NCBI GenBank assembly: GCA_022839105.1
Contig: JALHDH010000003.1
Span: forward strand, 66-64,065
Length of the DNA stretch: 64,000 nucleotides
Source of the DNA: a bacterium
Lineage (GTDB): Bacteria > Vulcanimicrobiota > Xenobia > Xenobiales > Xenobiaceae
Direction of reading: 5' to 3'
The notes under the pieces were generated by a model. That model was given only the letters and a program-made list of their open reading frames with translations. It was not told the origin of the DNA and ran no database searches. Below, piece by piece: positions 1 to 64,000 of this stretch; positions within the stretch are counted from its first letter, which is position 1; each line of letters opens with the position of its first letter. A program made the translations under genes and the position numbers.

Positions 1-103
1 TAAGGCAGGCAGGACCGACCCCGGAATCCTGCAATCCGGGCCCAGACGATCCGCCGACGGGCCGAACGGCCCGGATATCCACATCCTGCCCCTCCCCGGT
101 CGG

Positions 104-128
104 CTCGAGGCGCTTTCGGCGCCTCGAG
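104..128 (+). terminator. GC-rich hairpin, possible terminator of the upstream off-window gene
   Basis: Perfect 10-bp stem CTCGAGGCGC (104-113) / GCGCCTCGAG (119-128) with 5-nt loop TTTCG. It is not followed by a T-run, so function is uncertain. Confidence 0.3.
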
Positions 129-134
129 GGGCGT

Positions 135-143
135 TGCTATAAT
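135..143 (+). promoter_or_regulatory. Extended -10 promoter element TGCTATAAT
   Basis: TG-n-TATAAT (consensus -10) in intergenic DNA, 10 nt upstream of the TTG start at 153. The same TGCTAnAnT pattern recurs at 13861 and 49372. Confidence 0.45.
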
Positions 144-152
144 GAGGCCAGC

Positions 153-2402
153 TTGAGAAACGATCTTGCCATCCGCCGCCTGGAAAGGGCGCTCGTCGAG
201 CGTCCCGAGGACGCCTTGCTCCATTTCGAGCTCGGCCGCGTCTACCTGGATCAGGGGGACCACCCCGACGCGCTTCGCTTCTTCGAGAAGGCGGCTTCGC
301 TGGATCCTCATCTCACCCGCGCCCACTATTGTTGCGGACTGGCCTATACCTTCATGGGAAGCCTGGACCTGGCCGTCCGCGAGTGGCAGAAGATGGTGGA
401 CCCCGATGGAGATCTGGATCTGGAGGGGGCCACCGGGGCCCGCCCAGGCCAGGTCGGGGCGGCGCTCAAGGCCTGGGAGCATCATCGCCTGACTGCCCGG
501 GACAGCATCTTCAAGTCCTATCATATCGGGTTGGCCTTCCTGGTCCTGGGCCGGCCTCAGGAGGCTCTGGCCCACTTCGACCAGGTCATGGCCATCAATT
601 CTTCCTTCGAGAAGGCACGCTACTATCGAGGCCTGGTCTTGTTGAAGCTGGGGCGCCCCCTGGAGGCCGCCGACGAGTTCATGCGCTCGGCCGAGGGGCG
701 CGCTCGCGATCCCCAGGCCTGGTTCCAGGCCGGTTCGGCCCTGTTGGAGGCGGGGCGTGCCGCCCAGGCGATGAGTGCGCTGCAGCGGGCCATCCAGGAA
801 GGCCCGGGTCACGTCAAAGCATGTTGTCGCCTGGCTCAGGCCCTGGCCGACTCCTTCCAGGTGGAGCCGGCGCTGCGATTGTTGGAACAGGCGCTTGAGG
901 TTCGACCCGGGTTCGCCGAGGCCCATTTCCTGAGGGCCCGCTGTCTTGAAAAGCAGTACGCCATGGAGGCGGCGGCCGACTCCTATCGGCGGGCAGTCGA
1001 ACTCCGGCCCGACTTCAGGGAGGCGCACTTCCACCTGGGTCTCCTGTACAAGACCCTTGGCCGCCATGAACAGGCACTGGAACATCTGCGGACCTGCGTC
1101 GCCCTGGATGCCGGGGAGGCCGAGCCCTACTACTATATCGGCTCGGTCCTGGCCGCCCTGGGACGCCACGAGGAGGCGACGGCGGAGTTCCGGCGCGCCG
1201 TGTCCTTGAGCCCTCGCCACGCCTATGCCCACTACGCCTTGGGGCAGTCGTGCATGCAACTGGGGCTTTTCGCCCAGGCCGTCGAGGCCTTCGAGTGCGC
1301 CCTGGAACTCAATCCTCGCGACGTTCAGGCCCGCTCGGCCCTGGGGATCGCGCTCTTCAACCTGGACAGGCTCAGCCAGGCCATTCGCGAGTTCGGTCTG
1401 ATTCTGCAGGAGAATCCGCGCGATGCCGAGGCCCACTACTTCATGGGGGCCGCCTGGTTCAAGCTGGGGAACCTCGAGGAGGCGATCGCGGAGTATCAGT
1501 TGGCCTCCAACGTCGACCCTGCAAGCCCTCTGGGCCGCTTCAGCAAAGGGGCGGCCTGTTCGCGGGCGGGAGACTACGCCCGGGCCCTGGAGGAGTTCCA
1601 GTCGGCGGCCCAGGTTCGGCCGGGCTCGGAATCCGACCTCGGTGTCTACGCGACGATGCAGCTCCTGGCCAGCATCGGGATCGAGCACGCCCGTCAGGGC
1701 GCCCGCCTGCAGCAGTACGCCGAGAATCTCGAGGAGGTGTACCTTCAGTTCGTGCAGGCCCTCTCCAGCTTCCTGGACGCCCGGGACCGCTATACCCGCT
1801 ACCACTCGCGCCGGGTGGCGACCATCGGGACCTGCCTGGCCCGGGCCCTGGGGCTTTCCGAGGAGCAGGTCAAGGCGGTGCGGGTCGGTGGCCATCTGCA
1901 CGATATCGGCAAGATCGGCATTCCGGACGAGATCCTGCGCAAGGTCGGCGAATTGACGCAGGCCGAGCGGGACCTGATCCAGACCCATCCCCAGATCGGG
2001 GCCGATCGCCTGGCGGGGGTCCCCTTCCCCTGGGAGATCCTGCCCATCATCCGCCATCACCACGAGCGCTGGGACGGTTCGGGCTACCCGGATGGGCTGC
2101 GCGGCGAGGCGATCCCCTTGGGGGCCCAGATCGTGGGACTGGCGGACTTCTACGATGCCTTGACGACCCATCGGCCCTATCGCAGGGCACTGACGCCCCA
2201 CCAGGCGCTGGTGGAGCTCAATCGGACCCGTGGGATTCTCTTCAATCCGGAGGTGGTGTCCGCCTTCGAAGGGATTCTCGACGATCTGCTCCTGATGCTC
2301 CCGGCACCGGCGGACCTGGATGAGGGCGGAGAATACCTCCTGCCGGAGTCCGGCTCCATGGAGGGCCTGATCCTGCCGCCCTCGTGGCGTCCTTCTTCTT
2401 GA
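153..2402 (+). CDS. TPR-repeat protein with C-terminal HD-GYP domain (putative c-di-GMP phosphodiesterase)
   Basis: 749-codon ORF with a TTG start preceded by GAGG. About 520 aa of 34-residue TPR-like repeats (e.g. AHFHLGLLYKTLGRHEQALEHLRTCVALD). The C-terminus has HLHDIGKIGIPDEIL and HHERWDGSGYPDGL, the HD and GYP signatures. Confidence 0.85.
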   Translation: MRNDLAIRRLERALVERPEDALLHFELGRVYLDQGDHPDALRFFEKAASLDPHLTRAHYCCGLAYTFMGSLDLAVREWQKMVDPDGDLDLEGATGARPGQVGAALKAWEHHRLTARDSIFKSYHIGLAFLVLGRPQEALAHFDQVMAINSSFEKARYYRGLVLLKLGRPLEAADEFMRSAEGRARDPQAWFQAGSALLEAGRAAQAMSALQRAIQEGPGHVKACCRLAQALADSFQVEPALRLLEQALEVRPGFAEAHFLRARCLEKQYAMEAAADSYRRAVELRPDFREAHFHLGLLYKTLGRHEQALEHLRTCVALDAGEAEPYYYIGSVLAALGRHEEATAEFRRAVSLSPRHAYAHYALGQSCMQLGLFAQAVEAFECALELNPRDVQARSALGIALFNLDRLSQAIREFGLILQENPRDAEAHYFMGAAWFKLGNLEEAIAEYQLASNVDPASPLGRFSKGAACSRAGDYARALEEFQSAAQVRPGSESDLGVYATMQLLASIGIEHARQGARLQQYAENLEEVYLQFVQALSSFLDARDRYTRYHSRRVATIGTCLARALGLSEEQVKAVRVGGHLHDIGKIGIPDEILRKVGELTQAERDLIQTHPQIGADRLAGVPFPWEILPIIRHHHERWDGSGYPDGLRGEAIPLGAQIVGLADFYDALTTHRPYRRALTPHQALVELNRTRGILFNPEVVSAFEGILDDLLLMLPAPADLDEGGEYLLPESGSMEGLILPPSWRPSS

Positions 2403-2572
2403 GGATGGCCTGGATTTCTCGGATGCCACGGCACAAGCGGCCGACTTCCTGAGGACCCGAGGGCCGGACAGAGGACAACCACCCAGGGAGGGGAACTTCT
2501 CAGGACGCGTGGTGTGACCAGCTTTCTCCTTGAGAAAGGTGCAGTGGGGGCACGAAATCGGGAGGTCTACGC

Positions 2573-5500
2573 ATGCGTGCTTCGATGCTCCGATCCACCC
2601 TTTCGGGTCGGTGGGTCCCCCTGTGGCTGACACTCCTCTTCCTGCTCCTGGCCGCAACCATCCCCCTCAAGAGCGTCGGGAATCCCGGAGCAGGGGAGGA
2701 CCCCTCCTATCGCCCCGGCGCGGACGACCCGGTCACGAATCCCTCGCGTTACTACTTCTTCCCCGACGACGAGCTGCTTGCCTCGGTCGTCGTCGGGGCC
2801 GCCGAGTCGTCCACTCTCCATTCGAACTGGAACGGCCCCGTCCAGCCGGATTCCATCTCCTCCTGGCAGCCCGAGGTCAGCCAGACCTCCCAGCAGCCCG
2901 GCCTGGATACGAAGATCACGAACTCCAGCCTGATCCCTTCGGCCATGGCGAGCGGGCGGGTTCTCGATCCCTCCAAGGCTGATGACACCGTGCTGGCGTA
3001 CTACACCGTGGACGAAGCGACCCCGCGGGTGGGCTATACGGTGGTGCTGAACCCCGACACCCCGGGCGCGGTGCGGAAGACCTTCTCTCCGGGGGCCAAC
3101 CGGGCCACCGACACCTACTTCCTCCACATCGACGTCGCCGTGGCGGACGTCGACCGCGCGGGTGACGAGAACGGGGTGTTCCACGACGAGATCGTGGTCG
3201 CCTCGCGGACGGCCGCGGCGGATGGCTCCTGGCAGCTCACGGTCACGGTGCTCGACCGGCAGTTGAACGAGGTCGCCTCTGCCACCTCCGGGGTCCCGCT
3301 TCCGGCCGGCGAGGTGGTCTGGACCACGTTCGCCCTCACCACAGGGGACTTCAACAACGATGGGCGCTCCGAGATCTGCGTCGTCCAGGACGCCTGTACG
3401 CCGGGGGCCAACCGCCAGAATGCGGTCACGACCTTTGCCCTGGTGGACGCGACCCTCCAGAAGAGGGATACCTTGATCACGGCTGGCGTCGGGGGGCTCG
3501 GTCCTCTGTTCCAGGCGGTGCCCGGCAAGTACGACATCGTCGCCGGCGACTTCGACGGGAACGGCACCGACGAGATCGCCTTGTCGAGCGCGGTGAACTC
3601 AAACTACGCTGCGATCCTGCAAGTCCTCTCGACGGATGCGGACTGCACCCTGGCGCTGCGCTCCTCAACCTCCACGCCCCTGGGGGCGGATTACGTGCCC
3701 CTTGTCACCGGTCTCTTCCACTACGATCCGAACAAGGGCTACAGCACCGCCCGGAAGCAGTTGGCAACCGCCATCGCAAACGGTCTGGATGAACCCGTCA
3801 AGGTCACGCTGTATGACCTGGACTCGACCATGAAGCTGGTGGCGAGAGGCACCGCGGACGTGGTCAGCCCTCAGGAATACGTCGATTCGCTGATCGGCAG
3901 GCCGCACCTGGTGGCGGGGAGCTTTCTCGGGTTGGAGGCGCCCAACCCCCACGACGATCTGGCGGTCTCGTTCGTGTCCTACAGCATCTATCAACCGGCT
4001 CCGCCGACCGTGGCGCCCAAGTTCGGGGTGCTCCAGGTGAACGACGACATGACCCTGTCGCTCCAGGGGATCTGGTATTTCGACGGCACCCCGTCGGATG
4101 CCACCAACCACAGCACCGTCAACATCGAGAGCGACGCGATGGTGGATCTGGCCTTGCTGGCAGCGGACCGGACCGGCGACGGTTTCTATCTGGGCGCACC
4201 GGTCCACATCGAGATGGACCAGGATATCCGGACCGACTACGTCATCCAGGAACCGCCCAAGCACATCGACTATCTGCCGAACGAGAGGGGCGAGTGGGAA
4301 CAGGTGAACGTCTCGCGGAAGGCCGACTTCTACGCGGAACTCTCCGACGATCAAGAGGCCACCCTGAAGACCACCCAGAAGGACGAGACGGACGTCGACT
4401 ACGGCCAGGACAGCTCCCAGACGGCCTCGGAGACCCTGAAGATCGGCGGCCGGATCAAGAAGATCGCGGCCGGCTTCGAGCAGGACTTCAAGTACGTCAA
4501 CAAGACGACCTACGACTTCGAATCCGTCACATCCCTGGACACCGACCACTACGTGTCTCAGCAGTTCTCCTACGAGGACAGGACGGCCGAGGATGACTTC
4601 GTCCGGGCCAACGTGAAGGTCCTGGACATCTGGAGGTATCCCGTGTATGGCGCCACGGATGGCACGAACCAGGGATACTACGAAGTGGTCATGCCCGGCC
4701 CTTCGCAGGTCCTCAAGGAGGGCCCGGGAACGGGGCTGGAGTGGTATCAGCCCGTCCAGGAGAACGGGAACATCCTGTCCTATCCCGCCTTGAGCGATAC
4801 GAACGTCATGCCCGACCAGGGCACGTTCCTCTACAATGGCCAGGAGTTCACCGAGCCTTTGTCCGAGAACGCCGAGATCGTCCTTGGCGGAACCGAGATC
4901 AACAAGACGCTGAAGTGGACCAATGAGACCGGCCAGTCCTCAGAGGTCTCCTACAAGACCACCTCGACCAACAGTCAGGACGTGAAGGTGGGGGTGAAGG
5001 CGAAGGGCCACTACAAGGTCGTGGAGGCCGAACTCGGGCTGGATCTGGACTGGAGCTGGCACGAATCCGACAGCACCTCGACCTCCTCGACCAGCACGAA
5101 CACCAATTCCCAGACCCGGGGCATCACCGTCCACGCCCTGGCCGGGATGGACGCGAACCGGATGTACAGCTTCAAGCCCATCGTGTACATCACCCAGGAC
5201 GGAACCTTCAAGCTGGCTCACACGGTCGACCCGCTGGGAAGCGCGCAGGGAGCGGCCTGGTGGCTCAAGACCTATGCGGGTCGCCCGGACCCGGCCCTGA
5301 ACCTGCCCACCAAGTTCCTGTATGAGGAGCGCTTCCAATACTGGCAGCCGAACGAGACGCGACAGGACCGGACCCGGATGCGGGGCCTGTTCCTCATGAA
5401 GCAGTATGCTGCGACGGAGGACCAGCGGGAGTATCTGGCCACCGCGCCCGTGGCCGGCGAGAAGATCTGCGTCCTGGCGCGTCTCAACAACTACAGCCTG

Positions 5501-6583
5501 GACACGAACACGGGACCCTTCAACGTCCGCTTCTCCTACATGAAGTTCAATCCCGCCCTGGGAGACGAGGACCCCGAGCCTCACCTGACCGATATCGGCA
5601 CCTTCCGCATCGACAACGTGGCGCCCCGTCAGCCCGCCGAGGCCTGGGTGACCTGGGACACCACCGGGTTGGGAGGCACGACGCCTGGGACCTCGCAGAG
5701 CTACGTCCTCTACGTCACCCTGGACCCGGACCACGAAGTCGCCGATCAGATTCACGGGATCAATGATCCGGACGGGGACCTCGGCGGGAACGACCAGGGC
5801 TACTATCCCTGGGACAACTCCCTGCGCATCTTCTCGCCGGCTCCCGAGCCACCGGCCAGGGGCGGAGAAGCCCAGGCCCTGAAGTCGCGGGTCGCGGCCA
5901 ACAACGTCTCGGTTGCGCCTGGCCTGCGTCTTTTCCACCGCCGCGCCGGGTTTTTCACTCGCGCGGTGCCGCAGAACAACTTCCTCATCCTGGCCGGGAT
6001 CCACTCCGACCGGGCCGACCGGAGTCATCGCTTCGTCTCCTGCCGGGTGGATGGGAAGCTCATCTCCTCCAAGACCGCCCACGGCCTGGACGCTGGGATG
6101 AACTACTTCTACTTCCCCTGGCGTCCCACCGACACGGAAGGCCACCAGGTCACGGTGCGGGTTGAGGAGGGCCTGGACGACGGGAACCCGGGAGACAACG
6201 AGGTCACCGAGGAGATCCTGGCGGCCTCGACGGCGTCGGGAAGCCTCGGAGAACTCGGCTCACCCGGATTCTGTTTCGTCGCCACGGCGGCCTACGGGTC
6301 ATACCAGGAACCCCACGTCCAGGTCCTCAAGCAGTTCCGGGATCGGTGCCTCGCGACGAATGCCCCGGGGCGTCTCGCCACGGAACTGTATTATCGCCTC
6401 AGCCCACCCCTGGCCCGTTTCATCGCCGCGCGCCCCTGGGCCCAAAGTGCAGCTCGGGTCGTCCTGTTGCCGGCCTACGCCGTGGCCTGGCTGGGTCTGC
6501 GCGGGCTGCTCTGGCTCGTCCCGACGGCCGTGCTGGCGGTGCTGCTCGGGGCAGCCCGGCGAAGACGCCAAAGGGCGCGTTGA
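2573..6583 (+). CDS. Large secreted/surface protein with FG-GAP (VCBS-like) repeats and a C-terminal CF..ATAAYGS membrane-anchor module
   Basis: ATG preceded by GGGAGG. N-terminal signal/anchor WVPLWLTLLFLLLAATIPL. FG-GAP-type motifs GDFNNDGRSEICVV and VAGDFDGNGTDEIALS. C-terminal GFCFVATAAYGSYQEPHVQVLKQFRDRCL followed by two hydrophobic helices and RRRRQRAR. Confidence 0.8.
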   Translation: MRASMLRSTLSGRWVPLWLTLLFLLLAATIPLKSVGNPGAGEDPSYRPGADDPVTNPSRYYFFPDDELLASVVVGAAESSTLHSNWNGPVQPDSISSWQPEVSQTSQQPGLDTKITNSSLIPSAMASGRVLDPSKADDTVLAYYTVDEATPRVGYTVVLNPDTPGAVRKTFSPGANRATDTYFLHIDVAVADVDRAGDENGVFHDEIVVASRTAAADGSWQLTVTVLDRQLNEVASATSGVPLPAGEVVWTTFALTTGDFNNDGRSEICVVQDACTPGANRQNAVTTFALVDATLQKRDTLITAGVGGLGPLFQAVPGKYDIVAGDFDGNGTDEIALSSAVNSNYAAILQVLSTDADCTLALRSSTSTPLGADYVPLVTGLFHYDPNKGYSTARKQLATAIANGLDEPVKVTLYDLDSTMKLVARGTADVVSPQEYVDSLIGRPHLVAGSFLGLEAPNPHDDLAVSFVSYSIYQPAPPTVAPKFGVLQVNDDMTLSLQGIWYFDGTPSDATNHSTVNIESDAMVDLALLAADRTGDGFYLGAPVHIEMDQDIRTDYVIQEPPKHIDYLPNERGEWEQVNVSRKADFYAELSDDQEATLKTTQKDETDVDYGQDSSQTASETLKIGGRIKKIAAGFEQDFKYVNKTTYDFESVTSLDTDHYVSQQFSYEDRTAEDDFVRANVKVLDIWRYPVYGATDGTNQGYYEVVMPGPSQVLKEGPGTGLEWYQPVQENGNILSYPALSDTNVMPDQGTFLYNGQEFTEPLSENAEIVLGGTEINKTLKWTNETGQSSEVSYKTTSTNSQDVKVGVKAKGHYKVVEAELGLDLDWSWHESDSTSTSSTSTNTNSQTRGITVHALAGMDANRMYSFKPIVYITQDGTFKLAHTVDPLGSAQGAAWWLKTYAGRPDPALNLPTKFLYEERFQYWQPNETRQDRTRMRGLFLMKQYAATEDQREYLATAPVAGEKICVLARLNNYSLDTNTGPFNVRFSYMKFNPALGDEDPEPHLTDIGTFRIDNVAPRQPAEAWVTWDTTGLGGTTPGTSQSYVLYVTLDPDHEVADQIHGINDPDGDLGGNDQGYYPWDNSLRIFSPAPEPPARGGEAQALKSRVAANNVSVAPGLRLFHRRAGFFTRAVPQNNFLILAGIHSDRADRSHRFVSCRVDGKLISSKTAHGLDAGMNYFYFPWRPTDTEGHQVTVRVEEGLDDGNPGDNEVTEEILAASTASGSLGELGSPGFCFVATAAYGSYQEPHVQVLKQFRDRCLATNAPGRLATELYYRLSPPLARFIAARPWAQSAARVVLLPAYAVAWLGLRGLLWLVPTAVLAVLLGAARRRRQRAR

Positions 6584-6760
6584 AGGGGGGCTTCCGGGAG
6601 GCGGCTCCCAGGATGGGACGCCTCCTGGGGCCCTCCCCGGGGCTCTCCTTGCCCTGAAGTTTGCAGGATTGGCCCTGGTGGGGGCCAATTCTGCATTTTC
6701 ACGGCACCGGGAGGTGTCCACAGACTTTCGGCCCCCCGGGGGTCGCGGACGGAGGGGTTC

Positions 6761-8476
6761 ATGCGCGTCTTCCAGGTCCTCCTGGTGGCCATCCTCTTGG
6801 GGGTGACCTTCCGTGCTGCATCCGCCGCCGATTTCCAGGAGGTGGAACTCCTGGGCCAGGTCTTCCGTCCCGGGGTGGTGCAGGTCGAGGGAAGGCCCTT
6901 CTGGAACCTCGCGGATCCGGAGGTGCAACGCCTGGTGGCCCGGACCACCACCCGGATGAGCTGGTCTTCCGATCAGGCGACCCTGTTCTTCACCGGACCG
7001 GTTCGGGAGACCCGTTGGAAGCCGGGCGCTTCCAGGGTCCATGTGGACGGGGCCGAGGAATCCACGCCGGGTCGGCTTCTGGCTCAGGGGAAGGCGGCCC
7101 TGATGGAGCCCGAGGCGCTCCTCTTCGCCCTGGCCCTCAAACCCCAGCCCCGGAGCTCCGGGCTCCTGGCCCTCCCGTTGGTCGCCGCCCCACGCCTGGA
7201 GACGGTCTCGGGACAGCGCGCCCTGCGGATTCCGCTGGCCAGCGCCTTGCGTGTCCAGAGCACCCGGCCCGGCCCGGACACTCTTCGTCTCCGCTTCCCC
7301 GGTTGCGCCTGGCAGGAATCCGGGCAGATCCTGGTCCGCGACGATGTGCAGATCTCGGTTTCCGAGCGGGAAGGGGTCGTGATGGATCTGCGCTTCCCCG
7401 CCAACTGGCAGGGCGAACTGAGGTCGGGGCGGGGGCTCACCGAGGTCCTGGTGGGTTGGCGGCCCACCTTCAGCCTGGCTCAGTCCCCTCGGGAGGTCCT
7501 GGCCCTGGGTCCGCTCCCCGAGTCCTTGGCTTCCGGGGTCCAGATCCGAGCCGAGGGCCCCTTTGAGTATCACTGGAACTATGACCGCGCCGAGCGTCGC
7601 CTGACGGTGGACCTGCCCGGCTTGAGGGCGTCTTCACCCCTGCCTGGGCAGCAGGCTGCCCTGGGGGGCTGGGAATCCTTCGGGTTCCGGGCCATCGGCA
7701 CATCCGAGCAGCCGATCCTGCGCTTCGAAGGGCAACTGGCAGCCGGTCAGGTCTGGGAGTTCGCGGAGCTCGATTCCGCCCCCGGGGCACTCTTCCTGAA
7801 AGCCGTCCCCGGTTCCCAGGTGGCGGCCTCTGCGGCCAGGGGCTCGGCCGCGACGGCAGGTTTTGCCTCCTCGCGAGGCCTGATCGTCCTGGACCCCGGG
7901 CACGGCGGCGGGGATCCGGGTTGCGTCAATCGCTCGCTGGGGCTCCTGGAGAAGGACATCACCCTGGACGTCGCCCTTCGCCTTCGCGATCTCCTGGTCG
8001 AGGAGGGCTGGACGGTGATCCTGACCCGGGAAGAGGACCGCGACGTCAGTTGGCGGGGGTCACCCGATCGGGTCGAGTTGCAGGCTCGCTGCGATGTCGC
8101 CAACCAGGCCGGGGCCGACTACTTCATCAGCCTGCACTGCAACGCCAGCGTCACACCCAGTCGAGCCGGCAGCTCCATCCACTGGTTCAAGCAATCGGAT
8201 CTGCCCTTGGCCCGCAGCCTGGAGACAGCCCTCGGCGAGAGGCTGGGGCTGGGTCAGGATGGCCTGCGACGCGATGGCTTCTACGTGCTTCGGCACACGG
8301 ACATGCCCGCGGTCCTGGTCGAGATGGCCTTCCTCAGCAACCCTCGGGAGGGAGCCTTGCTGGGAGATGCCGGGTTCCGTGCGCGCATCGCCCGGGGGCT
8401 GGCAGGCGCCCTGGAGGAGTTCGCCACCGGGCGCTACGCCCAAGGGGCGGAACTGCCCGGGGGGGCTGCTCGCTAG
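6761..8476 (+). CDS. N-acetylmuramoyl-L-alanine amidase (Amidase_3 family) with a long N-terminal domain
   Basis: Signal peptide MRVFQVLLVAILLGVTFRAASA. C-terminal catalytic motifs LIVLDPGHGGGDPG, EKDITLDVALRL, ADYFISLHCNAS and GFYVLRHTDMPAVLVEMAFLSNP. GGAGGGG lies before the ATG. Confidence 0.9.
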   Translation: MRVFQVLLVAILLGVTFRAASAADFQEVELLGQVFRPGVVQVEGRPFWNLADPEVQRLVARTTTRMSWSSDQATLFFTGPVRETRWKPGASRVHVDGAEESTPGRLLAQGKAALMEPEALLFALALKPQPRSSGLLALPLVAAPRLETVSGQRALRIPLASALRVQSTRPGPDTLRLRFPGCAWQESGQILVRDDVQISVSEREGVVMDLRFPANWQGELRSGRGLTEVLVGWRPTFSLAQSPREVLALGPLPESLASGVQIRAEGPFEYHWNYDRAERRLTVDLPGLRASSPLPGQQAALGGWESFGFRAIGTSEQPILRFEGQLAAGQVWEFAELDSAPGALFLKAVPGSQVAASAARGSAATAGFASSRGLIVLDPGHGGGDPGCVNRSLGLLEKDITLDVALRLRDLLVEEGWTVILTREEDRDVSWRGSPDRVELQARCDVANQAGADYFISLHCNASVTPSRAGSSIHWFKQSDLPLARSLETALGERLGLGQDGLRRDGFYVLRHTDMPAVLVEMAFLSNPREGALLGDAGFRARIARGLAGALEEFATGRYAQGAELPGGAAR

Positions 8477-8477
8477 G

Positions 8478-8696
8478 CTAGAGATCCGGTCCGGCCTCGG
8501 GCTCGGGGGTGACCGGGCCCAGGCTGGGTTCCCTGCGGGTCTGGTTGGAGCGGGCCTCGTCGCGGGCCTTCTCCAGATCCTCCCGGCCCTGGCGGTAGCG
8601 GCGGCGCAGTCCGCCTGCGGCCCAGAACACCAGGGAGAGGGCGGCCAGGATGGCCAGGGTGGGCAGGGCCCAGGGGGGCAGATCTTCGAGTGTCAC
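8478..8696 (-). CDS. Small single-pass membrane protein (hypothetical)
   Basis: 72-codon ORF with a GTG start and GC3-rich codons. One TM (PPWALPTLAILAALSLVFWAAGG) followed by a charged tail. No homology recognised. Confidence 0.4.
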   Translation of the reverse strand: MTLEDLPPWALPTLAILAALSLVFWAAGGLRRRYRQGREDLEKARDEARSNQTRREPSLGPVTPEPEAGPDL

Positions 8697-8755
8697 AGCC
8701 CTGGCATTGTATCATATTGCAGGGGCGTGCCGCGCGCCCCGAGAACCCTTCCGGG

Positions 8756-9496
8756 ATGCTCAAAGAGATCCTGGCCGGCTTGAAGACCTTGACCCTGGGT
8801 TCGGGCAGGACCGCCACCGGCGAGCGCCGGCGCCTGGTCCGTCTGAAGTGCCGCTACGCGGTCACCTGCGAGGTCGAGAAGGCGGCCTTCCGGGCCGTGG
8901 TCGTCGACATGGGCGTGCAGGGCCTGCGCCTGGAGACCCCCGAGCGTCTCAAGCGGGGGCAGGTTGCCCACGTGACCTACTCGACTCCCCACGCCGCGTT
9001 TGCCGTGGATTCGGTCCGCTGCGTGGTGAGCTGGGTCCGCAGGAATGGCCAGGGTCAGCTCGAGGCCGGCCTGCGTTATGAAGACCAGGAGGAAAACCTG
9101 GAGAAGTCCTGGGTCAAGGTGATCCTGCGCGAGATGGGCTTTGACGCTGCGAGCATCTTCCAGAGGCGCAAGGCCCGGCGCGTGGTGGCCATGCTGACGG
9201 TGCAGCTTCGCCGTCCCGGGGGGGCCGTCATGAACGCCCGAGTCCTGAACCTCGGGGTCGGCGGGGCCCTCCTGCAGATCGCGGATCCCCTGGACCGGGG
9301 CCAGACGCTCCTCATGGACCTGGGCCCCGTCAAGGGGTTGCCCGTCCTGCCCGTCTCGGCCGAGGTCCTCACCTGTCGCTACGAGCCGCGCAGCGAGTCC
9401 TGGTTCTGCGGAGTCCGCTTCCGGAACCTCTCCGACCGCCAACTGGATCTCCTCTCCCGGTATCTGATCCATCTCCTGAAGGATTCCTCGGCGTGA
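8756..9496 (+). CDS. Tandem PilZ-domain protein (putative c-di-GMP receptor)
   Basis: Two PilZ-like units: ERRRLVRLKCRYAVTCEV...VVVDMGVQGLRLE and RRKARRVVAMLTVQLRR...ARVLNLGVGGALLQ (RxxxR ... D/NxSxxG pattern). The start is uncertain: ATG 8756 or GTG 8690. Confidence 0.75.
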   Translation: MLKEILAGLKTLTLGSGRTATGERRRLVRLKCRYAVTCEVEKAAFRAVVVDMGVQGLRLETPERLKRGQVAHVTYSTPHAAFAVDSVRCVVSWVRRNGQGQLEAGLRYEDQEENLEKSWVKVILREMGFDAASIFQRRKARRVVAMLTVQLRRPGGAVMNARVLNLGVGGALLQIADPLDRGQTLLMDLGPVKGLPVLPVSAEVLTCRYEPRSESWFCGVRFRNLSDRQLDLLSRYLIHLLKDSSA

Positions 9497-9536
9497 GGGA
9501 GGATCGCCGACCCGCTCAGGGCCTTCCGGGGAGTTC

Positions 9537-10391
9537 ATGAGGCGACTGCGCGCGCACTGTCGTGGCGGGGTCCTGGTGCCCTGCGAGCCCCTGGACCTGC
9601 CGGAAGGAGCCGAGGTCGTGCTGGCCCTCGAGGAGGCCCTCTCCTCCCAGGCCTGGCACGACCAGGTCGGCTTGGCCTGTCGCCGGGTGGGTCCGCTCTC
9701 GGCCACCTTCACCTGGACGATGCCGCTCCAGGGGGCCGGGGCTCCGCGGATCAAGACCTGCCAGCTTCTGGCCCGAGACCCGCGGGGAACCCGGCTCCTG
9801 GGCTCGCTGGTTCCCGGGCCCGGAGCGGTCCAGGTCGAGATGCAGGTGGCTCTGCCGGCTCGCCAGGAGGTCGCCTCCCAGGAGTTCCTGCTGCGCTTCG
9901 TCGACCTGGAGGACACCGAGCATCTGGCCGACCGGGTCTTCGTCCTTTTGCCGGCGGTGCGCGTGGTGCTGGCCGACCTGGCAGGCGAATCCCCGCCCGC
10001 CTGGATCCGCGAGGGCTCCTGGGGGAGGCTGGAAGACGGAACCTGGTCGGACAGCCCCTTGGGGGATTACCCCAATGGTGCCGACTTCTCGCTGGTTTCG
10101 CCGTTGATCTCGTTGGGTGGCCTGGAATCCACGGTTTTGACCTTCCAGGAGCGGCATCTCCTGGAGGAGGGAGCGGACTGGTGCACCCTCGAGGTCCAGG
10201 GGCAGGACGGTCCCTGGCAGGTCCTGGCCCGCTATACCGGCTCTTCGGATTGGAGGGACCGGACCCTGGACCTCTCCGATTTCGATGACACCCGGATCCG
10301 GGTGCGCTTCCGGCTGCGTTCGGATCGGTCCGTGACGCGGGACGGGTTCTACTTCAGGAATCTCCTGCTGGCCGGCATTCCGGCTTCCTGA
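9537..10391 (+). CDS. Hypothetical protein: DUF104/AF2212-like N-terminus fused to a beta-sandwich-like C-terminal domain
   Basis: N-terminus RAHCRGGVLVPCEPLDLPEGAEVVLALEE resembles the small antitoxin-type fold (NGVF.P.E...L.EG..V). The C-terminus (TVLTFQERHLLEEGADWCTLEVQGQDGPWQVLARYTGSSDWRDRTLDLSDFDDTRIRVRFRLRSD) resembles the MAM / immune-inhibitor-A C-terminal type of domain. Confidence 0.6.
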   Translation: MRRLRAHCRGGVLVPCEPLDLPEGAEVVLALEEALSSQAWHDQVGLACRRVGPLSATFTWTMPLQGAGAPRIKTCQLLARDPRGTRLLGSLVPGPGAVQVEMQVALPARQEVASQEFLLRFVDLEDTEHLADRVFVLLPAVRVVLADLAGESPPAWIREGSWGRLEDGTWSDSPLGDYPNGADFSLVSPLISLGGLESTVLTFQERHLLEEGADWCTLEVQGQDGPWQVLARYTGSSDWRDRTLDLSDFDDTRIRVRFRLRSDRSVTRDGFYFRNLLLAGIPAS

Positions 10392-10522
10392 GCGTCGCGA
10401 ATTCGCAGGCCCGTCGGGTTTCGCCCTCCACCCCTCCTGACAGCTTCTGTCAGGTCCGGCCTCTAGGATCAACCTGAAGCCCGGAAGTCCGTACCTTGGG
10501 GCTTGGATGGAGGCGATTCCGG

Positions 10523-10978
10523 ATGTCGGACCATCTCTCGGGTTCTGCGCGTCAGTTGGAGCGGATCACCGTGCTGGACCGTCTGCTGCGCCAGGATTCT
10601 TGCCCGAGCATCTCGGCCCTGGCCTGTCAGTTGGGCGTTTCGGAGCGGACGGTCTTTCGGGATCTCGTCTTCCTGCGGGATCGGCTGGGGGCGCCGGTCA
10701 GCTTCGATTCCGAACGGGGGGGATACCGCTATACCTCCCCGCACGGCTTCTTCCCGGGCATCAGCCTGACCCGGCAGGAGATCCTGGCGCTCCTGCTGGC
10801 AGCCAGGGCGGCAGGGCCGGTCCTGGGGCAGCCCTTCGGAGAGCGCTTGAGGTCGGCCGTTCGCAAGGTCCTCTCGGCGGGAGGAATCCCCGGAGCCGGG
10901 CGGGAGGCCGGTGAGCGGAGTGATTCGCGATCAGGTCCGGCCCTGGTCTTCCCGGGGAGCTCCGCGGGCTCCCCCTGA
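10523..10978 (+). CDS. HTH transcriptional regulator, YafY-like N-terminal half lacking a WYL domain
   Basis: LERITVLDRLLRQDSCPSISALACQLGVSERTVFRDLVFLRDRLGAPVSFDSERGGYRY, followed by the typical linker LTRQEILALLLAARA. The ORF stops after about 150 aa, before any WYL or C-terminal domain. Confidence 0.65.
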   Translation: MSDHLSGSARQLERITVLDRLLRQDSCPSISALACQLGVSERTVFRDLVFLRDRLGAPVSFDSERGGYRYTSPHGFFPGISLTRQEILALLLAARAAGPVLGQPFGERLRSAVRKVLSAGGIPGAGREAGERSDSRSGPALVFPGSSAGSP

Positions 10979-11050
10979 CAAGTCACCAGGCTGAAGAAGT
11001 CGGCTTCTGCCCCTGTCCCAGGGCAGCAGGCCCCGCGGCCTGGCCTGCGA

Positions 11051-11860
11051 ATGCCACCTGCGATGCAGGCGGCGATTCGGGTCGAGGCTTCGGGACTCGC
11101 CAAAAGCCACGGACGGCACAGCGTCCTGAAGGGCTTGTCCTTGTCGGTCCTGCCCGGCGAGTGCGTCGGCATCCTGGGGAGCAGCGGCTGCGGCAAGTCC
11201 ACCCTGCTGGGCCTGCTGGCCGGGCTCCTGGAGCCCGACGCCGGGTCGGTGCGCCTGGACGGGCGGCCTCCCCGGGAGCTTCCCGCCGGCGCCATCGGTT
11301 TCGTCCCGCAGGATGACATCGTACACCTGGCCCTGCGGGTCGAGTCCGCCCTGGATTACGCCGCGAGACTGCGTCTGGGGGGCGAAGGGGACCTTCAGGC
11401 GCGAGTGGATGGCATCCTGGAGCTCCTGGACCTGAAGGAGCAGCGCGGGGTCCGCATCGGTCGGCTCTCCGGGGGGCAGCGCAAGCGGGTGAGCATCGGG
11501 GTCGAACTCCTGGGCGGCCCGGGGCTTCTCTTCCTGGACGAGCCCACCGCCGGACTGGATCCCGCCCTGGAGGAGCGCTTCATGGACCTCTTCCGGAACC
11601 TGGCGGATGGCGGGCGGACGGTCCTTCTGACCACCCACGTCCTGCAGAGCCTGAGCCGCTTGGACCTGGTGGCCGTCCTGGGGGGAGGCGGGCTGGCCTG
11701 GTATGGCCCCCCCTCCGAGATGCTCTCCTGGTTCCGCGTGGGTGAGGCCCGGGAGATCTATCCCCTGCTGGCCTCGGAGGGGAGCGCCCTGGTCCGGCGC
11801 TACGCCGGATCCTCCTGGCATCGGGACCTGGTCCTGAGGCGTCCGGAGGCCGCATCGTGA
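11051..11860 (+). CDS. ABC transporter ATP-binding protein
   Basis: Walker A GSSGCGKST, signature LSGGQRKRVSIG, Walker B LLFLDEPTAGLD, H-loop LLTTH. Confidence 0.92.
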   Translation: MPPAMQAAIRVEASGLAKSHGRHSVLKGLSLSVLPGECVGILGSSGCGKSTLLGLLAGLLEPDAGSVRLDGRPPRELPAGAIGFVPQDDIVHLALRVESALDYAARLRLGGEGDLQARVDGILELLDLKEQRGVRIGRLSGGQRKRVSIGVELLGGPGLLFLDEPTAGLDPALEERFMDLFRNLADGGRTVLLTTHVLQSLSRLDLVAVLGGGGLAWYGPPSEMLSWFRVGEAREIYPLLASEGSALVRRYAGSSWHRDLVLRRPEAAS

Positions 11861-12597
11861 GGGCCCTGCGCTTCTCGAGGCGTCAGTTCGAGATCCTGGT
11901 GGAGCGGAATCTCGAGCTCCTCTTCTCGGATTTCGGGAACACCGCCCTGCTCCTCTTGCAGGCCCCCATCATCGCCGGGTGCATGATCCTGGTCTGGCGG
12001 GACGTGGATCAAGCCACCGACACGCTGTACTTCGTGATGACCCTCTCTGCGGTCTGGTTCGGGGCCATCAATGCCTGCCGGGAGATCGTCAAGGAAAGGG
12101 CGATCTTCCTGCGCGAATTGAGGGTGGGCCTGGAGATCGGCTCCTATATCTGGTCCCGCCTGGCCGTCCTGGCCTTGCTGGGGTTCGTGCAGTGCCTGCT
12201 CCTGGTGGTCCTGGTGGACTCCCAGGTGGCCCTGAAGGGCGGGCCCTTCCTGCACTTCGTGATCCTGCTGGCGGCCTCGTTGGCGGGCACCTCGATGGGC
12301 CTGGCGCTTTCGGCCGTTTCGGGGACGGCGGACCGGGCCGTGGCCGGGGTTCCGATCCTTCTTCTGCCCCAGATCCTCTTCTCCAGCGTGATCCTCTCGG
12401 CTCCCCACGCCAGCCGGTTGACCCGGACCTTGCAGGATCTGACCTTCACCCAGTGGTCCTATGACGCCCAGCGGGAGGTGGCCGCGGCGGAACCCCACCT
12501 GGGAAGCATCCTGCTGGCCCTCCTGGTGCTCAGCGCGATGGCCTTGGGGTTGGGGCTCCTGGCGGCCTTCCTGCTGGACCTGGGGTCCCGGCGCTGA
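11857..12597 (+). CDS. ABC-2 type transporter permease
   Basis: GTGA stop/start overlap with the ATPase gene. Five to six hydrophobic segments typical of ABC-2 exporters. Confidence 0.8.
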   Translation: MRALRFSRRQFEILVERNLELLFSDFGNTALLLLQAPIIAGCMILVWRDVDQATDTLYFVMTLSAVWFGAINACREIVKERAIFLRELRVGLEIGSYIWSRLAVLALLGFVQCLLLVVLVDSQVALKGGPFLHFVILLAASLAGTSMGLALSAVSGTADRAVAGVPILLLPQILFSSVILSAPHASRLTRTLQDLTFTQWSYDAQREVAAAEPHLGSILLALLVLSAMALGLGLLAAFLLDLGSRR

Positions 12598-12640
12598 GCC
12601 CCTGCAGGGCCGCGACCAGGGCTCCCCGAAATCGGGGAGG

Positions 12641-13099
12641 ATGCGCAGGTTCCTGGTCCTCTTCGGCTTCTTGCTGGTCCTGGCCGCGGTGCTCTTGTTG
12701 TTTTCGACCCGGACGGGGTTCCAGTTCGGCCAGGTCCGCGTCTCGACCTCGGCTGATGCCTCCTACCTCGAGCAGCGGACCGTGGACTTCCTGGAGGATC
12801 TGCGGTTCAAGGACTTCGAGAAGGCAGCCAGCTACCACTCGATCGAGGATCGTCGGACCGTCCGCATCCCCGAGCTCATCGAGCGGATCTTCCAGATCAA
12901 GCCCGAGTTCCTGGACATCCTGCGCTATGAGGTCCTGGCCGTCGAGCTGGATCGCAGCCGGACCCGGGCCCGGGTGAGGACCCGGACCGTGGTCAAGCTC
13001 CTGAATACCAGCGAGATTCGCGAGCCCGAGATCCTCTTCTACTGGCACAAGGATCCGCGGGACGGCTGGGTCATGAAGCTGGAGAGTTCGTTGCGCTGA
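12641..13099 (+). CDS. Membrane-anchored hypothetical protein
   Basis: ATG at 12641 preceded by GGGGAGG. N-terminal anchor MRRFLVLFGFLLVLAAVLLLF followed by a roughly 130-aa soluble domain. Confidence 0.6.
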   Translation: MRRFLVLFGFLLVLAAVLLLFSTRTGFQFGQVRVSTSADASYLEQRTVDFLEDLRFKDFEKAASYHSIEDRRTVRIPELIERIFQIKPEFLDILRYEVLAVELDRSRTRARVRTRTVVKLLNTSEIREPEILFYWHKDPRDGWVMKLESSLR

Positions 13100-13757
13100 G
13101 CTCCACCTCAAGGGTGCTGGCCCCCAGGCGCTCGAGCAGGGTCCGGTACCAGGCGGAGGCCCGGGCGGCGTGTCCCGGGATTTCGACGCTTCCCCAGAGG
13201 ATCGAGAGGGTCTGGCGGGTTTCCGGGCGGGTCTTGGTGCGCTGGGAGTCCTTCACGGCGTTGGCGCAGGGCCCGGAGGCATCCCACAGGCAGAGCAGCC
13301 CCCCCAGGTCCATCTCCTGTCCGGAGGCGTTGAAGACGTAGCTCTGGCCCGGGCCCGCCACGGCCAGCCGGAAGGGCGGGCGGGCCAGGTCCAGGTCCAC
13401 CACGCTGATGGGGAGCCCCGAGTGGAGCGAGACGGCGTTGCAGGCATCGACCGCCGCATTGATCGGGGCCAGCTCGCCCTGGTCCACGGCCCGGATCAGG
13501 TATTCCGAGGCCGGTTTGCTCCGGCCGCTGGCCTTGAAGCCTCCGTGGCGGAGCAGGCGGCGGATGGCGGCGCGGAGCGCCTCGTCGGGCGCGGGCAGGG
13601 GGACCTCGGCCTGCCTGGCCAGAAGCCCCTCCAGCCAGTCAGGGGAAGGAGTCCGTCCCAGGGGCTCGGCAAATCGGGTGGTGAAGGCGGCAGACTCCAG
13701 CAGCGGATGGGTCTCCTGATGGATCTCGAGGGGGGACACTTCAGACCTCCGGTTCAC
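13071..13757 (-). CDS. B3/B4 tRNA-binding domain protein (PheT B3_4-like)
   Basis: RHGGFKASGRSKPASEYLIRAVDQGELAPINAAVDACNAVSLHSGLPISVVDLD matches the B3/4 domain pattern. There is a 29-nt convergent overlap with the previous gene. Confidence 0.8.
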   Translation of the reverse strand: MNRRSEVSPLEIHQETHPLLESAAFTTRFAEPLGRTPSPDWLEGLLARQAEVPLPAPDEALRAAIRRLLRHGGFKASGRSKPASEYLIRAVDQGELAPINAAVDACNAVSLHSGLPISVVDLDLARPPFRLAVAGPGQSYVFNASGQEMDLGGLLCLWDASGPCANAVKDSQRTKTRPETRQTLSILWGSVEIPGHAARASAWYRTLLERLGASTLEVELSATNSPAS

Positions 13758-13860
13758 GATTGGCCTGGAGTTCTCGGCCTCCCGGCCGACCCCTCCGCAG
13801 TCATTTCTCCGAATGTTTACATCTGGCCTGGCCTCCCGGCCCCCGCCAGGGCCCCGGCGA

Positions 13861-13869
13861 TGCTACAAT
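13861..13869 (+). promoter_or_regulatory. Extended -10 promoter element TGCTACAAT
   Basis: TG-n-TACAAT in intergenic DNA, about 30 nt upstream of AGGAGG + ATG 13903. Confidence 0.5.
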
Positions 13870-13902
13870 GACGCCGAGACACATAGACCAGGAGGATCCG
13901 GC

Positions 13903-14781
13903 ATGGACGCGATGCGGGGCATCGACCCGACCTCTAGCATGTTCCACACCCAGGCAGCCCGCAACATCTCGCAGGTTGGCTTTGGTTCGGTCCGCAGCCA
14001 GAAGGAAGTCAAGCAGGACGATTCCGAGAACCAGGTCCAGGACCAGGTCAAGCTCTCGCATCACTCCAGGGTTGCCAAGGTGGACCACGCCGACCTGGCT
14101 GAGAATGCGGCCATGTCCGGCGAACTGGGTGAGCTTCAGGACGACCTGATCGAGGACGATGAGGAGCTCATCAGCCGCCGCCATCGCGAGCGGGACCAGG
14201 AGACCGAGGAGTTGGGCGCCGCCAGCCGCTCTGGCGGTCTGCGCACGGGCCAGGAGGTTCGTCGCCTCTCCGAGATGGACGATTCCACCGCGGCGGTCCA
14301 CGACATCCTCAAGGATGTTCCGGAGCGCAGCCTGGAGCCGGCGAGGAACATCGTGGCCAATCAGATCCAGGGAAGCCGTCCCACCGAGGCATTGACCCAG
14401 CTCAAGCCCGTCGAGGGGGTCCACGCCGTGGACTTCCAGCCCGAGACGGCGATGGGGATTCTCGACATCCACGACACCCACAACCAGCCGATTGCCCAGG
14501 ATCCCACCGAAGGGGTGGCTCCCGAGCATCAGCAGGAAGTTGCGGGCCAGCAGCTCGACCAGATGATCGCGAATCTGCCTGCCGAGCGCAAGGCCGTGGT
14601 CGAAGAGATGCGCACCGCGGTCCAGGACTGGGCCGCCTCCCAGGGAGTGAATCCCGGGCCGGCCTTTGCCGAGCGGCTGCGCGACCTGGCCAAGGGTTGG
14701 GATGATGACGCCCTGGGCGTGGCCTCCCAGACCTATGCCGAGGCCTCTCGCGAGGTGGGCGCCGCCGCGGCTGCCGAGTAG
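13903..14781 (+). CDS. Acidic hypothetical protein
   Basis: ATG 13903 preceded by AGGAGG at good spacing. 292 aa, rich in D/E/Q, with no recognised domain. Followed by a strong hairpin. Confidence 0.6.
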   Translation: MDAMRGIDPTSSMFHTQAARNISQVGFGSVRSQKEVKQDDSENQVQDQVKLSHHSRVAKVDHADLAENAAMSGELGELQDDLIEDDEELISRRHRERDQETEELGAASRSGGLRTGQEVRRLSEMDDSTAAVHDILKDVPERSLEPARNIVANQIQGSRPTEALTQLKPVEGVHAVDFQPETAMGILDIHDTHNQPIAQDPTEGVAPEHQQEVAGQQLDQMIANLPAERKAVVEEMRTAVQDWAASQGVNPGPAFAERLRDLAKGWDDDALGVASQTYAEASREVGAAAAAE

Positions 14782-14812
14782 CCTCTGCACCTTCAATCCC
14801 TCCTTCAGCCCG

Positions 14813-14842
14813 GGACCGCTCCCGGGCTGAAGTCTGTACCGG
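14813..14842 (+). terminator. Intrinsic-terminator-like hairpin
   Basis: Perfect 13-bp stem CTTCAGCCCGGGA / TCCCGGGCTGAAG with 4-nt loop CCGC, about 30 nt after the stop at 14781. The trailing TCTGT is only weakly U-rich. Confidence 0.55.
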
Positions 14843-14877
14843 CTCGCATCGAGCCGCGGGGGCGGAGGCCCCTCCTG

Positions 14878-15852
14878 ATGCCTGCATCCTCTCCAAGACC
14901 CCGTTCCCAGTCCCTTCCCGCGGTCGGCCTCCCCAGGCCGGTCCGCCTGCGCTACTACGTCCTGTGGAAGCCCTTCGGGGTGCTGGCCGGATTCGGCGAA
15001 GAGGAGGGGAGGCTCGGCCTGCGCCGGTATGTCCCGCTCCCGGGTCTCTTCCCGGTGGGGCGCATGGACGCCGAGACCGAGGGCCTGCTGCTTCTCACCG
15101 ACGATCCCCGCCTCTGCACCCGTCTGGCCCAGGCCGGGGCCCTCGAACCCCGGCTCTGGCTGGCCCAGGTCGACGGCCAGCCCGACCCGGGGACCCTGGA
15201 CGACCTGCGCCGCGGGCCCGCTCTGGGCCACCGCACCGCCCTGCCCCTGGAGGCGCGGGTGATTCCCGAACCCGAACTCCCCGCCCGCCCGGTCCCCATC
15301 CGCCATCGCCCGAAGACTCCGACCTGCTGGTTGGAGTTGCGGGTCTTCGAGGGGTGGTCCCGGCATGTCCGGCGCCTGACCGCCGCCCTGGGGCATCCGA
15401 CCCTGCGCCTGGTCCAATGGGCCCTGGGGCCCGTCGATCTGGCCGGGATGGTCCCGGGACAGCTTCGCGAGTTGAGTCCCCAGGAGAGCCGCTGGGCCGA
15501 GAAGGTGGCCGCAGAGGCGCCGGAGCGCAAGCCCGCCGTCCCCCCACGGAACCGCAGGGCCGAGCGCCTGGCCTGGCAAGGGCGTTCCGTGCGGCGTGAG
15601 GAACCCGCCGGGGAGGCGAAGCCGGCCCCCCGACGCCCCGAGCGGGGCACCGGCCAGAAACGGGCCTCCAAGCCCACCGGGCCGGCCACCGGCCAGAAGC
15701 AGACCTCCCGCGGGGAATCCGGACGGAGCGCGTCTGGAGGCGGGCCACGCTCCTCGGGGCGCCCGGCAGCACCCGCCAACCGCAGGAAAGGCAGCCAGGA
15801 AGGCGCCAGGCGGCGCAAGCCTTCTCAAGGCTCCCGCAAGAAGGGGCGCTGA
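14878..15852 (+). CDS. Pseudouridine synthase (RsuA/RluB/RluE family) with a long basic C-terminal tail
   Basis: YVLWKPFGVL, catalytic-Asp motif PVGRMDAETEGLLLLTDD, and WLELRVFEGWSRHVRRLTAALGHPTLRL. The last ~110 aa are R/K/G/P/S-rich. Confidence 0.85.
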   Translation: MPASSPRPRSQSLPAVGLPRPVRLRYYVLWKPFGVLAGFGEEEGRLGLRRYVPLPGLFPVGRMDAETEGLLLLTDDPRLCTRLAQAGALEPRLWLAQVDGQPDPGTLDDLRRGPALGHRTALPLEARVIPEPELPARPVPIRHRPKTPTCWLELRVFEGWSRHVRRLTAALGHPTLRLVQWALGPVDLAGMVPGQLRELSPQESRWAEKVAAEAPERKPAVPPRNRRAERLAWQGRSVRREEPAGEAKPAPRRPERGTGQKRASKPTGPATGQKQTSRGESGRSASGGGPRSSGRPAAPANRRKGSQEGARRRKPSQGSRKKGR

Positions 15853-15861
15853 GGCCGGCTT

Positions 15862-16173
15862 CTAGTTGCGCAGGCTCCGCAGGAGAAGCCAGAGCAGGGC
15901 CGACCCTCCGACTCCACAGAAGAGCATCAGGCTCTCCGAGGCCGACAGGTTCCCGCTCAGCATCTGGGGGACGCTGAGCATGGCCAGCACGAAGGCCAGG
16001 GAAACGGCCCAGCCCAGCACACAGCCCAGGAGATCCCTCTGGGCCACCAGGTCGTGGACCTGGTGCATCTCCTGTTTGCGCCTTTCGGAGAGCTTCTCGC
16101 TGTCCTGCAGGACCTCGGCCAGGAGGGATTGCATCCTGACCTGTCGGGCCTGCGATTGAGGCTCGTACTCCAT
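15862..16173 (-). CDS. Hypothetical membrane protein
   Basis: ATG 16173 preceded by GGGGGAAGGA. Charged N-terminal half, then two hydrophobic segments (LGWAVSLAFVLAMLSV, LFCGVGGSALLWLLL). Confidence 0.4.
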   Translation of the reverse strand: MEYEPQSQARQVRMQSLLAEVLQDSEKLSERRKQEMHQVHDLVAQRDLLGCVLGWAVSLAFVLAMLSVPQMLSGNLSASESLMLFCGVGGSALLWLLLRSLRN

Positions 16174-16243
16174 GTCGACCGGTTCCTTCCCCCGCCCCGG
16201 TGGATCACGGAATTTCCTGTCCAAAGGAGAAGTCCTGCAGGGA

Positions 16244-17026
16244 TCAGGGGGAGGTCGGGGCCGAGGCGCCCGGAGTGAAGACCTGGTCGGCCGCCGCCCG
16301 GAGCCAGCGCAGGGCCAGGTCCATGCGGCCCTTCTGTTCGTACATCCAGGCCAGCCTCAACTGGCCCTCCGGGGTGCCGGGAGAGCCGGCCCGGGAGATG
16401 TTGGCCCAGGTCGCGGCGGGGGCACCGGCCAGGGCGCTCCGAAGCCTCCCGGTGCGCAGAAGGGCCATCTTGAAGGCCGTCACGGCCTGGGCGCGGCGTC
16501 CCGCCTTCTCGTGGAGGACGCCCAGGTGCAGGTAGGCTTCCGGCCGCTCGGGGAAGCGCCGCGCGCAGGCCCGGAAGGATTCCACGGCCTTTTCGTCCAG
16601 CCCCTGGCGCATCTGCACCCAGCCCAGCCAGCCCCAGGCCTCGCCCTGGCTGGGAGCCTCGCGGGCCGCGCGCTCCAGCAGGGCCATGGCCTCCTGGTCG
16701 TTCCCGGCCTGTGCCGCCTCGATCCCCTGGCGGAGGAGCAGACCCGTCGAGGGCTCCAGTTGCACGTCCAGGCGCTGGACCATCCCCCCCTGGACCCGGA
16801 CCACGGCCAGGTAGGGGCGATAATCCTCACCGGCCGAGAGCCGGAGCTGGTAGTCTCCCGGAGGGAGGGGAGCCACCCGCAGGGGAGTGTGCCCCAGGAG
16901 GTGGTGGTTGAGGGCCACCGTGGCTCCGGGAGGCTCCGAGAAGATGTCCAGGGCGGCGTTGGGCTCCTGGGCCAGGGCGGGCACCGTGGCCAGCAACAAC
17001 AAGACAAAGGTCAGGAGACTGCGCAT
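16244..17026 (-). CDS. Secreted PEGA-domain / TPR-repeat protein
   Basis: Signal peptide MRSLLTFVLLLLATVPALA. PEGA-like LDIFSEPPGATVALNHHLLGHTPLRV...PGDYQLRL, followed by TPR-like repeats. Only the last 260 codons of the 686-aa track ORF are used. Confidence 0.75.
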   Translation of the reverse strand: MRSLLTFVLLLLATVPALAQEPNAALDIFSEPPGATVALNHHLLGHTPLRVAPLPPGDYQLRLSAGEDYRPYLAVVRVQGGMVQRLDVQLEPSTGLLLRQGIEAAQAGNDQEAMALLERAAREAPSQGEAWGWLGWVQMRQGLDEKAVESFRACARRFPERPEAYLHLGVLHEKAGRRAQAVTAFKMALLRTGRLRSALAGAPAATWANISRAGSPGTPEGQLRLAWMYEQKGRMDLALRWLRAAADQVFTPGASAPTSP

Positions 17027-18249
17027 CCCTCTGGATTCGACGTTTCCAGGCGGGGCTCCCCCACGGCGCCGAGCCAGACCCGGCCCAGGGCGGCGGCCAG
17101 CAGGATCCCCAGGCCCATCCCCAGCAGGACCTGACGGGCTCCCACCAGGTCCAGCAAGGGCGAGACCAGCGCCACTCCCACGGGAACCGCCATCTGCACC
17201 AACGCCGAGAGGCTGGCGAAGACCCGCCCCAGGAGGCGTTCGGGCGTGGACTTCTGGACCAGGGTGAGGATCACGGCGTTGGAGGGGCCGACGCCCGTGG
17301 CCGCCAGGGCCGCCAGCGCCACCGCCGGCCAGATTCCGGTGCAGGCGGCCATGGCGGCCAGGGCGCCTCCCAGGAGGGCCATCCCGCCGTAGATCAGGGT
17401 CGCGGGGCGCAGGGCCCGCGCCAGGCGTCCGGCCGCCAGCGAACCCAGCAGCATCCCGGCCCCGAAGGCTCCCATCAGCCATCCGAAGCCCGCGGCGCCG
17501 GCGTGCAGGACCCGATCTGCCAGGACCGGGAAGACCACGGTGAAGGGAGCGACCAGGAAGTTCACCGCCGCCAGGGTGAAGAAGACCACCCGGAGCAGGG
17601 GATCGCGCAGAAGACAGGCCAGGCCTTCCCGGGCCTCGCGGAGCATCTGTCCGGCCCCGCCGGGCGTGCGCTTGGGCTGATCCCTCCACTTCAACCAGAG
17701 CAGGGTCAGCGCCGAGGCCGCGAAGGTCAGCACGTTCAGGTACAGGATGTGGACGGGACTGGGAAGAACCGCGATCAGCAGGCCCGCCACCACCGGTCCG
17801 ATCAGGGCTCCGAACTGTTCGGTCATCTCGGCCCAGGCGTTGGCCTCGGTGAGGTCCTCGGGGGGGACCAGGACGGGGATGACCGACTTCTCGGCGGCGA
17901 AGAAGAGCAGCGAGAGGGCCGAGATGGCGAAGGTCACCCCGTAGATCAGCCATTCCTGGAGGCTGTGCAGGGCGAACGAGATCGGCAGGATCAGGACCAG
18001 CAGGGCCCGCAGCCAGTCGCAGTGGAACATCAGCATCCGGCGATCGGCCCGGTCCACGGGAACCCCTGCCACCCAGCCCAGCAGGGCGGCCGGAAGAACC
18101 TGGGCCAGGTAGACCCCTCCGGTGGCCATGGCCGAGCCGGTGGTCTGCAGGACCAGCCAGGCCAGGGCGATATAGTTGAACTGGCTGCCCGTCTTGGAGA
18201 GGAACTGCCCCACCCACAGCAGCCGGAAATCGCGGTGTCTCAGGACCAT
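17011..18249 (-). CDS. MFS transporter (EntS/MFS_3-like exporter)
   Basis: FRLLWVGQFLSKTGSQFNYIALAWLVLQTTGS plus about 12 TM segments. The start was taken at ATG 18249 (TTG 18288 is possible). There is a 16-nt overlap with the downstream PEGA gene. Confidence 0.85.
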   Translation of the reverse strand: MVLRHRDFRLLWVGQFLSKTGSQFNYIALAWLVLQTTGSAMATGGVYLAQVLPAALLGWVAGVPVDRADRRMLMFHCDWLRALLVLILPISFALHSLQEWLIYGVTFAISALSLLFFAAEKSVIPVLVPPEDLTEANAWAEMTEQFGALIGPVVAGLLIAVLPSPVHILYLNVLTFAASALTLLWLKWRDQPKRTPGGAGQMLREAREGLACLLRDPLLRVVFFTLAAVNFLVAPFTVVFPVLADRVLHAGAAGFGWLMGAFGAGMLLGSLAAGRLARALRPATLIYGGMALLGGALAAMAACTGIWPAVALAALAATGVGPSNAVILTLVQKSTPERLLGRVFASLSALVQMAVPVGVALVSPLLDLVGARQVLLGMGLGILLAAALGRVWLGAVGEPRLETSNPEGCAVS

Positions 18250-18423
18250 CGTCCGCAAAGGATAGCCTCGCGCGGGTTCCCCTGGCAAGGCGGGGCGGGC
18301 TCAACCCCCCCGGATCTCACGCGCCCCAGGGGGTCCAGGCCTCCTGGAGGTCCCGGGAGATTCCGCAGGAACCGTTCGCGGCAGGACGAAATCCAAGGCC
18401 ACTCGACCGCTTGAGGAGGATCC

Positions 18424-18882
18424 ATGATCCAGGAGTTCAAGAGCTTCATCGCCCGCGGGAACGTCATCGACATGGCGGTGGGCGTGATCATCGGCGGCGC
18501 CTTCGGCAAGATCGTCTCCTCGTTGACCGAGGACCTGATCATGCCGCCCATCGGCATGCTCCTGGGCAAGGTCGACTTCTCCAGCCTCTTCATCCAACTG
18601 GCCGGCGACCCCGCGACCTCGCTGGACGCCGCCCGCAAGGCCGGCGTCCCGATCCTGGCCTACGGGAACTTCGTCAACCAGATCCTGAACTTCCTGATCA
18701 TCGCCTTCTGCGTCTTCCTGCTGATCAAGGCCGTCAACCGGATGATGGTCAAGGAGGAGGCACCGGCTCCGGCCGGTCCCGAGATGCGGGACTGCCCCGA
18801 GTGCTGCAGCCCGATTCCCGCCAAGGCCCGCCGTTGCCCGCAGTGCACGGCCACCGTCGAACCCACCGAGAGCGCCGCCTGA
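18424..18882 (+). CDS. mscL: Large-conductance mechanosensitive channel MscL with a C-terminal CxxC-x10-CxxC motif
   Basis: [44 protein letters not shown] is the canonical MscL N-terminus and TM1. GGAGGA lies before the ATG. The tail is [19 protein letters not shown]. Confidence 0.95.
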
Positions 18883-18913
18883 AGGCCGGGCCGCCCGGGC
18901 GGCCCTTTGAAGG

Positions 18914-19819
18914 ATGTCCGACCCGAGAGCAAGCCGTGGTCTGGCCTATGGCCTTCTGGCCTACCTTCTGTGGGGGTTCCTCCCGCTCTTCTGGAAGCTT
19001 CTGGAGCCGGTCCCCGCCCTGGAGATCATCTGCCATCGCATCGTCTGGTCGATGGTCTTCACGGGGATCCTCCTGGGACTGCGAGGGGGGCTCCGGCGCA
19101 CCCTGGAACGGTGGCGGGAGCCGGGCCTGGTGCTCTCGACGGCCTGGACCGCCCTGCTCCTGGGGGTCAACTGGCTTCTCTTCATCTACTCGGTGAACTC
19201 CGGGCACGTCCTGCAGGCCAGCCTGGGATACTTCATCGGCCCCCTGGTCAGCGCCGCCCTGGGGGTCGTGCTGCTTCGTGAGAGGCTCTCTCCGGCCCAG
19301 CAGGCGGCCTTCGTCCTGGCCGGTGGCGGGGTGCTGGTGCTGGCGGTGGCCGGAGGCAGGCCCCCTTGGCTGGCCCTGGCCCTGGCCATCACCTTCGCCT
19401 GGTATGGCCTGGGTCGGAAGGTCGGCCGGCTGGGTTCCCTGGAAGGCCTCTTCGTCGAGAGCGCGCTGCTGCTCCCCTTCGCCCTGGCCTGGATCCTGTG
19501 GCTCGAGAGCCATGGCCTGGGGGCTTGTCTGGGCGGGCCACCGGCGATCCCCTGGCTCCTGGCGGTGGGGGGCGTGGCGACCTCGGTCCCGCTTCTCCTC
19601 TTTGCGGCCGCCGCCCGGCGCATGCCTCTCAATGCCCTGGGCCTCCTGCAGTACCTGGCTCCTTCCCTGCAGTTCCTGATCGGGGTCTTCCTCTTCCGCG
19701 AGCCCTTCGGAAGCCTCCAGGCCGGGGCCTTCGCCCTGATCTGGGCGGGCCTGATCCTCTATTCGGTGGCGGGACTCGCCGGTCGGGAGGCCTCAGGACC
19801 TCCCCCGGGCTCAGGCTGA
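18914..19819 (+). CDS. rarD: EamA/DMT family transporter RarD
   Basis: GLAYGLLAYLLWGFLPLFWKLLEPVPALEIICHRIVWS is the typical RarD N-terminus. Ten TM segments. Confidence 0.9.
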   Translation: MSDPRASRGLAYGLLAYLLWGFLPLFWKLLEPVPALEIICHRIVWSMVFTGILLGLRGGLRRTLERWREPGLVLSTAWTALLLGVNWLLFIYSVNSGHVLQASLGYFIGPLVSAALGVVLLRERLSPAQQAAFVLAGGGVLVLAVAGGRPPWLALALAITFAWYGLGRKVGRLGSLEGLFVESALLLPFALAWILWLESHGLGACLGGPPAIPWLLAVGGVATSVPLLLFAAAARRMPLNALGLLQYLAPSLQFLIGVFLFREPFGSLQAGAFALIWAGLILYSVAGLAGREASGPPPGSG

Positions 19820-21079
19820 GTCCTGGAGGTGGGCCTCCCGGGCCAGCCGGCGGGCCTCGAGGCGGAATCCGGGCAGACGCCAGGTGAAGACGGCGGCACC
19901 CAGCAGCAGGAGGACCCCTCCCAGGATCACCGTGCCCGGGGCGCCCAGGATCGGGGTCAGGGCCCCTGAGAGCAGGGCTCCCACGGGGGCCATCCCCATG
20001 AACATCATCGAGTGGAAGGCCATCACCCGACCCCGCAACCGGTCTGGGACCATGGCCTGGACCAGGGTGTTGGAAAGCGCCATCTGGGTCATCATCGAGA
20101 AGCCGATGGGGAGCATGACCAGACACGAGAGCTCCAGGCTTGAAGAGAGGGCAAAGGCGATGGTGCCCAGTCCCAGGCTTGCGCCCGAGACGGCGATCCA
20201 GGTCCCCGAACCCGCCAGGGCGGTCCTCGAGGCCAGGATCAAGGCTCCCACCACCGCTCCGGCTCCCGACATCCCCAGAAGCAGCCCCAGGGCGTTGGCC
20301 CCCCCTCCCAGGATCTCCTCGGCGAAGATGGGCATCAGGACCACATGGGGGCTGGCCATGAGGCTGACCAGTCCCAGCATCCCCAGCAGATCGCGGATGG
20401 GTCGGCACTTCACCACGAAGCGGAAGCCCTCGCGGAGGTCCTGGAGGGCGTTCCCCTCCCGAGGGGGCTGGCTCCGGGGGGGAAGCCGCATGGCCGCCAG
20501 ACCCGCCAGCACGGCCAGGTAGCTCAGCGAGTTGCCCAGGAAGCACCAGCCCTCGCCGACCCATCCGACCAGGACTCCGGCCAGGGCCGGTCCGGCCATC
20601 CGGGCGCCGTTGACCATCGAGGAGTTCAGGCTGATCGCGTTGGGCAGATCCTCGCGGCCCACCATCTGGACGGTGAATGCCTGGCGCGTCGGGATGTCGA
20701 AGGCGTTGGCCACCCCCAGCAGGATGGCCAGGACGTACAGGTGCCAGACCTGGATCCGTTCGCTCAGGGTCAGGGCGGCCAGAAGACCGGCCAGCACCAT
20801 GGCCGCGGTCTGGGTCTTGAACAGGATGCTGCGCCGATCGAACCGATCCGCCAGGAGCCCCCCCAGCGGGACGAAGAGGAAGATGGGGATCTGCGAGGCG
20901 AAGCCGACCATCCCCAACTGCATCGCCGAGCCGGTCAGCCGGTACACCAGCCAGGACTGGGCCACCGTCTGCATCCAGGTTCCCACAAGCGAGATCATCT
21001 GTCCTGAGGCAAAAAGGCGGAAGTTCCGATGGCGCAGGGCCCGGAACATCCCGGTGGAGGAGGGGCGTGGCTGGGGCAT
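19811..21079 (-). CDS. MFS transporter (MFS_3-like)
   Basis: MFRALRHRNFRLFASGQMISLVGTWMQTVAQSWLVYRLTGS plus about 12 TM segments. The start was taken at ATG 21079 (AGGAAG 9 nt upstream); 21049 and 21130 are alternatives. Confidence 0.85.
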   Translation of the reverse strand: MPQPRPSSTGMFRALRHRNFRLFASGQMISLVGTWMQTVAQSWLVYRLTGSAMQLGMVGFASQIPIFLFVPLGGLLADRFDRRSILFKTQTAAMVLAGLLAALTLSERIQVWHLYVLAILLGVANAFDIPTRQAFTVQMVGREDLPNAISLNSSMVNGARMAGPALAGVLVGWVGEGWCFLGNSLSYLAVLAGLAAMRLPPRSQPPREGNALQDLREGFRFVVKCRPIRDLLGMLGLVSLMASPHVVLMPIFAEEILGGGANALGLLLGMSGAGAVVGALILASRTALAGSGTWIAVSGASLGLGTIAFALSSSLELSCLVMLPIGFSMMTQMALSNTLVQAMVPDRLRGRVMAFHSMMFMGMAPVGALLSGALTPILGAPGTVILGGVLLLLGAAVFTWRLPGFRLEARRLAREAHLQDSA

Positions 21080-21209
21080 GGGGCGGTTCTTCCTGCTGGA
21101 TTTCCCCGAAGAGACCGGGGGGTTCTGCATTGTCCGAGGCAGGGCCTGCGCACGCAGGACCTGGGGGGCGCCTGGGGGAACGCCTGCCCAACACGAAGTG
21201 GAGGTTTCC

Positions 21210-22985
21210 ATGGCAACCCTGGCAGGCAGGCTCGAGGCCCTGACGCTTCGGGCCCTCGAGCAGATCGTCGGTGACTCCGAGGGCCTTTCGGCGCAGATCG
21301 CTCCCACTCGCGACGAGAAGCATGGGGACTATCAGTGCAACGCCGCCCTGGGCCTGGCCCGGAGGCTGGGCCGGAACCCGCGCGAGCTCTCCGGAGAGCT
21401 GGCCCAGGCCATGCTGGCCCTGGATGAGACGGGGCTGCTGCGGACCGCCGAGGTGGCCGGCCCGGGGTTCCTCAACCTGAGGGTTCGCGAAGAGGCCCTC
21501 AAGGCGGCCCTGAAGGGGATCGGAGACCCCGTTCGGAGCGCGGGCCGGCGGGTCGTGGTGGACTATTCCAGCCCCAACATCGCCAAGCAGATGCACGTGG
21601 GCCATCTGCGCAGCAGCATCATCGGGGATGCCATCTGCCGGATCCTGGAGCACCTGGGGCACGAGGTCAAGCGCCAGAACCACGTGGGGGACTGGGGGAC
21701 GCAGTTCGGTCTTCTGTGTGCCTGGCTTCTGGATCGCGGCGTCGAGGACTCCCGGGTCGATCTGGGAGATCTGGAGGCCCTGTATCGCGAGGCCCAGGCC
21801 CTGGCCGAGCGGGACGAGGCCTTCCGCGAGCGCTCGCGCGAGCGCGTGGTGGCCCTGCATCAAGGGGACCAGCCGACCCGGGAGACCTGGAGACGGATCG
21901 TGGGCACCTCGTTGGAGCACATCGGCGAGGTCTACGAGCGCCTGGGCCTCTCGCTGACCCTGGCGGACACGCGCGGCGAGAGCTTCTACAACCCGATGCT
22001 GGCCGGGGTCGTGGAGGAGCTTCAGGTCCGCTTCCCCGCCGGGAGCCGGCCGATGGAGGTCGTGGAGGACCAGGGCGCGGTCTGCGTCTTCCTGTATGAC
22101 GAAGAGGGGCAGCCCCGCTTCAAGAACGCCCAGGGCGAGCCCCAACCGCTGCTGGTCCGCAAGTCCGATGGAGCCTTCCTGTACCCCACCACGGATCTGG
22201 CGGCCCTGCGCTACCGGGTCCGGGATCTGGAGGCGGACTGGCTGATCTACGTGACCGACTCGCGTCAGGCCCTGCACTTCCAGATGTTCTTCCAGACCGC
22301 GCGGGAAGCCGGCTGGGTGGGAGAGAGCCTCCTGGAGCACGTGACCTTCGGGACGGTCCTCGGCCCGGATGGCAAGCCCCTGAAGACCCGCTCGGGCGAG
22401 AACGTCAAGCTGGCCGAGTTGCTGGGAGAGGCGGTGGAGAGGGCCGATCGCCTGGTGGAGGACAACGAGTCGGATCCTGCCCGAAAGCGCGGATTCTCGG
22501 CTGACGAGAAGCGCGACATCGCCGAGGCGGTCGGGATCGGGGCCGTGAAGTATGCCGACCTCTCGCAGAACCGCTCCAGCGACTACGTCTTCAGCTTCGA
22601 TCGCATGCTGGCCATGGAGGGCAACACCGCGCCCTACCTGATGTACGCCTACGCGCGGATCCGTTCGATCCAGCGTCGCGCCGGCGAACTTCCGCACGAG
22701 CCGGCCCTGACCCTGGAAGAGGCCCACGAGCGCAGGCTGGCCATGCACCTGGCCCGCCTGGACGAGACCCTGGACCAGGTGGTCAGCGGCTGGCGGCTGA
22801 ACCTGCTCTGCGAGTACCTGTACGGCCTGGCGGGGCTGTTCATGAAGTTCTACGAGAACTGCCCGGTCCTGGGGGCGCCCACTCCCGAGCAGAGGGCTTC
22901 GAGGCTGGACCTTTGCGAGAAGGCCGCCCGGGTCTTGAAGGTCGGCCTGGAGCTCCTGGGGATCCGGGTCGTGGAGAGGATGTAG
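21210..22985 (+). CDS. argS: Arginine--tRNA ligase
   Basis: ATG 21210 preceded by GGAGG. HIGH-type motif MHVGHLRSSIIGDA, GDWGTQFG, and the C-terminal anticodon-binding region ending ...VVERM. Confidence 0.95.
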   Translation: MATLAGRLEALTLRALEQIVGDSEGLSAQIAPTRDEKHGDYQCNAALGLARRLGRNPRELSGELAQAMLALDETGLLRTAEVAGPGFLNLRVREEALKAALKGIGDPVRSAGRRVVVDYSSPNIAKQMHVGHLRSSIIGDAICRILEHLGHEVKRQNHVGDWGTQFGLLCAWLLDRGVEDSRVDLGDLEALYREAQALAERDEAFRERSRERVVALHQGDQPTRETWRRIVGTSLEHIGEVYERLGLSLTLADTRGESFYNPMLAGVVEELQVRFPAGSRPMEVVEDQGAVCVFLYDEEGQPRFKNAQGEPQPLLVRKSDGAFLYPTTDLAALRYRVRDLEADWLIYVTDSRQALHFQMFFQTAREAGWVGESLLEHVTFGTVLGPDGKPLKTRSGENVKLAELLGEAVERADRLVEDNESDPARKRGFSADEKRDIAEAVGIGAVKYADLSQNRSSDYVFSFDRMLAMEGNTAPYLMYAYARIRSIQRRAGELPHEPALTLEEAHERRLAMHLARLDETLDQVVSGWRLNLLCEYLYGLAGLFMKFYENCPVLGAPTPEQRASRLDLCEKAARVLKVGLELLGIRVVERM

Positions 22986-23066
22986 CTCGGGGCGCCCCTT
23001 CCTTGGGGTGGGGCCTCGGGCGCATCCCTCAGGACTTCCCGGATGCCCGTCCCGAACTCCCGTTGC

Positions 23067-23095
23067 TTCAGGCTTCTGCGGTTCAGGCTTTTTTT
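23067..23095 (+). promoter_or_regulatory. 9-bp direct repeat TTCAGGCTT x2 running into a T7 tract upstream of the 23124 gene
   Basis: TTCAGGCTT at 23067-23075 and 23082-23090. T-run at 23089-23095, then GGGAGGA and ATG 23124. Confidence 0.3.
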
Positions 23096-23123
23096 CAGGA
23101 TGCCTCGGGAGGATCCCAGGGCC

Positions 23124-23771
23124 ATGAGAATCGACGGAGTTTCCGCCACCTCGACCCCGAACCTCTCCCGCCCCGCCCCGACGGGCATCGCCCAGGCCCA
23201 ACCCTCGGCCCCCGTGGACTCGGTCGCGGTCGGCGCCGCCGGACCTGCCCGAAAAGGTGGGCTCGAGACCTCCGGTCTCTTCGACCGCAAGGATCGTCAA
23301 CCCGTGGACCCGGCCACGATCTCCACCTGGAGCTACGAGGCCGAGCCCCGGCACACCCTCAAGGAGACCTTCCGGACTCCGGATGGTCGGACCTACGTTC
23401 TTGCCGAGAGCCACGACACCCAGAGGGATCGGCTTCGGGAACCCGCCTCCTATACGGCGGCCTTCGATGCCCAGGGCCAGCCCTTGTGGACCTTCAGGCC
23501 GGAGGGAGGCCACCTCGACCGCTTCCCCCTGAAGCTCGACAACCCCCAGGTCTGGAAGATCCGCGAGGTCCTCGACCAGGGCCTGGTGGTCCTGGAAGGA
23601 GGGGGGCGGCAGCTCTGCCTCCAGCCCTCCCGGGACCGGGAGGCCCAGGAGGCCCTGGACCGGGCCGCTCGCGAACGCGGGACTTCTGCCCCGGGCAAGG
23701 AGATTTCCAGGCGGGAGGAATGGGTCCAGGTCGGCGATGTCCGGTTGCCCGTCCGGCGCCCGTCCCATTGA
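23124..23771 (+). CDS. Hypothetical protein
   Basis: ATG 23124 with GGGAGGA about 10 nt upstream. 215 aa with no recognised domain. Confidence 0.55.
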   Translation: MRIDGVSATSTPNLSRPAPTGIAQAQPSAPVDSVAVGAAGPARKGGLETSGLFDRKDRQPVDPATISTWSYEAEPRHTLKETFRTPDGRTYVLAESHDTQRDRLREPASYTAAFDAQGQPLWTFRPEGGHLDRFPLKLDNPQVWKIREVLDQGLVVLEGGGRQLCLQPSRDREAQEALDRAARERGTSAPGKEISRREEWVQVGDVRLPVRRPSH

Positions 23772-23900
23772 AACCCTGAAGCCCTGAAGAACGAACCCGG
23801 GACGCGGGCCTCTCCCGGCGGGCGGTGTCCGCAGGTCACGGGACCACCTGGGGGCCTCAGGGCACAGGACACCGGAGGGGTGGCTGCGAATCCTCCCGGC

Positions 23901-24389
23901 ATGCGCATCAGCCTGCTCTCCAGACTCCTGTTGGTCGGCTTCCTGCTGGCCTTGGCCCTGCCTGTGGCGGCGCGCTCGACGCGCCACTTCAACCCCCGTT
24001 TCGGTTTCGAGATCCGGGTCCCGGCGGGTTTCGTGGCCGAACCGGCGCCCGCCAATCAGGACGGGAGGACCTTCCTGCATCGCTCGAGCGGGGCCGAGCT
24101 GCGGGTCTGGGGCTGGAACAACGCGCTGGACGAGACCCTTCCCGGAGCCCTGGAACGCTCCCGGGACTCCATCCCCGGGCCCATCGCCCATCAACAGCAG
24201 GGAAGGAACTGGTACGTCCTTTCCTGGATCGAGGGGAAGAACATCTTCTATGAGAAGACCTTCCTGGGGGCCGGCTCCGGGGCCAGCTTCCGCCTGGTCT
24301 ATCCCCTGGCCCGAAAGGCCGCCTTCGATCCGATCGTGACTTCCCTGGAGAAGAGCTTTCGGCCCGGAGACCTCTCCAGGGCTCATTGA
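23901..24389 (+). CDS. Secreted hypothetical protein
   Basis: Signal peptide MRISLLSRLLLVGFLLALALPVAA followed by a roughly 135-aa domain. Confidence 0.6.
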   Translation: MRISLLSRLLLVGFLLALALPVAARSTRHFNPRFGFEIRVPAGFVAEPAPANQDGRTFLHRSSGAELRVWGWNNALDETLPGALERSRDSIPGPIAHQQQGRNWYVLSWIEGKNIFYEKTFLGAGSGASFRLVYPLARKAAFDPIVTSLEKSFRPGDLSRAH

Positions 24390-24464
24390 GGCCGGCCTCG
24401 GCCGGAATCCGGGAAACCTCGTCCGGGAATCGGAAATCAGACGCAGATCCAGGAGGTCAAGCAC

Positions 24465-25034
24465 ATGAAGATCCAGGTGATCGTCGGCAGCACAAGGCCC
24501 GGTCGGGCCACCCTGGGAGTGGCCCGTTGGGTGGCCGCCCAGGTCCGCCTCCAGGCGCCCGAGGCCCAGGTCGAACTCGTGGACCTGGCCGAGTACCCCA
24601 TGCCCTTCTTCAACGAACCGGTTTCGCCCCAGTTCAACCCCTCGCGTCAGTGCGAGCCCGTGGTCCAGGCCTGGCTGGACAAGGTCGCCCAGGCCGACGG
24701 CTACATCGTGGTCACCCCGGAGTACAATCGTTCCTTCCCGGCGGTCCTGAAGAATGCCTTGGACTTCCTGGACTTCCAGTTCTCCGAGAAGCCCGTCGTC
24801 CTGGTCGGCCACGGTTCCACGGGAGGCTCCCACGCCGTGCTCCACCTGCGCTCGGCCCTGGCCGGCGTGCAGGCGATCTCGATGCCGGCGGCGACCTTCA
24901 TCCTGGGGATGGGGGGGAAGCTCTTCGCCCAGGATGGAACCCCCAAGGCCGACGTGGAGGGGATCGCCAGCTCCCTGGGCCGGAACGTGCAGAGCCTGCT
25001 CCGCTTCGCCGCGGCCCTCAAGCCAGCCACCTGA
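24465..25034 (+). CDS. NAD(P)H-dependent FMN reductase family oxidoreductase
   Basis: MKIQVIVGSTRPGR and VVTPEYNRSFPAVLKNALDFL are hallmark motifs. AGGAGG lies before the ATG. Confidence 0.9.
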   Translation: MKIQVIVGSTRPGRATLGVARWVAAQVRLQAPEAQVELVDLAEYPMPFFNEPVSPQFNPSRQCEPVVQAWLDKVAQADGYIVVTPEYNRSFPAVLKNALDFLDFQFSEKPVVLVGHGSTGGSHAVLHLRSALAGVQAISMPAATFILGMGGKLFAQDGTPKADVEGIASSLGRNVQSLLRFAAALKPAT

Positions 25035-25037
25035 TCC

Positions 25038-26939
25038 CTACGGTCTTTGCTGCGGCCCGCCTGCGGGGGGGGGCGGGCCTGCAAGCCGGGGTCTCATGGG
25101 GTAGAGCCGGGCCTGGAAGCCCACCGGCGCGGGGATCTCGTGGGGAGCCTCCAGCCCCCCCAGGAGTTCAGTCGCCGGAGGCAAGGGCAGCGGGGCCGGG
25201 CCGACCACCAACAACCAGGACCTGGCCAAGCTGGGGAAGGGGCTGTCGGCCAGCTTCTTGATCTCCCTCGCGGGCAGGGACGAATCCACCAGGTTCGCAT
25301 AGGTCACAGCCCAGTTGGGGGCCGGTCGGAGGAACCAGTCCTGGTGTTTCTCCAGTCCGCGGAGGATCAGGGTGTGCCCTCGCGAGGCCGAGATCGCCTG
25401 GAGGCCCTGGGCCGAAAGAGGGAAGGGCGCCACCAGGGCTGCCAGGCTCTGGCTTCCGGGGCCGGTCAGCTCGGCCAGCCGGTCCATCATGGCTCCGAAC
25501 TGCCCGTTGAGGGATTCCGGGTTGCATCCGCGGAATCCGGGGGTCTGTTCCAGGTCATTCGGCCGAAGGTACATCGGGGTCTGTCCGGCCAGCCAGATGC
25601 CGGCATTCCAACAGGCCAGGCCGGCCAGCAGGGGCCACGCGACCAGCCGGATGCGGCCCAGGGCCAGGAGCCAACTGCTGGCCACCAGCACCTCCAGGGG
25701 GTAGCCGGGCAGATAATGTCTGGGATCCGGCAGCACCAGGGCCAGGTTCACGGCGATGTTGGCCAGCATGGGCAGCCCCAGCAGAGGCAGGCTGCCTTTG
25801 GGACCTCGCCAGACGAGCCAGGCCAGCCCGGCCAGGACCAGCGCGGTCATCGAGAAGCCCAGGGTCGGGTCGGCGAAGAAGAATCCGTGCAGCCTCGAGC
25901 GCTCGGCCACCTCGCCCAGTTCATGGGTCAGGTGGCGCCAGAGCATCTCCAGGTTCATCAGGTAGAACGGGGCGCTTAGAAGGAGCGCCAGGCCGGCCGC
26001 CATGAGCAGGTTCCGCCCCGGGGCCGAGCGGACCGGAAGGAAGGCCAGGAAGAGCCCCACGACTCCGGTGGCCAGCAACCCGGCCATCCAGGTGAGGACC
26101 TCGGCGAGTTCCAGCGAGTTCGTATCCGGGTTGGAGCGCGGCGGATGCTGGGTGATCAGGGAGGCGGCCGTGGCCAGGATCAGGACCAACACCGTCAAGC
26201 CGGCGACCAGTCCGGCCCGCTCGGCACGAGGGGCCTCGCGCAGGACCCGCAGGACCACGTAGGCCAGGGCGGGGGCCAGGCTCAGGATGGTGAGCCACTT
26301 GGTCAGGGCCACTCCGGCCACCGCCGCTCCCACCAGCAGGGCTCCAGGTCGGCTCTTCATGGAGGGGTTCGTGGCCAGGAGGGCCAGGGCCAGCATGAAG
26401 GTGGCCGTGGCGGGCAGATCCAGAAGGAGGGTGGGCAACTGGGTCAGGGTGATCGGGGTGAAGGCCACCAGCGCGGCGGCCGTCGCGCCGATCAGCCGGC
26501 CCGGGTTCCCGCCGAAGAGGTTCCGCCCCAGCAGGAACGTGGCAACCACCGTCAGGACCATCCAGGCGGTGTTGGCGTGGGCCAGGCCGGCGATGTCCAG
26601 GCCGCCCCAGGCGGCTCCCCAGAGCCCGACCAGGAGGTAGACCAGGGGCGGGTAGGCGTTGTGATCCCGCCAGGAAAGGACGGGTTCAAGCCAGTCCGAG
26701 AGGCTCCCGGCCCTCAGGAAGTGCTCCTGGAAGGTCAGGTAGGCCAGGAGGTGCGTGGCTTCGTCTCCGGAGGGGACGGCCACGGCGCGGGGGATCCACT
26801 CCCGCGAGGGCCAACAGAGCAGGCCGAGCAAAATCGCCAGGAAGATCAGATCGGCCCCCGGGCTTCCGAGGAATCGACCGATCGGTCCGGCCGAGGCCTT
26901 GGACCAGAGTCGGTTGCCGTGGCTCAGGATTCGGTGCAT
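25038..26939 (-). CDS. GT-C fold membrane glycosyltransferase (PMT_2 / ArnT-like)
   Basis: ATG 26939. First-loop acidic motif SGDEATHL, then YPPLVYLL, and about 12 TM segments followed by a roughly 200-aa soluble C-terminal domain. Confidence 0.7.
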   Translation of the reverse strand: MHRILSHGNRLWSKASAGPIGRFLGSPGADLIFLAILLGLLCWPSREWIPRAVAVPSGDEATHLLAYLTFQEHFLRAGSLSDWLEPVLSWRDHNAYPPLVYLLVGLWGAAWGGLDIAGLAHANTAWMVLTVVATFLLGRNLFGGNPGRLIGATAAALVAFTPITLTQLPTLLLDLPATATFMLALALLATNPSMKSRPGALLVGAAVAGVALTKWLTILSLAPALAYVVLRVLREAPRAERAGLVAGLTVLVLILATAASLITQHPPRSNPDTNSLELAEVLTWMAGLLATGVVGLFLAFLPVRSAPGRNLLMAAGLALLLSAPFYLMNLEMLWRHLTHELGEVAERSRLHGFFFADPTLGFSMTALVLAGLAWLVWRGPKGSLPLLGLPMLANIAVNLALVLPDPRHYLPGYPLEVLVASSWLLALGRIRLVAWPLLAGLACWNAGIWLAGQTPMYLRPNDLEQTPGFRGCNPESLNGQFGAMMDRLAELTGPGSQSLAALVAPFPLSAQGLQAISASRGHTLILRGLEKHQDWFLRPAPNWAVTYANLVDSSLPAREIKKLADSPFPSLARSWLLVVGPAPLPLPPATELLGGLEAPHEIPAPVGFQARLYPMRPRLAGPPPPAGGPQQRP

Positions 26940-27182
26940 GCCAGACCTCAGGGCCGAGCTCCCCGGTGAGGGGGCGCCCCTTCCTTCCGCACAAGCCGGC
27001 TTCGCCCTTTCCCGTTTCGGGATCCCCGGGAGGCCCGAAGGCCTGGAGGACGAGCCCCCCGCCGGGCGAACTCTGGGGGTGAGGGCGGGGTTCCGCCCCT
27101 CGGCAGCCTTCCTCGGAGAGGTCCCGTCTTCCCGAGGTCGGCCAAGGAATCTGGGCTCGAGCCCCCTGGAGGTGCCCGTCGC

Positions 27183-28031
27183 GTGGCCAGGCCTGCGTCT
27201 GAATCCGAAGAATCCCATCCCGAGAAGGGGCCCGATCCGGAGTCCGCTCTCGAAACCGGCGCTCCGGCCAGGCCCGTCGAAGAGGCCCTGGCCCCGGCCG
27301 GAGAACCGAAGTCCTCTTCGGAAGAGCCGTCCCGCTCGGGCGGGATCGACTGGCTGACCGTGGCCCTGGTCCTGGTCGCCCTGCTCAACGTGGGCCTGTG
27401 GATCTTCCTCAAGCAGCGCGCCGATCAGGTCCCGGGAACCCTTCATGGGGGGGGGCTCCCGCCTCATCCCGGGGCTCCGGCGCAGATCGCCGATCCGCCC
27501 CCGTCTCCCGGCCTTCCACACCAGAGCCCCCCTGCGCTGCCTCCATCTCCTGGGGCTCCGGACCAGGCGCCTTCGCCACCGCCTTCTCCTGCCCAGCTCC
27601 CGGGTGAGGCCTCCCCGGCTCCTCCGCCTCCTCCTCCGCCTCCTTCGCCCCCATCCCCACCGGAACCGGGGTCGACTCCGCTCTCGATGGGGCCCAAGGA
27701 CCAGATCCTCCCTTGCCTGGAGATCCTCTCACAGAAGGGGGTGGACGTCGCCCCGGTCCGGGCCCTCCTCGAGGAATCCGAAACCGCCGCTCCAAGCCCG
27801 GGCGTGGGGACCCGGATCACGGGCGAACAGAAGGCGCTCGAGGCGACGGCGCTCCTGATGCAGAAAACCTTCGCCGAGGAGATGGCTCCCCTGAAGAGCA
27901 AGGCGTCCAAGGCCAAGGTCCGGCAGGTCGAGGCCCAGGTCGAGGAGGCCCAGGCCAAGGCCAAACAGGGGCGTCTGATGGATGCCGTGGATCTCTACCG
28001 CCAGGCCCTGGACGCCCTGAAGGGGGGATAG
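27183..28031 (+). CDS. Proline-rich single-pass membrane protein with a C-terminal coiled-coil-like region
   Basis: GTG start. TM segment WLTVALVLVALLNVGLWIFL. About 90 aa of P/S/A-rich sequence (PPPSPGLPHQSPPALPPSPGAPDQAPSPPPSPAQ...PPPPPPPPSPPSPPEP). The ordered C-terminus is KSKASKAKVRQVEAQVEEAQAKAKQGRLMDAVDLYRQALDAL. Confidence 0.55.
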   Translation: MARPASESEESHPEKGPDPESALETGAPARPVEEALAPAGEPKSSSEEPSRSGGIDWLTVALVLVALLNVGLWIFLKQRADQVPGTLHGGGLPPHPGAPAQIADPPPSPGLPHQSPPALPPSPGAPDQAPSPPPSPAQLPGEASPAPPPPPPPPSPPSPPEPGSTPLSMGPKDQILPCLEILSQKGVDVAPVRALLEESETAAPSPGVGTRITGEQKALEATALLMQKTFAEEMAPLKSKASKAKVRQVEAQVEEAQAKAKQGRLMDAVDLYRQALDALKGG

Positions 28032-28045
28032 GGCCGGCCTCCCCT

Positions 28046-28771
28046 TCAATGGACCTCTGGAGACCAGTGGTCGAAGCTGCGGACCATCCGCTCGTAGGCC
28101 GGCAAGGTCTCCGCCAGGCGCTCCTCAGGGCAGAGCAGGACCAGCGCGAAGCACTTGGGGCGGGCGATCACGTAGGTTGCGACGGCCATCCAGGGCGAGG
28201 CCTGGTTCTTGAACAGGAACCGGCGCACGGTCCTCCGGGACTCGAAGCGTCCCGCCTTCGGCCGGCTGGACGAGACCTGGGTGAAGGACCGGATTCCCGG
28301 ATCCTGGAGCAGGAAGGCGCAATCCATCGTCGGCATGTCGGCCTCCAGGGGGCGGTCATAGATGCCGAAGGGAGCACAGACGACCCGGACCTGGTCCTGG
28401 GCCGGGGGGGCCACCAGCCGACTCCGGGAACGATTCATCTGCTCGGGGATGCGGATGACCCAGTCGCCCGGGATCTGGAAGCTGTACATGTAGCCCTCGT
28501 GGCGCATGGTCTTCCACTCTTCCGGTCTTGAAGGTTCGGGGGGGGGCTCGACGGGCACGGGGATGGCCCACATGTTCATGTCGTCCCCATCGGAAGACCC
28601 TGAATTCTCGGACTCGGTTCGAGCCGGGGATTCCGTCGGGGCGACCGGGATCGTCGGAGCCGGGGGGGCGGGGGGGGGCTTGAGGATCCCGGCCATGAGG
28701 AACGCGGTCCCCGCCAGGAGCAGGGCCAGGACCAGGTGGCGCCAGTTCCAGTTCACCGATTTCTCCTTCAT
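28046..28771 (-). CDS. Membrane-anchored hypothetical protein with a Pro/Ser/Thr-rich stalk
   Basis: ATG 28771 preceded by AAGGGGG. Anchor HLVLALLLAGTAFLMAGIL, stalk PPPAPPAPTIPVAPTESPARTESENSGSS, then a roughly 170-aa globular domain. Confidence 0.6.
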   Translation of the reverse strand: MKEKSVNWNWRHLVLALLLAGTAFLMAGILKPPPAPPAPTIPVAPTESPARTESENSGSSDGDDMNMWAIPVPVEPPPEPSRPEEWKTMRHEGYMYSFQIPGDWVIRIPEQMNRSRSRLVAPPAQDQVRVVCAPFGIYDRPLEADMPTMDCAFLLQDPGIRSFTQVSSSRPKAGRFESRRTVRRFLFKNQASPWMAVATYVIARPKCFALVLLCPEERLAETLPAYERMVRSFDHWSPEVH

Positions 28772-28824
28772 CGCAACCCCCTTGGTCTCATGAACGGGCC
28801 GGGCGCCCTGCGGCGGTCGGGTCC

Positions 28825-30549
28825 TCACGGGCTGAGCCAGGATTCGAAGAGGGGCCTGGGCCAGGGCAGGCCCTCGGCTCTTTCCCCCAGCGGGTCGTGG
28901 TCCCGGCGCGTCGGATGACGGTAGAGCGTCCAGCGCCCTGCCGGGTCTTCGCCCCACCTGGCGATCTCCTCGTACTCCGAAAGCCAGGAACCCTGGATCT
29001 CGGGGCGTCCCACCAGGATGACCAGCGAGGTCGCCGGATGGGGCGCGGGATTGGGCGGCATGAAGTATTCCACGGTGATCAGCCGTTCTTGCAGGAGGCC
29101 CTGGAACATCAGGGCATCCACGTTCCCCGGCGCCCCCGGCTGGACGATGCCGGTGAGCCGGGTCTCGTCGGATTCCTCCAGTTCGCTCAGGACCCGCCTG
29201 GCGATGGGGCCGATCTCCTGGCTTGGAATCCCGAACACGTTGTACCGGGGAACATGCCAGCTCAGCTTTCCGTGGCCCGTCAGCCCCTGGACCCATTGCT
29301 CCGAGGGGGTGATCCGTTCTGGGAGGGTCCCCCCGAGCTGATACAGGCCCAGACCCAGCAACACGGGGGCCAGGGCCGGCCAGAACCAGCGGAATCGGCC
29401 CCACCATCCGAAGCCCAGGCTCGTGACCAGGACGGTGGCCGGGAGGATGTAGCGCGGGTGTGGCGGGACTCCCGACAAGGCATAGATCAGGGTCGAAGAC
29501 AGGATTCCGCCCAGCATGGCCAGGGTCGGGAGCCTCAACGGTCGGAGGAGGAGTCCGGCCAGGGTCCCCAGGGCCAGCCATCCGGGGGCCAGCCAGACGC
29601 AGGTGCCCAGGGTTCCCAGGAGAACCCCCAGGGCCTCCAGGGCGGGGAAGGTCTGGGCCAGATCCTGGCCGGCCTTGAAGAGGAGCATCGAGGAGGACAG
29701 GAAGTACCACCAGCCACAGACCATGAAGGCCAGCGCGAAGGCCCAACTGAGCCCCACCCCCGGGCTCCAGCCCTCGCGTCGGCGGATCCAGGCCGCACCC
29801 ACGGCCAGCCAGATCCAGGCGCCCGTGGCGCGGACGAAGCGGACGACCGGGAACTCGGGATCGAAGATTTCGGACTCCAGTCGGAAGAGGATCCCGGTCA
29901 GCACCAGGCAGGCAAGGCATGCCATGGTCAGCAGCCGCGAGCCCCTCCCCCCCCTCCAGGCCAGGATCAGGGGCCAGAGCAGGGCCGGAGCCGTGAAGAA
30001 GAGGAAGGACCACTTCGAGAGCATGCCCAGCCCCAGGACCAGGCCCAGGGCCAGGGTGGGCAGAGGGGAATTCCCGCCCCGGGAGGCCAGCAGGAAGGCG
30101 AAGAAGGCCGCCACCATGGCCAGCGTCCCCACCTCCAGGAAGTAGGCTGTGAGGTTGATGGGGAGCCAGGGGTTCCCGGCTGCCGCCAGAAGGCTCAGCA
30201 TCCCGCCTCCCCGGCCTCCGAGCTCGCGGCCGATCCACCAGGCTCCGGCGAGCAGCGGGATCAGGAAGAGGACCTGGGAGCCCAGGGCCACCAGGTGGGA
30301 GACTCCGAAGAGGCTGTAGAAGGCCGCGCTGACCAGGAACGAGAGCGGAGGATAGTCGTCGGGCAGAAGGGAGAGCCCGGAGGACAGGCGCAGCCAAATC
30401 ACCACGCCGTTCTGGATGGAGCGCCCGGAGTGTTCGGGGAGGGACTCGGGATTCGCCTGGATATAGCCCAGGCAGATCCAGGCCAGCCCGCCGGTCACGG
30501 CCAGCAGGACCAGGACCTCCCATATCCGGACTGCGGGCCTTCCCTGCAT
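28825..30549 (-). CDS. GT-C fold membrane glycosyltransferase (PMT_2 / ArnT-like), second copy
   Basis: ATG 30549 preceded by AGGAGG. DDYPPLSFLV loop motif, more than 10 TM segments and a C-terminal soluble domain. Confidence 0.7.
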   Translation of the reverse strand: MQGRPAVRIWEVLVLLAVTGGLAWICLGYIQANPESLPEHSGRSIQNGVVIWLRLSSGLSLLPDDYPPLSFLVSAAFYSLFGVSHLVALGSQVLFLIPLLAGAWWIGRELGGRGGGMLSLLAAAGNPWLPINLTAYFLEVGTLAMVAAFFAFLLASRGGNSPLPTLALGLVLGLGMLSKWSFLFFTAPALLWPLILAWRGGRGSRLLTMACLACLVLTGILFRLESEIFDPEFPVVRFVRATGAWIWLAVGAAWIRRREGWSPGVGLSWAFALAFMVCGWWYFLSSSMLLFKAGQDLAQTFPALEALGVLLGTLGTCVWLAPGWLALGTLAGLLLRPLRLPTLAMLGGILSSTLIYALSGVPPHPRYILPATVLVTSLGFGWWGRFRWFWPALAPVLLGLGLYQLGGTLPERITPSEQWVQGLTGHGKLSWHVPRYNVFGIPSQEIGPIARRVLSELEESDETRLTGIVQPGAPGNVDALMFQGLLQERLITVEYFMPPNPAPHPATSLVILVGRPEIQGSWLSEYEEIARWGEDPAGRWTLYRHPTRRDHDPLGERAEGLPWPRPLFESWLSP

Positions 30550-30577
30550 CGGGGCCTCCTGTGCGGTTTGAGGAGCC

Positions 30578-31324
30578 TCAGGCGCCCGACTCGGGTGCAG
30601 AAGGGGTCTGACCCGGCGCCCGACGCAGCACGCGCAGGGCCACCATGGCTTCACGGATCAGGGCCTCGTCGTTCCGGTTCTGGTCCACCCGGCCCCGGGC
30701 CTCCAGGGGCATCAGGCTCATGGCCAGGAGGTCCTGCTCCCCTTCCAGGTGCCAGGAGCGGGTCTTTCCCAGTGCCGCCCGGCGATCCTCGTCCAGGAAG
30801 CGGCGAAGGGCCTCCTCATCGGGGCCTCCCACCAGGTAATGGCGGTGGAACTCGGCCGGCGAGGAGAATTCCACCTGGTTGGCGACCTGTCGGAAGGCCA
30901 TCCGCATCGCCTGGTTGGCCAGGTCGGCCAGCATTCCGTCCTGGTCGAGCAGGCCCATCAGCGAGATCCTGGGCAGATCCAGGTCTTCCGAGCGCAAGGC
31001 TGCCAGGGCCGTGGCCTGGCCCTGGCCCGAATCGGCAGCGGAGATCCCGATCAGGTAGAGCCGGGCTCCCTCGACCTGCCGCTCCCAGACCTCCAGGATG
31101 CGGGGAGCCTCTCCATCCGGCCTGCGGAAGAGTTCCTGGACCCGGCGGATGGTCTCGGGATCGACGCCTCCGCTCCGGCGCAGCCCCATGCCCTCGCGGC
31201 GGGCCTGGATCTCGAGTCTGGAACGGCGCGCGCGTTGACGCGAGCGGGCCGCCAGCCAGACCGTGAGCGTGGCGGCCCCGGCCAGGAGGGCGCCTCCGAG
31301 CAGGACGGGATCCTGGAGATCCAT
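30578..31324 (-). CDS. Membrane-anchored hypothetical protein
   Basis: ATG 31324. N-terminal TM VLLGGALLAGAATLTVWLAA followed by a roughly 215-aa soluble domain. No recognised motif. Confidence 0.6.
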   Translation of the reverse strand: MDLQDPVLLGGALLAGAATLTVWLAARSRQRARRSRLEIQARREGMGLRRSGGVDPETIRRVQELFRRPDGEAPRILEVWERQVEGARLYLIGISAADSGQGQATALAALRSEDLDLPRISLMGLLDQDGMLADLANQAMRMAFRQVANQVEFSSPAEFHRHYLVGGPDEEALRRFLDEDRRAALGKTRSWHLEGEQDLLAMSLMPLEARGRVDQNRNDEALIREAMVALRVLRRAPGQTPSAPESGA

Positions 31325-31520
31325 CAGGCGGTCTCGTGGCGCACGCGGACCGGGATGGGTCCGGGTCGGTCTGGAAGGCCTGGGGGCCGGGTGGAGCGGG
31401 GACGAAGGGGGAACATCGGGAAACCTCGGCTCCAGATTCGCCGCGTGGTGGCCTGAAGTCCTGTCTTGTCGGCGGTCGGGGCCTGCCAGGAGCCTTGCTC
31501 CCGGGCACGAACCCCAGGGG

Positions 31521-32306
31521 ATGATCCTGCATGCCGAATCCTGTGGGGAGGGTCCCGTCCTCCTCTTCATCCCGGGCCTGGGGGCGGACCTTTTGTGCTG
31601 GGATTTCCAGGTTCCGGAGCTTTCCCGGGGGTTCCGCCTGGTTCGGCTGGACCTGCCGGGAGCCGGTCGCAGCCCCGCTCTTCCGGGGCCGACCTCCTGC
31701 GGGGAGATGGCCGGGGATGTGGCCGAGACCATGCAGCATCTGGGAATCCCCTCGGCCTTCGTGGTGGGCCACTCCCTGGGAGGAGGCGTGGCCCAGTGCC
31801 TGGCGGCCCGATTCCCGGAGCGGGTGGCGGGGCTGATCCTGGTCGGCACGGCCTCGAGGCTGGAGCCCCGGAGCCTCGAGGTGCTGGAGAGCTGGCTGGC
31901 ATGGAAGCAGGCCGGGCTCTCCCGGGAGGCTTTCGCCCGGGGCTTCCTGCCCTGGCTCCTCTCCCGGGCCTTCTTCGAGAATCCGCTCGCGGTGGCCGAG
32001 GCCACCCGGCTCTACGTCGAGTCCCCCTGGCCCCAGGCCACCCGGGACTTCGCCAACCAGTTGGCAGCCTGCCGCGGCCTGCGGACTGCGGAGCTCCTGC
32101 CCCGAATCCAGGCCCCCGCGCTGATCCTGACGGGCTCTGAGGACCTCCTGACGCCGCCGGCGCAGGGCAGGGAACTGGCCGGGAGCCTGGCCGAAGGCCG
32201 CTTCGTCGAGTTGCCGGAGCTGGCCCACGCCTGCATGGGCGAGGGAGCCAACCTCTTCAACCGGCTGGTCGGGGACTTCGTGCGCGAGCGCCTCTCGCGG
32301 GCCTGA
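31521..32306 (+). CDS. Alpha/beta hydrolase
   Basis: GPVLLFIPGLGAD, nucleophile elbow VVGHSLGG, and late LILTGSEDLL ... LAHACM. Confidence 0.85.
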   Translation: MILHAESCGEGPVLLFIPGLGADLLCWDFQVPELSRGFRLVRLDLPGAGRSPALPGPTSCGEMAGDVAETMQHLGIPSAFVVGHSLGGGVAQCLAARFPERVAGLILVGTASRLEPRSLEVLESWLAWKQAGLSREAFARGFLPWLLSRAFFENPLAVAEATRLYVESPWPQATRDFANQLAACRGLRTAELLPRIQAPALILTGSEDLLTPPAQGRELAGSLAEGRFVELPELAHACMGEGANLFNRLVGDFVRERLSRA

Positions 32307-32334
32307 AGGCCCGCCTCCCGGGCCGGGTCGCTCT

Positions 32335-33420
32335 TCAGGGGGCGGGGGGAGGCTCAGGCTTCGGAGCGGAGTCCGGGGGAGGGGGCTCGCTCAGGGGCGT
32401 CCACCCGAAGAAGCGGATCATCTCCTGATAGGTCTCGGCCTCCCGGTTCAGCAGGCCGTGGTGCTTGTCTCCCGACAGGACCGTGACCTCGACGCCTGGA
32501 GGCCCCACGCTGGCCACCGGGACCAGGCCGTCGCCCTCGGTGAAGAGGGGACCGCCCTTCTCGGCCGGGGTCAGGAGCCCCCGGGCGGCCACCGCGTGGA
32601 AGTCCTCGATGCGGCTGGCCTGCTCTTCCCAGCGCGAGTTCAGATCGCTCAGGCGGGGGTTGGAGGAGCCCTTCCCATGGTCGGGGGCCATCCAGTCCAG
32701 GGCCGGCAGATCCCCCACGGTCAGGCCGCCCATGCTCATGGCCCAGCGGATGTCGCGTTGGATCACGTGCCGGGCCAGTTCGGCGAAGCGGGTGCCGCGG
32801 TTGGGGGTCCCCAGCATCATCAGGCGCCCGACGGCCTTTCCGCCTCGATCCAGGTAGACCCGGGTGCTCAAGCCACCCATGCTGTAGGCCTCCACGTCCA
32901 GGCGCGGGGCTCCGGTGGCCTGGCGGATGGCCTCGAAGTTCCGGTCGAGCTCGTCGGCCGCCACGTCGGGCGGGGCATGCCCATCCTTCATTACGACCTG
33001 GAAGACCCTGGCTTCGGCGGGCACCGAGTCGGGGGCGGCCTGAATGCTGGTCTCGAAGTCCTGGAAGAAGCGGCCGTCCTGGACGAAGAAGACCTGGCCG
33101 CCGTTGAGTCCTCCCTCGGTCAGCTTGGAGCCCAGATCGTGGAAGGCCTCCTGTCGGGTGGTCCATCCGGGGACCATCACGAAGGGGCGCTGGAGTTCGA
33201 CCCGGGGCTGTCCCTGGAGGGGTCGCTCCTGGTCCAACCGGCGCTCGGTCCGGGCCCCCTCCAGCTTGTAGATCAGGCCGGTGGCTACGAAATGCCCCAA
33301 GGTCAGCGCATCTTCGACCTGGGGGGGCAGGGCCTCGGGCGAGTCGAGCGGCGGGCTCGTCCCGGGAACGACGACGGGCCGGCAGGAGGGAGAACCCGGA
33401 TGAAGGCGAGGGACATCCAT
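32335..33420 (-). CDS. Lipase/esterase-like alpha/beta hydrolase (PGAP1/lipase class 2-like)
   Basis: PFVMVPGWTT, GxSxG elbow EAYSMGGLS, GDGLVPV and HHGLL as catalytic Asp/His candidates. ATG 33420 was chosen; 33492 is possible. Confidence 0.7.
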   Translation of the reverse strand: MDVPRLHPGSPSCRPVVVPGTSPPLDSPEALPPQVEDALTLGHFVATGLIYKLEGARTERRLDQERPLQGQPRVELQRPFVMVPGWTTRQEAFHDLGSKLTEGGLNGGQVFFVQDGRFFQDFETSIQAAPDSVPAEARVFQVVMKDGHAPPDVAADELDRNFEAIRQATGAPRLDVEAYSMGGLSTRVYLDRGGKAVGRLMMLGTPNRGTRFAELARHVIQRDIRWAMSMGGLTVGDLPALDWMAPDHGKGSSNPRLSDLNSRWEEQASRIEDFHAVAARGLLTPAEKGGPLFTEGDGLVPVASVGPPGVEVTVLSGDKHHGLLNREAETYQEMIRFFGWTPLSEPPPPDSAPKPEPPPAP

Positions 33421-33448
33421 GATCTCATCGTAGGATGATGGCGCCCTG

Positions 33449-33478
33449 AATTTGGAGAATCGGAGGTTAAAATTTGGA
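33449..33478. promoter_or_regulatory. AT-rich direct repeat AATTTGGA x2 (22-bp period) in the lipase/glpT divergent intergenic region
   Basis: AATTTGGA at 33449-33456 and 33471-33478. A TAAAAT -10-like hexamer at 33468-33473 overlaps the second copy. Confidence 0.35.
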
Positions 33479-33595
33479 CACGTCCGACTCATGGGGAGGG
33501 CTGCGGCCCGGGCCGCCCGGCTCCCCCCCGCCTCCGGCCCGAAACCGGCAGGGCAGGAGGTTCGGGCGGGAAGCCGGGGAATCGGTGAATCTTCC

Positions 33596-33654
33596 GGTTC
33601 CCCCCGGGCCTCTGGGGCGCGGCGCTCCGGGCCCGGGAACCCACCCGTTTTTTT
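33596..33654 (+). promoter_or_regulatory. Structured GC-rich hairpin plus T7 tract in the glpT leader (possible attenuator)
   Basis: GGTTCC(CCC)CGGGCC at 33596-33610 pairs with GGCCCGGGAACC at 33630-33641. TTTTTTT at 33648-33654 is followed directly by CGGAGG and ATG 33668. Confidence 0.35.
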
Positions 33655-33667
33655 CGGAGGACCCGAC

Positions 33668-35074
33668 ATGTCCGATCCAGGAAGGGGGCTGGGCTTTCTC
33701 TCCGCCCCGCCTGCCAGGCCGCGCCTGCCTCGCCAGGAGGTCGACCGCCTCTATCCGATTCTGCGGATGCAGGTCTTCGCCGGCATCTTCCTGGGGTACG
33801 CGGGGTTCTACCTGATCCGCAACAATCTGACCCTGGTCTCGGCCCTGATGAAGAAAGAGGGCCTGATGACCGACCTGGAGTACGGCATCATCGCCAATGC
33901 CGTCCTGCTGGCCTACGGGTTCTCGAAGTTCTTCTCGGCCGTGGTCTCCGACCGGGCCAACGCCCGCTATTTCATGCCTCTGGGCCTGGCCCTGTCGGCC
34001 CTGATGAACTTCGTGGTGGCCTTCGTCCCGGCCGTGGCGGCCTCGGTCAGCCTCTTCGCCACGGCGATGTTCGTCAATGGCTGGGTCCAGGGCATGGGCT
34101 GGCCTCCGTCCGGACGAATCCTGGTGTACTGGTTCTCGACCCGGGAACGGGGCTGGAAGACCTCGGTCTGGAACTGCGCGCACAACGTCGGGGGCGCCGG
34201 GGTCGGCCTGGCCGTCGCCTACGGCCTGCAGATGACGGGGAATGACTGGCACTCGGCCTTCTGGTTCCCGGCCCTGATCGCCGTGGGAGTGGCCCTGCTC
34301 ACCTTCATGCTGCTGCGCGATCGGCCCGAGGCGGTGGGGCTTCCGCCCATCGAGGAGTATCGCAACGACCCGGCCAAGGTCGAGGTCCGCGACGAGTCGG
34401 TCCATCGGATGGGGATCTGGGGCGTGATCCGCACCTATATCCTGACCGACCGGACGATCATGCTGCTGGCCCTGTGCAACGTCTTCGTCTACACGCTGCG
34501 CTACGGGGTGCTCAACTGGATCCCGATCTTCCTTCACGATGTCCGCCACGCCGATGTCGCCGAGGGAATCACCGGATTCGCCGTCTTCGAGCTGGCCGGC
34601 ATCATCGGCACGCTGCTTTGCGGTTGGCTCTCCGACCGGGTCTTCAAGGGCTATCGGACGGGCGCGGGCAAGGTCTTCCTGGGGGCATTGGCCGTCGCCA
34701 TCGCCGTGTACTGGCTCTTGCCGGTCTCGGCCCCGATCTGGATCTCCATCGTGATGGTGGCGATCATCGGCGGGTTGATCTACGGGCCGGTCATGCTGAT
34801 CGGATTGCAGGCCATCGATCTGTCGCCTCGGGCCGTGTGTGGCCAGGCGGCCGGCTTCACGGGCCTTTTCGGCTACGTGCTGGGAGCCACCCTGGCCTCT
34901 TCCGGGGTGGGCCTGCTGGTCCACAACTTCGGCTGGGACCTCACCTTCGTCGCGCTGATCCTGTGCACCGTCGTGGCCTGGATCCTGATGGCCATGGTCG
35001 GCAAGCAGGAGCGGGCCCTGATGGAGGCCCACGACCTGAGGTGCAACGGCCAGGAGGGAGCCCAGGAGGCCTGA
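33668..35074 (+). CDS. glpT: Glycerol-3-phosphate / organophosphate:phosphate antiporter (MFS OPA family)
   Basis: Collinear with E. coli GlpT: RLPRQEVDRLYPILRMQVF.GIFLGYAGFYLIRNN, AYGFSKFFSAVVSDRANAR, and WVQGMGWPPSGR...WFSTRERG...SVWNCAHNVGGA. Confidence 0.9.
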   Translation: MSDPGRGLGFLSAPPARPRLPRQEVDRLYPILRMQVFAGIFLGYAGFYLIRNNLTLVSALMKKEGLMTDLEYGIIANAVLLAYGFSKFFSAVVSDRANARYFMPLGLALSALMNFVVAFVPAVAASVSLFATAMFVNGWVQGMGWPPSGRILVYWFSTRERGWKTSVWNCAHNVGGAGVGLAVAYGLQMTGNDWHSAFWFPALIAVGVALLTFMLLRDRPEAVGLPPIEEYRNDPAKVEVRDESVHRMGIWGVIRTYILTDRTIMLLALCNVFVYTLRYGVLNWIPIFLHDVRHADVAEGITGFAVFELAGIIGTLLCGWLSDRVFKGYRTGAGKVFLGALAVAIAVYWLLPVSAPIWISIVMVAIIGGLIYGPVMLIGLQAIDLSPRAVCGQAAGFTGLFGYVLGATLASSGVGLLVHNFGWDLTFVALILCTVVAWILMAMVGKQERALMEAHDLRCNGQEGAQEA

Positions 35075-35106
35075 AGGCCTGGCCGTGGGCTCCGGGGCGG
35101 CCCGGG

Positions 35107-37326
35107 TCAGCCTTCGCGGTCAGGCTCCGGGGCGATCGGGGGCGCCGTGGGGGAGGGCAGGCCGGCCGGCTCCCGACGCCGGCGAAGCTGGCGCCACCAG
35201 GACCCCAGTCGGCCCGCCCGCATGGCCAGCCAGAGCACGCCGAGCAACCAGAGCGCCTGGGCCAGGCCGGTCAGGGCCGGCTCAAGCCAGGTCCCGCCCA
35301 GCAGGACCTCCCCCAGGACCAGAAGCGCCCAGCCCCAGGCCAGGGTCTTCCAGAACCGGTCCTCGATCAGGCGGAAGCCCCCGCCCAGCAGGACCAGGGC
35401 GAACAGGAACCAGCCCGCCGAGGCGGCCAGGGAGTTTGAAGCCCAGAGGATCTGGACGGAGGGAGCCTCCTCGCCCGAGACCATCAACCGGCTGAAGTCC
35501 AGGCTCCTCCCGGAAGGGCGCCGGGGCACCTGCGCCTGGACCGGGAAGACCCCTCGGACCAGCCCCGGGGTCCGGGCTGCCTGCGAGTCCGGACCCGAGG
35601 CAGACTCATTGCCGTCGGCCTCGGAAGGCGCGGGGGCGGAGGCCTCCAGGCTCCCCCCCAGCAGGGTGGGGAAGGAGCGGCTGTGGCGGCGCTCGGGTGC
35701 CGGAGGCTCCATGGTGCCGCCCAGGTGCAGGACCTGACGCTCGCCGGGCAGGTCCACCTGCCAGGTCATCTCCGAGATCGGGATGTCGACCCGAGGGGCC
35801 TGCAGCCGGGTCCAGGCCAGCGGGCCCGACCCGTCGACCTGCCGCACCCAGGTCAGGACGACCGGGAAGGTGGCCATCTCGCCGCCGCGGCCGGCGGAGA
35901 GGACCAGGGGGATGCGGACCCGGCCATCGGGCTCCTGGGTGGGCCGGGCCGGCCGGCCGTCCACGAAGGCGCTCCAGAGCTCGGCCCCCTCGGGCAGGGC
36001 CAGCAGGAGGCCCTGGCGGCTGTTGTTGCGGACCTGCCAGGTGAAGATCGAGAGGGCCTTGCCCTCCTCGGTCAGCAAGGTCCGGCCCTGAGCCGAGTCG
36101 ATGGTGGCGTCGAGCACCGCCACCTCCTGGCCCTTGCGGGATTCCAGCCCGATGTGGTAGGGCTGGCGGTGAGACTCATAGGCCAGCAGGATCGGCGAGC
36201 CGGCCATGGTGTGGACGGGGGCGGGCAGATCCTGTTGGACGTCGATCCGGCGGGCCTCCTGCAGATCGTCGCGGGGGAGGAGCTCCAAAGGCCCGGAGCT
36301 GCAGACCCCGATCGAGGCCTTGACCCGCTCGGCCCCTTCCAGATAGACGAAGGGCAGGCTCCAGCGGCTGTCGGCCTCCGCAAGCTCGGCCTCGGTGGTC
36401 AGTTCCACGGTCAGATCGCCCGAGGCCGGCTGGCTCAAGAGGATCGTCAGGAGGCGGTCCTTGGGTCGGTCCTCGGTGCGCCAGGAGTCGAGGTCGGGGC
36501 ATTCGACCGAGAGCACCTCGGCGTCCCGGGGGATGAGGACCTGGATCTGGCCCACCTCGTTGCGCAGGATCGACACATCGAGCCGGGCCCGGGTCTGCAG
36601 GGCCTTCTCCGAGACCCGGACCAACTGGTAGATCCGCCCGTACAGCCGGGCCTTCTCGCGGGTCACCAGGCCCCTGGCGCCGGGGTCCGCCTGGAGCGAG
36701 AGCCAGCTCAGCCGCACCGGGGGCGAGGCGTCTGCCGGCAAGGCTCCCCGGGCGATGGTCCGGGGGCCCTCGGGACGGGTCTGCAGGGGGATCCCGGGGG
36801 AGGCCTTGAGTCGGAGCTGTCGGCCCGGCACCGACATGGTCCAGGTCGAGATGGCGGTCTGGGGGACGACCAGATCCAGGAACCGCGAGGGGGAGTCCTC
36901 CTGGACCGGCAGGTGGTAGACCAGTTCCAGCCGATGCGTCCCGATCCCCCGGACCAGGACATGGCCCACGGCGTCCTTGGGGAAGACCGAGACCGGTTTT
37001 CCGTCCAGCCGGGCCTCCTGCACGATCACCCCGGTGGGGAGCAGGGGGATCTCGTGAAAGCCGCCGCCCAGGATCCGGATCGCCAGATCCGCCTGGACGC
37101 GGGCCCAATCGCCCTGGACCCGGAATCCGTACTGGCCGCGGGCCAACGAGAAGGCCACCGGGGCCGGGGGCTTTCCGGCAGGAGAGGGGGCCGGTTCGGT
37201 GAGCTTCAGGAACTCGGCCAGGGGGAGCGTCACCTTGCCCTGGGACTTCGGCGCCTCTTCGGCGCGGGCCAGGGGGATGCAGGTCAGCAGGGCGGCCAGG
37301 AGGGCCACCAGGATGCGGGCTCTCAA
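35107..37326 (-). CDS. Uncharacterised envelope protein, paralogue A (signal peptide, long ectodomain, C-terminal multi-TM block)
   Basis: TTG start at 37326 with AGGAGG 7-8 nt upstream, overlapping the stop of paralogue B (TTGA). Signal peptide (M)RARILVALLAALLTCIPLARA. Collinear similarity to B and C throughout. C-terminal TM helices and a Pro/Arg tail. Confidence 0.8.
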   Translation of the reverse strand: MRARILVALLAALLTCIPLARAEEAPKSQGKVTLPLAEFLKLTEPAPSPAGKPPAPVAFSLARGQYGFRVQGDWARVQADLAIRILGGGFHEIPLLPTGVIVQEARLDGKPVSVFPKDAVGHVLVRGIGTHRLELVYHLPVQEDSPSRFLDLVVPQTAISTWTMSVPGRQLRLKASPGIPLQTRPEGPRTIARGALPADASPPVRLSWLSLQADPGARGLVTREKARLYGRIYQLVRVSEKALQTRARLDVSILRNEVGQIQVLIPRDAEVLSVECPDLDSWRTEDRPKDRLLTILLSQPASGDLTVELTTEAELAEADSRWSLPFVYLEGAERVKASIGVCSSGPLELLPRDDLQEARRIDVQQDLPAPVHTMAGSPILLAYESHRQPYHIGLESRKGQEVAVLDATIDSAQGRTLLTEEGKALSIFTWQVRNNSRQGLLLALPEGAELWSAFVDGRPARPTQEPDGRVRIPLVLSAGRGGEMATFPVVLTWVRQVDGSGPLAWTRLQAPRVDIPISEMTWQVDLPGERQVLHLGGTMEPPAPERRHSRSFPTLLGGSLEASAPAPSEADGNESASGPDSQAARTPGLVRGVFPVQAQVPRRPSGRSLDFSRLMVSGEEAPSVQILWASNSLAASAGWFLFALVLLGGGFRLIEDRFWKTLAWGWALLVLGEVLLGGTWLEPALTGLAQALWLLGVLWLAMRAGRLGSWWRQLRRRREPAGLPSPTAPPIAPEPDREG

Positions 37327-39602
37327 GATGCCACCTCCTGCTCGGGACGATCCTCGGGTTCGGGGGGGGGCGGGTCGGACCGGCGGCGCCTGAGGAGCTC
37401 GAAGAGCCGGCCACGCTGGCGCCAGAGCCACCCGAGCCCCGGCAGCGCCAGGCCGGCCAGGGCTCCCGAGATCGGCGCCGCTGCCGGGGTCCCGTCCAGG
37501 AACCCGGCCAGGAGGATCAGGGCCAGCGCCCCCCCGGCCAGCTTCTTCCAGCCCTCGGGCCGGCCGGCGAGCCCCAGGCCCCAGGCCAGCGCGATCAACC
37601 CGGCGCCCCACCAGGCGGCCTCCAGGAGTTGGGGGCGGTAGTAGCGCACCCGCAGGGTGGGGGATTCCTCGCCCACCATCAACTGGGTGAAGCGATGCCC
37701 CCGGCCTGCCAGCGGGACCCGCACGCGGACCGGGAAGGAACCCTGGCTGGTGGTCTGGACCATCTGGGCCATGGCGCTCTGCGGGGCCTCTTCAGGCACT
37801 TCCTGGAGATCCTCGGGCGCAAGCCCCTTCCCGTCCATCTCGGCCTCATCGGCGGCCACGCCGGGAGCGGCCGCCTGGGGGGCGGGAGCCGGCCGGTCCT
37901 GGGACTTCCTCTTCTCGGCAGACCCGGAGCGCAGGAACTCCTCCTGGCCGGCCGTGACCGGGGGGGCGGGAAGGGAGGGTCCTTCTTCGGAGGGCTCGAC
38001 GCTACCCGAGAAGCCGAAGGTCTTCCAGTCCCGGGGCAGGTAGACCGCCCAGGAGAGCTGCGAGGTGGGGACGCCCGGCAACAGCGGGGCTTCCAGCCGG
38101 GCCGAGCCCAACCAGGCGCGACCGGTCTCGGCGCCCACGAAGGTGATCTCCACGGGGAAGCTGGCCAGTTCCTGTTCCTTGTGCCGAGAGGAGATCAGGG
38201 GGAGCTTGAGCAGCGGCCCTTCCTGGACGGGCTTGATGGCCTGCCCGTCCACGAAGGCGCTCCAGATCCGGGCCCCTTCGGGCAGCAGGACCTTCAGGTA
38301 CTGGTTCTGGTTGTTGCGCAACTGCCAGGTGAAGGTCGAGATGGTCCTGCCCTGGGGAGTCACCAGGGTCTGCCCCGAGGCCTCGTCGACCGCGGCCGTC
38401 AGCAGGGGAACCTGTCTGCCCAGGCGGCTCTCCACGCGGACCGACCAGGCCCCCGAGTGGGACTCGAAGGCCAGGACGGGGGGGCGGGTTCCCAGGCTCA
38501 GGACCTGGGGCGGCAACTGGGAGGGGTCGGTGCGCCGGATGCCCTGGGAGGTGTCGGCCGGCGTCAGCTCCAGGGCCTCGCTGGCCGAGACGCCCACCCA
38601 GGAGCGGGAACTCTCGGCCCCGAGGAGTTCCAGCCGAGGCAGCTCCCAGGTCGAGTCGGGGTTGGCCAGGGGGGATTCCAGGGTCAGGTTGATCTGGAGG
38701 TTTCCGCTGACGGGCTTGGAGAGGGCCAGGTGGACGCGGTGCCCGGAAGGGTCGTCCAGGACCTCCCAGCCCGTCAGGCCGGGACAGGAAAGCTCGGCCA
38801 CCTGCGCGCCCGGAGGGATCCCCAGGACCAGCGAGTCGACCTGGTTGCGCTGGATGGTGCACTCCAGGAGGAGCCGACTGCGGATCTCCCGCTCCGAGAC
38901 CTGGGACATGCCGTAGAGCCGGGCCGAGAGGCGGGCCTTCTCGCGCCTGGCCTCACCCGAGAGTCCGGGGTCCGAGGCGCGCGGGGACCAGCTCAACTTC
39001 GTGCCCTGCGCTCCGGGCAGCGGCATCCGGACCAGGGTCCGTCCGCCCTCCGGAGAGAGCTCCAGCGGGAGCGGAGGGGTGGAGTCGATCTTCAACGAGG
39101 CTCCGGGCAGGAGCATCCTGGCCGTGCCCGGGGCGCCGGCGAGGGAGCGGAACTCGAAGCTCCGGGCGGCCCCCTCGACGACCAGCGGGACATGGTAGAC
39201 CATGCGGATCCGGTGGAGTCCCCGGCCCCGGGCCAGGAAGCGGAGGGTCCCCTCCTTCTCGTAGACCGGGACGGCCGAATCATCCAGGGTGGTCCGGGCC
39301 AGGACCACCCCCGAGGCCATCAGCGGGATCTCCCGCCAGCCGTCGGCCTGGAGGTTCAGGTCCACCCGAGCGTCCACCTCCACCCATTCCCGGTCCGCCT
39401 CCAGCGAATAGCGTCCGTTGGAGAAGAAGTGGAGCTGGGAAGGGGCGGCCACCGGAGAGCCCGGCGAGGCGGCCGGCGCGCTCAGGCGCAGGTACTCCTC
39501 CAGGGGAAGGGTCACCGTGCCCCCCGGTCCGGATTCGGCGCGCAGGCTCGCGCTGCTCGCCAGCCAGAGTCCGAAGAGAAGAAGCAGGAAGCGGGCTCTC
39601 AT
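37323..39602 (-). CDS. Uncharacterised envelope protein, paralogue B
   Basis: ATG 39602 overlaps the stop of paralogue C (ATGA). Signal peptide MRARFLLLLFGLWLASSASLRA. Shared motifs VTLPLEEYL, KARLSARL, FTWQLRNN, LPEGARIWSAFVDG. C-terminal TM block. Confidence 0.8.
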   Translation of the reverse strand: MRARFLLLLFGLWLASSASLRAESGPGGTVTLPLEEYLRLSAPAASPGSPVAAPSQLHFFSNGRYSLEADREWVEVDARVDLNLQADGWREIPLMASGVVLARTTLDDSAVPVYEKEGTLRFLARGRGLHRIRMVYHVPLVVEGAARSFEFRSLAGAPGTARMLLPGASLKIDSTPPLPLELSPEGGRTLVRMPLPGAQGTKLSWSPRASDPGLSGEARREKARLSARLYGMSQVSEREIRSRLLLECTIQRNQVDSLVLGIPPGAQVAELSCPGLTGWEVLDDPSGHRVHLALSKPVSGNLQINLTLESPLANPDSTWELPRLELLGAESSRSWVGVSASEALELTPADTSQGIRRTDPSQLPPQVLSLGTRPPVLAFESHSGAWSVRVESRLGRQVPLLTAAVDEASGQTLVTPQGRTISTFTWQLRNNQNQYLKVLLPEGARIWSAFVDGQAIKPVQEGPLLKLPLISSRHKEQELASFPVEITFVGAETGRAWLGSARLEAPLLPGVPTSQLSWAVYLPRDWKTFGFSGSVEPSEEGPSLPAPPVTAGQEEFLRSGSAEKRKSQDRPAPAPQAAAPGVAADEAEMDGKGLAPEDLQEVPEEAPQSAMAQMVQTTSQGSFPVRVRVPLAGRGHRFTQLMVGEESPTLRVRYYRPQLLEAAWWGAGLIALAWGLGLAGRPEGWKKLAGGALALILLAGFLDGTPAAAPISGALAGLALPGLGWLWRQRGRLFELLRRRRSDPPPPEPEDRPEQEVAS

Positions 39603-41779
39603 GGCTCCCCTCCTTGGCCCCGGAGCCGCGCCAGGATCCAGGCCCGGTTCCGGTAGAGCCAGCAGGCCATCAAGAGGACAAGCCCTCGGGTGGCCCAGAG
39701 CAGCGCCGGCCCCAGGGGCGTGTCGGAGGTCCACCCCCGGACCACCCAGAGCCCGGCCAGGACGGTGAAGAGGATCGCGATTCCCCGCTCCCGACCGGTC
39801 TGGCGCCACCCCAGCGCCAGGGTCAGCCCCAGCGCCAGCAGGGCCAGACCGGCCTGGAGGGTCTGGGAACCGGTGTACAGGAGCACCTCGGGGGACTCGT
39901 CCGGGTTGAGGACCAGGCGCGAGAACTGGAAGGATTGTCCTCGGGCGGGGATGTTGAACTTCACGGGGAGGGTGCCCCGGCTAGCCTGCTGGACCATCCC
40001 CGAGAGCTGAGCGGACTTGAGGGCTTCGTCCTTGGAGACCTCCCGGCGCAGGGCTCGGCCCTCCGGAGCGGGCTCCGGGGCGGATTCGTTCCGGGGAAGG
40101 CCGGGGGAGCGCGCCGGTGCAGACCGGATCGTTCCGGGCTGCATGGTTCCGCCGACGTGCCAGATCCACTCCTCCAGGGGCAGGAAGACCGTCCAGTTCA
40201 TCACCGAGCAGGGCATGTCCACCCGGGGCGCCTGGAGGCGGTGTCGGCCCGAAAGGCCCGGGGGAGGCGGCTCCTGGACGTAGGTCAGCTCAACCGGGAA
40301 GGCGTCCCTGCCTTCCAGGCTCGAGGCCACCAGGGGAAGCCGGATCTCGCCCCGGGCCCCCTGGACCGGACGGGCAGGCTGGCCGTCCAGGGTCGTGGTG
40401 AGCAGGGTGGCGCCCTCGGGGAGCCGGATCTCCAGGCTCTGTTTGAGGTTGTTGCGGATCTGCCAGGTCCAGGAGGTGACCAGCTTGCCGTCCCGGGTGA
40501 CCAGGGTCAGCCCCGAGGCCTCGTCGACCGTGGCGGTCAGGACCGGAAGTTCCTGGCCCTTGCGGGTTTCCAGCCGGATGGTCCAGGGCTGGCGGTGGAA
40601 CTCGAAGGCCCGGAGAAGGGCGAAGGAGGCCTGGTCGCGGACCTCGGAGGGCAGTTCCGAGACGTCGATGGCGCGGACCCCTTCAGACCCGGCCGGCTGG
40701 ATCTCGATTCCTCCCAGCGAGCCGATTCCGATCGAGCCCTTGACCCTCTCGGCGCCGATCACCTCCGGGGCGGCGAGTTCCCAGGTCGAGTCCACCTTCT
40801 TGAGGGGCTGGGTCAACCCCAGGTTCAGGGTGTGGCTCCCGCTGACCGGAGTCGAGAGCCGGATCAGGAGATCCTTGCGCTCGGCCCGGGGCGACTCGGA
40901 CCAGCCCGCGAGGTTGGCGCAGGCCACCTCCTCGACCTCCACCCCCGAGGGCAGGCGCACCGTGAAGCGATCCACCTCGTTGCGCAGGATCGTCATGTCC
41001 ACGCGGACCTGGGAGCGGACCTCGGTCTCGGAGACGGTCACCAGGTCGTGGATCCGGGCGCTGAGCCGGGCCTTCTGCTGGTCTGCCTTGCCGCGCAGGG
41101 CGGGATCCGCCCGGAGCGGGGTCCACGAGAAGCGGACCTGGTCACCCCCTCCGGGAATGGTTCCCCGGAAGAGGGTGCGCGTCCCCTCGTCCTGTCGGGT
41201 CAGGGGGAGCGAGGGCGAAGTCTTGAGCTCCAGGCCCCGGTCCGGGATCACCAGCACGAAGCCCGAGACCGAACTGGGCGGAGTCTGCAGATCCGCGCTG
41301 CGGGTGGCCCCGTCCAGGCGGACGGGCAGGTTCCAGGTGACCTGGAGCTTGTGGGAGCCCGTCCGTTCGACCGGGAGGAAGAACCGGCCCTCCTTGCGGT
41401 ACAGGGCCAGGGGAGCGCCGTCCAGCCGGGCCTCTTCCAGGACCAGGTCGGCCGGAAGCAAGGGGACCTCGACCCAGCCGGGCTGGTAGACCTGCAATTC
41501 CAGCTCGCCTTGGACCTGAACCCAGTCCGGCCGGGCCTCCAGGCGGTATTGGCCACGCGAGAAGAGGAAGGGAACCGGCACTGCGGGCCCGGCCTGCCCC
41601 CCCGCCGGGGTGCCGGGTTTTCGGACCATCTGCAGGAAGCTCTCCAGGGGCAGGGTGACCTGCCCCTGGGCCGGGGGAACGGGTTGGTCCGCCAGGACCG
41701 GAGGACTCCAGGTGGCCAGCGCCAGCACGGCCAGCGCCAGCGCCAGGAGGCTCGAAAGATGCCACGACGAGGACCGCAT
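39599..41779 (-). CDS. Uncharacterised envelope protein, paralogue C
   Basis: ATG 41779 (GGGGGTG upstream; GTG 41785 is an alternative). Signal peptide ending LATWSPPVLA. Shared motifs VTLPLESFL, KARLSARI, WTWQIRNN, LPEGATL...LDG. C-terminal TM block. Confidence 0.8.
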   Translation of the reverse strand: MRSSSWHLSSLLALALAVLALATWSPPVLADQPVPPAQGQVTLPLESFLQMVRKPGTPAGGQAGPAVPVPFLFSRGQYRLEARPDWVQVQGELELQVYQPGWVEVPLLPADLVLEEARLDGAPLALYRKEGRFFLPVERTGSHKLQVTWNLPVRLDGATRSADLQTPPSSVSGFVLVIPDRGLELKTSPSLPLTRQDEGTRTLFRGTIPGGGDQVRFSWTPLRADPALRGKADQQKARLSARIHDLVTVSETEVRSQVRVDMTILRNEVDRFTVRLPSGVEVEEVACANLAGWSESPRAERKDLLIRLSTPVSGSHTLNLGLTQPLKKVDSTWELAAPEVIGAERVKGSIGIGSLGGIEIQPAGSEGVRAIDVSELPSEVRDQASFALLRAFEFHRQPWTIRLETRKGQELPVLTATVDEASGLTLVTRDGKLVTSWTWQIRNNLKQSLEIRLPEGATLLTTTLDGQPARPVQGARGEIRLPLVASSLEGRDAFPVELTYVQEPPPPGLSGRHRLQAPRVDMPCSVMNWTVFLPLEEWIWHVGGTMQPGTIRSAPARSPGLPRNESAPEPAPEGRALRREVSKDEALKSAQLSGMVQQASRGTLPVKFNIPARGQSFQFSRLVLNPDESPEVLLYTGSQTLQAGLALLALGLTLALGWRQTGRERGIAILFTVLAGLWVVRGWTSDTPLGPALLWATRGLVLLMACWLYRNRAWILARLRGQGGEP

Positions 41780-41882
41780 GTTCACCCCCCGGTCTGGTTC
41801 TTCAATGCCTCATCGGTCGCCAGACCAGCCCGGTCTATTTCGCCCTTGGCGCCGGAATCCCCCAGTCGGGTTGCAGCGAAGC

Positions 41883-43274
41883 CTAGAAGTGGACCGGGCT
41901 TCCCGTGACCGCCAGGGCCGCCTCCTTGAGGGCCTCGGACAGGGTGGGATGGGCGTGGCACGAGCGCGCCAGATCCTCGGAGGTGGCTCCGAATTCCATG
42001 GCCAGGACCACCTCGGCGATCAGGTCTCCGGCCCGGGGGCCCAGGACATGGGCCCCCAGCAGGCGATCCGTCTCTTCGTCGGCCAGCAGCTTGACCAGCC
42101 CGTCGGTGTTGGAGAGGGCCTTGGCCCGGCCATTGGCCGAGAAGGGGAACTCGCCCTTGCGGTAGGCCACGCCCTGCTCTTTGAGTTCGTCCTCGGTGCG
42201 GCCCACGCTGGCCAGCTCCGGATCGGTGTAGACGATGCCCGGGATCGCCTCGTAGTTCACGTGACAGTGCCCGCGTGCGAGGAACTCGGCCAAAGCCATC
42301 CCCTCCTCTGAAGCCTTGTGGGCCAGCATGGGCCCCGGCGTGCAGTCACCCAGGGCGTAGACGCCCGGGACCGAGGTGGCCAGGTTCTGGTCCACCAGGA
42401 TCCGCCCCCGCTCGTCGGTGCGCACGCCCAGCTCCTCCAGGCCCAGGCCCTCGGTGCGGGGCCGTCGGCCCGTGGCCAGCAGGACCCGGTCGCACTCCAG
42501 GGCGGGGGCTCCCTGGATTTCCACCACGCAGCCCCTTTCGGCGAGCCGGGCCGAGGTCACCCGGGCTCCCAGTCGGAACTCCAGGCCCTGGCGCTCGTAG
42601 AGCCGTCGGGCCTTGCGGCAGATCTCCGAGTCCATCCCCGGGAGGATCCGGTCAGCGTACTCCAGGAAGACCACCTTCGAGCCCAGGCGCGACCACACCG
42701 TTCCCAGTTCCAGGCCGATCACCCCGGCGCCGATCACCACCAGGCGCCCGGGGACTTCCGGGTAGGCCAGCGCCTGGGTGCTGGTCCCGATTCGATCCCC
42801 GTCCATCTCCACGCCGGGCAGGGTGGCCGGGACGCTGCCCGTCGCGATCGCCACGTGGCGAGCCGTCCAGATGGTTTCCTCGCCTTCGGCCGAGCGCACG
42901 GCCACCTGGTCGGGAGCCAGCAGGCGGGCCGTCCCGCGCACCCGCTGCACCCCGTTCTTGTCGAAGAGCCCGGCGATCCCGCGGGTCAGTTGCCGGACGA
43001 TGGCGTCCTTGCGCTTGTGGATGGCCGCGAGATCGAAGCCGACCTCGCGGGCCTGGACCCCGAAGGCCTGCAGGCCGTGGAGGGTGCGATGGTAGACCTC
43101 GCTGGACTCCAGGAGGGCCTTGGAGGGAATGCAGCCGACCCGCAGGCAGGTCCCTCCCAGGAGTTCCTCCTCTTCCACGCAGGCCGTCCGCAGGCCCAGT
43201 TGGGCGGCCCGGATCGCGGCCACATAGCCGCCCGGTCCGCCGCCGATCACCATCAGATCGAGATTCTCAGGCAT
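41883..43274 (-). CDS. lpdA: Dihydrolipoyl dehydrogenase
   Basis: LMVIGGGPGGYVAAIRAAQLGL, redox-active GGTCLRVGCIPSKALL, second dinucleotide fold VVIGAGVIGLELG, and C-terminal HAHPTLSEAL. Confidence 0.95.
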   Translation of the reverse strand: MPENLDLMVIGGGPGGYVAAIRAAQLGLRTACVEEEELLGGTCLRVGCIPSKALLESSEVYHRTLHGLQAFGVQAREVGFDLAAIHKRKDAIVRQLTRGIAGLFDKNGVQRVRGTARLLAPDQVAVRSAEGEETIWTARHVAIATGSVPATLPGVEMDGDRIGTSTQALAYPEVPGRLVVIGAGVIGLELGTVWSRLGSKVVFLEYADRILPGMDSEICRKARRLYERQGLEFRLGARVTSARLAERGCVVEIQGAPALECDRVLLATGRRPRTEGLGLEELGVRTDERGRILVDQNLATSVPGVYALGDCTPGPMLAHKASEEGMALAEFLARGHCHVNYEAIPGIVYTDPELASVGRTEDELKEQGVAYRKGEFPFSANGRAKALSNTDGLVKLLADEETDRLLGAHVLGPRAGDLIAEVVLAMEFGATSEDLARSCHAHPTLSEALKEAALAVTGSPVHF

Positions 43275-43428
43275 GGAAGCCCTCCCTGCAGGTCTTTGAA
43301 GGGTTGCCTTCTTGGGCGGGAGGGCGGGAACCTCCAGGAGTCCGGGCCGGTTCCCAGGTTGTCGGGGTCGAGATTTCCCCGGCTTTCTCGAAGGGAACCG
43401 TCCCCGCAGGCAAGAAGGAATCACTCCC

Positions 43429-44475
43429 ATGGAAACGCGCAACCTCGTCCTGATCGGCACCAGTGATCTCAACGACAGGCGGATGCTGGCCGCCCTGCTG
43501 GAGGGCAACGAATACGATGTCGCCACGGCCGGCGACTCGGGCAGTCTTCGCGATCAGCTTCGTCAGCGCCAGCCCAGCCTGATCCTGGTGGACGCCTACC
43601 TCCCCGGGATGGAGGTGGCCGACATCCTCCGGGCCATGAAGTCCGATCCCGACATGGCCGAAATCCCGGTCCTCGGCATCGTCCCGGCCAAGGATGTGGT
43701 CTTGCGCCAGACCCTGCGACGCGCGGGTGCCGACGATCTGGTGGACCGGCCCTTCGATGCGGACGAGATCCTGCTGCGCCTGCGGACGGCCCTGGGGATG
43801 CGGCACCAGGCCCAGGAGTCGGCCAACCTCGAGAAGCTGCTCTTCTCGGTGGTCTCGGCCTTCGAGTCGCGCGAGGAGGCCAAGAAGGGCCACCCCGAGC
43901 GTGTGGCCCGCATGACCCGGCGTCTGGGCGAACGGATGCAGCTCTCCCCGGCGGACCAGGAGGCCCTCTACAAAGGTGGAATCCTGCACGATATCGGGAT
44001 GATCAAGGTGCCCAAACACGTGGTCGACAAGCCCGGAGCCCTGACCTCCGAAGAGTTCGAGCTGATGAAGCTGCACACCATCTGGGGAGAGCGCATGTGC
44101 CGCCCGGTCCAGTCGCTCCAGCGCGTCCTGCCCATCATCCGCCACCACCACGAGCAGATGGACGGAAAGGGCTACCCGGACGGCCTGGTCGGAGAGCAGA
44201 TCCCCCGGCTGGCCAGGATCCTGGCCGTGGCCGAGGTCTTCGATGCCCTCTCTTCGGACCGGCCCTATCGGCCCCGCATGAGTCGTCCCGAAGCCCTGCG
44301 CTACCTCCATGAGTACGCCAGCCGCAACTGGCTCGACGCCGAGATCGTTGCGCAGTTCCTCAAGATGGTCGACGAGGAGGGCTGGCCGGAGATCCCTCCT
44401 CTGGAACACGAGACATTGAACCTCGAGAAATCGGCCGCCCCGGGGGGAATCCGGGACAAGAAGACTCCGGCCTGA
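43429..44475 (+). CDS. Response regulator with HD-GYP output domain (RpfG-like c-di-GMP phosphodiesterase)
   Basis: Receiver domain (LVLIGTSD...LILVDAYLPGMEVADIL), then HPERVA, ILHDIGMIKVP and HHHEQMDGKGYPDGL. Confidence 0.9.
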   Translation: METRNLVLIGTSDLNDRRMLAALLEGNEYDVATAGDSGSLRDQLRQRQPSLILVDAYLPGMEVADILRAMKSDPDMAEIPVLGIVPAKDVVLRQTLRRAGADDLVDRPFDADEILLRLRTALGMRHQAQESANLEKLLFSVVSAFESREEAKKGHPERVARMTRRLGERMQLSPADQEALYKGGILHDIGMIKVPKHVVDKPGALTSEEFELMKLHTIWGERMCRPVQSLQRVLPIIRHHHEQMDGKGYPDGLVGEQIPRLARILAVAEVFDALSSDRPYRPRMSRPEALRYLHEYASRNWLDAEIVAQFLKMVDEEGWPEIPPLEHETLNLEKSAAPGGIRDKKTPA

Positions 44476-44567
44476 TCCCCTCGATCAGCCGGACCCCTCC
44501 CGATTTGAGAGCCCCCTGGCCTCGCAGTGCGCATGGTCGGGCCCGGGAGATTCTGAAGGAGCCCTTC

Positions 44568-45998
44568 ATGCTGCAGTCCGCCCTTCCGGGCCTGGCCGAC
44601 CGCGTCCGCGAGGCCCGGGAATACGCCCTTTCCAGGGGGCTTTTGAAGTATGATGCCCAGGGGCAGGTGGTTCATCTCCCCTTCGCCCTGACGCCCTGGC
44701 AGGCCCCGGCGCGCTTCGTCCGGCAGGTCCGGGACCTGGCCAGCATCTTCAACCGGCTCTATGCCCGGGTCAGCCATGATCCCGAGTTCCTGCGCCAGAC
44801 CATGGAGCCCGCGGCCCGGACCGACGAGTTCGTCTCGCGGATGCTGGCGTGTCTTCCCGAGGACCCCCCTCCCCGCCCCGAGCTCTTCCTGACCCGCAAT
44901 GACTTCATGCCGCTGCAGACGCCGGAGGGGCCCTCGCCGCGCCAGGTGGAGATCAACATGATCGCCGCCTCGTTGGGGCCGGCCTCGCAGAAGGTGAACG
45001 ACCTGCAGCGCTTCCTGTATCGCGAGGAGGAGCTGGGGGGGCGGATCCTTCCGACCCGGCCCGGAGACGAGCAGATCCGGGTTCTGGTCCAGGCCTGGAA
45101 GCTCTTCGGGGATCCTCAGGCGCGGATCCTGTTCCTGCTTCCGCCCGGCGAGAAGGGCGTCTTCGACCAGCTCACCCTGGCCAGCGCGCTGGTCCTGGAG
45201 CATGGGGTTCCCATGCTGCGCTGCACCTTGGAGGAGCTGGGCCGCGAGGGCGAACTCCGGGGGGGAGATCTGTGGTTCCGAGGCCGTCGCGTGGCCATGG
45301 GCTACTTCCGTGGGGGCTATGCCCCCGGGCACTACGAGGGCGAGGCCAGTTGGAACGCCAGGCGCTTGCTGGAGGCTTCCACGGCCATTTCGGTGCCCTC
45401 CATCCCGGCCCAACTGGCGAACATGAAGATGGTCCAGGGCCGGCTGACCTCTGGTGATGTCCTGCGGCGTTACCTGTCGGATTCCGAGGCCGAGGCCGCG
45501 GCGGCCACCTTCGTGGCCATGGCTCCTCCCTCCGAGGAGATCACCTGGAGGGGGCAGCGGGGCCGGGCCCGGGATCTGGCCCTGGCCTTCCCGGAGGACT
45601 GGGTGCTCAAGCCTCAGCGGGAGGGCGGAGGCAACAACCTGTACGGTCAGGACATGGTCCGCCGCCTGGAGGCGATGCGCCCCGAAGAGGATCCGGCCTT
45701 CATCGTGATGGAATACATCCGGCCGGCCGCCTTCCACTCGGTGCGGATGGTCGAGAATCAACCCGTGGAGGGCTTGTGCCTCACCGAGTTCGGAACCTTC
45801 GGAGCCTTCCTGATGGAGCCCGGGGGGCTGGATCGGCCGATCCTGGACCAGGACCTGGGCTACCTGTTGCGGACCAAGGATCACCAGAGTCGGGAGGGCC
45901 TGGTGATCGGAGGCTACGCGGCCCTGGACGTGCTGGCCCTGGAAGAACCCGCCGGCATTCCGGAGTCCGGGGGAAGAGGCCAGGCTGGGGGGGGCTGA
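44568..45998 (+). CDS. Glutathione synthetase, eukaryotic-type (GSH_synth_ATP family)
   Basis: ATG 44568 preceded by GAAGGA. Motifs typical of eukaryotic GSS: VHLPFALTPW, EINMIAASLG, VLKPQREGGGNNLYG and FIVMEYIRP. Confidence 0.85.
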   Translation: MLQSALPGLADRVREAREYALSRGLLKYDAQGQVVHLPFALTPWQAPARFVRQVRDLASIFNRLYARVSHDPEFLRQTMEPAARTDEFVSRMLACLPEDPPPRPELFLTRNDFMPLQTPEGPSPRQVEINMIAASLGPASQKVNDLQRFLYREEELGGRILPTRPGDEQIRVLVQAWKLFGDPQARILFLLPPGEKGVFDQLTLASALVLEHGVPMLRCTLEELGREGELRGGDLWFRGRRVAMGYFRGGYAPGHYEGEASWNARRLLEASTAISVPSIPAQLANMKMVQGRLTSGDVLRRYLSDSEAEAAAATFVAMAPPSEEITWRGQRGRARDLALAFPEDWVLKPQREGGGNNLYGQDMVRRLEAMRPEEDPAFIVMEYIRPAAFHSVRMVENQPVEGLCLTEFGTFGAFLMEPGGLDRPILDQDLGYLLRTKDHQSREGLVIGGYAALDVLALEEPAGIPESGGRGQAGGG

Positions 45999-46017
45999 AT
46001 CCGGGGGCAGTGAGGGA

Positions 46018-47622
46018 GTGTCAGAGATGAGCCAGGACGCTGACCGGGCCCGAGCCGCGAATCTGGCCCCGGGGAGGGGCTTGTTGAGGAGTGGCCGGCG
46101 GGCCTGGTTGTGGTGGCTGATCCCGATCGGCGCCTGCTGGCTCTGGTACTGGCTTCTTTCGGCCGTGGCCCTGGAGAGGATCCAGGCCCTGGGAGTGGTC
46201 GGCTCCTACTCCTTCGCAGTCTACAACCAGCTCTTCTGGAATTTCGCCTGGACAGGCAGCTTTGAACAGACCATCCACGTGTCCTACGTGGACAACTGGA
46301 TCTGGTCGGGCCATCGCTCGCCCTGGATCTTCGTGGTGGGCTGGCTCTATCACCTGGCGCCGGAACCGATCACGCTGTGTCGCATCCAGATCGGTGCCGT
46401 GGCCCTGGGGGGCCTGCCCGCCTTCGGTCTGGGCTGGAGGGTCTTCGGCGGACCCCTCGGCGGGATCGCCGGGCTCCTGATGTACCTCGGCTATCCGCCG
46501 GTGGCGATCCTGGCCCTGAGCGACTACCAGGACATGATCCTGGGGATTCCCCTGGCCGTGGCCGTCGTGCACCAGGCCTGGCGCGGGAGCCCCCGGGGAT
46601 TCGCGCTGGCCTGCCTGGCCACCGCCGCCAGCCGGGAGGAGTGGATCCTCGTGGTTCCCTGCCTGGGACTGCTGGCTCCGGGGGCCTGGAGGGAGCGTCT
46701 GGTCTGGGTGGCCCGGGCCCTGGCCGTGGCGCTGGTCTACTTCATGGTCTTGTGGTGGGTCAGCTTCGACCCTACGGCCCACGGCAGGGCGGCAGGGAGC
46801 CACCCTCGGCCTTCGTTGCCTGCCTCCTGGCACGAGGGGGTCGAAAGAGTCCACGGCGTCCTGGCACCGGTCCCCTACGCGAACGTCGATCCGGTCCAGG
46901 AAACCTGGCAGAGGACCTGGATGGGCTTCCTGAAGATCACCCGGACCCGCGATGAGCTCCGCGATTTCTACCTGGATCTGCTGGCCCCGGTCCACCTGGG
47001 GGCCGTCTTCTCTCCGTGGGCCATCCTCCCCGCCGCCGGAGCCCTGGCGGTCCACCTGACGGCTCCTCAGGATATCGGCATCGACGCGAACTGGGGCCGG
47101 GTGATCCATCATGTGGGTCCGATCGCGGTGCTGCTTGTGTTGGGGACGATCCTGGGGTTCGGATGGTGCTATCGTCGGACCCGAGGCTCGAGATGGCTGT
47201 GGATCCCCCTCGGCCTGCTGGGCCTCTTCCTGGTCATGGCGGTGGGGAAGAACTGGGCAAGCCAGCTTCGCGTGCCCTGGTTGGGCCCTCACGGAGTCCG
47301 GATGCCGGCTCCCGAGTGGGAACTGGTGGCCCAGGTGCCCCCGGAGGCCAGCATCGCCACGGATCAGCAGGCCGCGCTGCTGATCTGCAACCGTCGGCTC
47401 TGCTACACCTACGACGACAGCCTCCGGGAGAAGGCGCCGGGTCGCAGCCCCAAGGGCCTGGACTACATCCTGATCAGCAAGGAGCACCCCGACTGGATGG
47501 AGTGGGCCCGGCGCCTGGAGGGGAACCGGCTTCTGGGCGAGACCCCCAGGTATCTGCTGTATTGGCTGCCCTGGGCCGATCCCTCGGCGCCTCCCCGGCC
47601 CGCCCCATCCGGGAGCCCATGA
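46018..47622 (+). CDS. Polytopic membrane protein, DUF2079-like (GT-C-like)
   Basis: YSFAVYNQLFWNFAWTGSFEQT...WSGHRSPWIFVVGWLYHL resembles the DUF2079 N-terminal loop. More than 10 TM segments. Confidence 0.65.
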   Translation: MSEMSQDADRARAANLAPGRGLLRSGRRAWLWWLIPIGACWLWYWLLSAVALERIQALGVVGSYSFAVYNQLFWNFAWTGSFEQTIHVSYVDNWIWSGHRSPWIFVVGWLYHLAPEPITLCRIQIGAVALGGLPAFGLGWRVFGGPLGGIAGLLMYLGYPPVAILALSDYQDMILGIPLAVAVVHQAWRGSPRGFALACLATAASREEWILVVPCLGLLAPGAWRERLVWVARALAVALVYFMVLWWVSFDPTAHGRAAGSHPRPSLPASWHEGVERVHGVLAPVPYANVDPVQETWQRTWMGFLKITRTRDELRDFYLDLLAPVHLGAVFSPWAILPAAGALAVHLTAPQDIGIDANWGRVIHHVGPIAVLLVLGTILGFGWCYRRTRGSRWLWIPLGLLGLFLVMAVGKNWASQLRVPWLGPHGVRMPAPEWELVAQVPPEASIATDQQAALLICNRRLCYTYDDSLREKAPGRSPKGLDYILISKEHPDWMEWARRLEGNRLLGETPRYLLYWLPWADPSAPPRPAPSGSP

Positions 47623-47662
47623 TGTGACACAGGCTCCCAGACGGAGCCGGGGGAGCAGGATC

Positions 47663-48349
47663 CTAGTGGCAGGCGCCCTTCTCGGCGGCGCCGGGAGCCA
47701 CGGCTTCCAATGGCTTGCGGCACAGGTACCAGTCGGTGCAGTACTGACCCTCGGCCGCCAGGCGCGCGGCTGCGCCCTCGTCGGTGTTGGGAGCGGGCAG
47801 GATCACCTCGTCGCCCGGCTTCCAGTTGGCCGGCGTGGCCACCTTGTGCCGGTCGGTGGTCTGCAGGGCGCGGATCAGGCGCAGGATCTCCTGCATGTTG
47901 CGGCCCGTCGAGAGCGGGTAGTAGATGATCGCGCGGATCACGCTCTTGTCGTCGATCACGAAGACGCAGCGCGAGGTCTCGGTCTGGCTCTCGCCCGGCA
48001 TGATCATCCCGTAGGCCTCGGCGACCTTGCGGTCGAGATCGGCGATGATGGGGAACTCGATGCGCACGCCCATCTTCTCGTGGATGTTGCGGACCCAGGC
48101 GATATGCGAGAAGACGCTGTCGATGGAAAGGCCCAGAAGATCGCAGTTGAGCTCGCGCAACTCGGGGTAGATCTCCGAGAATCCGATGAACTCGGTGGTG
48201 CAGACCGGGGTGAAGTCCGCCGGGTGCGAGAACAGGATGAACCACCTGCCCTTGTAGTCCTCCAGCTTGAGCCGACCATGGGTGGTGACGGCGTCAAAGC
48301 TCGGGGCCGGCTCGCCGATTCGGGGCAGGGTGGCGTTCTCATGACACAT
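47663..48349 (-). CDS. Peroxiredoxin (Prx6 / 1-Cys-type lineage)
   Basis: GEPAPSFDAVTTHG, peroxidatic-Cys motif FSHPADFTPVCTTE, LGLSIDSVFSHIAW and FPIIADLDRKVAEAYGMI. Confidence 0.95.
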   Translation of the reverse strand: MCHENATLPRIGEPAPSFDAVTTHGRLKLEDYKGRWFILFSHPADFTPVCTTEFIGFSEIYPELRELNCDLLGLSIDSVFSHIAWVRNIHEKMGVRIEFPIIADLDRKVAEAYGMIMPGESQTETSRCVFVIDDKSVIRAIIYYPLSTGRNMQEILRLIRALQTTDRHKVATPANWKPGDEVILPAPNTDEGAAARLAAEGQYCTDWYLCRKPLEAVAPGAAEKGACH

Positions 48350-48584
48350 GGGGATGATTTGCCTCCTCAGGATGGAAGTTGTAGAGGGATCCTTCCCCCG
48401 ACCGGGCGATTTTCAATCCTGATCGCTCCGAGGAACCTTCGAACCAGAGGATTCCTCAGGCTCGAAGACCGGGGCCGGGGGGCAGGATTGGAGGGCGGTG
48501 CTCTCCAAATCCCCAGAACGGGGAGGGGGGTCCTTCTCGGGGGAGGAGCATTCCTGCAGAAGGCCTGTCTCGGGAGGGTGCGTC

Positions 48585-49286
48585 ATGTTGGGACGATTCA
48601 AGAAGGTCTTCACGAAGCTCACGGGGCCCGGGCTCGTCGAGCCGGCACCCCCCGAACCCGAAGGGGCTCCGGGTCCGCCCGTCCTCGAACTGCTCTTCTT
48701 CGACGAGGTCCTGACCTTCCGGACCTCCCGACTCCTTCCGGTGCATGAGGAGTTCGAGGCTCCGGCCGGACCGGATCACACCCTGCTCTTGAGCCCTCGG
48801 ACCCGCAAGGTGCTGACCGAGGAGCCCCTGGAGGTGGAATACACCGCGGATGTCCGGGCTTCCGAGGAGGCCCTTGTCTGGTTGCGGGGGCACTGCGGCG
48901 TCGAGGTCGTGGCCCGGGGCGGGCAGCAGGAGCGACGCGCGCTGCCGCGCCTGCTCAACCGGATCCGGGTGAGATCCCGTCACCTTCCCCATTTCCAGGG
49001 GATGACCCATGACCTGACCGAGAAGGGGGTCCGCCTGGTCTCGGAAGGGGACCTGGCTCCGGGAACCGCACTGACGCTGGATGTCCAACTCGACCACGAT
49101 CGCCTGAAGGATGTCCAGGCCCGGGGCGAGGTCGTCTGGAGCCGGGCCTTGGAGGAAGGGCGGACCTGGTGGCTGGGCGTCCGCCTGGTCGAGGTGGGGG
49201 ATCCCGAGACCCTCAGGGAGTATGTCGAAGAGCTGGCCAGCGCCACCGACGAGGGGCTGACGCGCAAGAACTTCCTGGATTCCTGA
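48585..49286 (+). CDS. PilZ-domain protein
   Basis: ATG 48585. The C-terminal half has RRALPRLLNRIRVRSR ... GMTHDLTEKGVRLVS ... ARGEVVWSR (PilZ RxxxR / DxSxxG-like pattern). Confidence 0.7.
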   Translation: MLGRFKKVFTKLTGPGLVEPAPPEPEGAPGPPVLELLFFDEVLTFRTSRLLPVHEEFEAPAGPDHTLLLSPRTRKVLTEEPLEVEYTADVRASEEALVWLRGHCGVEVVARGGQQERRALPRLLNRIRVRSRHLPHFQGMTHDLTEKGVRLVSEGDLAPGTALTLDVQLDHDRLKDVQARGEVVWSRALEEGRTWWLGVRLVEVGDPETLREYVEELASATDEGLTRKNFLDS

Positions 49287-49371
49287 GGAATCGAGAGGTC
49301 AGGACTTTCAGGTCCGGTATCGGTCTGTCGGGAGCGGGGTACCCCGGCCATGCACGCGAGACCCTTCGGCG

Positions 49372-49380
49372 TGCTATACT
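49372..49380 (+). promoter_or_regulatory. Extended -10 promoter element TGCTATACT upstream of the pseudopilin operon
   Basis: TG-n-TATACT in intergenic DNA about 70 nt upstream of the proposed start at 49450. Confidence 0.45.
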
Positions 49381-49449
49381 CCAGGTGTCGGGCCCGCGGT
49401 CTTTGGGCGGCCCGACATCCATCCCGAACCTGCAGAGGGGGGTACGTCG

Positions 49450-49950
49450 ATTCGTCGACAAGGGGTCCTGGGCCATTCACTTCTGGAGGCGATCCTGGCG
49501 AGTTCGCTGGGGACGCTGGTGGCCTTGTTGCTCTTGTCGATCCTTCCCGGGGCGCTGGGTGGGATGGCCGCCTCGGCCCATCAGTTGCAGGCCTGCGACC
49601 TGGCCGGCGAGGTCCTCTCCCGGATTGAAGCCTTCCCCTTCGATCGATTGCCGGTCGGGCAGACCTTTGACGGTCAGTTGCCCACCCCCGCCCAGAGGGC
49701 CGGCCAGCCGGATCAGTTCCCGCCGCTCCCCTATCCGGCGGTCCAGAGGCGCTTCGTGGAGGGAAGCCGCGAGCGCGTCGTCGACTACCAGATCCGCGTG
49801 GCCCTGGAGCCGGGTCGGGACCGGAATGGGGCCGTGGCGGCGGATCTGGTCGAAGTCCGCGTGAGGGTGGACTGGAAGACCTTCAGCCCCTGGGGCCGGG
49901 CCCATCCGCATCACCTCGAGGTCTCCACCCTGGTGGTGGATCTGCCATGA
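49450..49950 (+). CDS. Minor pseudopilin (GspI/PilV-like), probable non-canonical ATT start
   Basis: The reading frame is open well upstream of the track ORF (GTG 49519) and encodes a class III signal, (M)RRQGVLG/HSLLEAILASSLGTLVALLLL, with Glu at +5. GAGGGGGG lies 7 nt upstream of ATT 49450. There is no ATG/GTG/TTG in frame before 49519. Confidence 0.6.
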   Translation: MRRQGVLGHSLLEAILASSLGTLVALLLLSILPGALGGMAASAHQLQACDLAGEVLSRIEAFPFDRLPVGQTFDGQLPTPAQRAGQPDQFPPLPYPAVQRRFVEGSRERVVDYQIRVALEPGRDRNGAVAADLVEVRVRVDWKTFSPWGRAHPHHLEVSTLVVDLP

Positions 49951-50573
49951 GAAGGCCGTCCGGCGTGAGCCTTCTCGAGCTCCTGATCGCCTCGGCGCTG
50001 GCCCTGCTGGCGCTCTCGGCGGCCTTTCTCTCCTTCTGGCCGGCCCAGGACTACTTCCAGCAGGCCAACCAGACCTCGGCGCTCTACAACCAGGCCCTGA
50101 TCGCCCTGGATCGCCTGGCCGTCGAGATCGAGGAGGCCGGCCCCTGGGTGGTGGAGGCCACATCCTCCAATTCCCCGGTCCTGGCCCTGCCCTCGGCCCG
50201 GGATGCCGAGAACGTCTTCCGGCGCACCGAGGAGGGGCAACCCGCCTGGCGCAAGTGGATCCTCTACTACGTCTCTGCCGAGGCTTCCGGCCTGGTGCTC
50301 CTGCGGCGCGAGGTCCCCGGGACCTTCCCGCCGGATCCCTCGCCCTGGGCCATCCCTCCGGCTCTCCTGACGCCGCCGGGCCACGAGAACCGCATCATGT
50401 GCCGGAACCTCTCCTTGTTCCGGGTCTGGGCTCTTCCGGCCGACGCAGGGGGGCTGACCTGCCAGATCGAGCTGGTCCTCAGCCAACAGACCCGCCATCC
50501 CGTCGGAGCCGAGGCCCCGCTGACCCACACCGTGCGATTCCAGAGGACCGTGCTGACGAGGAACCCGCAATGA
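49947..50573 (+). CDS. Minor pseudopilin (GspJ/PilW-like) with prepilin-type N-terminal motif
   Basis: MRRPSG/VSLLELLIASALALLAL (G, then E at +5). ATGA overlap with the previous gene. Confidence 0.75.
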   Translation: MRRPSGVSLLELLIASALALLALSAAFLSFWPAQDYFQQANQTSALYNQALIALDRLAVEIEEAGPWVVEATSSNSPVLALPSARDAENVFRRTEEGQPAWRKWILYYVSAEASGLVLLRREVPGTFPPDPSPWAIPPALLTPPGHENRIMCRNLSLFRVWALPADAGGLTCQIELVLSQQTRHPVGAEAPLTHTVRFQRTVLTRNPQ

Positions 50574-51799
50574 TTCGTCGCCCCTGCTCTCGTGGCTTCG
50601 TGCTGATCAGCATGATCATGCTGCTGGCATGCCTTTTCACCCTTCTCTTCGCCCTTCTGACCCTCTCCGAGCAGAGGAGCCGCCTGGTCCATCTCAACAC
50701 CGAGCGCACCGTCCTCAGCGCGGAGGCCCGCGCCGGGTTGAGCGAGGCGGCCCATCTCCTGGCGGAGATCCACGACTGGAACCGGGCCGCCGGGGAGCTC
50801 CCCTCCGATCCGGTCAGCCTGAACCAGGCGCTCGGAGCCTGGCATCGCCTGGAGGTCGTCTCGGCCCGCTCCCAGGAGGTGACCGTCCGCAGCGTGGCCT
50901 GGTTCGAGGCCGCCCCGGGCCGTCCCGGGCTCACCCGGCACCTCGAAGCCACCTTCCGCCGAGCGGGCCTCTCCTTCCCGGACGCGGCCCTGTACGGGGC
51001 CCGCTGGGTCGTGCTGGAATCCAACGCGCGCACCGATTCCTACAACTCGAGGAATGCCGCCTACGACCCGAAGAATCCCGGGGTGGAGGGGCATGTGGGC
51101 AGCAACGCCGATCTCACCCCCATCACCCTTCGCTCCAACGCCGACGTCAAGGGGGATCTGGTGGTCGTCCAGCAGGCCCAGCCGTCCATCCGGCCCAACG
51201 CCCGCTATACCCAGACCCAGCGCCGCGAGGAGCCCCTGCCCCTGCCGGTGGTGCCCGTGCCCGCGGACCTGGCCGGCTCCTCCTCGCGGGGTGACATCCA
51301 TTCGGGGGTTCCGGTCGAACTCTCTCCGGGCCGCTACGGGGACCTGACGACCGGGGCCAGGGGGCATGTGGTCCTGAAGCCTGGGGACTATCTCTTCGAC
51401 AACATCGAGATGGGCCAGAACAGCGTCCTGCTGGTGGCCGAGGGCAAGGTCCGGGTCTTCGTCCGGCAGCGCGCCGAGTTCGGCTCCAACACGAGGATCA
51501 ACATGGACGCTCCCAACCAGGACTCCACCAGCCTGTTGATGATTGCCGACTATTCCACCGGGCAGAAGACCGAGTTCCACTTCAACAGCAACTGCGACCT
51601 GGTGGGGGCCGTGTACAATCCGCTGGGGCCGGTACGCCTGGAGTCCAATACCCAGGTCTTCGGGAACGTGACCGCGGACACCATCCAGATGGACAGCTTC
51701 GCCCAGGTCCACAAGGACCGGGCCTTGCAGAGCCTGGTCCTGGTTCCCGATGCGGAGGGCGGTGGGGGAGTCCGCAGAACCTCCTGGTCGAGCTGGTGA
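50570..51799 (+). CDS. GspK/PilX-like pseudopilin lacking Glu+5, with a beta-helix-like C-terminal domain
   Basis: MIRRPCSRGFVLISMIMLLACLFTLL (PilX_N-like). ATGA overlap with the previous gene. The C-terminus has repetitive G.V...N-type strands (GHVGSNADL..., VGAVYNPLGPVRLESNTQVFGNVTADTI). Confidence 0.65.
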   Translation: MIRRPCSRGFVLISMIMLLACLFTLLFALLTLSEQRSRLVHLNTERTVLSAEARAGLSEAAHLLAEIHDWNRAAGELPSDPVSLNQALGAWHRLEVVSARSQEVTVRSVAWFEAAPGRPGLTRHLEATFRRAGLSFPDAALYGARWVVLESNARTDSYNSRNAAYDPKNPGVEGHVGSNADLTPITLRSNADVKGDLVVVQQAQPSIRPNARYTQTQRREEPLPLPVVPVPADLAGSSSRGDIHSGVPVELSPGRYGDLTTGARGHVVLKPGDYLFDNIEMGQNSVLLVAEGKVRVFVRQRAEFGSNTRINMDAPNQDSTSLLMIADYSTGQKTEFHFNSNCDLVGAVYNPLGPVRLESNTQVFGNVTADTIQMDSFAQVHKDRALQSLVLVPDAEGGGGVRRTSWSSW

Positions 51800-51806
51800 G
51801 GTCGAC

Positions 51807-53393
51807 TCAATCCTTCGGATCGGGGTAACCCTGGAGCAGGTCCACCAGATCGCAGAGCAGCATGCCCAGGTCCTTCGACCAGGTCTTCATCGACGGGGGG
51901 AACGGGACCTGGCAGACCAGCCATTCGCCCAGGCCCTGACGGGTCAGCCCGATCACCGTCGCCGGGCGCGAGTCGGCGACCCTCAGGCCCACCAGGTCCT
52001 GTTCCACGGGTCTTCCGTCCAGGCCCGCCAGGCAGGTCTCGCATCCGAGTTCCAGCACCAGTTCGGCCACCCGACGCGAGTCCAGCCGGCGCCAGGGGCC
52101 GGACGGATCATAGGTGATCCCCTGGATCCCGGCCCGAGGGACGCGGGTGAGCTCGGCCTCGAAGGGCAGGTCGGCCGCCTTCTCGTGGGCCAGCAACAGG
52201 ACCCGCCCGCCGGCGTTCACGAAGGACTGCAGCAGATAGCCCTGCGTGCGGATCTGCTCGCAGGCCCCCGGGGCGACCAGGACGGCCCGGGGCGGCTGGT
52301 CGGTGGCGATGGCCCGACCCCGGTCCAGGATCTGCAGTTCCTTGCTGAGGCATTCGACGCTGAAGCGGGCCACCGGGTAGCCCAGGCGTCGGAGCCTTCT
52401 GGCCCAGGGGCCCTCGGGCCAGTCCAGGAGGATCAGCTCGCGGGCCAGGGTGCGCCGGCGGAGGAGATGATAGAGGAAGCGGGCGGCCAGGATGGCCAGG
52501 ACCAGGCCCAGGGCCCGCAGGACCCCCCAGGCCCAGACGGGCAACTGGAGGGCGGCGCGATCCGGCCGGGCCTTCACCCCCGCCGGCCGGCGCAACACCA
52601 GCGAGAGCTCGGGCAGTCGGCTTCCGGGGGGATCGATTCGGACCTCCAGGGCCTCGGCCTGGAAGAGAGGGCGCCCATCGGAGTGGACCTCGAGGTGGGA
52701 CCAGCTCGGAGCCCCGGGAGCCCAGCGATAGTCCGCCAGCAGGGTTCCCAGGCCTCCCGGGCGCCGGATCTCGAGGCGCAAGGGCTCGAAGCTCGTCCGA
52801 TCCGCCCAGATGCGGGCCTGCATCCCGTTTTCCAGGGGGAGGTTCACCCGCAGGCAGGAGCGGCCGAAGAGGGTTTCGGAGCCCTCCATGGTCGGGCGTT
52901 GGCCCGGCAGGGCCCCCCAGAGTCGAGGTGGCCACAGGAAGCACAGCGGGTGGAAGGGCGAGGCCTCGGCGCTGTCCTGGCTCAGATCGGCGAAGCCCAG
53001 CTCGGGGTCCGGAGAGTCCTGGGGGGGGAGGGGGGCGATCGAGGCTCCCTGCCCCAGCCGGACCAGGCCCGAGTAGCGCAGGTCGAAACCCGCGCGACTG
53101 TCGAAGCGGAACCACCGCGCCCCCCCCTGCCACAGGTGCAGGTCGAAGTCGTCGGGCCCCTTGAAGCCCACCACGCCCCGCAGGTTCAGCTCAGAGGGCG
53201 GGTAGAAGCAGCGCAGGAAGCGGGGGTCGGTCCGGGTCAGGCGAACCTCCGCCTCCAGCCCCTCCACCCGGGAGCCCCCGGTCCGGATCCTCTGCAGGAT
53301 CCGCGAGGCCAGCTCTTCGGAGCCCTGCGCAGCCACCGGAGCGGGGACCCCGAGCCAGAACGCCAGCACGAGCCAGCACACCAGGCGGCTCAA
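51807..53393 (-). CDS. Bitopic hypothetical protein: periplasmic LolA-like domain, one TM, cytoplasmic domain
   Basis: TTG 53393 gives (M)SRLVCWLVLAFWLGVPAPVAA. A central TM VWAWGVLRALGLVLAILAARFLY. Only the last 528 codons of the 1008-aa track ORF are used. Confidence 0.55.
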   Translation of the reverse strand: MSRLVCWLVLAFWLGVPAPVAAQGSEELASRILQRIRTGGSRVEGLEAEVRLTRTDPRFLRCFYPPSELNLRGVVGFKGPDDFDLHLWQGGARWFRFDSRAGFDLRYSGLVRLGQGASIAPLPPQDSPDPELGFADLSQDSAEASPFHPLCFLWPPRLWGALPGQRPTMEGSETLFGRSCLRVNLPLENGMQARIWADRTSFEPLRLEIRRPGGLGTLLADYRWAPGAPSWSHLEVHSDGRPLFQAEALEVRIDPPGSRLPELSLVLRRPAGVKARPDRAALQLPVWAWGVLRALGLVLAILAARFLYHLLRRRTLARELILLDWPEGPWARRLRRLGYPVARFSVECLSKELQILDRGRAIATDQPPRAVLVAPGACEQIRTQGYLLQSFVNAGGRVLLLAHEKAADLPFEAELTRVPRAGIQGITYDPSGPWRRLDSRRVAELVLELGCETCLAGLDGRPVEQDLVGLRVADSRPATVIGLTRQGLGEWLVCQVPFPPSMKTWSKDLGMLLCDLVDLLQGYPDPKD

Positions 53394-53440
53394 AGTGCCC
53401 GCCGGACCTCGAAACGGGCTGGTCGAAGGAACCCGGGCCC

Positions 53441-54958
53441 TCACAGCAGGGCGGAGACGATCTCGTAGATCGGCAGGAACACGGCCAGGACGACGGCGCC
53501 CGTCATGAGGCCCACCAGGGCCATCAGGACCGGCTCCATGAGTGCGGGGAGCGAGTCCAGGGCCGATTCGACTTCCACCAGATAGTAGCCGGCCAGGGTC
53601 GCGAACATCTCCTGGAGGCGGCCGGTGGACTCGCCGACGGCGGTCATGTGGACTCCCAGCGGGGTGAAGAGATCTTCGCGTCCGCTCATGCTCTGGCTCA
53701 GCAGCAGCCCTTCGCCGAGCGAGCCCGAGACTTCCCTCAAGGCTGTCGCCAGAACGCGGCTGGAAGTGACCTGGGCGGCCAGTTCCAAGGATCTCTGCAG
53801 GGTGAAGCCGGCCGCGGTCAGGCTGGACATCAGGGTGAAGACCTCGACCAGCAGGAAATCCCGAAAGACCGTGCCCAGGGCGGGAGTCTTCAGGAGGAGT
53901 CGCTCGGCTGCCGCCCGGGCAGAGGGCACCGCCAGCACCTGGCGCAGGCCCAGGAGCATCCCCGGAGGGGCCAGGACCAGGGTCAGGGTGCCCAGCGGGT
54001 GGGTGGCCAGGCGGACGGCCGTCATCAGCATCCTGGTGATCCAGGGCAACTGGACGCCGGTCCCCTCGAAGAGGGGCTGGAATTGCGGCAGGACCCAGCG
54101 GAAGGTCACCAGGTTCAGCACGATCGAGCAGAAGACCACCAGGATCGGGTAGACCATCACCGCGCGCATCCGGGCCAGGAGGGCCACCTGTCGCTCGAGG
54201 TTGGTCGCCAGACGCGGGAGGATCAGGTCCAGGCTTCCCGAGAGCTCGCCCACCTCGATCAAGGCCGCGTAGTGCGGGGGAAAGCACCTGGGGTGACGGC
54301 GCATGGCGTGCGAGAGCAGGTAGCCGTGGCAGACGGCCAGGTACAGATCCCGGGCCACCGCGCCCATGGCCCAATCCTCGGGTTGCTCGGTCAGGGTCTC
54401 CAGGGCGCGGGTCAACGAGACCCCGGATCGGTGGAGGATGGCCAACTGGTGGGTGAAGAGGGCCAGCGAGCGCAGGCCCACCCGGTAGATCTTGCGGCGG
54501 CCCAGGGCCTCGTCGGCCTCGACCTCGACCAGGTCCAGGAGGGTCAACCCCTGGAGGTGGAGGGCTTCCACGGCGCGCTCCCGGGTCAGGGCCGAGACGT
54601 AGGATTGTTCCTCCAACCCCTCCCGGGTCCGCCCCCGGTAGCGATAGAAGTGCAGTCCGGGCTGCTCCTGTGGAGCCGGGGAGGGCCTGGGGGAGGGTCC
54701 CGGGGTCGGGGGCGGCTCCGACTCCGGGACCGGAGGGATGGGGGTCAGGAGCCCCTCCAGCGGATCCGGGATCTGGGGGGAGGTCTGGGTGGGACCGCCC
54801 CCCTCCCGAGCCTTCCTGAGGAGATCCCCCCACGAGAGTCCGGGCTCCTCGGGGAGGAGCGCGCCTGGGCCGGAGACCGGTTTGGAGGCGGGGGAAGAGC
54901 GCGGCGCCATGAGGCGAAGCAGAGCGACGGCCTCGTCGCCCTCTTCCGGCCCGGGCAC
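53441..54958 (-). CDS. Type II secretion / type IV pilus platform protein (GspF/PilC family) with a Pro-rich N-terminal extension
   Basis: Two GspF repeats (LALFTHQLAILHRSGVSLTRALETL; FTLMSSLTAAGFTLQRSLELA) and three TM segments. The start is uncertain: GTG 54958, ATG 54910, or further downstream. Confidence 0.85.
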   Translation of the reverse strand: MPGPEEGDEAVALLRLMAPRSSPASKPVSGPGALLPEEPGLSWGDLLRKAREGGGPTQTSPQIPDPLEGLLTPIPPVPESEPPPTPGPSPRPSPAPQEQPGLHFYRYRGRTREGLEEQSYVSALTRERAVEALHLQGLTLLDLVEVEADEALGRRKIYRVGLRSLALFTHQLAILHRSGVSLTRALETLTEQPEDWAMGAVARDLYLAVCHGYLLSHAMRRHPRCFPPHYAALIEVGELSGSLDLILPRLATNLERQVALLARMRAVMVYPILVVFCSIVLNLVTFRWVLPQFQPLFEGTGVQLPWITRMLMTAVRLATHPLGTLTLVLAPPGMLLGLRQVLAVPSARAAAERLLLKTPALGTVFRDFLLVEVFTLMSSLTAAGFTLQRSLELAAQVTSSRVLATALREVSGSLGEGLLLSQSMSGREDLFTPLGVHMTAVGESTGRLQEMFATLAGYYLVEVESALDSLPALMEPVLMALVGLMTGAVVLAVFLPIYEIVSALL

Positions 54959-55219
54959 GCGTTCTTCAGGCAGAATCCTGGCCCCCCTCGAGGTTTCCCG
55001 GCCTGGTGCCGGGTGGCGCTTGACCCTCCCCGTCGACCCGATTTCTGCGTCGGGTTGCAGTTTATTCTAGGAGTCCGCCCTGCTCCTGGCAAGAGCTTGT
55101 TTGCACCCCCCCGAGGCTGGCTGGCCTGGACCTTCCGGGCGCAATCTGCCCGGCTCGCGAGGGACCCTGCGCTGGACGCAGAACCCCCGCTGACACCACA
55201 TGTCCAGGAGTGTCCCCTC

Positions 55220-57289
55220 GTGTCCAATCCGGAACCCGCCACCTCCCACGAGCCCTATATCGCCCCCGAAAGCGACATGCCGGAGTTCACCGTGCGCTCC
55301 ATCGTCGTCGGAGCCTTCTTCGGCATCCTCTTCGGGGCGGCCACGGTCTACCTGGCCCTCAAGGCCGGCCTGACCATCTCGGCTTCGATCCCCATCGCGG
55401 TCCTGGCCATCTCGTTGGGGCGGAAGTTCCTCAAGACCAGCATCCTGGAGAACAACATCATCCAGACCACCGGTTCGGCCGGGGAGTCGATCGCTGCGGG
55501 CGTGGTCTTCACCTTGCCGGGCTTCCTCTTTCTGACCCTGGGGCCAGACTCCCAAAGCGTCGGGGCCTCCTTCTTCAACTACTGGACCATCTTCACCCTG
55601 GCCGTCTTCGGCGGGGTCCTGGGCGTGCTGATGATGGTGCCCCTGCGCCGGGCCCTGATCGTCAAGGAACACGGCACCTTGCCCTACCCGGAGGGGACGG
55701 CCTGCGCCTCGGTCCTGATCGCCGGCGACAAGGGTGGGGATTTCGCCCGGACCGCCTACCAGGGAGTCTTCTTCGCCCTGATCTACGCCGCGTTCCAGAA
55801 GCTCTTCCACGTGATCACCGACGTGCCGGCCTTCGTCACCCGGCAGACCAACAAGTACTTCCCCTCGGCCACGGTCAACGGAGAGATCACTCCGGAGTAC
55901 CTGGGCGTCGGCTACATCATCGGTCCGCGCATCGCCGGGGTCCTGGTGGCCGGTGGCGTGCTGGCCTGGTTGGGCCTGATCCCGCTTCTGGCCACCCTGG
56001 TTCCGATGGCCGCCATCGCCGAGCAGCTCGTCAAGCTGGGGGAGCTCAAGAGCATCCTGACCCCCGGGGGACCCGGCGGATGGGATCCCGTCACCCAGAC
56101 CTTCTCGGAGACCTCGGTGGCCATCTATCGCGCCTATGTCCGGCAGATCGGTGCCGGGGCGGTGGCGGCCGGGGGCTTCATGACCCTGCTCAAGACCATG
56201 CCGACCATCCTGGCCTCCTTCAAGTCCAGCCTGGCCACCCTGAAGGATGGCGCCGGCGCTGCCAAGGTGCTGCGCACCGAGCGGGATCTCTCGATCCTCA
56301 CCGTTCTGGTCGGCAGCGTGGCCCTGGTCCTGCTCCTGGCGGTGCTTCCGGTTCTGCCCGGCGGCTCTTTCGTCAACAAGCTGCTGGTGGGAGTCCTGAT
56401 CGTGGTCTTCGGCTTCTTCTTCGTGACCGTGGCCAGCCGGATCGTCGGTCTGATCGGCTCGAGCTCCAACCCGATCTCGGGGATGACCATCGCCACCTTG
56501 ATGGGAACCTGCCTGATCTTCATCGGAGTCGGCTGGACGGGCAGCTTCTACGAACCCCTGGCCCTGGTGGTGGGCAGCATGGTCTGCATCGCTGCGGCCA
56601 ATGCAGGGGCCACCAGCCAGGACCTCAAGACCGGTTTCCTGGTCGGGGCCACCCCGCGGGCCCAGCAGATCTCCTTGTTCGTGGGGGCGCTGGCCTCTGC
56701 CCTGGTGATCGGGGCCACCATGCAGATCCTGGACAAGCCGACCGCCGACATGGCGGCCCAGGGGATCACCCATGCCATCGGTTCGGACAAGTTCCCGGCC
56801 CCCCAGGGGACCTTGATGGCCACCTTGATCCGGGGCCTGCTCTCCTTCAACCTCGACTGGCAATTCGTCCTGGTGGGCGCCTTCCTGGCCATCACCATCG
56901 AGCTCTGCGGCGTGAACGCCCTGTCCTTTGCGGTGGGGGCCTACCTGCCCTTGTCCACGACGCTGCCGATCTTCGTGGGGGGAGCCATCAAGGGGCTCGT
57001 CGACTGGAGGACCCGCTCCACCGGCCGGGAGGTGGATGAGAGCGAGCTGGGCTCGGGAAGCCTCTTCGCCACGGGCCTGGTGGCGGGAGGAGCCCTGGCC
57101 GGCGTGGCCGTGGCCTTGTTGTCGGTGAACGAGACGGTCTTCCGCACCCTGGAATCGTGGAGCGCCCGCCCGGCCCTGGTCGGGATGCTGGGCGAGGGAG
57201 GCTACCAGCTCCTGGGGCTGGCCTTCTTCCTGTTCATGGGAGCGGTCCTCTTCGCGGTGGCGCGCAAGCCCCAGAGTCCGGCGGACTGA
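55220..57289 (+). CDS. OPT family oligopeptide transporter
   Basis: GTG 55220 gives the N-terminus ...HEPYIAPESDMPEFTVRSIVVGAFFGILFGAATVYLALKAGLTISASIP, typical of bacterial OPT proteins. About 16 TM segments. Confidence 0.9.
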   Translation: MSNPEPATSHEPYIAPESDMPEFTVRSIVVGAFFGILFGAATVYLALKAGLTISASIPIAVLAISLGRKFLKTSILENNIIQTTGSAGESIAAGVVFTLPGFLFLTLGPDSQSVGASFFNYWTIFTLAVFGGVLGVLMMVPLRRALIVKEHGTLPYPEGTACASVLIAGDKGGDFARTAYQGVFFALIYAAFQKLFHVITDVPAFVTRQTNKYFPSATVNGEITPEYLGVGYIIGPRIAGVLVAGGVLAWLGLIPLLATLVPMAAIAEQLVKLGELKSILTPGGPGGWDPVTQTFSETSVAIYRAYVRQIGAGAVAAGGFMTLLKTMPTILASFKSSLATLKDGAGAAKVLRTERDLSILTVLVGSVALVLLLAVLPVLPGGSFVNKLLVGVLIVVFGFFFVTVASRIVGLIGSSSNPISGMTIATLMGTCLIFIGVGWTGSFYEPLALVVGSMVCIAAANAGATSQDLKTGFLVGATPRAQQISLFVGALASALVIGATMQILDKPTADMAAQGITHAIGSDKFPAPQGTLMATLIRGLLSFNLDWQFVLVGAFLAITIELCGVNALSFAVGAYLPLSTTLPIFVGGAIKGLVDWRTRSTGREVDESELGSGSLFATGLVAGGALAGVAVALLSVNETVFRTLESWSARPALVGMLGEGGYQLLGLAFFLFMGAVLFAVARKPQSPAD

Positions 57290-59021
57290 GGGGCTCCGGG
57301 GGGGCGCTGGAGGACTTCCGGTCCAGCATCTCACGGACCTTCTCTGCCAGATCCCTGCGGGTGAAGGGCTTCTCGAGGAACTCAAAGCCCTGGGAGGAGG
57401 AATCCTGGTCTGCGGAGGGCCGGTGCTGGTGCCCCGAGGTGCACAGCACCGGGATTCCGGGGCGAAGCCCCCGGGCCTTCCGGGCCAGCTCCCAACCCTG
57501 GAGCCTTCCCGGCATGACCAGGTCGGTCATCAGGAAGTCCAGGGGGCAGGTGGCGTCGGCGAGGATCGCCAGCGCCGCCTCGCCCGTTCCGGCCGTCCGG
57601 GTCGAATAGCCCAGGGATTCGAGCATCCGGACCATCAGATCGCACAGGATCGGATCGTCCTCCACCACCAGGAGGGTCTCGGTTCCCCGGGGCAGCTCCG
57701 GGGCCGTCTCGGACGAGTCCAGGGCCTCGGCGTGTCCGTCGGCGACGGGCAGGAAGAGTTGGAAGGTCGAGCCGGAACCGGGCCGGCTCTGGGCCTGCAG
57801 ATGGCCTTGGGCCTGTCGGATGGTGTTCAGGACGGTGGTCAGGCCCAGGCCGGTCCCCTGGCCCGGGGGCTTGGTCGTGAAGAAGGGCTCTCCCAGCCGC
57901 TCGAGGACTTCCGGGTCCATCCCCAGGCCCGTGTCGGCGACCTCCAGGAGGACGGCCGGTCCGGGCTGGAATCCGGGGCGATCCCGGCAGAACTGTGCAT
58001 CCAGGGTCACCATCCGGGTGCTCAGCGTCAGCGTTCCCCCCTCGGGCATCGCGTCGCGGGCGTTGAGGGCCAGGTTGGTCAGCACCTGCTCGAACTGGTG
58101 GACATCGATCTCCACCGGTTCCAGGTCGGGATCCAGGCGGCACTCGATGGCGATGTGCGCGCCCAGGGTCCGGTCCAGCAGATCCCGCATCCCTCGGACG
58201 ATCTGGTTGAGGGAGATCACCACGGGCTGCCAGGTCTGGCGCCTGGAGAAGACCAGGATCCTGCGCGTCAGGGCGCTGGCGCGCAGGGCGGCCCGCATGA
58301 TCTCGGTCACCTCCTGGCGGGCGGCCGGTGAGGAGGTCACCTCCGGTCGGCTCAGGAGCAGCTCGCCGTAACCCGTGATGGTGGTCAACTGGTTGTTGAA
58401 GTCATGCGCGATCCCCCCGGCCAGTTGCCCCAGGGCCTCCATCTTCTGGGCCTGGCGGAGCTGCTCGGCGCTGGCCAGCAGGGCCTGCTCCACCCTCTCG
58501 CGCTCGGCGACCTCCTCCTTGAGCTTGCGATTGGCCTCCTCGAGTTCGGTCATCTTGTCCTCGAGGCGGCGAACCAGGGCCTCGCTGTAGCGCGTCATGG
58601 TCGACTCGGGCGGCGTGATGGGGCAACTGGCGGCAGGAGCGGGCCGGGTCTCGTCCCGGGTCAGGAGCGGCATGAGCGCCGCCAGGAAATCCTCGGGTTC
58701 GGAGGGTTTGGTCAGGAAGGCCTCGGCCCCCAGCTCGTAGCCCAACTGGCGGTCCCGGGGATCGGTGTAGGTGGCCGTGTAGAAGACGAAGGGGATGTGG
58801 CAGAGCCGCGGATCGGCCTTGAGTTCGCGGCACAAGGTGTAGCCGTCCATGACTGGCATCAGGATGTCCGAGACCACCAGATCGGGCGGGTCCTTCCGGG
58901 CCAGTTCCAGGGCCTGGACCCCATCCCGGGCGCTGACCACCTCCAGGCCCTGGCTCCCCAGCAGGGCCTCGAGGAAGTAGAGGTTCTCGGCGTGGTCGTC
59001 GACGATCAGGACCCGCTTCAC
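57234..59021 (-). CDS. Hybrid sensor histidine kinase (REC-HisKA-HATPase-REC)
   Basis: GTG start overlapping the upstream stop (GTGA). N-terminal REC (VLIVDDH...[12 protein letters not shown]), H-box [15 protein letters not shown]-boxes DTGLGM and GTGLGL, and C-terminal REC (LLVVEDD...LMTDLVMP). Confidence 0.9.
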
Positions 59022-59413
59022 GGCCGGGGCTCCGGGGCGGCGGGACGCAGATGGCGCCTGACCTGTTCGACGAAGATGTCCGGATCGATGGGTTTTTCGA
59101 GGTATCCGTCGAAGCCCGCGGCCACGGCCCGGGCCTGGTCTCCGGCCATGGCATAGGAGGTGACCGCCACCAGCGGGGTGCCGGCCAGGGCCGGATCCCG
59201 ACGCAGGGCCCGGGCCACCGCGTGTCCATCCATCCCGGGCAACTGGATGTCCAGCAGGATCAGGGCAGGCTTCTCGGCTGCGGCCATGGCGATGCCGGCC
59301 GGGCCATCGGGGGCGGCCACCACCTCGAAGCCGCTCTTCTCCAGAAGGAAGGTCAGCAGATAGCGGTTCGGCTCATGGTCTTCGATCAGCAGGATCTTGG
59401 TCTTGGGGGGCAA
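59018..59413 (-). CDS. Single-domain response regulator (CheY-like)
   Basis: TTG start with GAAAGGA upstream. [24 protein letters not shown] and YLEKP. Confidence 0.9.
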
Positions 59414-61085
59414 CGGCGGGTCCTTTCTCGGAGGGCAGCTCCAGGGTGAAGGTGCTGCCCGCCCCTGGTTCGCTCTCGGCGGTGATTCGCCCCCCCAGAA
59501 GATGAGCCAGCCGGGCGCAGATCGCCAGCCCCAGTCCCGTCCCCTCCTGGGGCCTGGGGCTCTGGCTCTCGACCTGCTTGAAGGGCTTGAAGAGTTCGGC
59601 CAGATCCTCCGGGGCGATCCCGATGCCGGTGTCCTGGACCGAGAGCCGGAGGGGCTGGCCAGGCTCGGCGCGCACCAGGAGCGTCACTTCGCCCTGGTCG
59701 GTGAACTTCACGGCGTTGCCCAGGAGGTTGATCAGGATCTGCTCCACCCGGCGCCGATCGCTGCGGATCCGGCCTGGATCGGGAGGGAATCGGCCCTGCA
59801 GGATCAGGCCCTTCTTCTCGGCCAGCGGCTGGATGGTGGCCAGAACCCGTTCCAGGACCTCGGGCAGGGGAAACTCCTCACAGTTCACGTGCAGCTCGCC
59901 GGCCTCGATCTTCGAGATGTCCAGGACGTCGTTGATCAGGTCCAGGAGGTGCCGGGCGCTGGCGCGGACCATGCCCATCTGGCGGGCCTGCTCGGGGTTC
60001 AGGGGGCCCGCCAGCCCCTGTTCCAGGATTCCCGAGAACCCGATGATCGAGTTGAGCGGGGTGCGAAGCTCGTGGGACATGGTGGCCAGGAAGGTGGACT
60101 TGACCCGATCCGCCGACTCGGCGCGCTCCTTGGCCGCGGCCAGTTCGGCGGTCCGCTCCAGGACGCGCTGTTCCATCTCCTGGTAGGCTGCGCGCAGCTC
60201 CCGGGTGCGCAGGCGGACCTGGTGGCGCAGGATCGCGCCCCCGATCAGGCTGAGCAGCAGGGCGGAGGCCAGGAAACCGCCCAGGAGCCAGAGCCAGTCG
60301 GGAAGCTTGAAGTCCACCTCTTTCGAGATCCAGTGGTTCAAGGACTCGTAGTAGACCGAGTCGGGATCCCGCTTGAGGTCCTCGAGCTGGCGGTCCAGGG
60401 CGGGGAGAAGCCGCCTGGGATCCCCCCGGGTGACTGCGAAGTACAGGCTGGAGGGGTCGAAGACGATTCCCGTCTCTTCCAGGCCGCTTTCCCTGGCGTG
60501 CATCTGCCCGAAGAAGCGGTTGGTGACCGTCGCGTCGGCCAGACCCTGGGCGGTCCACCCGAAGGCCGTCTGGTAGTCGGGAGCCTCCAGAAGGGTGGTC
60601 TCGAGCTGGAAACTTTCGGCCAGTTGCGAGAAGGCTTCGAGCTGGATCGAGCCCTCCAGGGTGGCTACCCGCTTCCCCTTCAGGTCCAGGATCGAGTGGA
60701 TTCCCGTGCCCTTGCGGATATAGACCTGGGACCAAGAGGCCAGGATGGGAATCCGGTTGAAGTCCATCTTCCTGGCCCGCTCGGCCGTGAAGGCCACGTC
60801 CGGCATCAGGTCGATCTCGCCCCGCATCAGCCGGGCCTGCCCCTCCGAGAAGGTTCCAGGCACGTAGATCAGGCGCCAGCCCTCCCGGCGGGCCACCTCT
60901 TCGAGGATGTCGGGGAAGATGCCCTCGGGCTGGCCGGAAGCGGAGAGCGAGACCTTCGGGGAATTCTGGTAGATCCCCACGCGGACGGGTCGCCCCTCGG
61001 GGGGCGCCGCGGCCGGAAGGGTCAAGGCGACCAGGGTCAGGACCAGGAAGAAGGCGCCGAGCAGGTTCCGGAACCGCGAGGACAT
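59373..61085 (-). CDS. Sensor histidine kinase with a periplasmic solute-binding (SBP_bac_3-like) domain
   Basis: Signal/anchor, then a roughly 230-aa SBP-like domain ([11 protein letters not shown]...), a TM segment, H-box [17 protein letters not shown]-box [12 protein letters not shown], and G-boxes DTGIGI and GTGLGL. Confidence 0.85.
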
Positions 61086-61212
61086 GCGGGAGACTTCGCG
61101 TCGGAAGGCCAACCTCCCCGCCCTGGTTCACAGGTGGCTCAGGGATCTCGAGCCGGTGAGCCTGAATCCGCCGCCTGGCAGCCCACAGCCGGGCCTGCTT
61201 TCGGGTCGTTCT

Positions 61213-61677
61213 TCACGCCTCACTTCGCCGGTTCACGAACTCGGGAAGTTGCCGGACGAAGTCCCGGATCTCGTCGCGGACCCGGCGATAGACCCCCAGG
61301 GCCTCCTCTGGGGAGGCCGCCTGACGGGCCAGGGTAGGAGGGTCCTCGAAGCTGGCATGGATCCTGGGGGTGCGGCCGGGGAAGAGGGGACACATCTCCC
61401 GGGCGTGGTCGCACACCGTCACCACGCAGTCGAAGTCCAGGTGGGCCACCTCGTCCAGCGTCTTGGAACGCTGCCGGCTGATGTCCACGCCGGCTTCCCT
61501 CATGACCTGGACGGCATGGGGGTTCAGGCCGTGGGCCTCCAGCCCGGCCGACCAGGCCTCGAGGCGGTCGGGGGCCAGGGCGCGGGCCCATCCTTCGGCC
61601 ATCTGGCTGCGGCACGAGTTGCCGGTGCACAGGAACAGGATCCGCCGGAGGGCAGGGACGTCGGGTGTCGGGTTCAC
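61213..61677 (-). CDS. arsC: Arsenate reductase, LMW-PTPase/thioredoxin-coupled type
   Basis: GTG 61677 with AGGAGGAGG upstream, overlapping the arsR stop (GTGA). P-loop ILFLCTGNSCRSQMAEGW and VVTVCD. Confidence 0.9.
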   Translation of the reverse strand: MNPTPDVPALRRILFLCTGNSCRSQMAEGWARALAPDRLEAWSAGLEAHGLNPHAVQVMREAGVDISRQRSKTLDEVAHLDFDCVVTVCDHAREMCPLFPGRTPRIHASFEDPPTLARQAASPEEALGVYRRVRDEIRDFVRQLPEFVNRRSEA

Positions 61678-62054
61678 GGTTCCTCCTCCTGGTCCAGCGG
61701 AGTCCGGCAGTCCGGGGCCCTCTCGAGGCACGGTTGAAGCCGGTCCACCAGGTCGCCGAAGCGCCCCAGGACCTCGCGGTCGACGCAGTAGCAGACTCGC
61801 GGCCCGGCGATGGTCCCCTGCACCAGGCCGGAGTCCTTCAGGACCTTGAGGTGCTGGGAGACGGTCGACTGGGCCAGGGGCAGGTGCTCGACGATGTCGC
61901 CGCACATGCAGGTGTCCCGGGACAGCAGGAAGCGCACGATGCGCACCCGGGCAGGGTGTCCAAGGGCCTTGGCCAGGCGGGCCAGGTCGCGCTCGAAGCC
62001 CGCGTCGTCCAGGGGCGTTCCGTCCAGGGAGGGTTGCTTCGGCGGGGTTCTCAT
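61674..62054 (-). CDS. arsR: ArsR/SmtB family metalloregulator
   Basis: LAKALGHPARVRIVRFLL, metal-site CMCGD, and the HTH VEHLPLAQSTVSQHLKVLKDSGLV. Confidence 0.9.
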   Translation of the reverse strand: MRTPPKQPSLDGTPLDDAGFERDLARLAKALGHPARVRIVRFLLSRDTCMCGDIVEHLPLAQSTVSQHLKVLKDSGLVQGTIAGPRVCYCVDREVLGRFGDLVDRLQPCLERAPDCRTPLDQEEEP

Positions 62055-62073
62055 CGCGGAATAACGATAGGAT
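62051..62073. promoter_or_regulatory. Operator-like element, copy 1 (TCATCGCGGAATAACGATAGGAT)
   Basis: 19 of 23 positions are identical to copy 2. It has the internal dyad ATCG-N8-CGAT and overlaps the arsR -10 and start codon. Confidence 0.5.
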
Positions 62074-62092
62074 GAGGGCCAGGGGCTGTCAA
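62064..62092 (-). promoter_or_regulatory. Sigma70-type promoter of arsR-arsC (TTGACA-N17-TATCGT), predicting a near-leaderless mRNA
   Basis: On the minus strand, TTGACA is at plus-strand 62087-62092, followed by a 17-nt spacer and TATCGT (62064-62069). The ATG at 62054 is only 9 nt past the -10. Confidence 0.55.
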
Positions 62093-62210
62093 GCGCGGTG
62101 CGGGAGCCTGGACCTGCGGGTCGCCTTCCGCCCGATGTCCGGTCAGCCACGTCGGCCCGGGCCGCTCGCTCTCGCCGTCCGCTCCGCCGGGAGATATGAG
62201 GCTCTTGCGC

Positions 62211-62233
62211 TCATCGTAGAATTGCGATAGGAT
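62211..62233. promoter_or_regulatory. Operator-like element, copy 2 (TCATCGTAGAATTGCGATAGGAT), overlapping a TAGAAT -10-like box of arsM
   Basis: Same dyad ATCG-N8-CGAT. TAGAAT at 62217-62222, GGAGG at 62242-62246 and GTG at 62254. Confidence 0.5.
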
Positions 62234-62253
62234 TCGCCCGTGGAGGCGCCTGC

Positions 62254-63120
62254 GTGTCTCCCAGTCCGAAGATGGAGGAGCGTCTCGTGACCAGCCAGCC
62301 CGATATCCGCCTGCAGGTTTCCAAGGCCTATGCCGAGGCCGTGTCCCGACCCGTCAGCAGCGGGGGGTGCTGCTCGGGGCCCAGCCCCAAGGGGGTGGCC
62401 GCGCGGGCGGCGGGCTATGGCGAGGAGGAGCTGGCCGGCCTTCCCGAGGATGCCGTGGCCAACGCCTTCGGTTGCGGGAATCCCGTGGCCTTCAGCGAGG
62501 TGGGGGAGGGCGAGGTGGTCCTGGACCTGGGTTCCGGCGCCGGCCTGGACCTGTTGCTGGCGGCCCGCAAGGTCGGGCCTGCGGGGCGGGTGATCGGGGT
62601 GGACATGACGCCCGAGATGCTGGAGCGAGCCCGCCGCAACGTGGCGGACCAGGCCAATATCGAGGTGCGCCAGGGGTTCATCGAGGAACTGCCCGTGGAG
62701 GACGGCTCGGTGGACTGGGTGATCTCCAACTGCGTGATCAACCTCTCGCCCGACAAGCCCCGGGTCTTCCGCGAGATCGCGCGGGTGCTCAAGCCCGGCG
62801 GCCGGATGCGGGTCTCGGACATCGTGGTCCAGGACCTGCCCGAGGAAGTGCGCCGGGATCCCGCCCTCTATTGTTCCTGCATCTCGGGAGCCATCAGCGA
62901 GGAGGAATACCTGCAGGGCCTGCGGGCTGCGGGCCTTCAGGATGTCGAGGTCCTGGAGCGGGCCGTCTACTCGGGGACCACTTTGGAGGACTTCGTGAAG
63001 TCCGAGCTGCCGGTCAACCAGCGCTCCTGCTGCGGTCCCGCGGCCGGCATGGCCCGAAGCCTGGAAGGCAAGGTCTGGAGCGCTCGCTTCGCGGCCCGGA
63101 AGGCCCCTGCCGTGGACTGA
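62254..63120 (+). CDS. arsM: Arsenite S-adenosylmethionine methyltransferase
   Basis: N-terminal Cys pair GGCCSG, FGCGNP, SAM motif VLDLGSGAGLDLL, ISNCVINLSPDK and the later CSC. Confidence 0.9.
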   Translation: MSPSPKMEERLVTSQPDIRLQVSKAYAEAVSRPVSSGGCCSGPSPKGVAARAAGYGEEELAGLPEDAVANAFGCGNPVAFSEVGEGEVVLDLGSGAGLDLLLAARKVGPAGRVIGVDMTPEMLERARRNVADQANIEVRQGFIEELPVEDGSVDWVISNCVINLSPDKPRVFREIARVLKPGGRMRVSDIVVQDLPEEVRRDPALYCSCISGAISEEEYLQGLRAAGLQDVEVLERAVYSGTTLEDFVKSELPVNQRSCCGPAAGMARSLEGKVWSARFAARKAPAVD

Positions 63121-63339
63121 GGGGGCCCGACGGGCTTGAGTCCCAGGCCCCAGACGTCGCTCGAGTCCTCCGAGAAGTCCACATCGCCCAGATGTGGTGG
63201 CATCTCAATCCTCATGAAGCCGCAGGACTTTGGGTTGGGGGCGCCCCCCGCCTGGTTCGGAGGAGGGGCTTCTGGGATCCCAGGGCCTCTTCGGGTGGCG
63301 CTGCCAGGGATGCCGGCCCGCAGGGTGAACGATCAGGAC

Positions 63340-63612
63340 ATGGACGCTTCCCCGGGAAATCCGGTGCTGGACAGGCTTCGGGAGTTGGTTGTGCCGCAGG
63401 CCCCCTTGACTCCGGCCGCCGCCCTGCGGGTGGCTTTCGACCTGGCCGATGCGGGCACCGACATGATGCGCGTGAGCTTGCAGCGCCGCCATCCTGGGGC
63501 TTCAGAGGAAGAAGTCGAGGCCATGCTCCGAAATTGGCTCCATTGTCGGCCCGGGGCCGAACACGGCGACTCCTGGGGACGACCTGCCCCCGAGCGCATC
63601 CCCCGACCGTGA
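63340..63612 (+). CDS. Small hypothetical protein (possible antitoxin-like partner)
   Basis: ATG 63340, 90 aa. Its stop overlaps the GTG start of the next gene (GTGA). Confidence 0.45.
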   Translation: MDASPGNPVLDRLRELVVPQAPLTPAAALRVAFDLADAGTDMMRVSLQRRHPGASEEEVEAMLRNWLHCRPGAEHGDSWGRPAPERIPRP

Positions 63613-64000
63613 GCCTTCGGCAGGCCTTCCTCTCGGTTCGGGAGGCCCTCGACGACCTGGGGGTGACCTGGGCGCTCGTCGGCGGGCTCGCCGTAGGCGC
63701 CAGAACCGAGCCTCGCTTCACCCGTGATGTGGACCTGGCCGTGGCGGTTCCGGATGATCGGACTGCGGAGGCCCTCCTGCGAGACCTGATGGGGCGGGGA
63801 TACTTCGTGGTCGCGCTGGTGGAGCAGGACGCCGTGGGCAGGCTCGCGACGGCTCGACTGCAGGTCCCGGGGATGGAATACCTCGTCGATCTCATGTTTG
63901 CCTCCTGTGGAGTGGAAGGCGAGGTGGCTCGACGCGCGGAGCCCATCGAGGTCTTCTCTGGAGTGAGGGCTCCCGTTGCCAGGCTCGCTCACCTGGCGGC
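63609..64000 (+). CDS. Nucleotidyltransferase-fold protein (AbiEii-like), truncated by the window end
   Basis: My own translation from GTG 63609: MSLRQAFLSVREALDDLGVTWALVGGLAVGARTEPRFTRDVDLAV..., which contains a GG...R.T.DVD NTase-type motif. The frame is open to the window end. Confidence 0.55.
   Translation, partial: MSLRQAFLSVREALDDLGVTWALVGGLAVGARTEPRFTRDVDLAVAVPDDRTAEALLRDLMGRGYFVVALVEQDAVGRLATARLQVPGMEYLVDLMFASCGVEGEVARRAEPIEVFSGVRAPVARLAHLA

Follow-up and report, generated by a model that had tools for sequence, protein, structure and literature searches.

Three consecutive minus-strand genes in the 64,000-nucleotide stretch of bacterial DNA analyzed here (hereafter, the window) encode paralogous, predicted envelope proteins of a new, large, multiphylum family that is covered by none of the databases searched. 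All three genes are real and under purifying selection. The triplet may constitute a self-contained, nonenzymatic, hetero-oligomeric module of the cell envelope that would serve as a binding or scaffold platform; judged from the sequences and structural models, this reading has about an even chance of being correct.

Gene structure and coding evidence

The minus-strand open reading frames (ORFs) that the first-pass annotation had placed at 39599..41779 (gene C, 726 aa), 37323..39602 (gene B, 759 aa), and 35107..37326 (gene A, 739 aa, stop codon included in the coordinates) were recovered exactly there. Genes C and B start with ATG (at position 41779 in gene C, for which GTG at 41785 is an alternative), and gene A starts with TTG; a protein identical to the gene A product is present in NCBI (P0001). 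Both junctions have the 4-nt stop/start overlaps that had been described. At the C/B junction (ATGA, 39599..39602, minus strand), the TGA stop codon of gene C (39599-39601) overlaps the ATG of gene B (39600-39602) in the reading GAG CCA TGA, with a Shine-Dalgarno-like AAGGAGGGG 5 nt upstream. At the B/A junction (TTGA, 37323..37326, minus strand), which reads GCA TCT TGA, the TGA of gene B (37323-37325) overlaps the TTG of gene A (37324-37326), and AGGAGG is found at 37334-37339, 7 nt upstream. The orthologous B/A junctions of three related loci have ATG (L001), GTG (L013), or TTG (L011) at the identical -4 position, which supports the TTG start of gene A. A scan for promoters and terminators was uninformative.

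The GC3 values of genes C, B, and A are 0.90, 0.91, and 0.92, respectively, with GC2 of ∼0.52 throughout. In the same three related MAG loci (L011, L001, and L013), 1:1 orthologues of all three genes are found in conserved order. The gene C orthologue in L011 is 76% identical, and the dN/dS values against the L011 orthologues are 0.30 to 0.35 (0.30 for gene C and 0.35 for gene B).

The three products are, as proposed, collinear paralogues that align in BLASTP over nearly their full lengths with 35 to 40% identity (C/B, 35%, E = 2e-116; C/A, 40%, E = 2e-141; B/A, 36%, E = 3e-122), a sequence similarity far beyond chance. The conserved blocks VTLPL, KARLxxR, TWQxRNN, LPEGA, and G-x-(F/L)-PV, which the first-pass annotation had listed, are all found in the three-protein alignment. 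The suspected internal duplication was recovered by hhalign, which aligns the first and third ectodomain units (D1 and D3, described below) over 118 columns with Prob 95.7% and E = 9e-9.

Domain architecture and predicted structure

Each protein combines a signal peptide with an AxA-type cleavage site (LARA↓EE, LRA↓ES, and VLA↓DQ), an ectodomain of roughly 600 aa, a C-terminal transmembrane (TM) block, and a basic tail. This is the architecture given in the first-pass annotation, except that its two to four TM helices have to be corrected to three per protein. Under the positive-inside rule, a basic tail is predicted to be cytoplasmic, and the charge of the tails fits this topology. On the minus strand, the signal peptide and the three-TM block are encoded at ∼41690-41779 and ∼39656-39862 in gene C, which ends in a short basic tail, and at ∼39537-39602 and ∼37416-37631 in gene B, the tail of which is Arg/Pro rich.

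The AlphaFold2 model of protein A (pLDDT of 78 for the whole model and ∼90 for the domains) contains three β-sandwich domains. Following the protein from its N terminus (all coordinates on the minus strand), the signal peptide (residues 1-22, MRARILVALLAALLTCIPLARA↓EE; 37261..37326), which was recognized in the sequence and is modeled as a helix of residues 2-21, precedes the N-terminal helix of the mature protein, VTLPLAEFLKL (residues 32-42; 37201..37233), and a low-confidence Pro-rich linker. The corresponding motif G-x-VTL-x-L-x-E(F/Y) is also found in members from Acidobacteriota, Verrucomicrobiia, Limnocylindria, and Baltobacteraceae. The β-sandwich D1 (residues 55-212; 36691..37164; pLDDT ∼78-94) is homologous to D3. 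It is followed in the model by D2 (residues 225-356; 36259..36654), a β-sandwich with long β-hairpins, and by the β-sandwich D3 (residues 376-540; 35707..36201), TWQVRNN...LPEGAELWSAFVDG...PL..S...FPV, in which conservation across the family is highest.

Downstream of D3 come a Pro/Ala/Glu-rich loop that is predicted to be disordered (residues 545-593; 35548..35694; pLDDT 31-46, with alignment gaps) and a conserved β-hairpin, RGVFPV...FSRLMV (residues 594-630; 35437..35547; pLDDT ∼92-94 in the domain model). In the domain model of D3 plus hairpin (pTM 0.70), the hairpin packs back on D3 and would complete it after the loop. The loop, an insertion of 50 to 100 aa in D3, differs in length between the paralogues and is longest in protein B, where it is acidic and Pro rich; the hairpin is conserved across phyla and forms the C terminus of those members that have no TM helices. 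Protein A ends with three TM helices (residues 631-718; 35173..35436), which span residues 631-652, 658-676, and 682-718 in the model and were also seen in a hydrophobicity scan, and with an Arg/Pro-rich, predicted cytoplasmic tail (residues 719-739; 35110..35172). The tail is modeled with low confidence.

Residues conserved across the family are mostly Pro, Gly, Trp, and Leu, along with the polar residues R433, N434, S452, S477, and D514. No catalytic motif had been noticed in the three proteins at first reading, and none emerged subsequently: HExxH, GxMEN, and CxEQ are absent from the family, and Pfam, NCBIfam, and PADLOC offered no match.

Family size, distribution, and database coverage

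Proteins A, B, and C had no match at E ≤ 1 in Pfam or among the anti-phage defense models of PADLOC, and none in NCBIfam. A panel of 59 diverse members likewise had no NCBIfam match and nothing recurrent in Pfam at E ≤ 10, and a search of PDB sequences with the family profile returned no match. The initial description of the family as one that could not be placed held under all these searches, as did its separation from BatD, DUF4139, secretins, and outer membrane proteins (OMPs), none of whose models was matched. No description of the family was found in the literature, where the family itself is not directly queryable, and the source names met among its members were all uninformative.

An exhaustive profile search retrieved 11,209 clusters at 50% identity, of which 4,123 reach E ≤ 1e-30. 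This overturned the impression of a rare family given by a word-index homologue search, which had returned 19 to 21 matches. Family members are found in at least eight phyla, among them Acidobacteriota, Myxococcota, Verrucomicrobiota with its relatives, Elusimicrobiota, and Armatimonadota, and include proteins from the cultured bacteria Plesiocystis pacifica SIR-1 and Paraliomyxa miuraensis. Proteins A, B, and C each cover profile positions 1-652, and all three contain the family core RNN...LPxGAxLWSA together with the C-terminal hairpin. In Acidobacteriota and Myxococcota, the majority of members have no TM block, so membrane anchoring is not essential to the function of the family. Some homologues are giant proteins in which the D2+D3 unit (profile positions 217-540) is repeated 5 to 9 times; the genomic context of one of these, from Verrucomicrobiota, was uninformative. 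Other members contain inserted CarboxypepD_reg domains and show weak matches to the Kustd1514 S-layer model.

Adjacent and fused copies

The family does not occur mainly as single genes. On the contrary, at least two adjacent or fused copies are present in 70 of the 75 informative loci, which represent about six sequence groups, and 4-nt overlaps are found at 53 of the 71 family junctions in other genomes. A single copy is encoded in five loci with ample flanks, so that the family can do without a partner in some cases. Most often, the copies form a pair, one canonical and one divergent; Pfam searches with the long divergent partners encoded in Myxococcota and PVC loci revealed nothing. Triplets of three canonical-type copies were seen only in the window and its three closest relatives, and one other three-copy locus (L040) consists of a fused pair and one gene. 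Many representatives of 1400 to 1900 aa are natural fusions that hold two full copies. One such fusion is P0020, in which copy 1 brings three TM helices and copy 2 its former signal peptide, so that both ectodomains would lie on one and the same membrane side. The positions within the pair also appear to be distinct: in 58 of the 59 two-copy loci, gene 1 is closest to gene 1 from elsewhere, and gene 2 behaves likewise, whereas partners within a locus are only ∼27% identical.

The heteromeric complex suggested by the first-pass annotation has gained plausibility from the natural two-copy fusions and the position-specific orthology; it is from gene order, overlaps, and fusions that we infer such an assembly. 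Alternatively, each protein could act on its own at the surface, in a structural or adhesive role that partly overlaps those of the others (an S-layer, a periplasmic lattice, or an adhesin), with the tandems reflecting easy duplication. The β-sandwich strings do resemble adhesins and integrin alpha subunits, as seen in the matches to PrgB and integrin alpha, and the giant repeat homologues, the CarboxypepD_reg insertions, the weak S-layer matches, and the five single-copy loci all fit this explanation. Moreover, the three window proteins all belong to the canonical type, pointing to a triplication within this lineage. However, orthologues of A, B, and C keep their order in four genomes, and the kept order, the position-specific orthology of such dissimilar partners, the widespread 4-nt overlaps, and the recurrent full two-copy fusions together argue for differentiated, co-dependent subunits. 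Besides, dN/dS of ∼0.3 gives no sign of diversifying selection. Independent surface proteins are accordingly regarded as quite unlikely.

Genomic neighborhoods

All-against-all clustering of the flank ORFs revealed no conserved neighbor outside the family: the best cluster was present in 10 of ∼80 loci. The best reading of this result is that the module is probably self-contained. The adjacency of lpdA to the window triplet is not conserved in other loci. Same-strand upstream ORFs in Acidoferrum, considered as potential partners, turned out to be antisense shadows of real minus-strand genes.

Signal transduction genes are nevertheless found near the family in several clades, and the proteins might represent extracytoplasmic sensors or co-receptors, in which the array would bind a ligand and signal to the neighboring kinases or c-di-GMP enzymes. 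An HD-GYP gene (43312-44475) lies 1.5 kb from the window triplet; L011 has one in divergent orientation at a distance of 168 nt, and the pairs of L077 and of the L089 group also have HD-GYP genes nearby. An OmpR-type response regulator gene and a histidine kinase gene come directly after the pair, on the same strand, in the PVC loci L071 and L079. In five loci (four from Acidobacteriota MAGs and one labeled Verrucomicrobiia), the family genes are followed at -19 to +216 nt by a gene for a Ser/Thr kinase that has a TonB_C domain, and a Ser/Thr kinase gene is found 38 nt downstream in L009. However, no signaling gene is conserved, distances and orientations are mixed even in the 10-locus cluster, and the types of signaling genes vary by clade. 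Given how abundant signaling genes are in these phyla, such adjacency probably arises by chance. The tail itself, with 20 to 40 residues and no known output domain, is missing from most members. A sensory role is thus considered unlikely, albeit the first of the alternatives to be kept in mind.

A different association is seen in Myxococcota-type loci, where two M16 peptidase genes are located behind the family pair, at a distance of 4 to 42 nt (L029, L044, L051, and L052) or of 754 nt (L050). Such loci would fit a peptide- or protease-associated binding module that partners or inhibits secreted peptidases, the disordered loop in D3 serving as a bait or tether; the fold of D3, which is that of the substrate-side N-domain of M1 aminopeptidases, would suit this role as well. 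However, the M16 neighborhood is limited to one related clade, no peptidase gene adjoins the window triplet, and the family lacks any peptidase domain or thioester motif along with HExxH, which makes this explanation very improbable.

Structural similarity to ribophorin I and other known proteins

In Foldseek searches, the top PDB match of the whole model is Ost1/ribophorin I (E = 6e-11, ∼430 columns), with 6s7t_E and 6ezn_A as the top entries (E values of 6e-11 to 1e-9), and yeast Ost1 is also the top match of D3 plus hairpin alone (TMq 0.47-0.51). The whole-chain TM-scores of the structural matches are low (0.18 to 0.3), part of the match list consists of generic Ig-like strings such as integrin alpha subunits and PrgB, and the viral structure library returned generic β-sandwich matches only. 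Similarly to Ost1, a noncatalytic subunit (PF04597) of the eukaryotic/archaeal oligosaccharyltransferase, the family combines a signal peptide, tandem β-sandwiches, a TM anchor right after the last sandwich, and a predicted cytoplasmic C terminus, in the identical order. The strand motif LPEGA is shared, too, appearing as LPEGAE and LPEGAT in Ost1 and as LPEGAELWSA in the family. OST1 has been reported only in eukaryotes and in TACK and Asgard archaea (PMC11417166).

These similarities raise the question of true, very distant homology, with the family being a bacterial branch of the ribophorin I/Ost1 superfamily, i.e., an ancient, widespread prokaryotic hetero-oligomeric platform of substrate-holding accessory subunits. 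These would sit beside the Sec translocon or a GT-C enzyme, as part of the export/glycosylation machinery, and would present exported chains as they emerge. Two GT-C-type genes occur near the triplet in the window, namely PMT_2 (28825-30654) and DUF2079 (46018-47622), each no more than ∼4.5 kb away; they are the only ones found by Pfam among its 10 nearest genes, and STT3 is not among these. A conserved GT-C glycosyltransferase link, suggested by this arrangement, was rejected because no counterpart is found near the family in the other loci examined, including its closest relatives; unlike for Ost1, no conserved link to STT3/AglB or any other GT-C gene was seen in these loci. None of the 59 members matched Ribophorin_I (PF04597) at E ≤ 10. 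Comparison of the family with 23 ribophorin sequences (yeast, 21 other fungal, and human) by hhalign yielded Prob 2.4%, and the domain-wise best was Prob 31% over 18 columns of a single strand; this is a low-power test, as the N-domain of Ost1 matches its own C-domain with Prob 0.4%. The architectures differ as well: there are three sandwiches in the family versus two in Ost1, with an additional long disordered loop and hairpin; three TM helices or, in most members, none, versus one; no counterpart of the cytosolic four-helix bundle (helical ribosome-binding domain) of Ost1; and tandem paralogues, which are a feature of the family and not of Ost1. Homology to Ost1 is therefore doubtful, and both the superfamily assignment and a role beside a GT-C enzyme or translocon are distinctly unlikely.

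The similarity may be at the fold level only, because the N-domain of M1 aminopeptidases matches almost as well, with a Foldseek probability of 1.00 over ∼200-260 aligned columns and TMq of ∼0.41 for D3 plus hairpin. This domain, compared here in LTA4 hydrolase, ERAP1/2, aminopeptidase N, and tricorn factor F3, belongs to the same fold class as Ost1. In M1 enzymes, it occurs once within a soluble protein, whereas the family is a repeated, membrane-tethered module with no Peptidase_M1 match and no counterpart of the thermolysin-like catalytic domain.

Several other beta-rich proteins were compared with the family. BatD, which shares several phyla with the family, combines a signal peptide with a beta-rich periplasmic domain and a C-terminal TM anchor. 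This general plan resembles that of the family; however, Pfam BatD matches none of the members scanned, and the Bat operon genes (MoxR, DUF58, and VWA) neither adjoin the triplet nor are conserved neighbors, with MoxR-DUF58-BatA found ∼3 kb downstream in L071. The MuiA-like DUF4139/DUF4140 proteins are also beta-rich, with a superficially similar "strand-N...LP" pattern. They differ in length, tandem organization, and TM block, and none of the 59 members matched DUF4139 (PF13598) or the TIGR models at E ≤ 10; TIGR02231 is presumably the accession of the DUF4139/MuiA-like model. BcsB, the noncatalytic guide of its synthase, is a large beta-rich periplasmic subunit with a C-terminal TM anchor. 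It has no Pfam match to the family and is absent among the 50 best PDB matches, and no synthase gene adjoins the triplet. An alpha-2-macroglobulin-like nature was also checked: CxEQ is missing, and a single one of the 59 members had an A2M match (E = 0.01).

Proposed function

For the hetero-oligomeric envelope module, the following scheme can be proposed. Sec-dependent export and cleavage of the signal peptides would deliver the ectodomains to the periplasm, where they would be held on the cytoplasmic membrane by the TM block, with the tails inside the cell. Translational coupling would place the paralogues side by side, allowing assembly of a heteromer, plausibly with 1:1:1 stoichiometry, and contacts would likely be formed by the TM bundles, the loop-hairpin element, and the tethered N-terminal helix. 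The assembled array might hold or organize an exported polypeptide or polymer; this is a committed guess, which favors such a platform over an enzyme, a channel, or a defense system. A holding role is proposed because the structurally similar noncatalytic Ost1 and M1 aminopeptidase domains are thought to act in this manner, and "binding or scaffold" is our guess as the default reading of a modeled β-sandwich array with no catalytic motifs.

Implications

More than 11,000 clusters at 50% identity from at least eight phyla have thus been without Pfam, NCBIfam, or PDB coverage. The regular organization of the family, with its adjacent or fused paralogues and 4-nt overlaps, makes the hypothesis of an obligate hetero-oligomer directly testable, and the existence of cultured members makes genetics and biochemistry feasible. 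Should the Ost1-like fold reflect common ancestry, it would bear on the origin of the accessory subunits of the eukaryotic oligosaccharyltransferase, and, were the family indeed a bacterial branch, the Ost1-type module of β-sandwiches plus anchor would not be an archaeal/eukaryotic invention. Even if the module is merely a structural component of the envelope, it would still define a new domain family for genome annotation.

Overlapping genes of the triplet

The three minus-strand open reading frames that the first-pass annotation had described as genes C (39599-41779), B (37323-39602), and A (35107-37326) are all present, and the overlap of stop and start codons claimed for both junctions is borne out. 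The C/B junction, with AAGGAGGGG upstream of it, reads ...GAGCCATGAGAG, so that the TGA stop of C shares bases with the ATG of B; the B/A junction reads ...GCATCTTGAGAG, so that a TTG start of A overlaps the TGA of B, and AGGAGG is found 7 nt upstream. This unusual TTG start is credible, given that the orthologous junctions in related metagenome-assembled genomes (MAGs) contain ATG, GTG, or TTG, all at the identical -4 position. In pairwise BLASTP comparisons, A, B, and C share 35-40% identity over nearly their full length (E-values from 2e-116 to 2e-141), and a three-way alignment contains all the shared motif blocks noted previously. The three frames have a GC3 of 0.90-0.92, three related MAGs encode 1:1 orthologues of each gene in the same C-B-A order, and comparison with the closest of these loci yields dN/dS ratios of 0.30-0.35. 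A, B, and C are genuine genes that have been maintained.

A widespread family of tandem paralogues

Sequence searches of Pfam, NCBIfam, PADLOC, and PDB with A, B, C, and the family profile returned zero matches, and when 59 diverse members were scanned against Pfam and NCBIfam, no known family recurred, with CarboxypepD_reg domains inserted occasionally. A word-index search found just 19 relatives; an exhaustive profile search recovered 4,123 representative clusters at E≤1e-30, a number that rises to 11,209 when the threshold is relaxed to E≤1e-3. Source annotations read "hypothetical protein," with the single, unsupported exception of "pseudopilin PulG." This IMG label is probably explained by a pseudopilin-like stretch (LLPALGKAKAKAQRI...) in P0025, a giant protein of 2507 aa from a JGI/IMG metagenome. 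A comparable giant from Verrucomicrobiota, P0024, is encoded by a stand-alone gene (locus L091).

When one genome from each species was scanned, 191 relatives were identified, the closest of them (77% identity) in a MAG that carries the label "bacterium UBP9_UBA6111." The remainder include proteins of Elusimicrobiota, Myxococcota (including the cultured Plesiocystis pacifica SIR-1 and Paraliomyxa miuraensis), Acidobacteriota, Verrucomicrobiota, Kiritimatiellia, Victivallaceae, Limnocylindria, and Baltobacteraceae. Armatimonadota are represented as well. A single member with C-terminal transmembrane (TM) segments is encoded in a DPANN archaeal MAG, Candidatus Iainarchaeum (L020, positions 9914-12001), which could reflect either true horizontal transfer or binning contamination.

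Family copies were counted by an HMM search of six-frame ORFs from all fetched loci. In 70 of the 75 informative loci, the family is present either as two or more neighbouring genes on one strand or as a single ORF comprising two full copies, and 53 of the 71 family junctions have 4-nt NTGA overlaps. Many representatives of 1400-1900 aa consist of two complete copies, and giants of 2100-2800 aa, which contain internal TM segments, repeat the D2-D3 unit (the second and third ectodomain domains; see below) 5-9 times. In the fusion protein P0020, the former signal peptide of copy 2 comes after the three TM helices of copy 1, an order that places both ectodomains on one side of the membrane. In 58 of 59 two-copy loci, the nearest match of gene 1 is the gene 1 of a different locus, the same is true of gene 2, and partners within a locus are just ~27% identical. 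Six sequence groups have the canonical copy downstream and the divergent copy upstream. These are coupled, conserved, and differentiated paralogues with export signals. That they act as independent structural or adhesive proteins that form no heteromer, as single-gene members might suggest, is rather unlikely in view of this arrangement.

All three proteins of the window are of the canonical type and group with one another in a rough tree, so that, by sequence, the triplet seems to be a clade-specific modification of the usual pair. One further three-copy locus, L040, combines a fused pair with a separate gene.

Domain organization and structural neighbours

The AlphaFold2 model of protein A has a mean pLDDT of 78, with ~90 in the folded domains. 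The signal peptide is followed by a short conserved helix, VTLPLAEFLKL, a flexible Pro-rich linker, and three beta-sandwich domains, D1 (residues 55-212), D2 (225-356), and D3 (376-540). A disordered Pro/Ala/Glu-rich loop of 50 residues then leads to a conserved beta-hairpin (residues ~594-630), three TM helices (631-718), and a basic tail. When D3, the loop, and the hairpin were modelled separately (pTM 0.70), the hairpin packed on D3 with pLDDT >90, so that the loop is predicted to be an insertion inside D3. The suspected internal duplication is confirmed by the homology of D1 and D3 (hhalign Prob 95.7%, E 9e-9). The C-terminal TM block anchors the proteins of the window's lineage and is also present in Elusimicrobiota and a few others; most members from Acidobacteriota and Myxococcota terminate just after the hairpin and lack it.

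Residues conserved in the 59 diverse members are chiefly Pro, Gly, Trp, and Leu, along with R433, N434, S452, S477, and D514. This conservation includes no HExxH, GxMEN, or thioester motif, and nothing in the sequences suggests catalysis; the beta-sandwich ectodomain is non-catalytic.

The best PDB matches of the whole A model are to ribophorin I/Ost1, an oligosaccharyltransferase subunit (E-values from 6e-11 to 5e-8, ~430 columns), followed by integrin alpha subunits and the N-terminal domain of M1 aminopeptidases. D3 with the hairpin gives TMq values of 0.47-0.51 against yeast Ost1 and ~0.41 against M1 N-domains, lowered by the disorder of ~50 of the 257 query residues. Like the family, Ost1 has LPEGA strand motifs. 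When the family profile was compared with one built from 23 aligned ribophorin sequences, the result was not significant (Prob 2.4%); domain by domain, the best Prob was 31% over 18 columns in a low-power test that the two domains of Ost1 itself fail as a control. OST1 has been reported only from eukaryotes and from TACK and Asgard archaea (PMC11417166). In these models, the fold type of the family is common with Ost1 and the M1 N-domain; the resemblance to ribophorin I is one of fold type and does not establish membership in the ribophorin family. The family thus stays unplaced, as first noted, membership tests against known families having failed except at the fold level.

Genomic neighbourhoods

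Comparison of the neighbour genes of the fetched loci revealed no conserved non-family neighbour, and adjacency to lpdA varies even between close relatives. Apparent upstream partners in Acidoferrum were rejected as antisense artefacts.

The triplet is flanked within ~4.5 kb by two GT-C-type membrane proteins, a PMT_2 (ArnT/PMT-like) protein (28825-30654, minus strand) and a DUF2079 protein (46018-47622, plus strand), an intriguing setting given the Ost1-like fold. No counterparts were found near the family in other fetched loci, and a true Ost1-like accessory to a membrane glycosylation or export machine is a distinctly unlikely reading.

Signalling genes recur near the family and vary in type. 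Two PVC loci have an OmpR-type regulator and a histidine kinase directly downstream, and five loci, four of them from Acidobacteriota, a Ser/Thr kinase with TonB_C. HD-GYP proteins are encoded close to the family in the window, in L011, in L077, and in the L089 group. The window encodes two of these HD_5 proteins (43312-44475 and 153-2402, both plus strand), of which one has a receiver domain and the other a long TPR array; in L011, the closest relative, a divergent receiver-HD-GYP gene lies 168 nt directly upstream of the triplet. A role as extracytoplasmic sensor or co-receptor, which such neighbours might suggest, is unlikely in view of their variable type. Five Myxococcota-type loci have an M16 peptidase pair downstream of the family pair, at 4-42 nt in four and 754 nt in the fifth; given this restricted occurrence, a protease-associated binder is highly improbable.

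In the Kiritimatiellia MAG locus L071, a MoxR (AAA_3)-DUF58-BatA operon (14568-18689) follows the family pair at a distance of ~3 kb, and in L007 a VIT-VWA protein is encoded ~1.9 kb upstream of a single family gene; these contexts may point to a recurrent, if weak, association with VWA/Bat-type envelope systems.

The window also encodes a glutathione synthase of the eukaryotic type, probably uncommon among bacteria, with GSH_synth_ATP and GSH_synthase domains (44505-45998, plus strand). Genes at 53441-54958 (minus strand) and 50255-51799 (plus strand) include those for a T2SS/T4P platform protein F and a DUF7305 protein. Opposite the T2SSF ORF runs an overlapping OPT oligopeptide transporter ORF, whose long N-terminal part is probably non-coding. 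Two large ORFs, of 1336 aa (2573-6583, plus strand) and 827 aa (25038-27521, minus strand), have a coding-type GC3 of 0.86-0.87 and match neither Pfam nor the family HMM.

Proposed function

The subunits would be co-translated, exported by Sec, and assembled as a hetero-oligomer at the periplasmic side of the cytoplasmic membrane, with likely contacts through the tethered N-terminal helix, the loop-hairpin, and the TM bundles. In D3, the conserved polar patch (RNN, S452, S477, and D514) is a candidate ligand site. We give about an even chance to the family forming a self-contained platform that binds or scaffolds exported polypeptide or envelope polymer. No published description of it was found in the literature searched, and it is uncharacterised, widespread, and distinctive in its obligate-tandem organization; its biology may prove to be ordinary structural envelope biology.
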